DNA of 64,000 nucleotides, from the NCBI GenBank assembly GCA_977018835.1, contig OZ361257.1, positions 3,038,001 to 3,102,000 of the forward strand. The letters are read 5' to 3'. Source of the DNA: Minutocellus sp. GHC0000111 (lineage: Eukaryota). Each line of letters begins with the position of its first letter. The first letter of the stretch is position 1. The notes below the pieces were generated by a model. The model was not told the DNA's origin and made no database searches. It saw only the letters and a list, made by a program, of their open reading frames with translations. Below, piece after piece: positions 1 to 64,000 of this stretch. Both the position numbers and the translations under genes were made by a program.

Positions 1-1229
1 GATCTAGATCTACGTTATTGATACTCGTTCTTACTGATGCAAATGAGGCTACCTATTCAATTGAATTTGGTTCTAACTTTTCATTGTGACAGATAGATTT
101 ACATGCAAGCTATGTTTAGCGGGAGACGACGACGACCACCACCACCACCACCCACCCTTTTTTGTGCGCCGTTTGTACGAATCGTAGTCTGTCCGTCGTC
201 AGTCAACCTAAGAAAATGACGTGTCTCGATGTCCCTCGTCATCCGCGCCACGTCCATGGATGATTCTGACGGCATCGGCAGGCGAACTCCACGCCGGTCA
301 CACCTTCTCTCGACCATCCACAAAACCCCGCAGCTAACCTCTCTGAAACTGCCTGCCGCGACGACACGAGCTGGTGGTTGCAATCGCATCATCAGAGCGA
401 CAAACAGCCCATCGAAGTTGTCGCTGCCTCCGCTCCCCTGCCTTGGTAAGCAGAAAGAGTGGGCTCAAACAAGTCCGTCCAGATGAAATGTTTGCAAGTG
501 AGAATGAAAAAATGCGGACGATGGGGGCGACACACCGCTGCCGCGGCAGGCATCAGAAGTTCTGGCCCCGAAGAGACTGAGAGAAGCAAATGAAAAACGC
601 GCCGATGCAGATCGACATGCAGCCAGCCGCCCCAATGCATGTGTAAAAAGAAGGCAAATATCATCGCCGAGTACTTTGGCATCGTGCTGCTGCAAGCATC
701 ATTGTTCGCATCCCCCACCACACAACACAAAAAATCGATCCGAGCACAAACTTTGGTGGCGGCAAAAGTTTGGATGCTGCCACAACTCCAAGGCGAGGCC
801 GGGAACGACGACAACGGCAACACAGCAATAACAAGCACATGGTGGAACACTCCAATGCAATTGTCTCATCAGACTCGTCATGCTGCTGGCGCCTCGAGCC
901 GGAGGAGGCATCCGTCTCATCATTCATCATCGTGGTCCACTTCGCCGATCATGTCTGCAACCGAACCACTATTTCCGGGTTGCATCCACTAGATCTCGCG
1001 AAGTCCAGTCAGCCGCTCGCTCGCTCCGTCTGTTTGTTTTACGTCATGGAAAGTCGGGATTTCTGAGATTGTCGTCATCACTTTTTGATTTTTCTGGAAT
1101 TCCCAAGGCCTCAAATGAATGGTCATCGCTTTCTGCCCTGCCTTTTTTCCCCTCGCTCGCCTGTCAACTCAACCTCTCACCATTTTCATACCCGAACACC
1201 TACACTTCATCGAATCCACATCGAATACA

Positions 1230-3188
1230 ATGAACAACAATAACATGAATCCCTTTGCCTCGCTCCAGTACAGCGATCCAATCCTCCAGCAGTACTATCT
1301 GACGGTTCAGCAGAGTCTGCTTGCCAAGTCTCTCGAGGGTGACACAACAACGAGCACAAAGGCCTCCAGCACGAACAGCAGCAGCAGAGATAGTGCGAGT
1401 GCAGCTCCCGCACCTGGCACAAAGAAGAATCGGGTGGTAAAGATGACCTCCTCCTTTTCGTTGTCGTCTTCTGCCGTCCCCGGCGTCAATGGAACGTCCG
1501 GCATCGCGAATAATGTCACTCCCATTCCCTCATCAGCGTCGTCTGTCACGAGCTACTCGGGGACTGCCAGCGGCAGCACAAGCGGAAGTGGGAGCGAGAG
1601 CGACGTTTCATCCCTCGCCGCCGCGGCCGCCGCCAACGCCAGGACACAGGCGGCGGCCATGGCCGTTGCGGCTCAGGTTGGGGCCCCCGTCTCGGCCGCG
1701 GCGGCCATGTTTGGGGGCAATCGTCAGGTCATGGCAGCCATGGCCATGACGCAGGCTGGTGGTGGGGAAATGAACATGTTCTCGGCCCAGGCCCAGGCAG
1801 CGGCCGCTGGATATAGCGCCCAGAATATGGTCTCGACTCCCCACCACCCTATCCCCGAATTTCTTTACCAGCTCACGAAGATGCTTACCGACGACAACAC
1901 CACCTACATCGAGTGGAAGGAGGGTAGAATTTTCGTGTACGACCCCCCCGGCCTCGCCGACAATGTCCTGCAACGCTACTTCCGCCACTCCAAGTATGCA
2001 TCGTTCCAGAGGCAGCTGAATTATTTCGGTTTCAGAAAAATCGCTGGGAAGGGAAAGATGAGTCCCTGCTCATACATCAACGAAAATACCACAAACGACA
2101 TTCGAAGTCTGCTCTTCATCAAGAGGAAGACGAACGGCCCCAAGGCTGCCCATGTGAAGAAAAGTGGCTCCTTGGGTGCGGCCGGCGATACTTCTTCGTT
2201 AGCCGCCGGTGGTAGGAAGAGGAAGGCAGCGGCCTCGAACAAGCCTCAGACCCGGGTCATCCCTCCCAGCGAGCCTGCGCCTACTAACCTCGTCGCTCAA
2301 GGTGGCAACCAACCGTATGAGGCAGTGTTTGCCCAGCAGCAGGCATTGCTGACGGCACAGCAGCAGCAGCAGCCGTTGACAGGAGCCCCCCCAAATTATG
2401 TTGGTGTCGGTGCCCCCTCCAACGCAGCTGCTTCCATGAGCACATCCGAAACTTTTCATTTCCCCTCCGACCAGGCGATGCAGCAGCTACAAAAGCAGCA
2501 GCAACAGCTCCAGTTGCTCCAGCAGCAGCAGCTCCAGCAGCAGAGGCAGCAGCTCGAAATCCTTCAGGCCCAGAACAATCAACAGGCCCAACATCAACAA
2601 GCCACTACTACAGCAGGTGCAGGCAGTACCAGTATGCCCTGCCCGGCGACCATGGCGATGAATGCCGCGTCAGCGGCCAATGCACTCGCCGGAGGAAACG
2701 GCGGAGGTCCCACAATCGGGGGTGGGAACAGCCTCTTCGGCTCTAGCGCCAACCTCGCCTCGCTCCTCAAGACCGATACTACCACGGCGGACGCCGGGAA
2801 TGGCGCCGCTCTGGGCGGTGCTCAGGGACCATCCCAGATGGGAATCGGAGGTGGCGTGGCTCCTCTATCTGCCGCCACCTCGTCGGCCTTTCTGTCGAGT
2901 CTACCGAGTTCGAACACCCTCTTCCCTGATAGTATGTCGAGTCTTTCTTTGAATCGTCTATTCACAGGTGCCACTCCTGCTCCAGGTGGTATGGGTGGAG
3001 GTGTGCCCTCCATGCTTGGGCTGAGCGGCTATTTCAGCGGGGAGAACTCTCTGTACAATCTGGCGATGGGACTTCCCGCCAATCAGTCATCTCAGGCCCT
3101 CCAAGCGATGGGCATGTCGGCCCCGGCAGCCTCGGAACCAAGCGCGCTTCCCGACGGAAACGACGCTGCCGCAAAAATCATGGGCTGA
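1230..3188 (+). CDS. Heat shock transcription factor (HSF DNA-binding domain), Q/A-rich
   Basis: The ORF contains [12 protein letters not shown]...IEW...[22 protein letters not shown], the HSF DNA-binding signature. The ATG at 1230 is preferred over 1119. Confidence 0.92.
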   Translation: MNNNNMNPFASLQYSDPILQQYYLTVQQSLLAKSLEGDTTTSTKASSTNSSSRDSASAAPAPGTKKNRVVKMTSSFSLSSSAVPGVNGTSGIANNVTPIPSSASSVTSYSGTASGSTSGSGSESDVSSLAAAAAANARTQAAAMAVAAQVGAPVSAAAAMFGGNRQVMAAMAMTQAGGGEMNMFSAQAQAAAAGYSAQNMVSTPHHPIPEFLYQLTKMLTDDNTTYIEWKEGRIFVYDPPGLADNVLQRYFRHSKYASFQRQLNYFGFRKIAGKGKMSPCSYINENTTNDIRSLLFIKRKTNGPKAAHVKKSGSLGAAGDTSSLAAGGRKRKAAASNKPQTRVIPPSEPAPTNLVAQGGNQPYEAVFAQQQALLTAQQQQQPLTGAPPNYVGVGAPSNAAASMSTSETFHFPSDQAMQQLQKQQQQLQLLQQQQLQQQRQQLEILQAQNNQQAQHQQATTTAGAGSTSMPCPATMAMNAASAANALAGGNGGGPTIGGGNSLFGSSANLASLLKTDTTTADAGNGAALGGAQGPSQMGIGGGVAPLSAATSSAFLSSLPSSNTLFPDSMSSLSLNRLFTGATPAPGGMGGGVPSMLGLSGYFSGENSLYNLAMGLPANQSSQALQAMGMSAPAASEPSALPDGNDAAAKIMG

Positions 3189-3568
3189 GCTCTGTTCTGC
3201 TCTTAGAATTACACACATAATGTTTTATACCAAAATAGATTTTTTGTCGTGGAATACTCTTACTAGCTACGTAGCTAACTACTACTAGCTAGAGCGATAC
3301 CCTCCTACCGGTATTGTACATTGTGGAATGTAGATCTAGCCGACTGGTACCCTATCGAGGTCAATTTCACAGACAGGGACGATGGTACAGCGAGCGTGGC
3401 TACGTAGCTGCTACATCTATCGGGATCTACGAAGCCTTATCTTTTTCCAAATACGAGTAAGGATGCCAAGTAAGACGTAGATCTACACATGTACAACCAT
3501 AAAATAGCATTATGTTACAATATTATTATTAGCCACAGAAAAGTGTGCCGAGGCCCCTTATTTACAGA

Positions 3569-5156
3569 TCATGTTGTGCCAAGAGAATGAGTCCTGATAT
3601 CGACGTAACTTTCCCCACCACTACTGGGTGGTGGAAAATCAAAAGTATCTGGAAAATCGACGAAGGTGAAGGAGCTGGGATTGGACGCCCCTCCTCCATC
3701 GATATCGACGTCGCCGGTATCAGGAAAAGGAAGAGTTGGGAGCATCGCAAAATCAACGAGAGAATCATTTCGGGTGAGCATACTGCCCGGGGCAGAAGCA
3801 GGGGCGGGAATAATATCGTCCTGTACGGGAGCGGCGGAGGCTGGAGCGTCACTTTCATCATGCGCCTTGAGGTAGTTGCTGGTAAGCTGGGAAAGGCTGC
3901 TTTCTACGCCCATTCCCAGCTGAGATGGATCTAAGAAGGGCATACTCGACAGAGCAGTGTTACCGGCGACAGAATTGGCGGTCGAGGAAGGGGCAGAGTA
4001 GCCATGACGAATGCCTTTGCCCACAGCGGCTTGGGCCAGCGTTGCCTGCTCACTTCCCCTCGCGGCAGATGACTTGAGGAACCCTTTGAGCTGATGCTTG
4101 ACGCCACCACTTTTGGCGATCTTGAAGGCAGGGATATTCTTATTCGACTTGCCTCCGCTGTTACTCCGAGCTCGCTTTGCGGAACTTGGTGCACCGGATT
4201 TGCTGGGAGACTTGAGACTCTTCGACGAGACCTTCCTGTCGGCGGCGGAGGGCTTTTCTTTCGGTATGCTAACCTTCCTCTGTAAGAGACGACGAAGAAA
4301 AAAAGAATTGAAGTGATGTGGTATTAGGATCAGATTCCAGATGGGTCAATTACTTGATCAAATGTACCAAAAAGACTAGATGGACGTACCTTGATAGTAA
4401 GCAGACACTCGATATCTGGAGTGACCTCGTCATTGATATAAGTACAAGGCGCCATCTTGCCCTTTCCATTTAGCTTTCTCCAGCCAAAGTAATTGAGCTG
4501 CCTTTGAAAGGAGGCATACTTGGAATGACGAAAATACTTTTTGAGAACATTGGCCTCAAGCTTGTGTGGGTTATGGACCTCTATTCGACCTGCATAAGAA
4601 AAGTGTATGAAAGGGTACATGTATGAAAAGATATGGTGAGAGCATGCGGACGAGGTGGAGAACGCGAGAAAGATTCTTTTCGATCTCATTTTCTAATTTG
4701 TAAACAAAAACATGCAAAGCTTGTCTCACCATAATTCCACTCGATTGCATCTCGATTATCGTCGGTGAGTAACTTTGTTAGCTGGTAGAGGAACTCGGGG
4801 ATAGTGTTCGCAGCGGCCTGCCCATCTGTTGCGCTTCCCTGACCATCGGCATCACTTGGAGTTTTCACTGGCTTTGAGGCAGCAGGAGCTGTGTCTGAGT
4901 GTGGGACGCCAGGATGGCTTAGACCAACCGACGACGATGCATAGGGATCGACTGAACCAAAGTCATCGAAATCAAAATGATCCAGTCCTCCTACCATCGC
5001 CTCGTTCGGATGTGCAGCTGCGGCTGCTGCTGCGCCAACCCCGGACACGGCTGCCGACTCGAGCGACGACGTTGACACTGTCGCCGGCTTCAAGACAGAT
5101 GTGAACATCTGCTCGGCTGCCGTGGCTGTCTTTCGCTTTGGTCGTGTGTTTGGCAT
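3569..5156 (-). CDS. Heat shock transcription factor paralog, 3 exons (5156-4730, 4589-4390, 4279-3569)
   Basis: The HSF domain [12 protein letters not shown]...[21 protein letters not shown] is reconstituted across GT-AG introns 4729-4590 and 4389-4280, and the exons join in frame. Confidence 0.9.
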
Positions 5157-5961
5157 TTTAATTGGGCCGATTCAAACTGAATGAGTGATGATAAGTGATG
5201 GATACGAGAGACAGCGTATTACGGTATGAAGGAGGAGGGGGTTGGAGGACGTGTAAGTGAGCGGCGGATAGATATAGAGAGAGAAAAGAAAACAACCAAA
5301 GGGATCTGCACTCAACAGTAAAAGGTCAAGGCCGGGCCGTCGTGTTCAGTCATGGTGTGATTCTCTGACGACCCAAGTCCTATCCTCTATCCACACAAAC
5401 TCCTATGGTAAAGGGATCAAAGTAGACAGCGACTTCTCCCGCCAAAAGTGCTCAGCGATAGATCGTAAACGACGACGGTACAATGATACACCGAGAAGGC
5501 AATCTACCACGAAGGTTCGTATCTCACCAATCAATCGAGGCATAGAGGCGGCCAATACATGCAGCTCTCCTCCAATGCGTCATGAGTTGCCGTGCTCGCA
5601 GTCCTCGGCCATCTGTTTTGCTCTGAGCTGGTTTTGCCAAAATCCCGGTTCATTCTGAGTCAGCTTCCGGGTTGCTACAGTACGATCAAACGTGTGCTCG
5701 CCTCGCTATTTTTTCAAGAGCAAATGAAGCATTTTTTGAGGAGGAGGAGGAATCCATCCCTGTCAACCAATACTGTAAAGGGATAATACATGTAGGAATT
5801 AGAAGAGAGCACTGGCGGTAGAGTCCTTTGTTTTAAAAAGAATTCGTTGAGATTAGAATCTATTCAGGCAACTCGTCTATATTTTCCCCCCATTCCATCA
5901 CCACCATTGCGGACCGACCGATCTCCAGTCTTGTCAAACAAGAAAAAGCTGATGTCTAGAT

Positions 5962-6918
5962 CTAACTCCCACGATAGGTGGAAAAGCTCCAAGGGCTGAC
6001 AAGGAGCGGGACGTGATAGTGCTCAGTGGGGTCATCGATGCCAAAGCGTATGGGCACCTCATCCAAAAACGGTGTTCCCGAGATGTGCGTGCCCTTTCGT
6101 GCAAAGTAATCTCCCACGTAAAAGGTCCATTCGTAGACACCAACCTGAAAATCCCCCCCCTTCAGAGCTGGTCCACCAGGCAAACGGCCATCATCGTTTG
6201 TTACAAATTCCGCAACAAGTCCCGCCGATTCAGGTGGGGACAGTCGATGGAGCTCAACCCTCATATCGGCCGCGGGACAACCATTGGCTGTGTCGAGGAC
6301 GTGGCATGTCAGAAATCCGCTTGGATCGGGCGTATCGATCGCGGTCAATAGTCGCATCCAGGCAATCTTGTGAACTTGTGCCAAGGCAGCGGCGAATTCG
6401 ACCTCTGCACTGTTATTGATCCGACCCTCGATGGCTGCCAACACCGTATGCTTGGAGGCATTCCGAACAGCCAAGATGAAGGGAAAGCCAAACTTGGTCC
6501 GATACTCTTCGTTCAACGATAGGAATTTTGTCCGTTCCTCCTCAGTAAGAGTGTCCAGGCCAGCCCTGCTCTGCTCTTCTTGACTTTCCTTCGTTAGAGT
6601 CTTGAGCTTTTCCACCTTGGCGGCAAGATCTGGATGAGCCCTGAGCAATTCCATCTTCTGATCCTGCGATGCATAATCAACAATGGCAGACATGGAATCA
6701 AACAGGTGCCGAACATGCTCGATACCGTTGCCGTCACTGCTGCCGCTGGTCGCAGCTGCATTGTCCGCGCCGCAATTGGCAATCTTTGACTCGTAGAATG
6801 CCTCGGCAACCCACGGAGAGTGCTCGTATATCCCACCCAGAACCGACAGGATCGTGTCCTTGTCCCCCTCCAAAAGGTTGAGGACGGTGACGGAAGAAGT
6901 GGAAGCGGAAGCGGACAT
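5962..6918 (-). CDS. Bifunctional OHCU decarboxylase / 5-hydroxyisourate hydrolase (allantoin synthase, Urad-Urah fusion)
   Basis: The N-terminal part has YEHSPWVA, AHPDLA, SQEEQSRAGL and KFGFPFILAV. The C-terminal transthyretin-like domain has LTCHVLDTANGCPA...HYHVPLLVSPWSFSTYRGS. Confidence 0.95.
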   Translation of the reverse strand: MSASASTSSVTVLNLLEGDKDTILSVLGGIYEHSPWVAEAFYESKIANCGADNAAATSGSSDGNGIEHVRHLFDSMSAIVDYASQDQKMELLRAHPDLAAKVEKLKTLTKESQEEQSRAGLDTLTEEERTKFLSLNEEYRTKFGFPFILAVRNASKHTVLAAIEGRINNSAEVEFAAALAQVHKIAWMRLLTAIDTPDPSGFLTCHVLDTANGCPAADMRVELHRLSPPESAGLVAEFVTNDDGRLPGGPALKGGDFQVGVYEWTFYVGDYFARKGTHISGTPFLDEVPIRFGIDDPTEHYHVPLLVSPWSFSTYRGS

Positions 6919-7175
6919 GATGATGGAAAAGGATATGGCGAGCACAAAAAGAAATCGAACAAAAGTACACGTCGTAAAGCTGTTGTGAATACGATCGTTT
7001 GCTTTCATCTTGGGGACTGCTGAAGGAGATTATTCTTCGACGCAGTAAAAGTGCCACGCGCGGAGAGAATTTTGCCGGCGTAGATCCGTATCCGCCCGGC
7101 AGAAATTTGTTCGCCGAGTAAGCAGATACGTACGTTTCTACTAAAACTTAGTCCCGTAATTAATTTAGTCTCGTC

Positions 7176-9626
7176 ATGAACACGAGTGAAAATAGAAGCG
7201 GTATCGCCCTCGATCCACTCTCGCCCAACGCTCGCCCCCCCCCCCCCCGGCTACAAACCATGGTCATGTGCGCGCACCAACAAGCGCCGGTCCGAGATAA
7301 GCAGGAAGCAGGTAGGCTGATGCGTGGAAGACGGCGGCGATCTCCGCCGTCCACCGGCCTCGTTTGGCTGCCCTTGTCACTTACCTTTATGGGCAGTGCA
7401 GTGCGTTATGCCTATGCCACCATGCCACCCTATCCCCTCTCGTTTGGTCGGCACACACAGCCCGACGGCACCGACACTGGTGATCTCTTCCTGCGGGGAA
7501 CACCCGAAGAGCACAATGTTCGTGTGGAGGATAGCAATGGCTTCACCCTCCTTCGGGACGACGCCGACGTCGCCAACAGCTACTACAGTTATGCCATGCG
7601 CGACCCCGCCACCGGAGAACTTGTCTCGAGTCGGTGCGTCGTTGGGCGGTGCGACCCCGCCAAGGAGGGCTTTGTCCCACACGTCCAGCCCGACGATCGT
7701 GCAAGGAGGCGTCTCGCGGATGTGACTGGCTTTGGGATGCAGAATACTCGACGACAGCGGCGCTCCCCGTCGCGGTCTCTCATGGCCACTTCCAGGAGGA
7801 CAGGGGGAGAGCCGGAGGTTCTGAAGAACCTTGTCTTGCTACTTAGATTTGCCGATCACATGGACCGGGACATCCCCAGCAGAGAAGATTATGACATTCT
7901 GTTCAATACGATCGGTGCTAATCCAGAAGATCATCCCCAATGCCCCACTGGCTCTGTTCGAGATTATTTTCTCCTCAACTCGCAAAATAAATTTGACGTT
8001 CAATCGGAAGTGTTTGAGTGGGTCAATCTACCCCATTCCGAGGCATACTACGCAGACAACTACTACGGAGTTACTGGTATCATGCAGGAAGAGGGAATTG
8101 GATATGGACTTGCAGAGATTGAGAATCGTCTCATCGCCATGGGAAGATCCTTCACTGAGTTTGACACCGACGGAGATCGATGGATCGACTCCATTACCGT
8201 GATTCATTCTGGCTACGATGCCTCACAAGCGGAATCTGATTGTCACAACGACAGGCCCAAGGAGAGTCGGCTGTGGTCTCACAAGTGGGCTATCCCGGGA
8301 GACTGGGTTTCCCAGGCGCGCGTGCGGGTTGGTGATTACAACTTGAACGCTGGCCTTTGGGGAAACTGCGGAAGTGAAATATGCCGACCTGCAGTCATTT
8401 GCCACGAGACGAGTCACTTTTTGGGCCTGCCTGATCTCTATGATGGATCTGGAGGCAATGGTACGTAAAAGGAAGGTGTTTGGCTATTGTTCGACATGAG
8501 TGGGGATCATTTGGTATCATAATTGTCATTGCTCCCTGCCCTCTGACTCACAACATTATTCTCTTTACCAACAAATCACAATAGGTTTGGGTTCCTGGGA
8601 ATTGATGGGGAACGCTTGGGGATTCGACGGTTCTCAACGCTATCCGCCAAGTCTCATGCCGTATCATAAAGCATTATTGAATTGGATTGATCCAGTAGAA
8701 ATTGTTGAGGAAGGAACAATACCCTACCAGCGTCTCACGATGCAGATTTTGTCTACGTCATCCAGATGGGCCCAAAAGGTGAATACCTCATGCTGGAGAA
8801 TCGACAACGCCACTCCTTCGAGGCTAAAGTTCCCGAGGGTCTTTTGATATACCACATCGACGAGACCGCTACGAACTACTACGAAGGATTTCCAGATATG
8901 GGAGGGTGGCCCGAGAACGGCAAACACTACAAATACTCGGTAATTGGGGCAGATGGCCGGTACGATTTGGAGAGAGGCAGATGCTTTGGTGACGACGGCG
9001 ATGTATTTCGACATGATTCAGTCAATGGCATTGGGCCGTATGGTACCATTTCCGTCGATGGAACTCTAAAGGCTCCGTACCCAAGAACAATGAGTTACCG
9101 AGGCGGGATAATTCAAGCGACAGGTCACTACATTCTGAACGTCAGTGCACCCGATGCCAACAATTCGATCTCGTTTACATTCAAGACCTGTCTCGAGTGC
9201 GGATTCAATGGTAATGGGACGGCGGCCCCAACGTCGTTGCCGCCGACGATTAGTCCAACAGATGCTCCAACTTTGGGCCCAACATTGAGGCCAACAGCAG
9301 CACCCATTGCTATCGAAAGTAGTAGCGATGACGCCGACGATGAATCTGCGACTCCAAGCCCAAGTCGGTACCCTACTCCCATCATTGGTCGTAATTCCTT
9401 CGATGATGCGAAAAATGAACGCGAAGGAAGCGGGGCACAGCCAAGCCTAACAAACTCTATTGATTCGTCCACCCCAAGTCCTGATGCATCAGTACGCAGA
9501 GAGGAGGCGATGCTTTCTTCATCAAGCTCTCTCGAATCATCTTCTTCGGCCTTCAGTGCTACTCGGAAGGCATTCCCCTTCTGTCTTTTGGCGCTTATTC
9601 CCTTCATTTTCTATAGCATATCGTAG
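7176..9626 (+). CDS. M6 family (immune inhibitor A-like) zinc metalloprotease; intron 8461-8584, apparent 1-bp frameshift near 8720; start codon uncertain
   Basis: Motifs HETSHFLGLPDLYD (HExxHxxGxxD), GLGSWELM, YLMLENRQ and GLLIYHIDE are present, followed by a Pro/Thr/Ser stalk and a hydrophobic C-terminal tail. Confidence 0.85.
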
Positions 9627-9851
9627 TTTGATAACCAAAGATTAAAAAATATGTGCAATCTATTACATTACGCATGTACAAAAAGATAACTAGGCGGGCC
9701 CTCGTATCGTGTGTTGCTTTGTTCATCTCCAAAAATTCTGTGAAATAGTACGCTTCAACCTTCTACCGGTACCGTATGCGCTGTACAAAAGGTGTCTGCT
9801 TCACCAAAATTCCTCCCGATTTTCAGGTCCTGTCTACTCTATGCCACCTCT

Positions 9852-10808
9852 TCACGCCGCCTTTGGAACATCACTCTTTCGAATTACTTGTGGAGAAGAT
9901 GAACCGCCCTCTCTCCTCAATTTGTCTTGATTGTAGTCAAACATTTGAGCCTGATACCTTTTAAGATCAAAACTTGCAATCTTTCGGTAGTATTGAATTT
10001 GATCGGCCGGCAGGGATCGCCAGCGACTAGCAATTGTCTTGGCGAGCTCTTGAAATGACACGACTCCGTGTCTCTTACGATGTGGCCTCCGACGCCCTTC
10101 ATTCGGTGGCAATTTTTGTCGCTCTAGCATTTCTCTCACCGGCTCAGACATTTCGATGTCATAGTCGATATTACAAGTTTTCTCCCACTTCACATTCTTG
10201 ATAGGACCTGCGGCTGTCGTTGATTCCACGGCAGTTCCAGCCTCTTCCTGTTTTTGCTGAAGGATTTTCTCTCTCTCGTCAATGTAGAAGTAGTTGTATG
10301 CCGAAAGTGGACGACGCGGAGCATCGTCAGGAGACTTCTTCTTCGTCTTGGAAGGTGTCTTGTTAGATTTCTTCTTCTTGGTTTCACAAGAAGACTTGTC
10401 TCCTTGCTCTTTCGACGTAACACTCGGCGCTTGCACTGGAACTGGCACTGTAGCATGTGACGTGGACGGATGCTCCCTTCGGACGATTGTTTCATGAGGT
10501 TGCATGAAACCTGGAGAGTGAGAACCGGAGTGAGCACTGAGAATCGCGGTAAGGTCTTCCAACTGGGCGCGAGCAATTTGAGCCTGGAGATGATCCCTAG
10601 CCGAAACAAGTGAAGCTTCCCTCGCCCGAATGGCAAGGACGATGGTATTCCTATCCATTTGGCTGTTGTAATTTTGCATCATTGAGCCATCGATTGCGGC
10701 AACGTTTAGTGGTGGGAGCATACATGTGGCATCGATGGCGAGAGCCTGTGCACCATAGATGGAGGAATTCGTGACGGCATTTGTGGGCAGAAGGCCAGAA
10801 TTCAGCAT
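9852..10808 (-). CDS. HMG-box protein (split, diatom-type HMG box)
   Basis: PRRPLSAYNYFYIDEREKI ... HGVVSFQELAKTIASRWRSL...YYRKIA..DLKRY. ATG at 10808. Confidence 0.88.
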   Translation of the reverse strand: MLNSGLLPTNAVTNSSIYGAQALAIDATCMLPPLNVAAIDGSMMQNYNSQMDRNTIVLAIRAREASLVSARDHLQAQIARAQLEDLTAILSAHSGSHSPGFMQPHETIVRREHPSTSHATVPVPVQAPSVTSKEQGDKSSCETKKKKSNKTPSKTKKKSPDDAPRRPLSAYNYFYIDEREKILQQKQEEAGTAVESTTAAGPIKNVKWEKTCNIDYDIEMSEPVREMLERQKLPPNEGRRRPHRKRHGVVSFQELAKTIASRWRSLPADQIQYYRKIASFDLKRYQAQMFDYNQDKLRREGGSSSPQVIRKSDVPKAA

Positions 10809-10990
10809 GGCGAGCCAGTATCTTACCAGACCCTCCTCATCACGTGCATCGCCGGGGTCAGAGCGGCACACAAAAATAAATAACCGCAGAGGAGTGCACG
10901 AGCGAATTCCAGCGAAGCCCGACTGCAGGCCTACTGCAGTGCCTCGATCCTCTCGACGATACCAAATAAATAATACTCGCCGAGACACAA

Positions 10991-11458
10991 ATGTCTGCCA
11001 GTGGCATGCTCTACGGCCCTCCCGTCCCGGCCTCAGGCGCCGCCGCCGAGTCTCTCGCTTCCGCCGGCCATCGCGCGGCCATGAGCTTTCCCGTCGGAAA
11101 GCCCATCTCCCTCGCGGAGGCGTCGGCCGACGTGCAGCAGGCCGTGAGGGCCGCACAGGAGCAGGCCAAGGCCGCCATGGTCGCCGAAGCACAGCTTGCC
11201 AGCATGGCCAAGGCCAAGGCCAAGGCGGCCGCAGCGGCAGCAGCGGCGGTGACGTCTCCCGCCATTAGCGGCCTGACCGGCTTGGCCGCGGCCGACGGTG
11301 TCACGGCAGCCGCCAATACTGCCGCTGCCGCAGCCAATCGCCGAGCTGTGGCCATGGCAGCCGCTGCCGGATCACCGACATTGGCTTCGATCCAGGGTAT
11401 GTCGGCTCCGATGGTTTCGTCCGCGTTCGCCCGGCAGCAACAGCAGCAGCTCCTCCAG

Positions 11459-11491
<33 letters not shown>

Positions 11492-13012
11492 TCTACCGTC
11501 TTCGCCTCCATCCTGGCCCGGCAGTCGCATGCCGCCAAGCTCGCCGAGCTCGCTGCCGTCGAGTACGAGCGGGCCGCGCTGGATCTGGAGCAGGCCACCG
11601 CCGCCCAGCAGCGGCAGGCCCAGGCGGTGATGGCCATGTCTCAGGTGGGGGGAGCGTCGCCCTATGAGGTCGCCATGGTTCAGGCCCAGATGCTCGGGGA
11701 GCAGATGCGGCTTCAGGGCCAGATGATGCCCGGGGCAAGCGCCGCTATCGCCGCAACTCGTACCGGTGGGATGATGATGCCGAGCATGATGGCGTTGCGG
11801 GCGCAGCAAGTTCAGATGCAGCAGCAGCAGCAGCAGCAACAGTCTCGGGAGGCACACGCCATGCAGGCTCCAGGTCAGACCAAGGTATCGGTCGCAGCTC
11901 CAGCTCCAGCCCAAACCCCAGCTCCAGCTCCGGCTCCAGCTCCAAAAGCGGAGCAGCGTCAGCCTCAGGCATCAAGCGTAGCAGCCAATGGTGTCAAGCA
12001 GACCAAGACTACGGCAATCGCCCCCGAGACTTCTACCGTCGACACCAAGACGAAAAAGGGTGAAGCTCCGAGCAAGAGCGCCATGGAAGATGAACTCGAC
12101 GCTGCCGAGGCCGTCCTTAGCTTGATGAGGGGAGGCGTTCGGAGGCCATCATTGGCTCATCAAGACACTACCAAGGCAGCAGCGACCGCCACAACCACGA
12201 GCAATGCCGTGTCGGAGGGGCAGGATAAGTCTAACCTGGCGGTGAAGGGGCAGAAACCATCCAAACCTACCGCTGCTGCATCTACGCTCTTTGCCCCCTC
12301 TGCTCAGATGCTACTCCAGGCAGCAACCTTGGAATCGACGTCCACCGACAATGCCGAGGGAAAGACCGAGAGTAAGCGAAAGCGGGCCAGTCGTAGGAGC
12401 TCTACCGATAGCAAATCATCCGAAGCCTCTGGAGATGAATCTGGCCAGGGCAAGAAACAGAAGAGGACGAGGAGCAAGAAGAAACCTGGCCAGCCTCGTC
12501 GTCCTCTCTCTGCTTACAACATCTTCTTTTCAGAGGAGAGAGCTAGAATTATCAAGAGTATGGATGAAGAGATGGATGGCGACGAAGATAATGGCGGTGT
12601 GGAAGAAGGGCAAGACATCCCTCTCATGAAGGATGCATCCGCCAATGGTCCGCTCAAGAATCGTCGTATGTCCCTGGAGTCCACGGAAGGAACCCCATCG
12701 GTATCCGCCTGCTCTTCTCCTGCCCTCTCTGTCGACGAAGTTGGCGCAGTGGCTGGGCAGAAGGCGCAGCAGATGCTGCTTGATCGCCGAATCAATCCCG
12801 CTGGTCCAGATCGGTCCAAGCGTCTGCATCGGCGCACGCACGGGAGGATCAGCTTCCAGGATCTCGCCCGTCAGATTGGTCAGAGGTGGAAAGCATTGCC
12901 CGCCGATCGCATGGACGAGTACAAGAGACTCGCCGAGATCGACATGAAGCGATACAAGGAAGATATGGTCGTCTGGAATGCACAGCAGCAGCAGCAGCAA
13001 GAGCAAAAGTGA
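10991..13012 (+). CDS. HMG-box protein, Ala/Gln-rich N-terminus
   Basis: PRRPLSAYNIFFSEERARI ... THGRISFQDLARQIGQRWKAL...DMKRYKEDM. Confidence 0.9.
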
Positions 13013-13336
13013 GAGCGAAAGAAGGTGCTGCATGCAAATAATTCACTTTGTAATAATGTATCTCTGACAAATGGAAAATTGAAATGGGACCAATCGGACC
13101 GATTATTATAAGAGGTACACAGATATCTACTCAGAGCAACAAAGGGTAATTTGGATATCTACACGTATTGTATGGTAGGAATTCCTAGCTAGATCCTAGA
13201 TTAACTCATAATTTGTACATTGTGTGATGCATATCGATATGCACGGGCAGAGGAGTTTCCGCGGTCATCAGAGTGGAAAAAAAGGGGTCGCCGTCGCGTC
13301 AGTTGCGTACTAGTACCAATTGGTACGCGTCTCGCG

Positions 13337-15925
13337 CACAGCCCCATCTCGTCTTGTTTCGCCGGTCGGATGAAGCGTTTTTCGGCAGAAGACGAACACG
13401 TCACGAAGAAACCCACCAAAACCCAATCTCGTTCGTCACCCATTTTTGACCGTCCAACACCATGGTGGTCCGTCGGCGTTGCGCCGGCGTATAACTATAT
13501 TTTCGTACCAAATACGCATTCATTATCATGTTTGGATATAGTTGAAGCTTACTGTATCCTCAGATTGGCCTCCGCTGCGCATCAACGCCACGAACCATCG
13601 GCCTGCTTTTCCTCCATCTGTCGGCCGTTCGTTTCTCTGGGGTGGTGCCATTGCTCCGTCTTTGTGCTCGTCGTGCTCCCGTTGTGATGCCCCAGACCCT
13701 CTGGTACTTTCCCACGTTGTTGTTGATGATAAACTGCCGGGATTGCGCCGCACCCCCCGTATGACCGACTCTCGCTGATCCCGACCGATCGCATCCCCAC
13801 TCGACCTCCCCCCCGGAATTCCGACAACAATTTTGCGCCCGAGGAGAGACAGATAGTATTGGGATAAGTTTATGCAACAATCAACCCGACAAAGGGACTT
13901 TTTGGCCTGGGAGATAAATGGGTGAGTTAAGAAGGACGTGATGTGTTTGTTTGGGTGTGCTATTTACTTTTTTGCTCAATCGCGATGCTGTTTGTAAAAG
14001 TTGGATTTTGTGCAATTCATTTGTTATTGTGTAGCAGTGGTGTAATTTCATTTTCTAATTTTATACATGCCCTGCTCCCATCTCTACATCCTCATCTCCA
14101 TCGGTGGCCATCATGATCATTTGTTGGCGCTTGTCATCAGTTTCTGCTTTTTAACAGCTTCGGTCCTTGTCCTTTTCCTTGCTCTTGCCACCCGAGAGTT
14201 TCGCTCCCGCCTCTCCTCGACCTTTGGATTGGATGCCCTCTCCTCAGCCTTGAACTGCGCCGTCTGTTGGGCCTCATGTCCCTTGACGCCCTGAGTCCGA
14301 CGATCTTCCTTAACGCCCTCTTGGTGGGGGCTCGCTCTACAAACGATTCGTCGAGCCAACAGAGATGCCGCCCCATCCATTCTTCACTAGCCAAATGTGT
14401 TGGTCCAAGATGTGATCTTCGAGTAAGTGCCACTTGGGCGTCATGCTAACACCGATTGCCCGTGCTTGCTTGAGGGCACTTGCAATCAATGCTTCAAGCT
14501 CTCTCACAGCCTTCTTTGCCTCATCATCCCATCCATTTCATGTGCCATTTCAGAAACCTGGAACATGTTGCGTCAAGAGTGTGGAGCAAGTTAGAGCAAG
14601 CTTTGCAGAGCTCTTTGATGTCGTCATCCGTCATGCCATCTTCCTCGCGATTGTGCTCTAGGAGAGTTCCTTTGGTGGAGGTGTCATGGTGGATGAACTC
14701 TATTGTCCTTGGTTTCTTCTTGTTGTTGTTGCCATCAGAAATGTTAACAGATAAAGCTCTCCAGCATTCTGCCAGCACTGCCCTTATTTTACCTGAGTCG
14801 GCCGCCTCAATGCCGGCCTTTTTCAGGAAATGGAAGTGAGGGGCATCGTCATCCTCGGCATCATCGACAGCTCCCATCTCTGGCTCGCCATCACCGTGCT
14901 TCTGACGATTCTTCTCAAAGTGCTGCTGCATGCATGCTTCATGTGTAGCGTCCTCTCTTGCAACATCAGCTTCGTCCTCATAACAGGGCACACAGTCCTC
15001 GTCTTCGTCGTCATCGTCCTCACTGATCTCGCCGGCCTCCGTCGTGGTCAGGGTGCCCACCGTCCCAACATCGTCGTCATTGTCCCACCCATCGTCCTGG
15101 CCATTGCATCCACCAGGGAACTTCTGGGCCTCGAGCAACATCTGCCTGTTGATTTCGTAGTCCATCGCCGCACATCCCACCGACACATGTGGTGCGACCG
15201 ACTTGAGGAATGCATCACATGCCTTCGTCAAATTGAGCCGCGGCGGCGGTGTTTCGAGGAGAAGTTGTTGTTGCTCGACCGTGACCATGTCGAAAGCCAC
15301 CATCCATCCATCATCATGGAGAGCGTCGGCTGCATGAGGATTGATAGAACCGAGGCGAACAAATATGCTCTTTTTGCATGGGGTTCGCTGAACGTCGTCG
15401 GCAAGGCAGTGTCTTGACACCATTTCATCCCATCCACTCTGGTTGTCTGTCCTCACAAAAAACACATCGCACGTAGTCTTCGTGTTTCTTCTTCTTCAAA
15501 CCCAAGATGCCCGCAGTGCACATGACGGCGCCGTACACATGATGGGACTGCATCCCAACACATTCATCAAGGAGTCGTTGTTGTTGCCGATGAAGTTGTA
15601 GTGATGAAGTTCCTTTCTGCGAAGACGGACGAGCAGTTCAGCCAGGGCGTCCTGCACCGCAGTTCTGTCTGCGGTGTTGACCGCGGGATTGCGGCCGTTA
15701 TTTTTTTTGCTCATGGAGAATTATGGATCGAGACCAACGGGAATATCACCAGGATGTCGGGAGTGCCTGGTTGGTCTCGTGCCGTAATTCTCCCACACCA
15801 GCGCGAGACATCGCCTTTGTTCTGCACGCAGTGGCGGCAATTTGAATTTTTGCTTCGCGCGCCGGCCGGCCACCGAAAGTGCGACCAAAAGTATGTGAGT
15901 CATCCGGCTGGCAGATGGTGCTGTG
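13337..15925 (-). mobile_element. Non-autonomous CAC...GTG DNA transposon (Chapaev/Transib/RAG1-like), internally deleted
   Basis: The left end reads CACAGCCCCATCT (13337) and the reverse complement of the right end reads CACAGCACCATCT (15925). CGCG flanks both sides (13333-13336, 15926-15929). A degenerate minus-strand transposase lies inside. Confidence 0.8.
14062..15714 (-). pseudogene. Frameshifted, internally deleted RAG1/Transib/Chapaev-like transposase
   Basis: Joined frames give ...TPKWHLLEDHILDQH...GWGG..WLDESFVERAHQ, matching the HxxxxH zinc ligands and catalytic-Glu region of RAG1/Transib/CMC-type transposases. The central DD core is not visible. Confidence 0.7.
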
Positions 15926-16060
15926 CGCGTCGCGACGAACATGTGGTCTGTGCTTCAACCGGATCGAAAGAAATCGTATCGTGTCAGGGAAACATGACAT
16001 AAATGAAGCAACCGGACGCATATCTTGCAACAATTAAACTCCGTCGAGGCAAGCAACACG

Positions 16061-16618
16061 ATGATCACAATCGTTAAAATAATATCAATCGCCACAACTC
16101 TCTCTGTGGTCTTCGGTACCGGTCCTCTGGAGGTCTCGGCGTTTGCACCGGCATCGGTACCCATGCGGGTGTCAGGTGCAACAAGATGCGGAACGCCACA
16201 TCGTCAGATCCTCATGATCAGATCCATGACGAGGAAGGATGATGGTCTGACCGAGGAAGAAAGACAGGTCAAAATGGACAAGGCCCTAAAAGCCATGACG
16301 GCATTCTCGAACAAATATATTGAGCAGACTGACACCAAGTACTGCACCGACATGTCGGTTCCGGCTGTCGTCATCAAAGGGCTTGCGGAGCACAAGGTCC
16401 AGCTTGGTGCTCCCCTGTGCCCCTGTCGGTTTTATGATGACAAGGAAAAGGAAGTAAAGGAGGGGTACTGGAATTGTCCCTGCGTTCCAATGCGAGAAAG
16501 GAAGGAGTGCCACTGTATGCTGTTCCTCACGGAGGACAATGCCTTTGCGGGAGATCAAACTAAAATCACAGTGGAGGAAGTGATCAAACTGAGTGGTGGA
16601 GCAGCTTCGAAAGAATAG
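16061..16618 (+). CDS. ftrC: Ferredoxin-thioredoxin reductase catalytic (beta) subunit, plastid-targeted
   Basis: CPC...CPC...CHC motifs (APLCPCR, WNCPCVPMRERKECHCMLF) and a signal peptide followed by VSAFAP. Confidence 0.93.
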   Translation: MITIVKIISIATTLSVVFGTGPLEVSAFAPASVPMRVSGATRCGTPHRQILMIRSMTRKDDGLTEEERQVKMDKALKAMTAFSNKYIEQTDTKYCTDMSVPAVVIKGLAEHKVQLGAPLCPCRFYDDKEKEVKEGYWNCPCVPMRERKECHCMLFLTEDNAFAGDQTKITVEEVIKLSGGAASKE

Positions 16619-16836
16619 GAGTAGTGAGTCGAAGGGTTTCAATTCGAGTGCTGGATATGATTCCACAAGTTTCATTGGAGAGCCATGAAATGTCATTGGG
16701 AGTTGCCGATTAGTTGCGTTGTTTATTTTGGCGCTTCGAGCTGAAGCATAAACAGGGAATAAGAACAAGCTGTAGAATTGAGACATCGTCTCTTTTACAG
16801 TTGTCTTTAAAATCGATTTAGATACAAAAAATATTT

Positions 16837-18041
16837 TTACAACTTCGCTGGGGCCTTGGCCTTGATGGCCGCATCGACAGCCTTGGAAACATCAGCTGGG
16901 CTGGCAGTGCCGTCGATATCAACGCTGATATCGGTGTAGCTTCCCTTGACGGCATCAACATTGGCATGGAACTGCTCGAGACGGACCTTGACCTTCTCTT
17001 CGGTATCATCACTGCGCTGCTCAAGACGTGCCAATACTTCCTCATCATCCGGAGGCGAGAAGGTCATGTGGTAAATCTTTCCAGTGACAGGATCGGTACG
17101 ACGACCAACGACACGCTCGACAAGAACATCGTCGGGGACATTGAGGAAAAGGAAGCAGTCAGCCGAAACTCCAGCAGCGGCAAGAGCATCGGCCTGGGCA
17201 GGAGTGCGGGGGAAACCATCGAGAAGCCATCCGCTCTTTTGGCAATCAGACTGGTCAACGCGATCCTTGACCTATTATTTCATATTCACAATAAGATCGT
17301 ACCAACATTTATGTTGTGAAAGGAAAAGGAATGGGGGAGTGTGAGAATGAAATTGCACGGCAAAGCGATCTGATATGGATCAGCCTTCAACAACTAGTTC
17401 AGCATCACCCATCAACCGCGTGCAAAGAAAGAATAATATGCTGCAAGATCTCTGTAGAAATTTCGACGTACCACTCCAATAATGACATCATCAGGAACAA
17501 GCTTTCCAGAATCCATGAATTCCTTGGCAAGCTTTCCAACTTCAGTCTGGTCAGCAACAGCAGCCCGAAGCATATCTCCGGTCGACAGATGAACAAGGCC
17601 ATACTTGTCCTTGATGATCTCGCACTGCGTGCCCTTGCCACTGGCGGGAGCACCGGCAATGATGATTTTGAGAGGATCGGCGACGGCCTTGCCAACACTG
17701 CTGCTGCTGTCGGCGACGGGAGCGGCAGCTCCAGCGGCGGCCCTCATCTGCTCGGTCTGCTCGGCGGTCGCGGGAACGTAGTCCTCCCCGTCCTGCACAA
17801 CCTCAAAGTTGCGAATGCGATCGTTCAGCTGCCTCTTGTGGCGGCGGGAGATCTTCTTGAGACGGTTGAGGCCCATCAAACCAACGAGATTGACCTCATC
17901 GAAATTCTCGTCGACGACGAGCTCGGTCTTCTCGGCCTCGGCCTGAAGAATTGTGTTAGATGTTGCCGTGCGAGAAGCAATCGGTGCGAAAGCGGAGGCT
18001 GTGGCCAGAAGGCCCGTCAAGACAGCAACGCGAAGGAACAT
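16837..18041 (-). CDS. adk: Plastid-targeted adenylate kinase with an extra N-terminal domain; exons 18041-17472 and 17271-16837
   Basis: ASAFAP presequence; GAPASGKGTQC, HLSTGDMLR, GWLLDGFPRT, GRRTDPVTG..YH and RSDD motifs; GT-AG intron 17471-17272. Confidence 0.92.
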
Positions 18042-18219
18042 CACCAAAAAAGTGAGTGAGCTGCATGGTTTCGAACGTCATTCGAGAGTCGTGTCTTGGC
18101 CTCATAACCCGATGGTTGCCTCCAGATTTTTCAGATTTTCGATATTGCAGCAGCCAGCATAGCGCAGGCAGGGGATATCAAAAACGGCATCACATCTTGA
18201 CTATCGCTGGCTGCTCCGT

Positions 18220-18957
18220 ATGCGCTGTTCTCTATTCACAACAACAGGAATTGCAATAGTGGTAGCTTGCATATTGTCATTCGAATGTAGTACTACTGCC
18301 ACCACACTCGAGGAAACAGCAGAGGCCGAAATTGCCAGCCCACCACCACCAGCCGCCAAATGCGAATCTGAAGAAGATTTGGACTTTGTTACCTGTGATT
18401 TGAAGCACTTATCCAAAGAAGCACTTCAATCCATTTGCACTCGAGTTGGACTGGACCTCGAGAAGCACATCTTTCCCATCTTAGACGCGGAAATTGGAGG
18501 CATCGACGACGATGCCTCATCTGAAGTTGAGAGAAGCATTGAGGAATATGTTTGGGCTGCTCACGAATGCTTGCTCATCGAAGACGAGGTAGATGAAATT
18601 GAGGACGAAGACCCAGAAGGGCTCGAGGCATTGGAAATGGCCATGCTCGAAGATGATCCAGATCTGTTGGCCGAAGTGATTAGTGATGTACTTGAATCAA
18701 ATCCTGCCCTTCTACAGGATTTGGAGGAAGAGCTGAAACGGGAAGATCCAGAGCACTATCAGGGTATGATTGAAGAATTGGCGGAGGGCGAATCGCTTAT
18801 CGACAGGCCGGAACTCGTCGCGGACTTAATAGCTCTCATGTTGGCCGAAAATCCAGATATGGCTCTCATCGATGAGATTGATGACCACATGATACATGAT
18901 GAAGAAAATTCAGATGATTCCGAAGAAGCGGCACGAATAGGGAAGGAAGAACTGTGA
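18220..18957 (+). CDS. Acidic, probably ER-resident protein of unknown function
   Basis: N-terminal signal peptide-like segment, very D/E-rich body and a C-terminal KEEL (KDEL-like retention signal). Confidence 0.7.
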   Translation: MRCSLFTTTGIAIVVACILSFECSTTATTLEETAEAEIASPPPPAAKCESEEDLDFVTCDLKHLSKEALQSICTRVGLDLEKHIFPILDAEIGGIDDDASSEVERSIEEYVWAAHECLLIEDEVDEIEDEDPEGLEALEMAMLEDDPDLLAEVISDVLESNPALLQDLEEELKREDPEHYQGMIEELAEGESLIDRPELVADLIALMLAENPDMALIDEIDDHMIHDEENSDDSEEAARIGKEEL

Positions 18958-19316
18958 CGCCACATACTTGCAAGATAATTGAATAAGAATGCGAATACCA
19001 GGTACAAGTGTACTTAAACTTTTGGAACAATGTGAGTATCACTAGTGCCTAAAGCTACGTAGTAGCAGACCTAGGCAATGCCGAAGGTTGGCGATGCGAT
19101 GCAAATACAAATGTTCGCGACATTCTCTGTTGACATACAATACATAACGAATATATATGTGCTAATGTTAGTTTGGTGATATTTCCCACCAGTGAGTGTG
19201 CTATGATGCAGATATCGGAAAAGTATAGAATCTGAATCATATCTACAAGTGTTTTTCTTTCAGACGCCAAAGTACAAATGATACATCCTTTGCTTTGGCC
19301 AATTGCCTAGAATGAA

Positions 19317-21481
19317 TCAGGCCGACGATTCTCCCGTGGGAATGGCCTCGCCTGCCGAGTTCTTCATCTTCTTCTTCTGATACTCTTGCGTCTTCTCCTT
19401 GTAATTGTCCATATCGATGGCGGCAAGCGACTTATAGTGATCTCTCCGATCATCGGCCAGAGCCTTCCACCGACTAGCAATGAGCTTGGCCAAAGTCTGG
19501 AAGCCAATCTTGCCGTGGGTCTTGCGGTGAGGCCTAGGCTTCTCCTTATTGTTGAGGCGGAGGGTCATGAGCTCGTCGTACGTGGAGGGAGAGAAATCCG
19601 AGTCGTCGAGGTCAACATCCTTGAGTGGGTCCTCCTCTTGCTTCTCTCCGTCCTTGTCGTCCTTGCCCTCGTCCTCCTTGTTGCTCTCGTCACCGTCCTT
19701 GTCACCCCCGTCTTCCTTCTCGGCTGCTTTCTTTTCATCTCTTTTCTTCATGGCCTTGAGGATCCTTTCTCTCTCGTCAATGAAGAAGAAGTTGTAAGCC
19801 GAAAGAGGACGACGAGGAGCATCGGCGGGTCTGGTGCGATTGTTCTTGGTACTTGCAGATCCCGTTTGGGATGCCGTTGGCACAGGAACCCCACTTGGGA
19901 CAGGATAAGTGTTGCTGTTGCTGCTGTCTCCAGCGTTCATCGGCTGCATCATGGCCGGTTGCATCACGGTGCCGTTCACCATGGGCAGAGTGGAGCGGCG
20001 CTCCTGAGCGGCGGCAAAGCTGGCAGCAGCACTGGCTGCGTTGGAAAGACGGCGTTCCGCTATCATGGCCTCGGCTAGGAGGGCAGCATTGGGAATCTGC
20101 TGGAGACCACCAGCGTTCTGGGCGAGCAGGTCCATGGAAACGCGACGGGGGAACCCAGACATCATTTGGCCCATTTGCATGGCGGGCAGCATATTCATGT
20201 TACCAAGGGCGGCCATCCCAGGCATCATCATGCCAGGTGCCATACCGAGAGCAGGCTGCATCATTGCATCGGCGTTGGCGTTGGCAGCCATTGCATTGCC
20301 GTCAGCTGCAGCAGCGCCACCCCCAGAGGCAACATGATCTTGCTGCTTCTTTCCCGACATGGAGAGGAAGGTTTCGGCAGCCTCGAGGTCTCTGGCGTCG
20401 GCCTGTTCACCTCCTTCTCCTTCGGTACCGCCGGCGTTACTGGCGCTGTTGGCAGCATTGGCGTTGTTGTTGCTGCCAGAGGATGACCCATCGGTAGGAT
20501 TGTCTCCGGTGGCAGTGGCAGTGGCAGTAACATTAGTTGCGGCAGCCTGGGCCTGGAGCAGATCTTCGTTGTTGCCCCCCTGTCCCATGGCCGCCTGCGA
20601 CGCTGCGAGGGCGGTGTGGGTTTCCAGCTCCGCCAGCCGAGCCTGCGCGGCCTGGACCTCGGCCCGGGCAGTTCGAATCTGGGCCAGGCGGAGCAGCGTC
20701 TGCTGGTCGGACTGTCCACCACCACCGCTGGCGGCATTCGAGTTGGCATTGGAAGCGTCGGGCGACCCCTCCGGAGCTGCCCCCGGCGCCCCCGGCATGG
20801 TGCCGAGGCTTAGGCTGGGACGGGCGGGTTAGGGCCAAATCCAAGACTGGCACGACGAGTTCCCATGGTGCCCAAGCCCAAACTCGCGCGTGTGCCCATG
20901 GTGCCCAAACCAAGACTCGCGCGCGTGCCCATGGTACCCAGTCCTAGGCTGCCGCGCGGCGTCAGCGTTCCGAGGCCCAGGCTCGCCCGCGGATCGTTGG
21001 GGTCCAGTCCGAGACTTGCTCTCGCCAGGGCCATGGTAGTCTTGTGCTGCTCGGACTGCAGGGCCATCGCCCTCTCGAAGAGGGAGTTGTCGCCCAGCAT
21101 CTGCTGCTGATGATTCATCGCCATCCCGTCGGCCGGGTTCATGAGGCCCATGCCTCCTCCTGGATTCAATAGGCCCATGTTCACGTTGCCCAAACCCATT
21201 CCCATCATCCCGCCGCCGGCGGCCGTGAGCGAGGCCCGGCGGATGACTCGCTCGGCCATCATGGCGGCGTTGACGGCCGCCGATGGGTCCATCGCGGCTG
21301 CTGTGGCGGCGGCGGCAGTGGCAGGAGGGGCGGTCGGGGTTGTGGAAGAAGCGGCAGCGGCCGTGTCCGCGGTAGGCCTAGTAGCGATAGCTGTCTGAGA
21401 GTCGCCGGAGGTTTCAGCAGACGCGCCCGCAGGTGCCACTGCCGGCTGCGGCTCAGCAGCCACGGCCTCGTTCGTCAACAT
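19317..21481 (-). CDS. HMG-box protein; apparent 1-bp frameshift near 20826 joins ORFs 21481-20810 and 20798-19317
   Basis: The C-terminal HMG box reads PRRPLSAYNFFFIDERERI...THGKIGFQTLAKLIASRWKAL. Adding one base gives ...GPNP-ARPSLSLGTMPG, which continues the RASLGLGTM repeat. Confidence 0.8.
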
Positions 21482-22058
21482 GGTGTCTTTATATGCCAGG
21501 TACGTAGTATGTATCAATCGGTATCTTTCTCAACAAAGGAGATTCGATGATTCGACTGTCTTTGGCTGCTGGGAAAGGTAAAACGGTAAATGACTCAGAG
21601 CGAGATAATAATTTATTTGTGCTCGGCTTTGCTTTCTCGAGATACGCGTCGATTTCGGACAACTTTCTTCACCAAGCTACGATGGGGAATTCACTGTTGA
21701 GTACAGAATACGTCCAATGGAATTGGGCAGGCGATGGCTACCAAATTTGGACCGATTGGGGGCCGAGAAAGATGGCAACAGGCCGTGCGTTTTGTGTCGG
21801 TCTCGTGCGGGGCGGGGCTGTTTCGTTAGATCAGCCCGCCAGTTCCCAGCATCTGTCACAGTCCGCGCGGTGGACTGCGAGTCGACTGGCGCTTTGGCGA
21901 AGGTCAGACGATTCGATTTGGGGGGAGTGGCGTGGCGCGAGCGAGACTGGCGAGAGACGCGACTGACGCATGAACGGCCACCACCAGCCAGCAAACCACG
22001 CCAAAACGATACAACAATAATACGCACAATCGAAAAGCCGCCGCCAAACAGGTAAAAA

Positions 22059-22388
22059 ATGAAGACCGCCGTCTGCGCCACCCTTGCCCTCGTCGCCGCC
22101 TCGGCTTCGGCCTTTGTCGTGCCCTCCGCCAGTGGACCTCAGTCCACCGCCCTCCGCGCCGAGGCCGAGAAGACCGAGCTCGTCGTCGACGAGAATTTCG
22201 ATGAGGTCAATCTCGTTGGCCTCAACCGTCTCAAGAAGATCTCCCGCCGCCACAAGAGGCAGCTGAACGATCGCATTCGCAACTTTGAGGTTGTGCAGGA
22301 CGGAGAGGACTACGTTCCCGCGACCACCGAGCAGATGAGGGCCGCCGCTGGTAGCTCGGCTGCCCCTGCTGCCGCCGATGAGGAGTAA
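22059..22388 (+). CDS. Small plastid-targeted protein of unknown function, nearly identical to the N-terminal domain of the adenylate kinase gene
   Basis: Presequence MKTAVCATLALVAASASAFV, then AEAEKTELVVDENFDEVNLVGLNRLKKISRRHKR..., shared with 17740-17942 (-). Confidence 0.8.
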   Translation: MKTAVCATLALVAASASAFVVPSASGPQSTALRAEAEKTELVVDENFDEVNLVGLNRLKKISRRHKRQLNDRIRNFEVVQDGEDYVPATTEQMRAAAGSSAAPAAADEE

Positions 22389-23185
22389 ACGCAACCCGTG
22401 TGGACTTTACCTTTGCTTCGCTACGTACGTGTGTGTAGCTGAAAAAGCGCTGATGAGATTTTGAGGAATGCTCCCAAGTAAGAATGGAGTATCTGTGTAT
22501 GTGTTTGAGAGTAAGTGAGATTGGAGTTGAGCACGAATGTAACGGTGCGTTTTTTTTTGGTGTATGTGTGTGAAAAAGTGCAAATGCACCGGCGACGCGA
22601 CACATTCCCATTACTATTTGGAAATGCAATTTCTTGGTATGCTCTATAGCCTTAAATGTTCATACTTTAGCAAGCTAGTGAGTTCAATTCACCTGAGGCA
22701 TCTGCCTGCTTCATCACAGAGCTTTCTCTATGTTAAACGTAGATATCTACCTCTTCTTAATGGTCGAGTAATACGAGTTCCTTCATGTACCAATTGGTAG
22801 GTCTGATTCGCCGAACCGATGTTGATTTTATTATACTATACGTCTATGTAGTAAGGATCCTCACATGCCTACCTATGTGAGAGGAGAGAGATTTTTCTAT
22901 AAGTCTTTACTGGAAACAGTCACAAATGCCTCTTCAAGTGATTTGATTTTGCCTGCCCAAGAAAAGGAAAAGACAAATAAAATCTGTTGGAATTTCTACA
23001 TCCCGGCTAGCCAGCGAAAGTATCAGCAAATACTATGTAAGCATTGTATATATGCGTGTAGTTCGATTCTATAACCTTATTGTATTAGCTGCATGCACTC
23101 TGGTAGTGCCGACGCTCGCTGGCGATATTTAGATAACATGTATGTGCATGTACCGGGGATGGGAACCATCGTCTCCGATGTGTGC

Positions 23186-24625
23186 TTACTCTTCGTACTT
23201 GTCAAAGATGAGCGCGCAGTTGGTACCGCCGAAGCCGAAGCTGTTGGACATTGCCCGGGAGAAAGCACCGTCTTTCCTCGAGGTGAGGATGTTCATGCCC
23301 TCAGCCTCTTCCACGAGGTTCTCAATGTTGGCCGACTCGGCCATGAAATCATTGTTCATCATGAGGAGCGTGTAAATCGCCTCATGGACGCCGGCAGCTC
23401 CGAGAGCGTGGCCCGAGAGGGACTTGGTCGAGCCGACCATGGGTTGGTAGCCCTCCTCTGTGAAAACGCTCTTGATGCCGCCGAGCTCCTGCGGATCTCC
23501 GACGGGCGTTGATGTGCCGTGGGTGTTGACGTACTCGACCGGCTTCTTGCCGCCGTTCTTGTTGGCGTCCTCGATGGCAAGCTTCATGCAGCGCTGGCCG
23601 CCGACGCCACTGGGGGCGACCATGTCGTAGCCGTCGGAGTTGGCGCCGTATCCGACGAGCTCGGCGTAGATCTTGGCCCCCCTGGCCTTGGCGTGCTCGA
23701 GCTCTTCAAGGACGACGACGCCGCCGCCTCCGGCGATGACGAAGCCGTCGCGGTCCTGGTCGAATGCGCGGGAGGCGTGGAGGGGATCGTCATTGCGGGC
23801 GGTGGAGAGGGCGCCCATGCAGTCGAACATGGCGGTGAAGCCCCAGTCCTCGGCCTCTCCGGCGCCGCAGAAGGCTATGTCGGACTTGCCGAGCTGGATC
23901 TGCTCGAAGCCGGTGCCGATGCAGTGGGCGCCGGTGGAGCAGGCGGAGGAGATGGACCAGGAGGGGCCCTGGATCTTGAAGGCGGTGGCGAGGACGGCGC
24001 TGACGGTGGAGCCCATGGAGCGGGTGACGCGGAAGGGTCCGACCTTGTTCTTCCATCGCTTGCCGCCGGCGTTGACGGCCTCGACGGTCTCCACGATGTC
24101 GGGGATGCTGGTGCCGCCCTGGCCGAGGATGCCGGCGACGCGGGGGTTCTCCTCGTACTCCTCGGGCTTGAGGCCGGCGTGTTCGATGGCGTTCTTCATG
24201 GCGACGTAGGCGAACTTGGCGTTCTCGCCCATGAAGCGGAGGGAGGCCTTGGGGATGAGCTCCTTGAAGTCGGCGTCGGTGAGGTCCGGTCGGGCACATA
24301 CCTGCGAGCGGATGCCCTTCTCGGCGTACTCCTCGGAAAACTTGATGCCAGGCTTGCAGTTGTACAGAGAATCCTTCACGTCGTCGAGGGTGTTGCCCAG
24401 ACAGGAGGTGATGCCCATACCGGTAACGACCACGCGCTGCAGGCCGGTGATCTCCATGGAAAGGGAGGTGGATCCAGCGCGGACGGCGGCAGGCACATGC
24501 TGCTCCGAGTTTTGCTGCTGCAATCTTGCTCCGCCGACAAAGGAGCTACCAACTCCGGGGGACGACACAAAGGCAGCCACCGGCGAAACCACCAATATGC
24601 ACGCGGATGCCGCAGAGAACTTCAT
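23186..24625 (-). CDS. fabB: Beta-ketoacyl-ACP synthase I (FabB type), plastid-targeted
   Basis: RVVVTGMG, SISSACSTGAHCIG (catalytic Cys), NTHGTSTPVGD, STKSLSGHALGAAG and SNSFGFGGTN motifs; bipartite presequence. Confidence 0.93.
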   Translation of the reverse strand: MKFSAASACILVVSPVAAFVSSPGVGSSFVGGARLQQQNSEQHVPAAVRAGSTSLSMEITGLQRVVVTGMGITSCLGNTLDDVKDSLYNCKPGIKFSEEYAEKGIRSQVCARPDLTDADFKELIPKASLRFMGENAKFAYVAMKNAIEHAGLKPEEYEENPRVAGILGQGGTSIPDIVETVEAVNAGGKRWKNKVGPFRVTRSMGSTVSAVLATAFKIQGPSWSISSACSTGAHCIGTGFEQIQLGKSDIAFCGAGEAEDWGFTAMFDCMGALSTARNDDPLHASRAFDQDRDGFVIAGGGGVVVLEELEHAKARGAKIYAELVGYGANSDGYDMVAPSGVGGQRCMKLAIEDANKNGGKKPVEYVNTHGTSTPVGDPQELGGIKSVFTEEGYQPMVGSTKSLSGHALGAAGVHEAIYTLLMMNNDFMAESANIENLVEEAEGMNILTSRKDGAFSRAMSNSFGFGGTNCALIFDKYEE

Positions 24626-25114
24626 CGTTTATTTATATACAGTAGCAGGCGGCAAAGGGTGCCCAATTCAACACAAAAATATGAGTGATATGCTGGAAAT
24701 TAGGCGAGAGGGCGAGGTTGCCGCGTGTTGCTTGTCGACGTCGCGGTAACGCAACGGGTCGGTCGCTCGGTCGATGACGTACTGTGTTTTGGCATTAAGG
24801 AGAAGGGGGCTTCCCCAAACTTACTTTGAGTCGAAGCAGTCGGCGGAAAATTTCTTGAAAAGCACTTGAGAGCGAGGTGAATGAATTCGACCAGACATTG
24901 CCACATTGCATGCGACATCTACCGGTAGAATTCCTATGTGCTTCCTTTTATTCTCTATGTGCATATACCATACTTTATCTGCCCTGTCGTGGAGCCTAGA
25001 GAGCAATATCGATTGAATACCGGTACCGTACAGAGCCAAAAATAGGAAAAGGAGGCCATCTTGAACACCTGACATTCATTACTACAAATCGAATCGATCC
25101 CCAACTAACTCAAA

Positions 25115-25956
25115 TCACCTCGCATTGTAGATAACGCCGACTTTGCCATAATTTTCAAGCACAGCTGCGGCCTCCTTCTGCAAGACTCTCCTCTTGACCT
25201 CGATCCCAGCCTCCTCCAGATGCTTGTACGACTCCTCAAATACTGGTCCCTCATCGAATCCAATTGCACTTGCATCCGCCTTGGTTGCTCCACAGACCAG
25301 ACGTGTAACACCGCTCCACAACGTTGCACCCAAGCACATGGCACATGGCTCACACGAAGTGAACAGCTCGTACTGGAACCGCCGTTCTCCACCCTCATCC
25401 TCCTCGGGACTTAGGGCAAAGTTCTGCAACCTTCTTTGCGCCATTTGGATTGCCACAGTTTCGCCATGTAGCGTCGAGTTGTGAAGTGGCACGACCCGAT
25501 TCATCCCCACCGATACCAGCTCAGCACTTCCAGTCTCTAAATTGCGCTTGAATATGGCACAGCCGAACGGTCCGCCCGTCTTCTCGGCAACATTCCGTGA
25601 GGAGAGTTCGATGGCCAATGCCATCATCTGTTCATCCGTCTCATATGTTCTCGAGAAGTAGTCTTCCTCCGTTGCCCAGGATGGGAGAGATACCGTAACC
25701 CTAAAATGCAAAAAAGGGTACGAATGATTATGAGCGCGATTTAGATCTGGAAAGTACACCCCACATAGGACGCACAAAGGAATGGTAATCGTGCGATGAT
25801 CTCAACCACTCACCTGTGATTCTCTGCCTCGCGGTTTCGTCCCGATGACCACCTGTAAATGCGGTAGGCTGCAAAGACCGCCGCGGCCGTAGCTGACGAA
25901 GCGAAAATGAGGGAAGAGGCAGAACCTGACGACGTTGGCATTGTGTTGGCTCCCAT
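25115..25956 (-). CDS. Zn-dependent cytidine/guanine deaminase-like protein; exons 25956-25814 and 25700-25115
   Basis: GGPFG, HGE and TSCEPCAMC motifs. A GT-AG intron at 25813-25701 joins in frame. Confidence 0.85.
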
Positions 25957-26191
25957 TGTTGATGAGGCGAGAATTTCTGTCAAGAGTGACGATCGAGGAT
26001 CGAGGTGAGATTTTTTCGTTCGGTGATCATTGTCGGTAATAACCTAATCTTCCTATAGAGGCTCTTCATCATTCAGTGACAGCTTCATCATCGAGCATCA
26101 ATGCGTTGAGCGCTTGGAGCAACGAAGTAGGCTCCCGAAGAAGGAGCAACATTCGCATCCACACCGGAATACTCGGGAGATATAATATAGA

Positions 26192-26839
26192 ATGGTACGA
26201 ACAAAGCCTGGCTGCGATATGACCCCGAATCGGCGGCGGCGGCAACGTTCAAATCTTTCCCAACAGATTCACTTTGGAAAGTTCACACCAAAATCTCAAA
26301 GTAGCAAAGAATCATCATTTTACCAAGCAGAGGAGTCTAGATCAGACATTGCCACATCTAGCCATTTGTACTGGGAGGATGAAGAAAGAGAGGGTCCACT
26401 GCAAGATGAAATCAAAGAACATTATGACTCGGTATGTGCCGGGCAAGAACGCTTATCGAAAAGAATACCTCGCCGAGATGGAAGTGCAAATCGTTGTCAG
26501 AATCGTACGAGCACAACAAAGATTGTAAATGCGCTCGCAATAGGCACAATCGTGACTATATTTGCAATAACTCGAGATATCTTCGTTCTACGTTTCCTAT
26601 ATCTCATTGTGATTGGCAATGTTGCGGCTTTGTACTGGCTTTGGATTCAATTCTTCACAAACTCCCAATCATTCTCGACACTGGCTGGAATAAATCAAAC
26701 TGTGAAGCAAATTGTTCTTTATCAATACAATAAGACGGTGGAAGGAGGAGCCCTGAGGCGCAAGGCGGAACTTATTGTGGTTGGCTTCTATAATGAGTTT
26801 CTAATGTGGTTCTACCATTGGTGGTATTATTCGGAGTAG
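26192..26839 (+). CDS. Uncharacterised membrane protein, paralog of 36523-37224
   Basis: 215-aa ORF with two hydrophobic segments and a C-terminal EGGALRRKAELIVVG resembling EGGFFRRRYEAVVLG of the other copy. Confidence 0.55.
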   Translation: MVRTKPGCDMTPNRRRRQRSNLSQQIHFGKFTPKSQSSKESSFYQAEESRSDIATSSHLYWEDEEREGPLQDEIKEHYDSVCAGQERLSKRIPRRDGSANRCQNRTSTTKIVNALAIGTIVTIFAITRDIFVLRFLYLIVIGNVAALYWLWIQFFTNSQSFSTLAGINQTVKQIVLYQYNKTVEGGALRRKAELIVVGFYNEFLMWFYHWWYYSE

Positions 26840-26961
26840 TTTTTCTATCGTTTGAGCAATGAGAAGTAGATAAGTGTTGGCAGAAATATTAGATCTACCG
26901 ATGCGTGTAGCTAGGTACAATAACATGCACGACGCCCTTTTAAGCATGCAACATAGTACTA

Positions 26962-29078
26962 TTATACAAAACTGGGAACATCTACGAAATAAAGCTCTTC
27001 TTCCCCGTCCTCGTCAGTGGACTTCTTCTTTTTCTTCTTTTTGGATTTGGATTTGCTCTTTGATTTGGGCTTGGTCTCCACGTCATCGTCGATGCCATCC
27101 TTGGGAATATTTAGGAACCAGAGCTCTTCTGCATCATCTTGGTCGTCGCTTTTACCACTACTTCCGCTTCCAACTGCACTGCCTTTACTGCTTTCTTTTG
27201 CACCTCCAACCGCAGCCTTGTTCGATAAGAATTGAGACAAACGAGCACCAATAATACCTGAAGTGCAGCACAAGAGCAAAGCTGCAACGACCAGCCCAGC
27301 GATGATGCCATCAGTATTCCCCGAAGATTCTGAAAACGAACCAACAATGACGTTGACCGCCGGACAGGTCTTCGTACCCATATATTTTGCACCGGGACAG
27401 GGCTGGCATTCGTATCTGTTCTCTTCTTCGACCAATCGAGACGTTTTGTGGGTCGCACGGCCAATGGGCGACCATGTACCACGCTGGCAGCTGACGACGT
27501 CGCATGAGAAGTCGCCATTCTCGCCATTACCGTTGATATCTCCAGTGAGGCACATCATGGGGGGAAGAAATCCTTCAATTCTGTTGCCACTGACGTCTAA
27601 ACTTTCAAGCGGAGCAAATCTCAAGTCACTGGGTAGGAACCCGGACAGCTCATTATTCGCTAGGTTCAGATGCTGAAGCTGCGAGAGATAACCCAGTTCT
27701 TCTGGGATGGTGCCGCGTTGGGAGGGTGATGTTAACGACCTTTCCGGCTGAATTGCAAGTGACGCCATGAAACATGCACTTCTTTGCATTCGCAATATTC
27801 CATCCCTCATCATTCATCCAACTCTCGCCGCCAGTCCGCTTCCAGAATACGTCGAGGATCATTCTTTCATCGAGAAAATAACACTTTTTGTTGTGGCCCA
27901 AGTAAGGGCTAAATCCCTGTCGAGGACATTCGTGGCAGGGGTAAACACTCTCCTCCGACACTGTATTGACTGGACAGGATATCGAAGTACAGCCATCACG
28001 ACCCGATACATTGGATTTGTCCTTGAAGAAATCTTCATTGAGATTGAATTTGCATAAGGATCTTGGAACGGTACTGCAAGAAGAGAGAGAGAGGCAGGTA
28101 TTAATGTCGGTAAGGTGCAAAGTTGTGAAACGACAGTACAGCCAATAGACAATACCATTTCAATCACCCTCCGGTCTTACCCAGTAAACTTGTTTCCATC
28201 GACGAAAAGGTCTTGAAGAGGCGGAATGTCCGCGAGACCAGCTGGTATTGTTCCAGACAGATCATTGCACTCAAAGAAGAGCTGCACCAAATTAGAGTCG
28301 TCCCTCGAGAAGGAGTATGGGATGGTGCCCATCAGACGATTGTTATTGACGAAGAACCCCTGCAAGTTCTGCAAAGCACCAATGTGATATGGGAGCGAGC
28401 CGACCAACTCATTGTGACTAACATCGAAGAAGGCCATGGAATGCAATTTTTCATAGGACCAAGGAATCGTCCCAGTTATATGATTCCTCGACACATCCAG
28501 CACCGCCAGTTCCGTCGGAAAAGGATCCGGCAGGGGACCCTTGAGACGATTGTCTCTCAGCACAATGTTTTTCATGTTGGACGATGCAGAGAAGCTGGGT
28601 ACGGTTCCTCCTATGCCATTGGCACTGACATCGAGCGATTCTAGATTTGGCAGATTTATTACCTCTTGCGGTATCTCCCCATACAGATCGCACTCGGCCA
28701 TATTGAGCGAACGGAGCGACTTGAGCTGTCCGTATTCTGGCGGGACCCTGGCCCTCAGATCGCTGCCCGCTACATCAATGGCTATGACTGATCCATCCTC
28801 GTTGCAGGTAATGCCCTCCCATGCGCAGACTTGTGGTTGGTTGGACGAGTAGTGAGCGAGTGAATAAAAGAGATTGGTGTTTGGAATAAGAATGACGAGC
28901 CGAAAGCAAATTGAATGATGGCAATTATGACCAATCGTATGACCTAATTTCACTCGTTCTTACCTGGCTGATTCGTTTCGGGATTCCACCCATTCCTTCT
29001 ATTGGCCCAGGCCACACCCTCCTCTCCCTGGACGAGCTTGAGGACGGTGTCCTCCACCGACGATGGGAGGAAGGGCAT
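26962..29078 (-). CDS. Leucine-rich repeat receptor-like membrane protein, apparently disrupted (frameshift near 27718; weak N-terminus)
   Basis: Plant-type LRRs (LxxLDVSxNxLxGxIP), CAWEGITC caps, Cys-rich CxxC repeats, a TM helix and a short cytoplasmic tail; intron 28180-28074 and a probable intron near 28963-28831. Confidence 0.75.
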
Positions 29079-29637
29079 GATGATGGCTAGTCACCGTATT
29101 GTGGTGCGGTTGTGTGTGAATTCCTACGAATTTATTATGCGCGGTCGCTCGATGGCTTGGCTGGAGAGAGCAATGATACGGGCGGTATTTGTGCCCCTGA
29201 AGCACTACCAAGTCAAGACCACCGCACTTCCCCCTCGATATCCCCTCGATGGTGGCTGTGCAGCAGCTGACCTCCTGCTGTAAAATGAGGGCACGTGCGT
29301 TCAACGTAGCCGAGGAATGAATCTCATGGCATGGCGGGGCATCGACGATGACCGCAATTTGAACAATCAGGGGATAAATTAAATATGGGAAATCCCCAGA
29401 TTTTGTCGACTCGCTCGATCGCCTGCCTGCCACAAGATGTGCTCATTTTCCAAGGCGTTGTGTATCTGCTTTGTACTGTGCGTGCAGACGTCCCACCTCG
29501 ACGCCGTTGGACCGAAATTGGAGCCCTGCTTCGTATTAGTTAGTCCGTGTGGAGCAGTTGGTTGCACGGGCAGTGCAGCAATAGCGTACAGGTGAAGTGC
29601 GAGAGCGAGCATCAGGCGTAGCCACACAAAACCGCCG

Positions 29638-32600
29638 ATGATGCAGACACCGGTGGCCGGTGGTGGTGGCGGTTCCGGTGCACCAGGCACTCCTGCTGGA
29701 GGCGGTGCACCAGGCGTGGCCGATCCGTTCCTGTCGGATGACTTTTATCCCCTCGAGTCGGCCTCGGCCGCAATCCTCGACGCCCTCCGGGCCGACGAGG
29801 CAAGTCCGGACTCCGACCTGAACCGCCGGCTGGCCACTGGAGGAGGCGGAGGCGGCGTGCCCGGACATTCGTACCGCAAGGCCGTCGGACCCGCCGAGCA
29901 GCGCCGGTTGGAGCGGGAGCAGGTCCAGGCCCAGCCGCTGCTGCTGGGCAACGGCGGAACTCCCTCTGGTGGAACGACGCCCGGCGGCAATCCCCAATCG
30001 CCCGCCAATGGCGTCGGCATGGGCATCGCCCCAGCTGCAGGTGCAGCCGCAACTCCTGGCGGCGCTTCGGTGGGTGGGCTCGTTCCCGCCATGTCGCCAA
30101 TCCCCGGTGGAACTCCTGGCGGAACTCCCGCCGCCGCCGTCAAGCTGGACCGCCCCCCGCCGACGGCCTCCGTCGTCCACTCCCGGACGGTACCGCTCCC
30201 CCCTCTCCTCGCCAGGGAGATGTCGACCACCCGCCTCTCGTCGTTGATGGGCCTTCTCCCCCAGGCCGGCTTGGCCTGGATGTCCGTCGACGAGCGCCTG
30301 TATGTTTGGTCGTACGATGCCGCCCTCCGCGGATACGGCGGTGGTCATGACGATGGGTCGGCGGAAGACTTTTGCTCCTACGCCGTCCCCTCCGGCCAGT
30401 GCATCGTATCGGTCGGTCTGGTCCGGCCCAAGAAAAGTGAGTCGTAGTGTTGGCAAGCAGGCAGGCAAGCAAGCAATTATTTACTTGCATCTGAACTTTA
30501 TATTGATTGGTCTGTGAGATGTGGTTGCTGTTGGATTCAGACTTTATATTACTATTTGATGTTGCCGACCAAAATTGTTGAAGCATTAGTATTATTTTGG
30601 AGTGCACTCTATGCTCACAATCAGGCTCACCTTTACATACGCTCTTTCTGATTTTCTTCAATCGACCAATAGATGTCTTTACGGATGCTGTGGAGTGGGT
30701 CCTCGTCGTTACTACACCCGAGGAGGTTCAGCTCTGCGCTTTGGCCTTTGAATCGACGGTATCGGAAAGCGCGTTGGAGGGTCTGGGCACCCCAGACCGG
30801 GCAAATGGTGGAACTCGCTCCCTCCGACTCATCCCTACCCGCTTCAGCATCCCCACCGACTCCATCCCCATGCTGAGCGTTTGCGGCACCGACGATGGCC
30901 GAATCTTCCTCGGCGGACATGATGGATGTCTGTACGAGATGGCCTACGACAGTCCGTCAATGGCCAGCAGCCTCGGTGGCCGTGCCATCGCCGTCATGGA
31001 CGACGAGGACAGTGAATACCTGGGATCTCAGGCCCATCTATACTACGGAACTGACGAGGCAGGTATGGCCGGGCTGCTGCTTTCGGGGACCAAGCGTGTC
31101 CTTTCCTCGGTGGTGTTTGGCCCCACGGCCGATTCCGCGCCTCGACGACCACGAAAATGCCGCAAATTGAACCACACCTCCACCGGAGTCTCTGGATTTA
31201 TCTCGTCGTTTGTGCCAGGAGTCATCCTCAACTGGTTCAGCTCATCCGTCAAGGCAGGTCCCATCGTTTCCATGTCGATGGATGGAGAGCGCTCGACTCT
31301 GTATGCACTAACATCGATGGGGCACATCCACGCGTTTGATCTGTCGAGCAGCGCGTCTTCCACATCTGCTAGTCCATCTTCGGTGGGGCCAAATCCACCT
31401 CGCCTTGCCTGCACGGTGGATGCTCCTGCATCGGCGAGAAGATACCTCGACTATGTTGCTCGCGGCAAGACTTACCCTCCTGGCACCAGCCAATCCAGTA
31501 ACATTGCAAACATTAGCTTTCCTGGAGGAGGAATTGGTGCGCAGAATGGAGTTGGTGGTATGAATGGAGCCAGGGCGATGCTCAAGATTGCCGATGCCGA
31601 ATTGCAGCAGCAACAAAGATTGGATCAGTCTCGCAAGAAAGTTGGGGGAAAGAAGTCAGGTGCTCCCGAAGTTGCTAGCATGCTTCACCCCATTTCCATC
31701 AGCGTCGTGCGGCGCTCGGAGTCCAAATCGCTTTCCCTGATGGCAATCACTGGAGGAGGGCTGCGGTACTATCTCACGACTCTGCCCTTGTCCACCTCGT
31801 CTATCAGAGGATCTTCGACCAATCTCAAACCCGGCAAGCGTTTCACTCTGTGTCATGTCCGGGCGCCACCTCCGTATTCAGCGACGCAGAATGGTGACAT
31901 CACAATTGAATCTGGAAGTGCTGGAGGCTCAATGGGTATGATGAACGGGTCGGCCAATCCAATGTCATTATCATCGTCTTCCTCGATTGTTCCTGGAATC
32001 CACCCCAGTCAAAGAGCTGGAACTCGCATTGTTGCTGGGCAGGGCTTCGTTAGACAAGGCACGACGCTTCTGGCTTTGGATGCGAGCCGATCTGATCCCA
32101 ATGCTCCACTCTCCGGCGACGCAATCGTAGCAATGGTACCAGATTACTCTGGGACCGTGGGCGCTTTTTCTTCCAATGGCCAAAACCAATCTGGCCAGAT
32201 CAATAATAATCCCAAGAGAGCAGGAATTGCCGAGGTCGTTTCTCTTCCCATGGTTGAATCATCGACAAGCGGAGACAACCCAGCTACTCTTCCTGGAGGC
32301 CGTATTTGGGACATAGCTGCTGCCTCTCCTTACGACTCGAACGGATCGGATCCCGATACCTGCTTGGCTCGACTTTTCTTTCACTCTGCAACTCCTACCA
32401 ACTCGGAGCTTAGTGTTGGCATGGTACCTGCCTACTTTCCACCATCGAAGAACCTTCGCATTGGCGGATCGCGTAAATCTGTTGGGGCCCATTCGTCTCT
32501 TGAAGTTGCCAGTGCATCATCCAACACTCAACCTTCAAGCGGTGTTGCTGCATCTGCCTTTGCAATGATCTATCGTATACTCCTGGGACAGCAGCCCCCC

Positions 32601-35600
32601 AGGCAACTGCAGGGCGCGCCTACGTCTGTCGCCTCAAGCGGTGTCGACAAAGAATTCACCTACAATATTTCTAAGCGAAAGGGTTGCGCTGGAGCTGGTT
32701 TCACTGTCCATCCGGAATCCCGTCGACTCGGATCAAGCCGCTCTTACTCTAGCAGCTCGTACAATAGACCTGCTTCTGGAAATCAACGCACCAGCACTCG
32801 CCCAGTAGTTGCGGCGAAGTCATCCCGCCTTTCGCTGTGGCTTCTGTCGCCTCAGATTGCCCCGCTATCGCAGATAGTATCTCATCATCTATCGGTAAAT
32901 ACCGCTTCCCCGAACAAAATCCTTGCGTTGAATTCCGGGGGAATGCACTGCTTCGACAACAAATCGATCCTGGACTCACTCTCCGCCGTCCTGATGAAGT
33001 CCACTTCGAGCAATATGGGCAAGGACCAGAATATTAGGTCCTTCTTCGAGAGTTACGGCTTTTCTGACGGTTGTGCCATGTGCTTGGCTTTGGCCGTGTT
33101 CAGCGGCAGCGACAGCCTCAGGCGTCGTGCTACTCAGGCCGCCCTCAGCTTTGCCCACGTGCCTTCCATGGTGCTACCATCATCAGACAACCCAAGCACA
33201 GGTATTGTCGGCTTAGATGCAGGTGCTTTGGCATCGGGCCATGTTTTCCGACCATCGCATCTGTACAACGGCCTTGTTTCGTTGGTTTCTCGCTTGCTTC
33301 GGCCGATTTGGTACAAGCCAGCGGTCGTCGTCACCGGAGGCAAAACGTTGTACCGCCGTCGCCAGTATGGTGGCGGAAAACGAAACCTACCAGCAAGAGT
33401 TGAGCTGCTCCTCGACGACGAAACGCTCGAGGCGATCCGCCAGCCGTTGGCTACACTTCAAGCCATGCTGAAGGATGTTTTTGCCCCCGCCGTTGACAGT
33501 GTTCCTGGCGGAAAGAAGAAGCAAGGCCAAGACTCTGCCGATGGCGATGCTATGGAAGTTGACGGCAATGGTTCGTCTCACGGGAATGGAGATCAACATT
33601 TAATTACCAGGGCCATGCAGTACCAGGCGCGCGCTCTGCCCCGCAAGCAGACGGCGGGTCGCCCCGTTACTGATGAAAAGGACCTTGAGGCCAAGGCAAG
33701 GATGACAGAAGAGCGCAATTTGCACTCTCTGTACCGTCTTGTGTCGCGCACCTCTCAGCTTCTAACTCTCATGTCACAGCTTCATCGTGCCCAGGCAAAT
33801 CCTTCTCTGCCAGAGGTCGAATGGGGTCTCTTGCACGGACTGACCTATTGTCAGCTGGTGACTGAACGCGGTGGGCAGGACCGCGTTGAGACACTTTTGA
33901 CGAATCTTGTCAGTGCCGGCGAGGAGACACTTGGAGGAGGACACTTTGATGCCACTTTGGCATCCAATTCAGCTGTTGAGGCTGATAATATGTCTGCTTT
34001 CCTTTCCAAAAGTTGTTATCTTTACTTTTCGGCAGGATCTCGCCTCACCTATCAGGGCTTTAGGGCGGCCAATTCCGCCCTTTCGTACAATCCTGGAACT
34101 CCTCAGCGCGTGGCCCTGTCGAATAGAGCCAGTGCATATTTCCGAGCAGCCGCAAGGCATTGGTACAACCCATCGTCTGTCACTGGCCGTCTTTTGCGCA
34201 TCGATGTTGATACTGGCCGAGGCAGCACTGCCACAGCGGACAAGAAATACGAGATGGTGGCTAAGCGAGCTCTTGATCACGGTAGCCCCCTGGCCCGGGC
34301 TGTTGCATTCTTGATGGATCTGCACTGTGTTGGGGCTGCCGTTGATGTCTGTATGATTTGCGCCAGTAACTTTGGCGGAGTCAGACCTCGCTACGGCGAT
34401 GAAGCAGCAAATGAGATCGAGTTGATAGGCGACAATGATGGCTACGCTGATGGAGTGCTGCCCTGGGAAAGAGGGCTTTACCATCGACCCCTGAACGAGC
34501 CTTCCACTGCTACTAGCACATCCCAATCTGCTACTCCCGGCAACAACCCCGTCGTCTCGGGAATTGAAGTTACCAACGCCGACGCTTTGCACACCTGCTA
34601 TTCGGTTCTTTTCTACCATCTCACCGAGCTACTGAATGCGGCCCACCAATTCGTCGATGCCCCAGCTCTCGCGGAGGAGATGGTGTCTGTCTGCTCTTCC
34701 TCGTCAGACGTAAGGTTCCTCCGCAATCTGTACGAACACCTTCTCACCTCAGGTCATGTGGAGTTCCTCCTACGGATCGAAAGTCCTACCCTTGAGAATT
34801 GGATCGCTCACGAGAAGAAAGACACATTCCTGCTGGCACAGTACTACACCCTCCACAATCTCGATTGGCTATCTGGTCAGGTTATGTGGAAACGTGCAAC
34901 CACGGTAGAAGAGAAGGTACCTTTATCAGAACGCATCGACTGCTTGACTCGCGCTAGTAACGCGTATCAATCTGCACAATCCAAGGTCACTACATCATCA
35001 ACGGCTGGGTCTCTCATCGGGGGCATTCTTCAGACTGGCACGCCCCAGGTTCGTCGACCATCTGTTGAAGAGATTAGTCGCCTGAAAACCCAGGCCGATG
35101 AGCAGCTCGACATTGCGTCCTTGCAAAGTCGGCTCCTCGATTCCATCTTGGCATCTGATAGTCTTGTCAATGACGTCGATGCTTCCAAGCTGGACGCTCT
35201 GAAGACGTCCCTTGTCCCTGTTTCGGATATGTACAACGAGTATGCAGGTCCCCTAGCTCTCTACGATATTTGTTTGTTGATCCTTCGAACGTGCCACGAA
35301 AACGATACCGACAACATTGTGAAGCTTTGGAAATCTATTCTGTGCGACTATATCATCCCAGGCCGAGTTCGCGATCCCTCGGCTCAAACATTCCTCGCCG
35401 AATTGAAGCGCGGAAGCATGCTCGAGGAAGAAGACATCGTCCTTGATGGAAGTGCTGGGCCGGCCTATGCCAGCCTTCCTCTTTTTGAGGACGGAGGTTG
35501 GATTCCGAAGCTGAAGGATCGAGTCCTTCAATTGGGCAAGGACCTGTATGGTCAGGGAGCCGATTACACCTTTCCTCTCGACCTGATTGTCAGAACTTTG

Positions 35601-36211
35601 GAAGGTAAGTGAGCGGAATGCTTGGGACTTGTTTCTCTCTTCCATTTTGGATGGACAGCCCCGTGCGCTTTGGTTGGTGCAAAATGCCCTTTTGTCTCAC
35701 AAATATTTTACTTCCCCTGGTATAATTTCCTAATAATATTTTAGGTCTTCGCCGAGTCCACACCCCTTCTGAAGCGTCATCGCTCACAGGTAGCATGCAA
35801 GCATCGTGGCCGATTCACCTTCTCATTGATATCGGTGTGCCATATCCTGTCATCTTGGAGGTTTACGATTCGTTGATCCACCGAGAATCGAACGGTAGCG
35901 ATGATACCGATGCATGGTTGCGCAACATGGCAAATGCTGTTAGTGTGCTACGGATCTGGGTCAGCCGGACGAATCGCACTCTAGCTGGAGCAGGGCAGGT
36001 GCAGTTCGGCAATGGTGGCATCGGAAATAAGGAGCAAGAGGATGCGTCAGCCCAGCTCTTTCGAGCCGTCTCTTCTGGAGGCCTCTTACACCAAGTTGAC
36101 TCCTATAAAGCTTCTCTCGAGGCATGCGTGAGCGGTAATGCAGATGATATTGCGTCTCTCATCTCATCTCTTGTGGACTGTGAGAATTCCATCCGCCAGT
36201 CCTTTTTGTAG
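29638..36211 (+). CDS. NUP155: Nucleoporin Nup155/Nup170-like; introns 30437-30672 and 35605-35744
   Basis: MGLLPQAGLAWMSVDERLYVWSY, IVSVGLVRPK-DVF, GRIFLGG-DG-LYE-Y, KCRKLNHT, LVSRLLRPIW and LSERIDCLTRA are typical of the Nup155 family; about 2100 aa in total. Confidence 0.88.
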
Positions 36212-36522
36212 AAAATGGTATCTGTGAACAATAGCAACAGGAACAGCAACAGCAACTCACACGTACCTAGATAATAAGACTAAATATATTGGATCAAGTC
36301 CGAGGTGAAATAAATACTAATGGCGGAGAGATATTGCGGCGGCTATAGCTACGTATTGGTTGATAATCTAAAATACAATATCTAAGTGACACAAAAAAAA
36401 ACTCTACGAGGTACCTCTAGTAGGTACAAATGAGTACTGTTGCAACAAAATTCAACGCCGGGCGAAGCATGCGCGCCGTATCCCTGGTTGGGATGAGTGA
36501 TGCCCAACCATCTTCAACAACA

Positions 36523-37224
36523 TCAATTAGATTTTTTTAGAGGTTGCAATGCCATCAAAAAGTCTTCGGATGCTTTGTCTCTTCTCTCCTTCGCTCTCTC
36601 TTGTGTGTTATGCACATATCCACTGAAGACACCCCACGCTGTCCCCCCGAATTGATTGGCTCCACCAAGTACCACCGCTTCATATCTTCTTCTGAAGAAA
36701 CCACCTTCCCTTGTTCGTTCCACCTCGGTCTTTGCTCTACCACCCAGCATGATGAGAATGTCTGTCACGTACTCGAATTCGGCCGTCCCAGTGATGTATA
36801 TAAACCATATCAGTAAATGCCGACCAATCTCAACTATGCAGATAATTGGTAGGATGCGAAGTAGGTTCAGATTTCTAGTGGCGCAAAAACTGAGAATGCT
36901 AAAAACAGAAGCATGGAGGTAAACCTTTTGGTGGGGTTGGAGGGATCGAATCCAATCAGCCATAGTGTACGCGGTAGACGGCTCAGATGGTGCTGTTACA
37001 GATGTCGCAGATATTTCTTCAGGTGCATTCAATGATAATCCTTCTACCGGTACCTTGATCTCTCCCGAAACAGAAGCCGGTTCCCCGCTCACCACGTCGG
37101 TCTCATTCGTTGCATTCAGGACTTTGCTGTCTTGCGGCGTTGCTGCATCTTCCGCCTCGTCGGCCAAGCACCTTGCCTTTAGCCGCCACCGTCGCCGTCT
37201 CGCTACATTGGAAGGGGATTTCAT
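36523..37224 (-). CDS. Uncharacterised membrane protein, paralog of 26192-26839
   Basis: ORF starting MKSPSN with the hydrophobic segment TRNLNLLRILPIICIVEIGRHLLIWFIYIT. Confidence 0.6.
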   Translation of the reverse strand: MKSPSNVARRRRWRLKARCLADEAEDAATPQDSKVLNATNETDVVSGEPASVSGEIKVPVEGLSLNAPEEISATSVTAPSEPSTAYTMADWIRSLQPHQKVYLHASVFSILSFCATRNLNLLRILPIICIVEIGRHLLIWFIYITGTAEFEYVTDILIMLGGRAKTEVERTREGGFFRRRYEAVVLGGANQFGGTAWGVFSGYVHNTQERAKERRDKASEDFLMALQPLKKSN

Positions 37225-37526
37225 GCTTGCTTGCAAAGAACGTTCACAACCTCTTAATTCGACAGGTCGGTCGGGTGTTATTATTATTCGATTACTGGGC
37301 TGTGTAGTATGCCATCGTCCCCGACGCCCGAACGCCGACGCGACGGCCGTCTCGATCGGCCTTCCGGCCGTCGATCTCGAGCATGATTTCGACCCTGGAG
37401 TCCTGCTGGATACTGTTCCTAGGTATAAGATTACAGTACATGTAGATGGATTCGATTCATTCATTCCTACCAGTTGGATTTCCCTGCTACGTAGCTACAC
37501 AAAGATCTCTTGTACAGTTTACAAAT

Positions 37527-39645
37527 CTACAACACACCTTGGGGCAAAACTCCAGACCGATACGCCAAAAAGCTGATGAGAATGAATAAGCCGATTGAGC
37601 CTAGAATTGTCCCGATGAGAACTTGCGCAAATGCATTTGCATCATTCTCCAAATTGTTGAGCAAGTTCATACCAAAAATTGATCCAACAAGCGAAGCTGT
37701 GGCAACACAAAGAGACGCAATGCTAACCATCGTGCTGATATAAAGTAGACGATTTCGAATGGCATCCAACTTCATCGTCACCAACTCCTCCGTACTTGTA
37801 ATCTGTCCTTTGAGCAATTCGAGAGTATTGACAACACTGAGAGATTGTTGCATATAGGATTCCAACAGTAGTTCTGGTTCGTCGCTTTCTTCCTCCAAGA
37901 TCTCCTGCGAGACAGGTTGGATAAATCGCTCGGGATGTGTTATAAGTCGAGACAAGTTCATAAGCGACATATCTTCGTCTTCATCAAGTACAAGGTTCAA
38001 TGCTCGTACGAATCCCCGAACTCGTGCCTCCATTTCTCCAACGCCATCTTTCAAGATTCGAAGCTTCTCCTGTGCATGGTCTCCAGGTGTTGACTTTCTC
38101 GAATCGCCACGCAAAGCGGCCATTGCAATGTACACCTTGTGTCGCAATTCCGAAGCATCTCCAGACAAAAGAGACGAAACACACGAGAGCACAGCATCTA
38201 CCGCCTGCAATTCAAACGGCAGATCCAGATAGATTCTGTTTTCTATTTCGTCCCATTCCTCTTCTCCTTCGTAATCAAGTTCCTCAACCGTTTCGGTTGA
38301 CGTGGTACCGCGGCTCCCTCCTTCATCATCCCCATCGCTTCCGAGTTTACTACTGGTGCCGCTCTTTTGTTCGTCCTGTTGTGCTCCCTTGGACTGCAAG
38401 TTTTGAGCTAGTGGAATGGTTGGTTCAAGCGCATTCTCCTCCTCCTCCTGACTATTGTTATCGCCACTTTGAAGAAGAGCATCCCCATTCTTGGTGGACG
38501 TGTCCTCAGCCTCTGATGATCCACCTATTTCAGAAGCTTCCGATCCCATTGTACTCGATATCATACGCTTCTCTTCGCCGAAGACAGACTTTTCTAATTC
38601 CTTGATTCCACCCTTTAATTTTTTTCCAACGAAATGAGAATCGAATCTGCACCATCGGGCACCAAAACTAGGAGCCGATCTCTTAGCACGATAGCACGGA
38701 GAGGATCGAAATTGAGAAGCATGCCGTCGAACAATCAGCGCCGGTTCGTTCGAAGAAGAGAACGGCGTTACGAGACGGCTTTTGCGTGCATGTGAAGAAT
38801 TATGTGGCATAAGTTATGATATAATTGACAAAATAAACACAAAGCAGAGGCATGCAGATCGTCTCTATACGATGGAATCAAATCCAGCGAAACGCAAAGA
38901 GCGTAATGTCATCTAGCTAGCTAGAGCAATTTGCCGCTGATTAATTAAAAACATACACAATATGTACTTACCGCATATCTCGTGGGTGCAAGTAGCCTCC
39001 CAGCCTCTCACGAAACGTCACGTGAGTATTTTCGAATTGGTTTGAGACCCCACCATCTCCTCCCTCTTGCCCTTCATTACCATCGACATCATTCGTCCCT
39101 CCAGGAGTAAGAGGATGAAACCTAACGCTTCTAGTCGATGACCACGACGGTGTCTGTGCAGATGATCCGGGGTTATTGGCAGATGGGGGCAATCGCTGAC
39201 CATCTCCGCCGGTACCCGAGTACAGAGGAGGTGTTGGCATTGTGCGAGACGAATCATCAACGCTGACTGATCCACTTCGTAGCCGCGTTGGTCTGGTGAG
39301 TGATGCCCTGGGGCCAATTGCTGGAGACATTTGCGCCTCACTTTCCGACGTACATCTTTGTAAAGAGAATGTTCGAGATGACCTGCCCAGGCCGGCACCT
39401 CCAGCACCACCGCTACTGCCGCCGCCGGCACCAGCACCACACTCAATGGCCGATTGGATCGAGGGTCGATTCGTGATGCACTTCATGACATAGTTGTAGA
39501 GGCCCCGAAGGGTCATGGTCCGATACTCCCTGTTCCCATCCTCGCCAAGCTCAAATACCACGATCTCTTCCAATCGCTCCGTTAGGACGGACTTGCCGCC
39601 AATGTTTGACCGACGCCTATTCCTGTTCGGACCAGGGCGAGGCAT
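37527..39645 (-). CDS. CorA/MRS2-family magnesium transporter, 2 exons (intron about 38971-38779)
   Basis: LHPRDMR|RL, LPFELQAVDAVL, ELLLESY, LDAIRNRLL and GSIFGMNL (GMN motif), plus two C-terminal TM helices. Confidence 0.9.
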
Positions 39646-39981
39646 GATGTTGGCGTCTTCTTGTGGGGTGATTGGTGGTGGAGTTGGGTGGTTCGGTTGC
39701 AGCAGCCAGACAGCCAGAATGCAATGGAGAACCCCTTATCATCTTTCCTCTTTTCCTTTTAACTATTCATGTATCAGGTCGAACAAATCGAGCCCATCAC
39801 GCAGACGGCAAAGGCATGATACATGTATCCTCATTCGAACGTACCGGTATGTAGTTCTAATCTCCTTATAACTTCTTGGTTATGTACATTATGCACTACG
39901 GCAGGAATATATTTACAAGCGACAATGCAGCCATCATCATGCTCAGGATGCAAAGCACATCAACAGCAGAATGACTGGTCC

Positions 39982-41100
39982 TCAAAACTGCGAAGATCGG
40001 TAATGCTCATGAAGGCTCATTATAGTTCTTCTTCTGTCAAAGGTAGCAAAACTTTGTGACCTTTGCGGGTGCTTGTTGCCTTTTTTACAATCTCTACTGT
40101 CGTTGCAGGGAGTGCAATTCTTGTTTCTATCACTCGGCGAGGACTTTCTATTGAGGACCCGTGAGGCTGCACGCGCAGCTTTTCGTTTGGCACTCTCCGA
40201 AGCCTCCTCAAATTTTGCAAAGGGAAGCAGTTTCACAGTACGATCACGCTGCGACTGTGTAGCCTTAACTTCCTTGACCCGATCCGTTATTTCGGCTGCG
40301 GTCGCTAGATTGTTTCTAAGGAGAATCTGCCTTCTCATGAAAGCAGGCAGAACGAGCTCGTTGCCCTGTCGCCGATCTTTCTCGTTTCGATGTTTTTCAT
40401 AAGCATCGACTTTTATTGGGCCAATCGATGAAAAGTTCCAGCCAAGGGAAATGGGAGGCCCAACGGATACCTCCGGGCTGTCTCCGAGAACTACCTGATA
40501 TCGTCGAATTCTGATTGAATCAAAACGAACATGTCGATGATGATTCAACTTGCCGTTTCCTCGACGACGATCGAAATTCTTTGTGCTGGAAGACAGACAC
40601 GATTTCAATGATGACGATGGCGCCGAAGACCCGTGGCTAAGACTTCTTACGGACATGGTCAGTGTTTCGGTGATATCAGTGGCGGACGAAGAGTCACCAT
40701 CGCTGCTGCTGTCCACCCTTACCAACGCTCTGCCTTGCCTTCCTTCCTGCCTTCGCTTTAACGCGACTTGCCGATCACTAGAATCTGCATCTGACCACCC
40801 GAGATCAATCGAATCAGGTGTCACCATGGGACAGTGACACAATCTCGATGTTGCTGTTGGCTCATCCGTCGGCGTCCGTGGCAGGTCCCCCTGCCCTCGA
40901 TAGCAGCAGCTCTCATCCGCCACTCTGTGCTGTAATCGTGTCAGCTTCGCCATCATGCGAGTACTGGTCTTATTGCATTCTGGTGCTGGAAGGATATTAG
41001 TACCACAACTCTGCTTTTCCCCGCAGGTGGGAGTATCATTCGCACCACGAGAAAATCCAACCATCACTGAGGTACCGTGACTGCGGCTGCTTGTGGCCAT
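39982..41100 (-). CDS. Uncharacterised protein of a diatom-type family with VRF...LGD.P..GPPISLGW motif
   Basis: SSLKSCL...HVRFDSIRIRRYQVVLGDSPEVSVGPPISLGW..VDAYE...LVLPAFMRRQIL; RVxF-like motif. Confidence 0.7.
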   Translation of the reverse strand: MATSSRSHGTSVMVGFSRGANDTPTCGEKQSCGTNILPAPECNKTSTRMMAKLTRLQHRVADESCCYRGQGDLPRTPTDEPTATSRLCHCPMVTPDSIDLGWSDADSSDRQVALKRRQEGRQGRALVRVDSSSDGDSSSATDITETLTMSVRSLSHGSSAPSSSLKSCLSSSTKNFDRRRGNGKLNHHRHVRFDSIRIRRYQVVLGDSPEVSVGPPISLGWNFSSIGPIKVDAYEKHRNEKDRRQGNELVLPAFMRRQILLRNNLATAAEITDRVKEVKATQSQRDRTVKLLPFAKFEEASESAKRKAARAASRVLNRKSSPSDRNKNCTPCNDSRDCKKGNKHPQRSQSFATFDRRRTIMSLHEHYRSSQF

Positions 41101-41280
41101 CGTAAATGACCTCGATGAAGGATGAAACTCGTTTCGGCCTACTCGTACAAACAAAAAATGACAGAATAGCACCAGATCGCGCGCCCGATGGATGTTTGAT
41201 CCCACCAGCTCGCAAGCAAGATGATGGAAATGGCGCAGCTCAATCAAATCAATATTCTCGTGCGAAAGCTACCTTGATCG

Positions 41281-41564
41281 TCATCGTTTTTTGTGCGTGA
41301 TTTTTCCCCCTCGATAGCTCAGCCTGTGTGTGCGGAATTTTCGAGCCGGACCTTCGATGTCCCCAACCTTGAATGTGTCTAGAGTGGGGACGTAAGCGAG
41401 GCAGGCCGGCTCGATCAAGTCTTTTTGCCATATTTCAGGGGGAAAAGTTGGTCCGGCAGGAAATTGCGACTTTTCCCGTACTTCGCCGTGTTGGAAACAC
41501 GGACGACGGAAAGACGAATGTCCAGTTTTTGGGTCGAGCGGCTCACCTAAAGCTGGACCAACTC
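41281..41564 (-). mobile_element. Solitary end of a GAG...CTC-terminated DNA element
   Basis: It ends ...TCACCTAAAGCTGGACCAACTC (41564), the same terminus as at 57116 and 60490. Its reverse complement resembles 59785-60030. Confidence 0.7.
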
Positions 41565-42450
41565 TGTAGCAGTAGTGTAATTTCATTTTCTAATTTTATA
41601 CATGCCCTGCTCCCATCTCTACATCCTCATCTCCATCGGTGGCCATCATGATCATTTGTTGGCGCTTGTCATCAGTTTCTGCTTTAACAGCTTCGGTCCT
41701 TGTCCTTTTCCTTGTTCTTGCCACACCCGAGAGTTTCGCTCCCGCCTCTCCTCGACCTTTGGATTGGATGCCCTCTCCTCAGCCTTGAACTGCGCCGTCT
41801 GTTGGGCCTCATATCCCTTGACGCCCTGAGTCCGACGATCTTCCTTAACGCCCTCTTGGTGGGCTCGCTCTACAACAAACGATTCGTCGAGCCAATAGAT
41901 GCCTGCCGCCCCATCCATTCTTCACTAGCCAAATGTGTTGGTCCAAGATGTGATCTTCGAGTAAGTGCCACTTGGGCGTTATGCTAATACCGATTGCCCG
42001 TGCTTGCTTGAGGGCACTTGCAATCAATGCTTCAAGCTCTCTCACAGCCTTCTTTGCCTCATCATCCCATTTCATGTGCCATTTCAGAAACCTGGAATAT
42101 ATTGCGTCAAGAGTGTGGAGCAAATTAGAGCAAGCTTTGCAGAGCTCTTTGATTTCGTCATCCGTCATGCCATCTTCCTCGCGATTGTGCTCTAGGAGAG
42201 TTCCTTTGGTGGAGGTGTTATGGTGGATGGATGAACTCTGTTGTCCTTGGTTTCTTCTTGTTGTTGCCATCAGAAATATTAATAGATGAAGCTCTCCAGC
42301 ATTCTGCCAGCACTGCCCTCATTTTACCTGAGTCGGCCGCCTCAATGCCGGCCTTTTTCAGGAAATGGAAGTGAGGGGCATCGTCATCCTCGGCATCATC
42401 GACAGCTCCCATCTCTGGCTCGCCATCACCGTGCTTCTGACGATTCTTCT
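41565..42450 (-). mobile_element. Second, truncated copy of the RAG1/Chapaev-like transposase 3' region
   Basis: Close nucleotide match to 14030-14914; encodes ITPKWHLLEDH...DESFV(V)ERAHQ. Confidence 0.85.
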
Positions 42451-42451
42451 A

Positions 42452-45400
42452 CGCATGTCAGCTGAGGACGATGGCGAGGACGGTGTCATGAACAAGCACC
42501 TTTCGGTTTCAGAGGATTTGTTGAGGGTGTACCAATAACCCCTAAAAAGGTCATTCTTGCACACCCATTTCTCATTTCCCACCACGTGTTTTGTTAGTCG
42601 ATCGATGTTCTCTTCGGGAGGAACGCAAACACTCCTCAACTCGTGGATGTCTACTGGACCTGCTCATTCAGTAGGTTGCCACCGACCAGTAGTATCCACT
42701 GAATTCGCAGGTCCAGTAGATTCTGGCAGGAGGAACACATACATATTTTTTGGTCCCCCGCACACCCTCTCTCACCGCAACCCGCAAATTTTGTGACGAT
42801 GACGACGACCAACCAGACCACGCCCAAAAAATACAAACGCAGCAGAACTTCGTTCTCAGGGAGCAAGAGAGGCAACACCAAGGCATCCAGGAAGGCGGCA
42901 AAGGCGGCAGCTGAGCCGAAAACACCATCGCCGAGCGCAAACACGTCGAAGAAGCGGCCACGGTCAAATTCGCCCGCCAAACCGTCACCGTCGTCGGCGA
43001 AGAAGAGGACGGCCCCTCCTCCTATCCCCATGGCCTTTCTCCTTGCAGCAGATGTCATTCGAAGGGCTGGTAAGGATCTGTGGTGGAGAGTAACCCCCGA
43101 TTCCTGCGGCAAAGATGACATTTGTGTTGGTTCTTGGCAGAAATGGGAAGACGTCCTCCCTGCTTTCATCGAGGCCGACTTGTTGCGTTCCAAGTCCGTC
43201 GGTGGAGGAAAGTATGAGCTACAGTACAACGAGGAAAAATGGAAGGACATGCAGCAACATCTCAAGGAGCATTGTAGTTTGAAGTTGTGCACTTGTCGAC
43301 GCATCGGCCGAGAGGGAAGACAAGACGCAGGGGGCGCTTTATGTTTGTGCTCACAGGTTGCGTAAAAAGAAGGAGGACAACCACCCGAAATTCTCTGGAC
43401 CGGAGGGACAGAAGGTGCACGAGAAAAGAAATCCCGATGAAGTTCTGTTCTCTGGGCGCTCGACTGTCTTAGCTACTAAGCTAGGTGAGAGGTTGTCAGC
43501 TCACAGAAAGGAGGCACAGTCAGCGCATTGCGAAGCAAGAGTAAAATCACTAGTCGACGAGGCCAAGAAACTGGGTTGGATGCCAGCAAGTCTCCTCAGC
43601 ATACTGAAGGGAACTGGTGACACTTCCGCCACTGAAGCAGCTGCAGCCTCCCCCAATGATGAAGGTTTAGGAGGAGCCGATACTTCCGTTGTCTGTGCCA
43701 CCTCCAGTGACATTGATGAACAGGTAAAGGTCGCTCTCGGCCTCGACTTTGTTGTTCGGATGGCCAACGATGACATGCTCCGTCCTCCTCGTCCCAATGC
43801 AACCGTCACCGAACCAACACCAATCAGAAAAGAAAAGCAGGCGAATGAAAGAATGCGGTTCAGCGCCGTGGCTCTCGCGGATTGGTGGGGACACGGCGAC
43901 CCAACTCGCACGCATGAAGACCGGCAACAAATTGCAACTGCCTGCCGCGTGTCTCGGCAAGTTGCGCACGATCACGGTTATGCCAAGTCAACCGGTGGTT
44001 CTCAGCTTTACAAGTGGAGAGACCAGCTCTACAAAAGCCTTACTGATGGCATCAGCAATCCCATCGGCAGAAAGGAGGTTCGTGGAAGGAAGGCATGCAC
44101 GGACATGATCGAGGAGAAGGAGCCAGGATGTCTCCCCGCGAGCTGCATCGGTGTGCTACTCGGATGAAGGGTGCGATGGCAACCTTTAAGGAGCTAGCTG
44201 ACTGTATGAGCGCAAAATCAGCTACTCCAGATGAAGATAGGCTGACAATTAGTCTCCATCGTCTTCAGCTTTTTCGCTGGTGGAAAAAGCAAGGCGGTAA
44301 GGAGAAGTCGTCGATCGAGAAGCCGAGGCTCACCCCCGAACATTGCAGGAAGCGACTTGATTGGATCGAAAAGTGGGAGGACATTACGACCGATCCCAAC
44401 ATTCCTGTAGCGTATCTTGATGAAAAGTGGTTTTACACTACTACTCGGCGACGAAAGATCAAGATGTTGCCACTTTCTGACGAAGAACTAAGTAGTCCGA
44501 ACCTCGCGTCTATCCATGCTTCCGAGGCAAGCCCGAAAATTCGATCCAGAAGATACCCTGTCAAAGTTATGTATCTTGGAGTTGTTGGCCGACCAATGAA
44601 GGATGAAACCAAAGACGTTGATTTCAATGGGCGCATCATGATCAAGAGAGTCGCCAGGGAGCAGAAGGTGGAAAAGCTTACGCGTAATCAGAATTTCTCT
44701 CCAGATGCTAAGGTCAACGATGCGCTAAAAAATGACAAAGATTGGCGCGACATTTACGACGAGAATGCTGACATGACCGCCGGCCATCTTTGCGACCACA
44801 TTGCCGAAATCTACGGCCTTTCTGAGTTTGTTACAGAGCGATTGGAACTTCAATACGAGGACTATAAATCCGACGGTCAGGCAAAAAGTCGCAAGCATGC
44901 CGCTGTTGGCTACAATCAAAAGATCTCGAGTCTCAAGCGACACACTCCTGATAGCAATGGAGAGAAGGTGAAGGTTGAGATCGACGACCTTGAGCTCGGG
45001 GTGCGGTATCAACGGGGCAATATGGTTACCAAGGACTGTAGCTGCGACTCCAAATGGATGTTGGAGACTATGAATGAGGTCGGGAAGGCGATTCGAGACG
45101 CACATCATTGGGTGAAGTGGGATCCACAAAATATTCAGGAGTCTGATGTTATATATCTTATGATGGACAATGCCGGCGGTCATGGGTCCAATGAAGCAGT
45201 TGAGAAGTACACCGAGGACCTCAAAAACAAACATAAGATTGAGATAATCCAGCAGGTTCCTCGGTCGCCCGAGACAAATGTTCTTGATCTCGGCATCTGG
45301 ATGTCTTTGCAGTCGGCCGTCGAAAAGGAGCATCGCGGTGGTCAGAAGAATGATGCGAATGCTCTTGACAAGACTGTGATGAAAGTATGGGCCAATGTCG

Positions 45401-46014
45401 CATCAAAAGAGGCCTTTCTCAATGTATTTGGAAAACTTCCAGTGATATGTAACAACATCAAGAGAAGTCGTGGCGGTAACAATCTTGTGGAGACCAGACG
45501 GGGAAAGGCTGGTCTCGCAAAAATTGCCGAGGAAGAAGCTGAAGAGGATGGTGAACCACTCTGGCCAATTGATGCTCCCGGCGAAGATGATGACATTGAG
45601 GACGACATAGATGAAAATGATGAAGACGATGGAGTCATTGATTTGCTATAACTTATCATAGCATGTCCATTTCTATTCATTACATTTTGATTTGGTGCTT
45701 CCAAAAATGTGTTTTTTCCCGGGGTGAGGAATGCAAATGTCGAAAAAAATCATCACATAATGTACATTTATTGGTTCTGGTGCACAATATCTCTCGACTA
45801 TATGTAGAAGTTGGTGACCATAACTTGGTTCTTGCCCCGACTTCCATCTTGGCCGTCATTTATTCCTCGGAGTTAGAAAAAGTGAGAGCTTGGATTTTTG
45901 GTCTGGTGTGGTCGTGTTTCTAATACGTCATCATCACGTCACTTTCAAATCCTCTGAACTCGAAAGGTACAGCCGGTGAGCGTGAAACGTGCTCATTAAC
46001 CTCATCTCAGCACG
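42452..46014 (+). mobile_element. Tc1/mariner-superfamily DD39D transposon with degenerate TIRs, flanked by TA
   Basis: TA at 42450-42451 and 46015-46016. The subterminal inverted motif AAATCCTCTGAAnnCGAAAGGT lies 46 bp from each end. Confidence 0.75.
42799..45651 (+). pseudogene. DD39D (plant-mariner-like) transposase split by frameshifts near 43320-43360 and 44130
   Basis: KPRLT, YLDEKWFY, KVMYL, MMDNAGGH and QVPRSPETNVLDLGIW; 39 residues lie between the second and third Asp. Confidence 0.88.
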
Positions 46015-46118
46015 TATGTTTTCGTCTTTTGGTCCGCCACTCATCATGTCTCGTTCTGTTTCTCTCCTTCTCTCTCTCTCACGTTGGTCGCCGACGCTCG
46101 CATCACCCAAACAAATAG

Positions 46119-48201
46119 CAATCTGACGGGCCCCAAATCGCAGGGTGCCTCGCAGGCCATGCTGTACGCCACCGGGCTGAAGGAGGAGGACATGAACAAG
46201 CCTCAGGTTGGTATCTGTTCGGTTTGGTACGAAGGAAATCCATGCAACATGCATCTTCTGGAGCTGTCTGAGTACGTGAAGGAGGGTGTGGTTGGCAGTG
46301 ATCTCGTGGGATACCGATTCAACACTGTTGGCGTCTCGGATGGCATTTCCATGGGAACCACCGGTATGCGCTTCTCTCTCCAGTCTCGCGACTTGATTGC
46401 CGACTCGATCGAAACCACCATGGGTGCACAATGGTACGATGGACTGATTGCCTTGCCTGGTTGTGACAAGAACATGCCGGGTTGTGTCATGGCCATGGGC
46501 CGGCTCAACCGTCCTTCCATCATGGTCTACGGAGGCACAATTCGCGCTGGAAAGCAACCCTCCAACGGAGATACATTGGATATCGTGTCTGCCTTCCAAG
46601 CTTATGGTCAGTTTGTGTATGACAAAATTTCTGAAGAAGAGCGCAAGGAGATTATTCAGCACTCCTGTCCCGGCCCAGGCGCCTGCGGTGGTATGTACAC
46701 TGCCAATACCATGGCTACTGCCATTGAAGCGCTTGGCATGTCCCTCCCTTACTCGTCCTCGGCTCCTGCTGACTCTGAGGAAAAGCGCGACGAGTGCCGA
46801 AGGGCTGGTGAGGCCATGAAGGTCCTTCTCGAGAAGGACATCAAGCCCCGCGACATCATGACCAAGGCCGCTTTTGAGAACGCCATCACTATGGTGATGA
46901 TGACGGGAGGCTCGACGAACGCTGTTCTTCACCTCATTGCCATGTCTCGCAGCTGTCAGGACCCCTCTGTTGCCATCACGCTCGATGATTTCCAGCGCAT
47001 TTCTGACAAGACTCCGTTCCTCGCGGACCTCAAACCTTCTGGCAAATATGTCATGGAGGACGTCCAGGGCATTGGTGGTACGCCGGGTATGATCAAGTTC
47101 CTGATCGACAATGGCATGTTCGACGGCGACCAGATGACCGTTACCGGTAAGACGCACAACGAGAATCTGGCTGAAATGAACCATCCTGGCCTCACTCCGG
47201 GGCAGGAAATCATCCGTCCTCTCGACGATCCCATCAAGAAGACCGGTCATTTGCAGATTATGTACGGCAACCTCTGTCCCGGTGGCGGCGTTGCCAAAAT
47301 CACCGGTAAGGAAGGAGAGACCTTTACGGTAAGTTGAATTGGACCGACCTGGATTGATTTGAAATAGCTGGTGATTTTGTGTTGGCCGAGTTTGCAATGC
47401 CATTCCAAGTTTTTGTTTTGAACAAAAAATCAAACTCTCATTCACTTTACTACTCTTTTCAATGTTTGCCCTACAAACAGGGAACGGCCAAGGTTTATGA
47501 CAACGAGCAGTTGATGTTGAGAGGTTTGGAAAATAAGGAGATTAAGTGCGGTGATGTTGTCATCATCCGTTACGAAGGCCCTACGGGAGGACCTGGTCTG
47601 CCTGAAATGCTGACGCCTACAAGTGCCATTATGGGAGCTGGACTTGGCGATTGTGTTGCATTGCTCACCGATGGCCGCTTCAGTGGCGGTAGCCACGGCT
47701 TCTGCATCGGTCATATCACTCCTGAGGCTCAGGTTGGAGGACCCATTGCCCTTGTACAAGATGGAGACCCAATTAGAATCGATGTGAGTTCATGTATAAT
47801 TTTTCTACTGTTTTCACCTTGGTGTTGTTGGACATTGAAATAGCCTTATCCTCTTGCATTTTGGTGATGCCCTTTCTTTCCTCTCATGCGTGTCTTCGAT
47901 TTATATCCATTCATCTTGTTCATAAATATAGGCACGCCCCGAAGCCAGGACTATCGATCTTTTGATCTCCGATGAAGAGTGGGAAGCCAGGCGGAAGGCA
48001 TGGTCGCCTCCTCCTCTCCGATCGTCGCAGGGAACTCTCTTCAAGTACATCCAGAATGTTGCTACCGCATCCCTCGGCTGTATCACTGACGAGGTCGGAA
48101 CAAGCTCCAATGTTGCTGCTGCCTCTCCCAAAACCCCCGCCGTTGCCGAACTTGAGGCCAAAATTAAGGAGCTCGAAGAAAAGTTGGGCGTCAGTGCGTA
48201 A
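46119..48201 (+). CDS. ilvD: Dihydroxy-acid dehydratase, 5' exon missing; exons 46119-47328, 47481-47783, 47932-48201
   Basis: [67 protein letters not shown] and TDGRFSGGS motifs. Confidence 0.93.
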
Positions 48202-48564
48202 ATTGTGTGGCTGACTCACAAAAGTTGGGATATTATCGGTTGTTAGCTTACCAGCTACGTCGAAACCTTCGGTTTCGACTATCGGTAGACCTAAACACCT
48301 ACTAGGTCTTTGTGTCCATGTAATGTTACAATCATTGATGAAAAGAAATGTGATACTCTAGTAGATCTAGATCTAGCTAGTATGTACGTGCTGAGGTGAG
48401 GAATGAACCCATGTCGCACCCATGCCGCAACGACGATGAATTTCCGATCCCAATGCCCAGCGACCGCGGCAGCAATCTCGTTGTCCTCGCATTCACATTC
48501 ATGTTCGTTTTCATATTCGTGCTCGTCGTGCTGGAATGGCGTGAGGCTGTTACTACGGCTCCTT

Positions 48565-50482
48565 CTACGGCGCCGCCCCTGGCCCTACTACGGCGCCGCC
48601 CCTGGCCCGACGCATGATGATCGGAACCAAAGACGGAGATCGGAATTCTGTACAGCTGCTCCGACCCGTACATACCTCGGCAAGTTGAGTGAATCCATGA
48701 TCCTCGATTTCCTGCTCGAGGAGGTCCCTGCTGTTGGGGTAGCCGGAGTGCCTATTCCTGTCCACGATCATGAAGAGAGGCTTCTTCCTCGATTGCGATG
48801 CGGCATAGCGGAGCCACTTGCGCATGATCCTCCTAGCCTTGTCGATGACGTAGGGTGGATATTCGAGGGCCAACTTGCCATACACCTCATCCATTGTCTT
48901 GGCATCAGGGAAGATGATGTGCTCAACGGTATCCTCCCAATTACCCTCCCCAACAATGAACTCCGTGATGCATATCTTGCTAGATAGCAAGTCGCCGAAC
49001 AAAGCCGTCTTCCAGCTCGCTACTGCGCACGTCTCCACATCATGGTCGCATTCATCCAGCTGCAGGGTTTCATCCAGGATCGGGCGAAGGGCCTCGAAGG
49101 CTTCGCGAACCATGGTCTCACGCTTCTCCAGGACGTCAACGTCGACGGTCATGGACTCGAGGATGCGACCGGGAAGATTGCACATGCGCTGGACGCCATA
49201 CTCCAGGAGGCCCGAGAGCATCTTCTTGTCCAGACCGAGGCCACCGGCACGCTCATCTCTCAAGAATCGCTCAAGGCGATGGTAGAAAGGATGGACCTTG
49301 TCGTCAACACGGATGTCGTCCCAGAGGTCGTGGTATACCTTCACAGCCTCCTGGTCCATCGGGCATGCCGTCGATACGGAAGATCATACGGACAACAACG
49401 TCGTCGTCGTCATTGTAGCCCAGCTCCTTGCGAGTCCTGAACGTGGACGCATAGCCGACCTTGAGCAGAGTTCCGTCGCTGCGGCGGTACACGGCGTAGA
49501 TGACGCACGAGACGGTGTTGTCACGGGTCTTGCGCTCCTTGATATCATGGATAGCGTCGGACCGCGGATTGAGGAGGAGGGGATCAATGATCTTGACCAG
49601 TTTGGCTGAATACCGACGAGCAATATTTTCATCGAGGTGTTCTCGTCCGAGGAGGAGGATGGGAACCACGGTAATGGTAGACTTGTCATCGTCATCATCA
49701 TACATGTAGTCAGCCTCCTCCTCGTCGACTTCCGATTCCGATCCCCATTCCTCCAAAGGGTGCATGGTGCAAGGGCTCATTGAGCTCAAATGCCTGCCGT
49801 CGGATTCGGTAAATATCATTCTCCTAATCCTATCAATCTCCGTCTGAGCACTTCGTAGTATGCCCCCTCCCCCTTCTTCATCATCAGAGGACACATCTGC
49901 ATCGAATACATCAGCAAAGTCCGGCTCATTGTTGGCTGCTTTCAAAGCGTACTCGTCGGCAGTGGAATCTTCCATGCGCTGCTTCTTGACAGGACGCTGT
50001 GCCCCAGGTACATCCTGAGGGGAGGTATTGGAAGTTGCAAGAGTCGTATTGGAATCGCTGGTGGGGGCAGCCTCAGCCGAGAATGTAGGCTCAGTATTGG
50101 TATTGTCGAGGATGGTCTCAGTGGTGGCAGTGGCAGAAGTAGTGGCAGTGGCAGTGGAGGAGGAGGAGGGGAGGGTAGCGGTTAACGAGGACAAGGAGGG
50201 GGCCAATGCCATAGCAGTCGTACCAGAGGACGCAGGGGCAGCAGCAGCATTGGAAGGAGTTCGAAACGTCGTTGAGCTGGAAGTTGTTGGCGTAGTTGAG
50301 GAGGTGTTGGGGTCAATTGGTTGCATGGCAGTGGTCTTGGCCTTCCCCTTCCCCTTCTTTCGTGACTTGATCGACCTGCCACGATGCATCTTGCCATGGC
50401 CACCGTCTCGTACTGCGGATTTGAGGTCCGGATCCCACATGGATCCCTTGGGGGGCGCGGCGTCCCTGTGATATCTCGGCAT
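48565..50482 (-). CDS. Orphan protein with a possible GIY-YIG/T5orf172-like motif; frameshift near 49360
   Basis: Two abutting ORFs (392 and 264 aa), a low-complexity N-terminus and VIYAVYRRSDGTLLKVGYASTFRTR. Confidence 0.5.
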
Positions 50483-51806
50483 GGGTTCAAATGATCATGC
50501 AGCAGCAACGGCTAAAAGTAGAAAGTAGAGAGAGGAATGGCAACGTACCAGTACGTGAGCTGGTGACTTCAACAACAGCATAATACCACGGCAACAACGA
50601 CTAATAACAACTAAGGCAACATACCTGTGGGTGGATGGTGCAGTAACGTCCTGTATTGGTGGAGCAGTTGCTTGGCTTAACTTGATACTCGGTGTTGTAT
50701 TGTGGCTGGCTGAGTAAGCTGCGTGACTGGACTCGCTTGCGTGTGCACGGATGAGCACTGTATTTTTTGAATATGAAATGAGACCACCACCACATTATTC
50801 TCATTCTTCCCGCAAAAGCAGGCACGTCCGATGACCACAATAAGCGCACCCATGCTGCTACGAGCCTAGCTAGCTACTACGTAGCTAGCTAGCGCCACTC
50901 GAATGCAGCGCTAGCTACGTAGGTGCAGCAGCCAAATCAAGGCAAAGTAGCAGCGGTCAGCCAATGCGGCCGAGCAGCCGCTAGCGTCGGAGCACCACAG
51001 GCCCAGGCAGTCCCCCGAATATCAGCCAACCACCACGGCAAAAGGATCGACGGTACGAGCAGGCCAGATAGATGCGACCATGGCATCCACAATCCACAAT
51101 CCATCACAATCGTCAGCGTTGAGGGACTTGGCCATTCGTTGGCATTCATTTCATGCCGCATTGGGATTGTGCCGCAACAAGCGCATTGTAGCAACACTAT
51201 TGCCTCCAACACCCAGCGCCAAAGCGATAGCTTTCGGCATGGTTGGCACCGGTGGTATGGTACGAGGCGAGGAGGCGAGAGGGTCGAGGGAGAGCGGTAT
51301 GAAGTATGAGGCGGTTTGCGGTCGGCCCGTCGACGGACGACGGCCAGACCTATTTTTTAAATCAAAATCGGCCCGCGCCGAACGAACCAAATTGCAGCAA
51401 TGGAGAGAAAGAGGATGCCCACCAACACCTCTGCCACCATTAGGGTTAGGGTAAAAGCTTTAGAACATGTCATAGCTAGGGTTAGAGGAAGAAGAGCCAT
51501 GTGATTAGGGTTACAAAGAGGGAAAGCAATGAGGAGAGAAGTCAGTTTCCATCACTCAACAGGCTGTTTCTCAGTCAATTTTGGTCAGACGAAGCTCCCG
51601 AATGAACCAAAAGAATGCCCAGAGCAAGAAGAAGAGGAAGGGGGACACAAAAAAGAGCTTGGCATTAGACTACCGTTCTAGATCTAGCTAGTCTATATCT
51701 AGCTAGAAACTTGCCTGTGGTTAGTTTTACGTGCACGTAGCGGCGCTACAGGCACTGCTACCGGTGCAAACTACAACTGCACACAATGGCCAATAAATTC
51801 TTCTCT

Positions 51807-52757
51807 CTACTTCTTCTCCCTGAGCTTGCTGGCAACCAAAACGAAGGTAGAGCCATTGGCCTTCTTCCGAGAGAGCGTTTTGAGGTGCTTGCCGACAATT
51901 TCAATGTCCCATCCGTACGGGGGCCTGTTGGCGGGAGTCTGCCGAGCGTAGACCGGGTCCTTGTCGTAGTCTCTGGGAACTCGGCTCCGGACCATGTTGC
52001 ACTTCATGCGGTAGACAGGATAGGATGCGCCGTTGTGCTTGGGGTTGGAACTCGCGATGGTGGCTGGCATGACGCTCGGAAAGGACTGCTTCTCATCGAG
52101 GAGCCAAAAGCGAGCGCCAATGCGGAGCTTGTACAGGGGAGCAATCGACTCACTGTTCTCCTCGATCTCCTCGTTCCTGTGGTTGCGGGCACCGGCGTTG
52201 CCGACATTGGCCATCATAGAGGCCTTCTTCTTCTCGACGAGCTTGAGAGTCTTCGAGCCAGGTACCAGCCAATCACTGGTGAGGAGACGATAGCGAGTGT
52301 GCCGTCCACTGGTGCCAACATCCCGCAAGAAGTCCTCGTGAGCATCCTCCATCGCTGCATTGAACTCGGCAATGCTGCTAGCCCTGGTGAAGCGCACGCA
52401 GGCTCGAATGACGACGTCGTTGTCATCGACGCGGGTAGACTTGTTGTTGGTAATGGCCTCGAGAGTACCCTTGGAGCTGTACTTGCCTCTGTTGCCAAGG
52501 GGGCGTTCATCGTCATTGGGGGCGACTGGTAGGTTGGATTCCAGGATGGCGTTGATCGAGTTGTCGGAAATCGTCTCAGGGACAACCTGCGATTCCTCCC
52601 CCACCTTGTGCCCCAATCCAACACCAATCCGCCAGGAGAGTTCATCAATCCCACGCCTGTGTGCCGCCCTTGGGGGCTGGTGAGCGTGCCACAGTACGGA
52701 GATGCGCTCGAATCTTTTCGCTTGCGTATGCACGGATGAGCCTTGAATTTTTTGCAC
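51807..52757 (-). CDS. Orphan ORF (316 aa; start uncertain), copy 1
   Basis: Long ORF with coding-like composition inside the repeat unit; no family recognised. Confidence 0.5.
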   Translation of the reverse strand: MQKIQGSSVHTQAKRFERISVLWHAHQPPRAAHRRGIDELSWRIGVGLGHKVGEESQVVPETISDNSINAILESNLPVAPNDDERPLGNRGKYSSKGTLEAITNNKSTRVDDNDVVIRACVRFTRASSIAEFNAAMEDAHEDFLRDVGTSGRHTRYRLLTSDWLVPGSKTLKLVEKKKASMMANVGNAGARNHRNEEIEENSESIAPLYKLRIGARFWLLDEKQSFPSVMPATIASSNPKHNGASYPVYRMKCNMVRSRVPRDYDKDPVYARQTPANRPPYGWDIEIVGKHLKTLSRKKANGSTFVLVASKLREKK

Positions 52758-53774
52758 ATGAATGAGACCACCGCCACACTATTCTCATTCTTCCCGCAAA
52801 AGCAGGCACATCCGATGGCCATAATAAGCGCACACATGACACTACGTAGCTAGCACTGGCCTAGCTGTAGCGAGTCTGGTACTCATAGCGCCACTCGAAT
52901 GCAGCGCTAGCTCTAGCTAGGTGCAGAGCCAATGCGGCCGAGCAGCCGCTAGCGTCGGAGCACCACAGGCCCAGGCAGTCCCCCGAATATCAGCCAACCA
53001 CCACGGCAAAAGGATCGACGGTACGAGCAGGCCAGATAGATGCGACCATGGCATCCACAATCCACAATCCATCACAATCGTCAGCGTTGAGGGACTTGGC
53101 CATTCGTTGGCATTCATTTCATGCCGCATTGGGATTGTGCCGCAACAAGCGCATTGTAGCAACACTATTGCCTCCAACACCCAGCGCCAAAGCGATAGCT
53201 TTCGGCATGGTTGGCACCGGTGGTATGGTACGAGGCGAGGAGGCGAGAGGGTCGAGGGAGAGCGGTATGAAGTATGAGGCGGTTTGCGGTCGGCCCGTCG
53301 ACGGACGACGGCCAGACCTATTTTTTAAATCAAAATCGGCCCGCGCCGAACGAACCAAATTGCAGCAATGGAGAGAAAGAGGATGCCCACCAACACCTCT
53401 GCCACCATTAGGGTTAGGGTAAAAGCTTTAGAACATGTCATAGCTAGGGTTAGAGGAAGAAGAGCCATGTGATTAGGGTTACAAAGAGGGAAAGCAATGA
53501 GGAGAGAAGTCAGTTTCCATCACTCAACAGGCTGTTTCTCAGTCAATTTTGGTCAGACGAAGCTCCCGAATGAACCAAAAGAATGCCCAGAGCAAGAAGA
53601 AGAGGAAGGGGGACACAAAAAAGAGCTTGGCATTAGACTACCGTTCTAGATCTAGCTAGTCTATATCTAGCTAGAAACTTGCCTGTGGTTAGTTTTACGT
53701 GCACGTAGCGGCGCTACAGGCACTGCTACCGGTGCAAACTACAACTGCACACAATGGCCAATAAATTCTTCTCT

Positions 53775-54725
53775 CTACTTCTTCTCCCTGAGCTTGCTGG
53801 CAACCAAAACGAAGGTAGAGCCATTGGCCTTCTTCCGAGAGAGCGTTTTGAGGTGCTTGCCGACAATTTCAATGTCCCATCCGTACGGGGGCCTGTTGGC
53901 GGGAGTCTGCCGAGCGTAGACCGGGTCCTTGTCGTAGTCTCTGGGAACTCGGCTCCGGACCATGTTGCACTTCATGCGGTAGACAGGATAGGATGCGCCG
54001 TTGTGCTTGGGGTTGGAACTCGCGATGGTGGCTGGCATGACGCTCGGAAAGGACTGCTTCTCATCGAGGAGCCAAAAGCGAGCGCCAATGCGGAGCTTGT
54101 ACAGGGGAGCAATCGACTCACTGTTCTCCTCGATCTCCTCGTTCCTGTGGTTGCGGGCACCGGCGTTGCCGACATTGGCCATCATAGAGGCCTTCTTCTT
54201 CTCGACGAGCTTGAGAGTCTTCGAGCCAGGTACCAGCCAATCACTGGTGAGGAGACGATAGCGAGTGTGCCGTCCACTGGTGCCAACATCCCGCAAGAAG
54301 TCCTCGTGAGCATCCTCCATCGCTGCATTGAACTCGGCAATGCTGCTAGCCCTGGTGAAGCGCACGCAGGCTCGAATGACGACGTCGTTGTCATCGACGC
54401 GGGTAGACTTGTTGTTGGTAATGGCCTCGAGAGTACCCTTGGAGCTGTACTTGCCTCTGTTGCCAAGGGGGCGTTCATCGTCATTGGGGGCGACTGGTAG
54501 GTTGGATTCCAGGATGGCGTTGATCGAGTCGTCGGAAATCGTCTCAGGGACAACCTGCGATTCCTCCCCCACCTTGTGCCCCAATCCAACACCAATCCGC
54601 CAGGAGAGTTCATCAATCCCACGCCTGTGTGCCGCCCTTGGGGGCTGGTGAGCGTGCCACAGTACGGAGATGCGCTCGAATCTTTTCGCTTGCGTATGCA
54701 CGGATGAGCCTTGTATTTTTTGCAC
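53775..54725 (-). CDS. Orphan ORF (316 aa; start uncertain), copy 2
   Basis: Identical to copy 1 except for one N/D change. Confidence 0.5.
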   Translation of the reverse strand: MQKIQGSSVHTQAKRFERISVLWHAHQPPRAAHRRGIDELSWRIGVGLGHKVGEESQVVPETISDDSINAILESNLPVAPNDDERPLGNRGKYSSKGTLEAITNNKSTRVDDNDVVIRACVRFTRASSIAEFNAAMEDAHEDFLRDVGTSGRHTRYRLLTSDWLVPGSKTLKLVEKKKASMMANVGNAGARNHRNEEIEENSESIAPLYKLRIGARFWLLDEKQSFPSVMPATIASSNPKHNGASYPVYRMKCNMVRSRVPRDYDKDPVYARQTPANRPPYGWDIEIVGKHLKTLSRKKANGSTFVLVASKLREKK

Positions 54726-55594
54726 ATGAATGAGACCACCGCCACACTATTCTCATTCTTCCCGCAAAAGCAGGCACATCCGATGGCCATAATAAGCGCA
54801 CACATGACACTACGTAGCTAGCACTGGCCTAGCTGTAGCGAGTCTGGTACTCATAGCGCCACTCGAATGCAGCGCTAGCTCTAGCTAGGTGCAGAGCCAA
54901 TGCGGCCGAGCAGCCGCTAGCGTCGGAGCACCACAGGCCCAGGCAGTCCCCCGAATATCAGCCAACCACCACGGCAAAAGGATCGACGGTACGAGCAGGC
55001 CAGATAGATGCGACCATGGCATCCACAATCCACAATCCATCACAATCGTCAGCGTTGAGGGACTTGGCCATTCGTTGGCATTCATTTCATGCCGCATTGG
55101 GATTGTGCCGCAACAAGCGCATTGTAGCAACACTATTGCCTCCAACACCCAGCGCCAAAGCGATAGCTTTCGGCATGGTTGGCACCGGTGGTATGGTACG
55201 AGGCGAGGAGGCGAGAGGGTCGATGGGAGCGGTCCGGCAAGTATGAGGCGGTTTGCGGTCGGCCCGTCGACGGACGACGGCCAGACCTATTTTTTAAATC
55301 AAAATCGGCCCGCGCCAAACGAACCAAATTGCAGCAATGGAGAGAAAGAGGACGCCCACCCTCTACCACCATTAGGGTTAGGGTAAAAGCTTTAGAACAT
55401 GTCATAGCTAGGGTTAGAGGAAGAAGAGCCATGTGATTAGCGTTACAAAGAGGGAAAGCAATGAGGAGAGAGGTCAGTTTCCATCACTCAACAGGCTGTT
55501 TCTCTCAGTCAGTTTTGGTCGGTCTGACGAAGCTCCCGAAAGAACCAAAAGAATGCCCAGAGCAAGAAGAAGAGGAAGGGGGGCACAAAAACTG

Positions 55595-55666
55595 AGCCGT
55601 CACCGTGGATCGAACACGGGGCCTTTTCATTACAAGTGGAATGCACTACCACTGTGCTACAACGGC
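55595..55666 (-). tRNA. trnT: tRNA-Thr(UGU)
   Basis: The reverse strand folds as GCCGTTG-TA-GCAC AGTGGTA GTGC-A-TTCCA CTTGTAA TGAAA-AGGCC-CCGTG TTCGATC CACGG-TGACGGC-T and is followed by a T5 Pol III terminator. The anticodon stem has one mismatch. Confidence 0.85.
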
Positions 55667-56048
55667 AATTGTCGTGACGAAGCGATTTTTTGTTTTATCT
55701 AAAGTGTGCGCCATGTTGTGCTGCTTGCGTTTCGGCGGCTCGGCTGTCTCCGTCGGCGGTGCTTCATTTTTGTCTGCTGACTGCTGCGTCCACCACACAC
55801 GTCCTGCCTGTTGTGTTGCCCCCTGCTAACTACAACTGTTGCCAACCCACCTACATGTGCTGCCACGCGTAGAAGCTGCTTTGCCACCAAGACACACATG
55901 TAGCAAGCAAGCAAGAACCGTTTTGTCCAATCCCCTCTCTCTGTGCAGGCACCCCTCTCTGTGTGTGCACAGAGGAGTCACGCCTCTCAAAAAAAGAAGA
56001 ACAACAACTCAACACCAGCCAGCCACGCTTTTTTTCACAAAAAAACTG

Positions 56049-56264
<216 letters not shown>

Positions 56265-56919
56265 CACTGACACTCACAACCAATGCCCGGCACCAAGCAA
56301 AAAAGGCAGATGGTTCCCCACAAGACTTCACTGAAGGAAGTGAGCAAAGGCCTCTCTTGGATGGACTCGTTCGTTCATTGTTTGTTGCAAAGCTTGCTTG
56401 CTGAGGTTTTTGAGAGAGAGAGAGCCGGCTTGTTCACAACGACGCGTCAGTCAGCAACACCAACGAGGTTGTTGTTGCAAAGCTAGCAGCATGACCACAA
56501 CGACCACGGAGCAGCCTCTTCTTGTTGCGCCGCCTTGGCTGACTCCATTTTGCCGCAACACACGGCTTCACCCTGCCTGAGAGTGCTCTCTTCCTTGTCG
56601 TGCGAGACGCTCTCGGCTCTGTCGTCACTCACGCCACCACCACCACCAGAGACCACCACCACTGCTGCTCTCTCGTTGGCGCGTCGTCTGCCAACAACCC
56701 CGCCGTCCATGTCCCAACTTGCGCGCACGTCCGCCTCAAGGGGAGGTTGTTGCTGGTGCGACGACGAATGCTCAAGACAATGTCGACGACCGAGACGATC
56801 CCATCGACGACTCCTTTTTTTGCTCTGTGTTCCAGGGCTACCGGGGAGCACCGTTTCGACCACCAGCCCATCATCGATGATGGCAATGTTGAGCCGGGAG
56901 ATGCCTACCCCTACGTTCG

Positions 56920-57115
56920 ATGTTTCAGATCACCTTAAGCTTCAGAAGCGCTCTCACCTTCCTCTCAACTACCACATGTGCCGAGAAGCCCAGGCCTCTG
57001 GCATCATCAACTTTGCTCACATTGATGGCAAGGACAATCCCGCTGATGTCCTTTTTTACCAAGAATCGTTCATCCAAGGAGTGGTTCGCTCTTCTCAAGC
57101 CTTTGATTTTCTGCC
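56920..57115 (+). mobile_element. Ty1/Copia LTR retrotransposon remnant (RNase H C-terminus)
   Basis: KLQKR..L.YH.CREAQASGIINFAHIDGKDNPADVL-TK...LLKPLIF matches the end of Copia pol. Confidence 0.85.
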
Positions 57116-60100
57116 GAGTTGGTCCGGCTTTAGGTGACCCCACATGTAGCCAGGCTGGTGCTGAAGTGACCCCTCACACGCCGGCCGGCCAAGCCAATTA
57201 TCTCGCACAGTGCAAGAAAAATGACACTCCTTAAAAAATCATGCTTTCTCAAAAATACCCAAATAGTTGATACAAGGGGGTGCTCAGTACTTCCTTCGTC
57301 CGTTGTCCGACCACTTGTGCTGCTTCAGAGACCTGCTGGAAACGCCATTTCTCAACGCATCACTTTTCGACCATGGCGTATTAGTAAAATCCCACGCCGC
57401 CGCAGGCAATCGTCCGAGGTGGGGGATACTGGTGCACCCCCGCACGCCTATGGAGTGTGTCTCCGGCGCCGATTTCTGGCCTCAAAAGATGCGGCCGATG
57501 CCTGTGAAAAAAATATATGCGATCAACGCCGACGACGGCGACCTCCACGAAAGTAGCCGACGGCTACCTTCACGTACTTGTACCCAGAGGATGCCATGAA
57601 GGAGGTGGACGAAGAAAGATCCATGGCTAATTCTGCACGCCATGATACAGCAGAGAGGAACGATCTGGGTCTCCGGTGACAAGGGGACCTGAAATGGACT
57701 CATTTCCACCTGGATGCATCAAAAGCGCACATTTGGAGGAAGTTTCTCGGTGGTTCCAATATTGGTTTTGGGGTGCCAGCAACAGATGTAGGGCCGGTAT
57801 GGACGGAACCAGGGTCTCAATAGCCGAGGTATGTAGTAATGAATTGATTTCTAACCATTGACTGTTCGCTGATCGAGCATGTGTTGTTTAGATCTCACGT
57901 GTTCACATGTAAAACCAAAAGTTCTCGATTCTCATCAACTTCTTCTTTTCTTTCAACTTTTCATGCTAGGAGCACATTTGGGCGTTCCCACGGAAGCTCG
58001 GGCTGATGGCAACCTGGTGCATATATGAGACGAAGGGCTTGGGCTTTCAAAGCAGCATAGGATGAGATACTCATCGAAAACATTGAATCCTAGGCTTGCG
58101 CCCTCGAAGATTTGTGTCAAAAAGCATCCATTTTTGAGACGATGCGGCCTTGTAGTAACCCACAAAACAAGTCCAAGGTCCTCTCGTAGGGGTATCAATC
58201 GATTATTCATACCAAGCGACTCCGTTTGACTGATCCCCACAACACAGCTCCTATTTTTTGTAATTTGCTAACAATGTTGGTGCTTTGGGTGCGGCCTTGA
58301 ACATTTCGGTGCAGTGCCCGGTCAGTTTATAGTAACGTATAAAACTGGCCTAGCAATCAATTCTACTGCAGCTACAACCAGTTGGAGGCCACTAGATATA
58401 CACTAGAATAAAACTATAAATGGGAGATGCTAAGCTAGGGATGAATTGTTACGCTACTAAGCTCCAAACTTTGTGGAGGTCGACGAGAATGATAAAAGTT
58501 ACCCTCCAAAAATGAAAACATGGCGTAGTTTGGCCGAACTATTGTCCCAATTGCCAGAAAAATGCTATTGAACCTCGGCGTACATGTACGACGTCCGTAC
58601 GGAGACCTTTCAACCGCCAAAATGGGCTATCTTCATGTACCTGTGGCGAATGTGATGTTGCGGTGGAGAAGTTGTGGAGAATCTGGAAGTTCTGGTTTTA
58701 CTTGTCATCATGTGAGAATGCAATGGGTTGCCAATACCAACAGGACAATCCACACATACAATTCCATTCTTTAGTACATACCTTGGCAGGATTGAATCAG
58801 AATCAGTACCCCAGGGTTCAGTTTCAACAACTATTGTACCTCATCTGATTTTGCCGCATGTTCCAACACCGAAAAATTTACCATAATTCCACAAAGCCCC
58901 AACAAAATGATCCACTTACTGATGCCGAACCCGCAGAAGGAGCACATCGATCGCTCTAGTAGATATATGGGAGCGAAATATCCATGGGCGCGAATCACAT
59001 CACGTCGGCTTGGTGTCCGCCACCAGCCAATTCGACCTCGAGGGCCGTTTTTGCGACGAAGTCAAATTCTTGATTTTTGAGACGGCATCGGCGTTTCGCG
59101 ACTGTTGCACATGCGAACTCGAAACCACTGCCTCACCGCCGCTCGGAACTACCATCGGAGCGATCATTCAAGTCGTCAAAGGTGGGAAATCTCTCATCAA
59201 CTCGATGTCACCGTTACTATTCTCCACGATTGTAGCTGTCGTGGAGGTCGAGGTCGACCGACAACGTGCGCCGGTAGTCGATTTTCACAAGTTTTATGAG
59301 CTGGACGCTCGGAACTAAGGCTCTCTAGCTAAGATGCACACACAGAGAAGAGATACTGAGGTGGGCGTGGTGGTTGCGTATCATCTTGGTGGTCATTTGA
59401 GCACATCATGTGTCGGGGTGGAGAAAAAATGGGAAGGAAATGGCACAGTCTGAGGTTAAAGTACACGCGCCAAGCTGAAATTGGAATCAGTACTGTTCTA
59501 CGGAGGTTTCCCGTAGGCGCGAAAATGCTGATTTTCCCCTCAATTTCTGGAATCATCACGTGTGCGAAACACCGCGAGAAAGCCCTAATCAAGAAGTATG
59601 TGGGGGCATCATCAAAGCTATGATTAGTTCTGTTACCTGTAATTCTGGCACCTTTGTTCTGTTTCAGGGGAAGCGCCCCGTAGGCTGGAGTTTTTTGTAC
59701 TGAAAAAAATCTGTTCATTTTTTCATAGTCCGCGCCGGCCGGCCAAAAGTACTTACCAGTAACCCTGGCTACATGTCGCCACTTGACCCCGAAAAGTAAC
59801 AATTCGTCTTTCCGTCGCCCGCGCTTCAACGCGGCGAAGCATGGGAAAAGTCGCAAATTACCGCCGGACCAACTTCTCCCCAGAATTATGGAGAAAAGAC
59901 TGCTGCGAGCAAGCCATCTGCGCGCGGGTCACACATCTACACTTGATGGAGATTTCTGACCAAGAAGGTCCGGCTCAAAAATTCGCAGTGCAAAGAGGGG
60001 AGAAAATCACGCACAAAAAACGACGACGACGCACGAAATTTTGCTCTCATTGGCGGCCGATGCGGGGGCGGATACGAACAAAAACCACAACAATCAACCA

Positions 60101-60490
60101 TACAAACATTTTCATACATATCTTGGTCGTGAATCTCTGCATTTCTGGGTGGATTGGGCGACTGTGGCTCTCACGGTATCACTTCTCATCCGCGGCCCTT
60201 TTTCGCGTACTCCAACACAGGTTGATTGTTTTGATTTATATTTTCTCATACAATAACAGTGCAATGAAGCTGAAACTTTCGCATACGTAGCGCAATGGTA
60301 TCGGCCAGCCTCGGGAATGCCCATATCTTACCTTGCAAATGTGTAGCGGCCAGGAGCGGGGGTCACCATGATGAGCTTCGTTCGGGAGAAAAAATGGATG
60401 AACGACGGTCTTTCCGTCGTCCGAATATGCGAGCAAAGTTAGCGGAAATGCGAATGTTACCAAGTGGCTCACCTAAAATGGGACCAACTC
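57116..60490. mobile_element. Non-autonomous DNA element with GAGTTGGTCC termini, inserted into Copia pol
   Basis: The left end is GAGTTGGTCCGGCTTTAGGTGA and the right end (rc) is GAGTTGGTCCCATTTTAGGTGA, flanked by TGCC and TGGC. Removing the insert restores ...LIF-W-RSD. Confidence 0.8.
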
Positions 60491-60600
60491 TGGCGTTCGG
60501 ATTCTAAGAACGCTGATGGCACCCATGATGGCAGCCACATTGTCGAGGGGAGTGACATTCGGTCGCCTGCTGCGGCCCCATCCTCGGGTGTTGGGCACAA
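60491..60600 (+). mobile_element. Copia continuation: pol 3' end, polypurine tract (60545-60552) and start of the 3' LTR (TG at 60553); LTR end not determined
   Basis: GAGGGGAG is followed immediately by TGACA, shortly after the restored FWRSD. Confidence 0.7.
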
Positions 60601-60884
60601 GCGTTTGCGCTTCTACCAGATGTTTCCTCGCCGGACTTAGTTCCGGGTCCCCCCATGCTTTCTCGTTCGTTGCAATTGTTGTTGCCACACCACGCCTTCT
60701 TTGTTCGAGAACAACTGTTCTTTATGTTCTATCTTTCTTTCTTCTTTGATCCTGTCCTTTGATAGCTTTAATTACTAACATGCTGTTGAGTGTAGTCGTG
60801 CGGAGAGCCATCTACCGCTGGTGCCGTGTGTGTCGGTTGTCACTGTTAGCAGCCAATGGGGGCGCGCATTGCTACACCAGACCA

Positions 60885-61310
60885 CAGGTGCAAGGAATCT
60901 CTGTTGATTGGCTAATTGCGGCCATCTAGTTCCACAAAGAGTGAAAGATCATCGGTAACACAAAAAGGGATTGCTCTCTGAAAGAGAACACTGATGTAAA
61001 CGCAAGGTGCTGTTCACCCAAAACATGATGGTGAAGGTGGAGCTTCCCCGACCATTGCTTAGGAGTTCCCCCGAAGCTAGAACAGGTGGTGCCGGCAAAG
61101 GCGACCGGCTGTCAGTTCTGGTCTCGGGAGCTCCCCTAAACAATCGGAGAAGCTCCATCTTCACCACATTTTGGGTGAACAGTGTTTACGTTTATGTTTG
61201 TGCTTGATCAGTGTTCTCTTTCAGAGAGCAATCCCTTTGTGTTGCCGACCTCTTTGTGGAACTTGACAGTCAGTCACAACTAGCCAATCAACAGAGATTC
61301 CTTGCGTCTG
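60885..61310. repeat. Long imperfect inverted repeat (foldback), arms about 195 bp, loop about 30 bp
   Basis: Examples: GCAAGGAATCTCTGTTGATTGGCTA / TAGCCAATCAACAGAGATTCCTTGC and AGGGATTGCTCTCTGAAAGAGAACACTGAT / ATCAGTGTTCTCTTTCAGAGAGCAATCCCT. Confidence 0.93.
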
Positions 61311-61979
61311 CCTGCTCTAGCAGCATTGCTAGCCAGCCATCGGCTGTCACCACCACCTTCTGATGACGTGAGACAGCTGGGGCGTTGCATGCAAGGTCTC
61401 TGCAATTTCGGCTTGCTCAACGGGGGGCTTGTCAGAGAGCTGATGTGTAGTTGTAGACGACAAATGTGTCTGGAACCATGGACGTGTAGACCCATGAGTG
61501 CCTAAAAGCCACCTTGCAAACTTATGTAGTTAGATGCATGTAGGCTTGGCTGGGCGGATCCTCTCCCGTAGCTGCTACACAGGACGAACATGACGAACGA
61601 ACAAAAGGCAGCCAGCTTCCTTAAGATCTCCACCTCTCTGAGCAGCCTCTACTACATGTACACGTGCTGTGACTAGACTAGCTAGATCTTCCGCCTCTCC
61701 AGATCTGGAACTTGCTAGCTACGTAGCTACATGTACAAAGGTGACAAGAAGACACCAGCATCGCACGGCACACGCAACGGCACCATGGCATGTACCTAGC
61801 TAGGTGAATCCTATTGTACGAACATCTAGATCTACGTGTAAAACCTAAAACACATACCCACGCCCAATCCAACTCAACCCTCCTTATGCATCAACACAAA
61901 TATCTCACCTAACCGGTGCAGTGCATCACCGGCAGCACCAGTCGTTCCAAAATAATATTCCTTGTACGTACTTTTCCCT

Positions 61980-63119
61980 TCACAATCGTCCCAGCCCATT
62001 GTTCTTTTTCTTCTTCACCGCCTTCTTCTTGCCATCGGCACCGATTTTCTTCATGCTATTGCCACTACTGCTAAGACCACCAGTATTGCTCCGACTCAAC
62101 ACATTGATGCCACTCGTCGATGAGAGGGATCTCATGGTATTATTGCTTTGAGAGGAACCGGCACTGCTACCCCCGACACCGCTGTTGCTGCTGCTACTAT
62201 TGGTAGTTCCTGTCGAAACACCCCGCTTCAGAGAACGCTTCACAGGAGAATCGGCATCATCAAGTGCTCCGGCCTTTTTAGCGTCATCACCGCCCACCGC
62301 ACTCTGGGAAGCGCTTGGCTTGGCATCAGCCATATTGCCGACCATAGCATCCTCTGACTCTTCATCTTCGTCGGCAGCCGATTCATAATCGAAGGGTGTC
62401 GGCCGTCCGTGGACGTCGGCCATGAGCCTAGCCCTCCGATGATACTCGTCATAAGATTCCATGAACAATTTGCCCGCTTCATCATTCAAGCTGGACTCGG
62501 GAAAGGGCACGATGAGGAGGCATCGGATCACAGAAAGAACGTGCGAAAATGTAGTAGTGGCCGTCCAGTCCTTTTTGAGCGTATTGACGCAAATAGCGCC
62601 CGAGCTAGCCTCGACGTTGGGATGGTATATTTTGGTGAGGAAGAAACCCCGGGGAGGGGAGGCGGGGAAATCGGCCGATAGGACCAGTTTGAGCTGAAAA
62701 TGCTTGCCCTCGAAGGGAGTGCCAGTGGGTCCCTCGATCTCGGCCTAAATAAATCAAAGATCGGGATGAGAGGGAGAGAGGCGGGCAGGGGTGCGGGACG
62801 CAACGAAAGGATCGTGAGTGGTGCGCAAGGCAAAGGAACGTCCAAATAGATTCTCGGACAAGTGAATCGAAATCATGGTTCAGCCAGCCGCAAGCAATTC
62901 ATGCTCTCAAATCAGTCAATTCCACTCGACTCGACTCGACTCGACTCTATGACTCGTACTCACCATGAGAGAGTCCAAAGAGGTGGGCATGCCTGTCTCA
63001 GGGTCAGTCACCAGCTTGATTCCATCCGGCGGGTTCGATAGCAAGCTTTTCACTTCTCTTGCCACTCTGGCCAGCGTGCGGGGGGGCAGATTCTCGGACG
63101 ATCGGGCTGCAGAGGACAT
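61980..63119 (-). CDS. UBE2S: Ubiquitin-conjugating enzyme E2 S-like, 2 exons (intron about 62963-62745)
   Basis: SENLPP...[34 protein letters not shown]...[32 protein letters not shown] and a basic C-terminus ending ...GLGRL. Confidence 0.9.
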
Positions 63120-63690
63120 GGCGGTTGTTTGGTAGATTGTCGGTGTCGGGGAAGGGCAACAGAAAAAATGGAAATCAAATCGGCGTTGTGGGTACCGCAC
63201 GGTGGGGATGAGCTGGCGACGGTGGTTAGCAGCAGGCACTAAAACTGCATTCCTGTAGTGCCCAGTTTTTCTGCTGACCACCACCTTCGCCTCCTCTCGT
63301 CTCAACTGACCAAGCCACAACCATCTGCGATTGCTGCCGTTGCAATTGCTAAGTCAGCTTACAGTACCGGCTCCCAGAGCCTGTCTCTCTCTCTCTCTCA
63401 GTAGTTAGTTAGTTTTAAATTCCCTCAAACCCACCTCCTCACCCTCCAAGAAGTTTCATTACCGCCATCGATGCTATGCGTGGGCGTGGGGATTTTTCAG
63501 TTTTTGGCGTACGTACGTACGAGTTGTACGGCATGCGGAGCAACACACCAATGATGATGATGACGATGCGATGACGAAAGTCTCACGCCAACGCTCCTTA
63601 CCTGTACGAGTAGGAATCCTACATGCGTGCCGCAGCCATATTATACATGTACTAGATCCCTTATTAAGAGTTAGTTGTCGCCAAGGCAGC

Positions 63691-64000
63691 ATGCCGTCCC
63701 GTCCCATTGCGAGTGCTGTCGCTGCACTGCTTCCACTCATTTTGGTGGGCAGTGCCTTAGAGGTGTCGGCCTACGTGCACCAGCCGTTCCAACAACAACA
63801 ACAACAACAACGTTTTGCGACTAGAGCAGTATCGGCAGCGTCTTTTCGACCGCCTGTTCCAAGAGGTAACAGCAGACATGTGCCTCAGACCGACAACAGC
63901 CGTCGACATGGGCAGAAACCACTAATGTCATCCGCGGCGCCCGATGCCGTTGCATTTCCAACGCCCAGTGGGGAACGCAGCAGCGGCAACAGCAGTGTAG
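63691..64000 (+). CDS. 5' end of a gene with a signal peptide/possible plastid presequence (runs off the window)
   Basis: MPSRPIASAVAALLPLILVGSALEVSAYV... stays open to the end of the window. Confidence 0.55.
   Translation, partial: MPSRPIASAVAALLPLILVGSALEVSAYVHQPFQQQQQQQRFATRAVSAASFRPPVPRGNSRHVPQTDNSRRHGQKPLMSSAAPDAVAFPTPSGERSSGNSSV

Follow-up and report, generated by a model that had tools for sequence, protein, structure and literature searches.

Transib elements duplicate 5 bp of target sequence on insertion. A duplication of this length, CCAGG, is shown for a TransibSU site (PMC4411706), and five Transib families (Transib5, Transib2_AG and TransibN1-N3_AG) carry 5′ and 3′ ends that resemble RSS12 and RSS23 (PMC1131882). 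The same source gives a D2-E spacing of 253 aa for RAG1 and a GC-rich target preference for Transib and RAG. In ProtoRAG the 27/31 TIRs are functionally asymmetric and the asymmetry is needed (PMC8289069), and the origin of the 12/23 asymmetry is debated between a RAG transposon, a Transib seed and a late RAG2-dependent gain (PMC8355894). The motifs C(2)C and H(3-4)H are common to the whole CMCT clade, together with Transib and RAG1 (PMC12730594). Within this clade, DUF1280 (PF06918) is the model of the Chapaev transposase (PMC3985635), and the Chapa finger is typical of Chapaev (PMC4411706; bioRxiv 10.64898/2026.01.24.700457). We found no literature report of short/long Chapaev ends or of a diatom Chapaev, which Repbase, Repbase Reports 2007/2008, Yuan and Wessler 2011 or supplements may contain.

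The element described here lies in a window of 64,000 nucleotides, this being the whole stretch of DNA analysed. It is non-autonomous, belongs to a Chapaev-like clade that includes diatom members, and has one short and one long end.

Element limits and target site

The features of the element are collected in Table 1. Copies were judged through contigs of public sequencing runs (X1, X2, X3, X5, X10 and X18) rather than collected singly.

Table 1. Coordinates of the element, its ends, its coding remnant and a second fragment of the same family in the window.
Feature	Positions	Strand	Evidence
Whole non-autonomous element, 2,589 bp, CAC...GTG termini	13337..15925	-	empty-site joint in 4/4 runs; depth falls to flank level beyond 15925
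Target site duplication CGCG (4 bp), left copy	13333..13336	+	sequence, empty allele
Target site duplication CGCG (4 bp), right copy	15926..15929	+	sequence, empty allele, flank divergence of other copies
Long end (downstream of transposase), block A, 13 bp	13337..13349	+	sequence
Long end, 11-bp spacer	13350..13360	+	sequence; family state inferred from depth over 13337-13367
Long end, block B, begins at end position 25	13361..13373	+	sequence comparison
Short end (upstream of transposase), block A	15913..15925	-	sequence
Short end, block B, begins at position 14, spacer 0	15900..15912	-	no indel at >=1% in X3, X2, X10
Transposase remnant: N-terminal part and C-terminal ~195 aa, interrupted by a stop and by several frameshifts	14064..15714	-	tblastn with P0003, P0008, P0009, P0011, P0012; translations
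Deletion junction, P0009 residues ~150-723 gone	14659..14664	-	same junction in P0002-P0008 and second fragment
H(4)H zinc motif TPKWHLLEDH (P0009 H801/H806)	14412..14441	-	translation, alignment
DESFVERA with E827 and E831; E831 the inferred catalytic Glu	14329..14352	-	translation, alignment
Second fragment of this deleted family, lacking ends, 886 bp	41565..42450	-	95.5% identical to 14030-14915

The CGCG flanks and the 4-bp duplication of the target site (TSD) proposed in the preliminary description are borne out by an empty allele. In four of four runs, contigs matched to the site join 13332 to 15926 and omit 2593 bases, that is 2589 plus 4, and the four bases fit on either side of the joint. 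The runs represent at most three samples and two studies and are not fully independent, since one may derive from the window's own source. Filled junctions are also present, at a depth of about 85 against 132-155 in the flanks, and the presence of both states fits a heterozygous or polymorphic insertion. Beyond 15925 the other copies continue into different flanks, which places CGCG outside the TIR and rules out both its inclusion in the TIR and a TSD of 2 bp. The length of the TSD was measured at this one site. Among the contigs listed as running out behind 15925, CGCG also starts 4 of 15, a hint of a GC-rich target preference.

The element is flanked on one side by what we take, from its motifs, to be an HMG-box-like gene, which ends at 13012, and on the other by a presumed ferredoxin-thioredoxin-reductase-like gene, also named from motifs, which begins near 16060. 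Two neighbouring ORFs carry SAFAP/ASAFAP motifs, presumably for plastid targeting, which points to a diatom. A 24-bp inverted repeat (88%; 15715-15738 and 15770-15793) is located just upstream of the transposase start codon.

Structure of the two ends

On re-reading, the end sequences, the 11-nt spacer and the flanks are exactly as first described. Between the two ends, block A is identical at 12 of 13 positions and block B at 11 of 13. Dinucleotide shuffling of positions 14-53 gave a block B match of at least 11/13 in 15 of 2000 trials, and wider ranges, positions 14-73 and 14-113, gave one in 70/2000 and 159/2000, so the similarity exceeds chance modestly. Counted in RSS style (7 + spacer + 9), the short end at positions 20-28 agrees with the long end at 31-39 in 7/9 bases, a 12/23 register that is partly built into the 11-bp offset; an A-rich nonamer or A-tract is absent at these positions of both ends. 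The likeness of the initial CACAG to the RSS heptamer, also pointed out earlier, is not special: relatives begin with CACGG, CACGT or CACTG, and since they differ at positions 4-5 the likeness reduces to a general CAC terminus.

A second subfamily, represented by the deepest X10 contig, has the same terminal ~76 bp at its short end but another sequence further inward (15830-15860), with a repeated GCGCGCCGGYCGG motif resembling the core of block B.

Family state of the offset

Single contigs within the element reach depths of 16,556-22,280, against 132-155 in the flanks (X3, X5), which suggests that the family numbers more than 100 copies, with the caution, given by the tool itself, that depth is no copy number. 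At the short end there is no indel and no substitution at >=1% among 92, 159 and 6 contigs (X3, X2 and X10, respectively), and depth remains high up to the terminus at 15925. Run X18 (organism C) has no contig at the short end, which is no proof of absence. Two single contigs leave the element at 15912 and 15913, and in neither does the 11-nt spacer continue. At the long end, the implied depth over 13337-13367, spacer included, is 327,990, 17,566, 105,685 and 83,999 in X1, X2, X3 and X5, and that of the adjoining bin is 265,725, 18,524, 84,915 and 54,299; the former exceeds the latter in three of the four runs and is about equal in the fourth. No indel falls at 13337-13367 among 12 of the 41 indel entries, and 24 of 277 loose ends were covered.

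The 0/11-bp offset is thus the family state, directly at the short end and indirectly, by depth, at the long end. Symmetric TIRs in other copies, which would have reduced the offset to a private indel, were not seen within the family in short-end contigs or long-end depth; the offset is a family trait. Because all copies share one founder, fixation means that the offset is not private, and not that selection acts on it.

Transposase remnant and family protein

The stretch of about 570 aa lost at the deletion junction held a DDBD-like region, D339, D438 and the C(2)C, LH and YHGG motifs. The window copy lacks two of the three catalytic acids, keeping the H(4)H motif and the Glu region only, and with both catalytic aspartates gone it cannot move itself. 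The zinc and catalytic region had been given as a single run, TPKWHLLEDH...DESFVERAHQ. Both motifs are present, but they lie in different frames, and the final HQ is reached only across a 2-bp frameshift; the unshifted frame reads DESFVERAPT.

The second fragment of the family (41565-42450) had gone unnoticed in the first reading of the window, and an in-frame piece of it used as query returned 13 proteins. Seven of these, P0002-P0008, share the deletion of the window copy, and P0009 (920 aa) contains the ~570 residues deleted there. P0009 lacks the N-terminus and may itself be dead. The full parent would measure about 4.3 kb and encode about 1,100 aa, near the 4.0-4.4 kb of relatives; an intact parent that carries both ends was not found.

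At thresholds of E 0.001 and 1e-10, a phmmer search yielded 609 and 211 representatives, respectively; the named relatives are from the diatoms Thalassiosira exigua and Cyclotella meneghiniana. In a motif alignment of 68 rows (P0009 and 67 relatives), GDHG (D339), GDL (D438), C(2)C, LH, YHGG, H(4)H and ExxxExxH are conserved. D339 is present in 58/60 rows, D438 in 66/66, C455 and C458 in 66/67, H527 in 67/67, H801 in 61/63, H806 in 65/65 and E831, assigned as catalytic by its conservation, in 61/63. The D2-E spacing of P0009 is 393 aa. The zinc-binding region contains, between LH and YHGG, a long antiparallel coiled-coil insertion (P0009 556-673), which is present across the clade.

Predicted fold and class assignment

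The AlphaFold model of P0009 (pLDDT 85) aligned to the RAG1 core over 475 residues (VIA; Z 22.1, rmsd 4.0; Foldseek E 7.8e-12), followed by HzTransib (Z 21.4), BbRAG1L (20.1) and the P element (10.7). The RAG1 and HzTransib matches are tied within one Z unit and stand well above the P element; the PDB rows compared included no Chapaev structure. Residues 225-878 of the model align to RAG1 459-1007, i.e. from the DDBD onward. The family transposase is accordingly predicted to have a catalytic core fold of RAG1/Transib type. Motifs and this predicted fold (Z ~22) uphold the initial view of a transposon of the RAG1/Transib/Chapaev clan, with nothing in them placing the transposase outside the RAG1, Transib and CMC families.

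Pfam gave nothing relevant for the seven window pieces of the family, P0009, P0011, P0012 or P0003, and phmmer of P0009 against the PDB gave no match. In the comparison with DUF1280, six of 40 proteins reached E <=0.05. Among Pfam models DUF1280 was the commonest match, in five of 40 aligned relatives, one of them above the curated cut-off (P0046, 28.5 bits against 25); P0009 itself has no such match, and its nearest relative, P0016, stays below the cut-off (E 0.002). No RAG1 family appeared among the Pfam matches of the aligned relatives.

With Chapaev the window element shares CAC...GTG termini and a TSD of 4 bp, within the 3-4 bp of that group, and the P0009 clade shares DDE, C(2)C, LH and H(4)H (PMC4079192). 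It differs in several respects. Chapaev is known from animals, whereas the named relatives of the P0009 clade are diatoms; the clade is without a Chapa finger or RING, as judged from sequence, with no Cys/His column conserved and with 35 of 36 long N-termini free of CxxC; and short/long ends go unmentioned in the passages compared.

The Transib families with RSS12/RSS23-like ends share with the window family the CAC terminus, bipartite ends, and a short 5′ end and a long 3′ end that differ by one turn, in the same polarity in all five; symmetric and asymmetric families occur in Transib as in the P0009 clade (PMC1131882). The predicted fold of P0009 is also like that of HzTransib, at 11% identity. 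On the other hand, the window family has a 4-bp TSD, no AAAAAAATC-like nonamer, a 13-bp block A and a 0/11 spacer, and the D2-E distance of P0009, which carries the long coiled-coil insertion, compares with 206-214 aa in Transib (PMC1131882). With RAG1/RAG2 and the 12/23 RSS the window family has in common the predicted core fold from the DDBD on and the 11-bp difference between the ends; no RAG2-like ORF was seen in it, and it lacks a heptamer/nonamer consensus beyond CAC.

The window element is very probably a deleted, Chapaev-like transposon of the CMCT clade. We file it provisionally as Chapaev-like within CMCT, the tree holding the new clade only. A placement among true Transib or RAG-like (RAGL) elements is very improbable: the best solved-structure matches are RAG1, HzTransib and BbRAG1L, and profile A1 weakly matches BbRAG1L (E 0.015, amid coiled-coil noise), but no Chapaev structure competed among the PDB rows, the TSD is 4 bp rather than the 5 bp of a TransibSU site (PMC4411706), the D2-E spacing exceeds those of Transib and RAG1 (PMC1131882), and the Pfam matches are to the Chapaev model and not to a RAG1 family.

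Distant relatives and their ends

A metagenome scan returned at least 20 loci, at about 22-56% identity to the query; it used the motif AYHGGDLxG, which the window's own family does not match. Both ends were readable in three of 20 loci, and the other 17, without one or both ends, were left out of the end comparison.

The first of the three, L018, has an ORF of 1,069 aa. In its 3′ end an A-like block of 13 bp and then 10 nt precede an exact 13-bp block B, located at position 24. On the 5′ side the contig probably starts 6 bases inside the TIR, and block B follows directly on the remnant of block A, at what would be position 14; as this end is clipped, the 0/10 offset is inferred from a match to block A at 5 of 7 positions. 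The block B match of L018 was reached in 0 of 2000 shuffles. Its polarity is that of the window element, with the short end upstream of the transposase, and the RSS-style count gives a 12/22 register with 8/9 matching, again partly built into the offset. The second, L014, has an intact ORF of 1,119 aa and symmetric ends of about 42 bp with offset 0; compared by eye with the 5′ end of its relative L016, it has a bipartite look with a variable stretch at 14-22. In the third, L009, the ends share 15-19 bp and there is no significant block B, the best offsets, 15 and 35, being equalled in 278/2000 and 198/2000 shuffles; its flanks match at 2/4 in the TSD comparison. L014, L009, L016 and L018 all start with CAC.

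A FastTree tree of 60 rows, whose deep nodes are weak and which has no outside reference, places the window family, L018, L014 and L009 in subclades of their own. The one-turn offset is thus present in two of four families (window and L018), with L014 symmetric and L009 without a significant second block; the short/long design recurs in the clade, yet it is not universal.

No second ORF of at least 200 aa was found in the near-complete loci L006, L013, L014 and L018, and no RAG2-like ORF in the window element, the family's own full parent lying outside this comparison. At its C-terminus the relative encoded by L006 (352-3741) has a zinc finger of CW type (Pfam PF07496, E 1e-14); this histone-reading module brings to mind the PHD finger of RAG2.

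Protein scans of viral contigs gave no relatives, and an end-pattern scan of metagenome contigs gave no matches. Two end-pattern matches elsewhere were rejected as chance: L001, in viral contigs, has an 8-nt gap and a coding-like, GC-rich context, and L002, the sole match in genome contigs, lies inside an apparent bacterial gene, which we take from its motif to be thymidylate kinase-like.

Possible role of the offset

We lean, by a small measure, towards the reading that the two ends, short and long, offer the transposase a second binding block at positions that differ by one helical turn. Copies such as that of the window would be moved in trans by a transposase of about 1,100 aa from the ~4.3-kb parent. 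To judge from the predicted fold, a DDE dimer would act by cut-and-paste, cleaving at the CAC termini (block A), and insertion would proceed with a 4-bp stagger, as the observed TSD indicates. Block B would then be a likely second binding site, which a shift of 10-11 bp would keep on the same helical face, as in the RSS, so that both ends could be bound. Its candidate reader is a conserved helical region of about 70 residues directly preceding the DDBD. The short-5′/long-3′ layout may have been kept by selection in some lineages, with no strict requirement across the clade. Against this proposal stand the symmetric ends of L014 with its intact ORF, the lack of a significant block B in L009, and the readability of three loci in 20.

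Less probable, in our judgement, is an origin of the offset as a frozen accident: the founder's TIR (~26-37 bp), once symmetric, would have taken an 11-bp indel that then spread with amplification, with only block A mattering. To go by its intact ORF and its matching TIRs, L014 seems to transpose with symmetric ends, and L009 shares 15-19 bp only; short indels are many in the family (41 entries), and block B carries 2 mismatches in 13. An accident does not readily account, however, for the same one-turn offset, 13-bp A/13-bp B layout and polarity in L018, from a distant subclade, nor for ends that match in B and not beyond it, nor for the start of B at position 23-25 of the long end in the window family, in L018 and, by eye, in the L014/L016 pair.

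A strict rule of pairing one short with one long end, homologous to 12/23 and imposed without RAG2 by a tilting NBD-like dimer before the DDBD, appears doubtful. The RSS-style registers, 12/23 (7/9) in the window and 12/22 (8/9) in L018, would agree with it but are partly built in, and a helical region of fitting size does lie in the expected place before the DDBD. A model of this region with the DDBD (P0017, pLDDT 92) has RAG1 chains that include the NBD as top Foldseek rows, with 106-129 columns and non-significant E values of 0.27-2.0, against 47-49 columns and E 6-9 for chains without it, and VIA places residues 4-123 of the model colinear with RAG1 395-508, at an rmsd of ~10. The NBD, however, adds nothing to the Z score (6.8-8.1 with it, at rmsd 8.5-11.5, and 7.6-7.8 without). 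A homodimer prediction for P0009 148-226 (score 0.00, with an uncertain fold of the monomer itself) speaks neither for nor against it. The rule is further opposed by the missing A-tract nonamer, by the single long ORF of L006, L013, L014 and L018, by the existence of the symmetric L014, and by the finding that RAG1 alone, without RAG2, shows no 12/23 preference (PMC8355894). Its wider form, in which a RAG2-less, single-gene diatom transposase would pair short and long ends through an NBD-like domain and the one-turn asymmetry would predate the Transib/Chapaev split and have been lost in symmetric lineages, we likewise hold to be unlikely.

Substitution pattern and other repeats in the window

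Copies of the family differ mainly by TpA<->TpG/CpA changes on both strands (13337-15925 and 41565-42450), which make up 25 of the 37 substitutions listed, out of 50 inside or near the family's sequence, and 13 of the 18 between the two window copies. At 53 of 74 aligned positions in nine copies, a Tyr of the outgroup P0011 is replaced by His or Cys, so the direction is from TA to CA/TG, the reverse of RIP. In a control, the tandem repeat at 50733-55591 (period ~1,985 bp, ~2.5 copies, 91-97% identical), 8 of 47 changes are of this type. We found no report of a TA to CA/TG pattern in the literature on diatoms.

The second family fragment adjoins a transposase with a broken frame (42703-45648), presumably a Tc1/mariner-like transposase of IS630 type, as its motif suggests; this ORF has no Pfam match, and no TIR pair was found around it. 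The window further contains a 500-bp fold-back (70%; 60850-61346), a 51-bp inverted pair (57893-58717) and a 240-bp dispersed repeat (72%; 41278-41519 with 59802-60029), all possibly MITEs or ends of other elements. A 217-bp inverted duplicate (91%; 17727-17942 and 22158-22356) covers part of a gene that we assume to be adenylate-kinase-like.

Significance

If the offset is accidental, the window holds an ordinary dead transposon of a protist clade. The family offers defined ends together with a recent, polymorphic insertion, and two relatives with intact ORFs, L014 (symmetric) and L018 (asymmetric), lend themselves as a natural pair to a swap comparison. One-turn short/long ends in a clade that has diatom members but neither RAG2 nor the Chapa finger would move this design much deeper, or show its reinvention by the fold.
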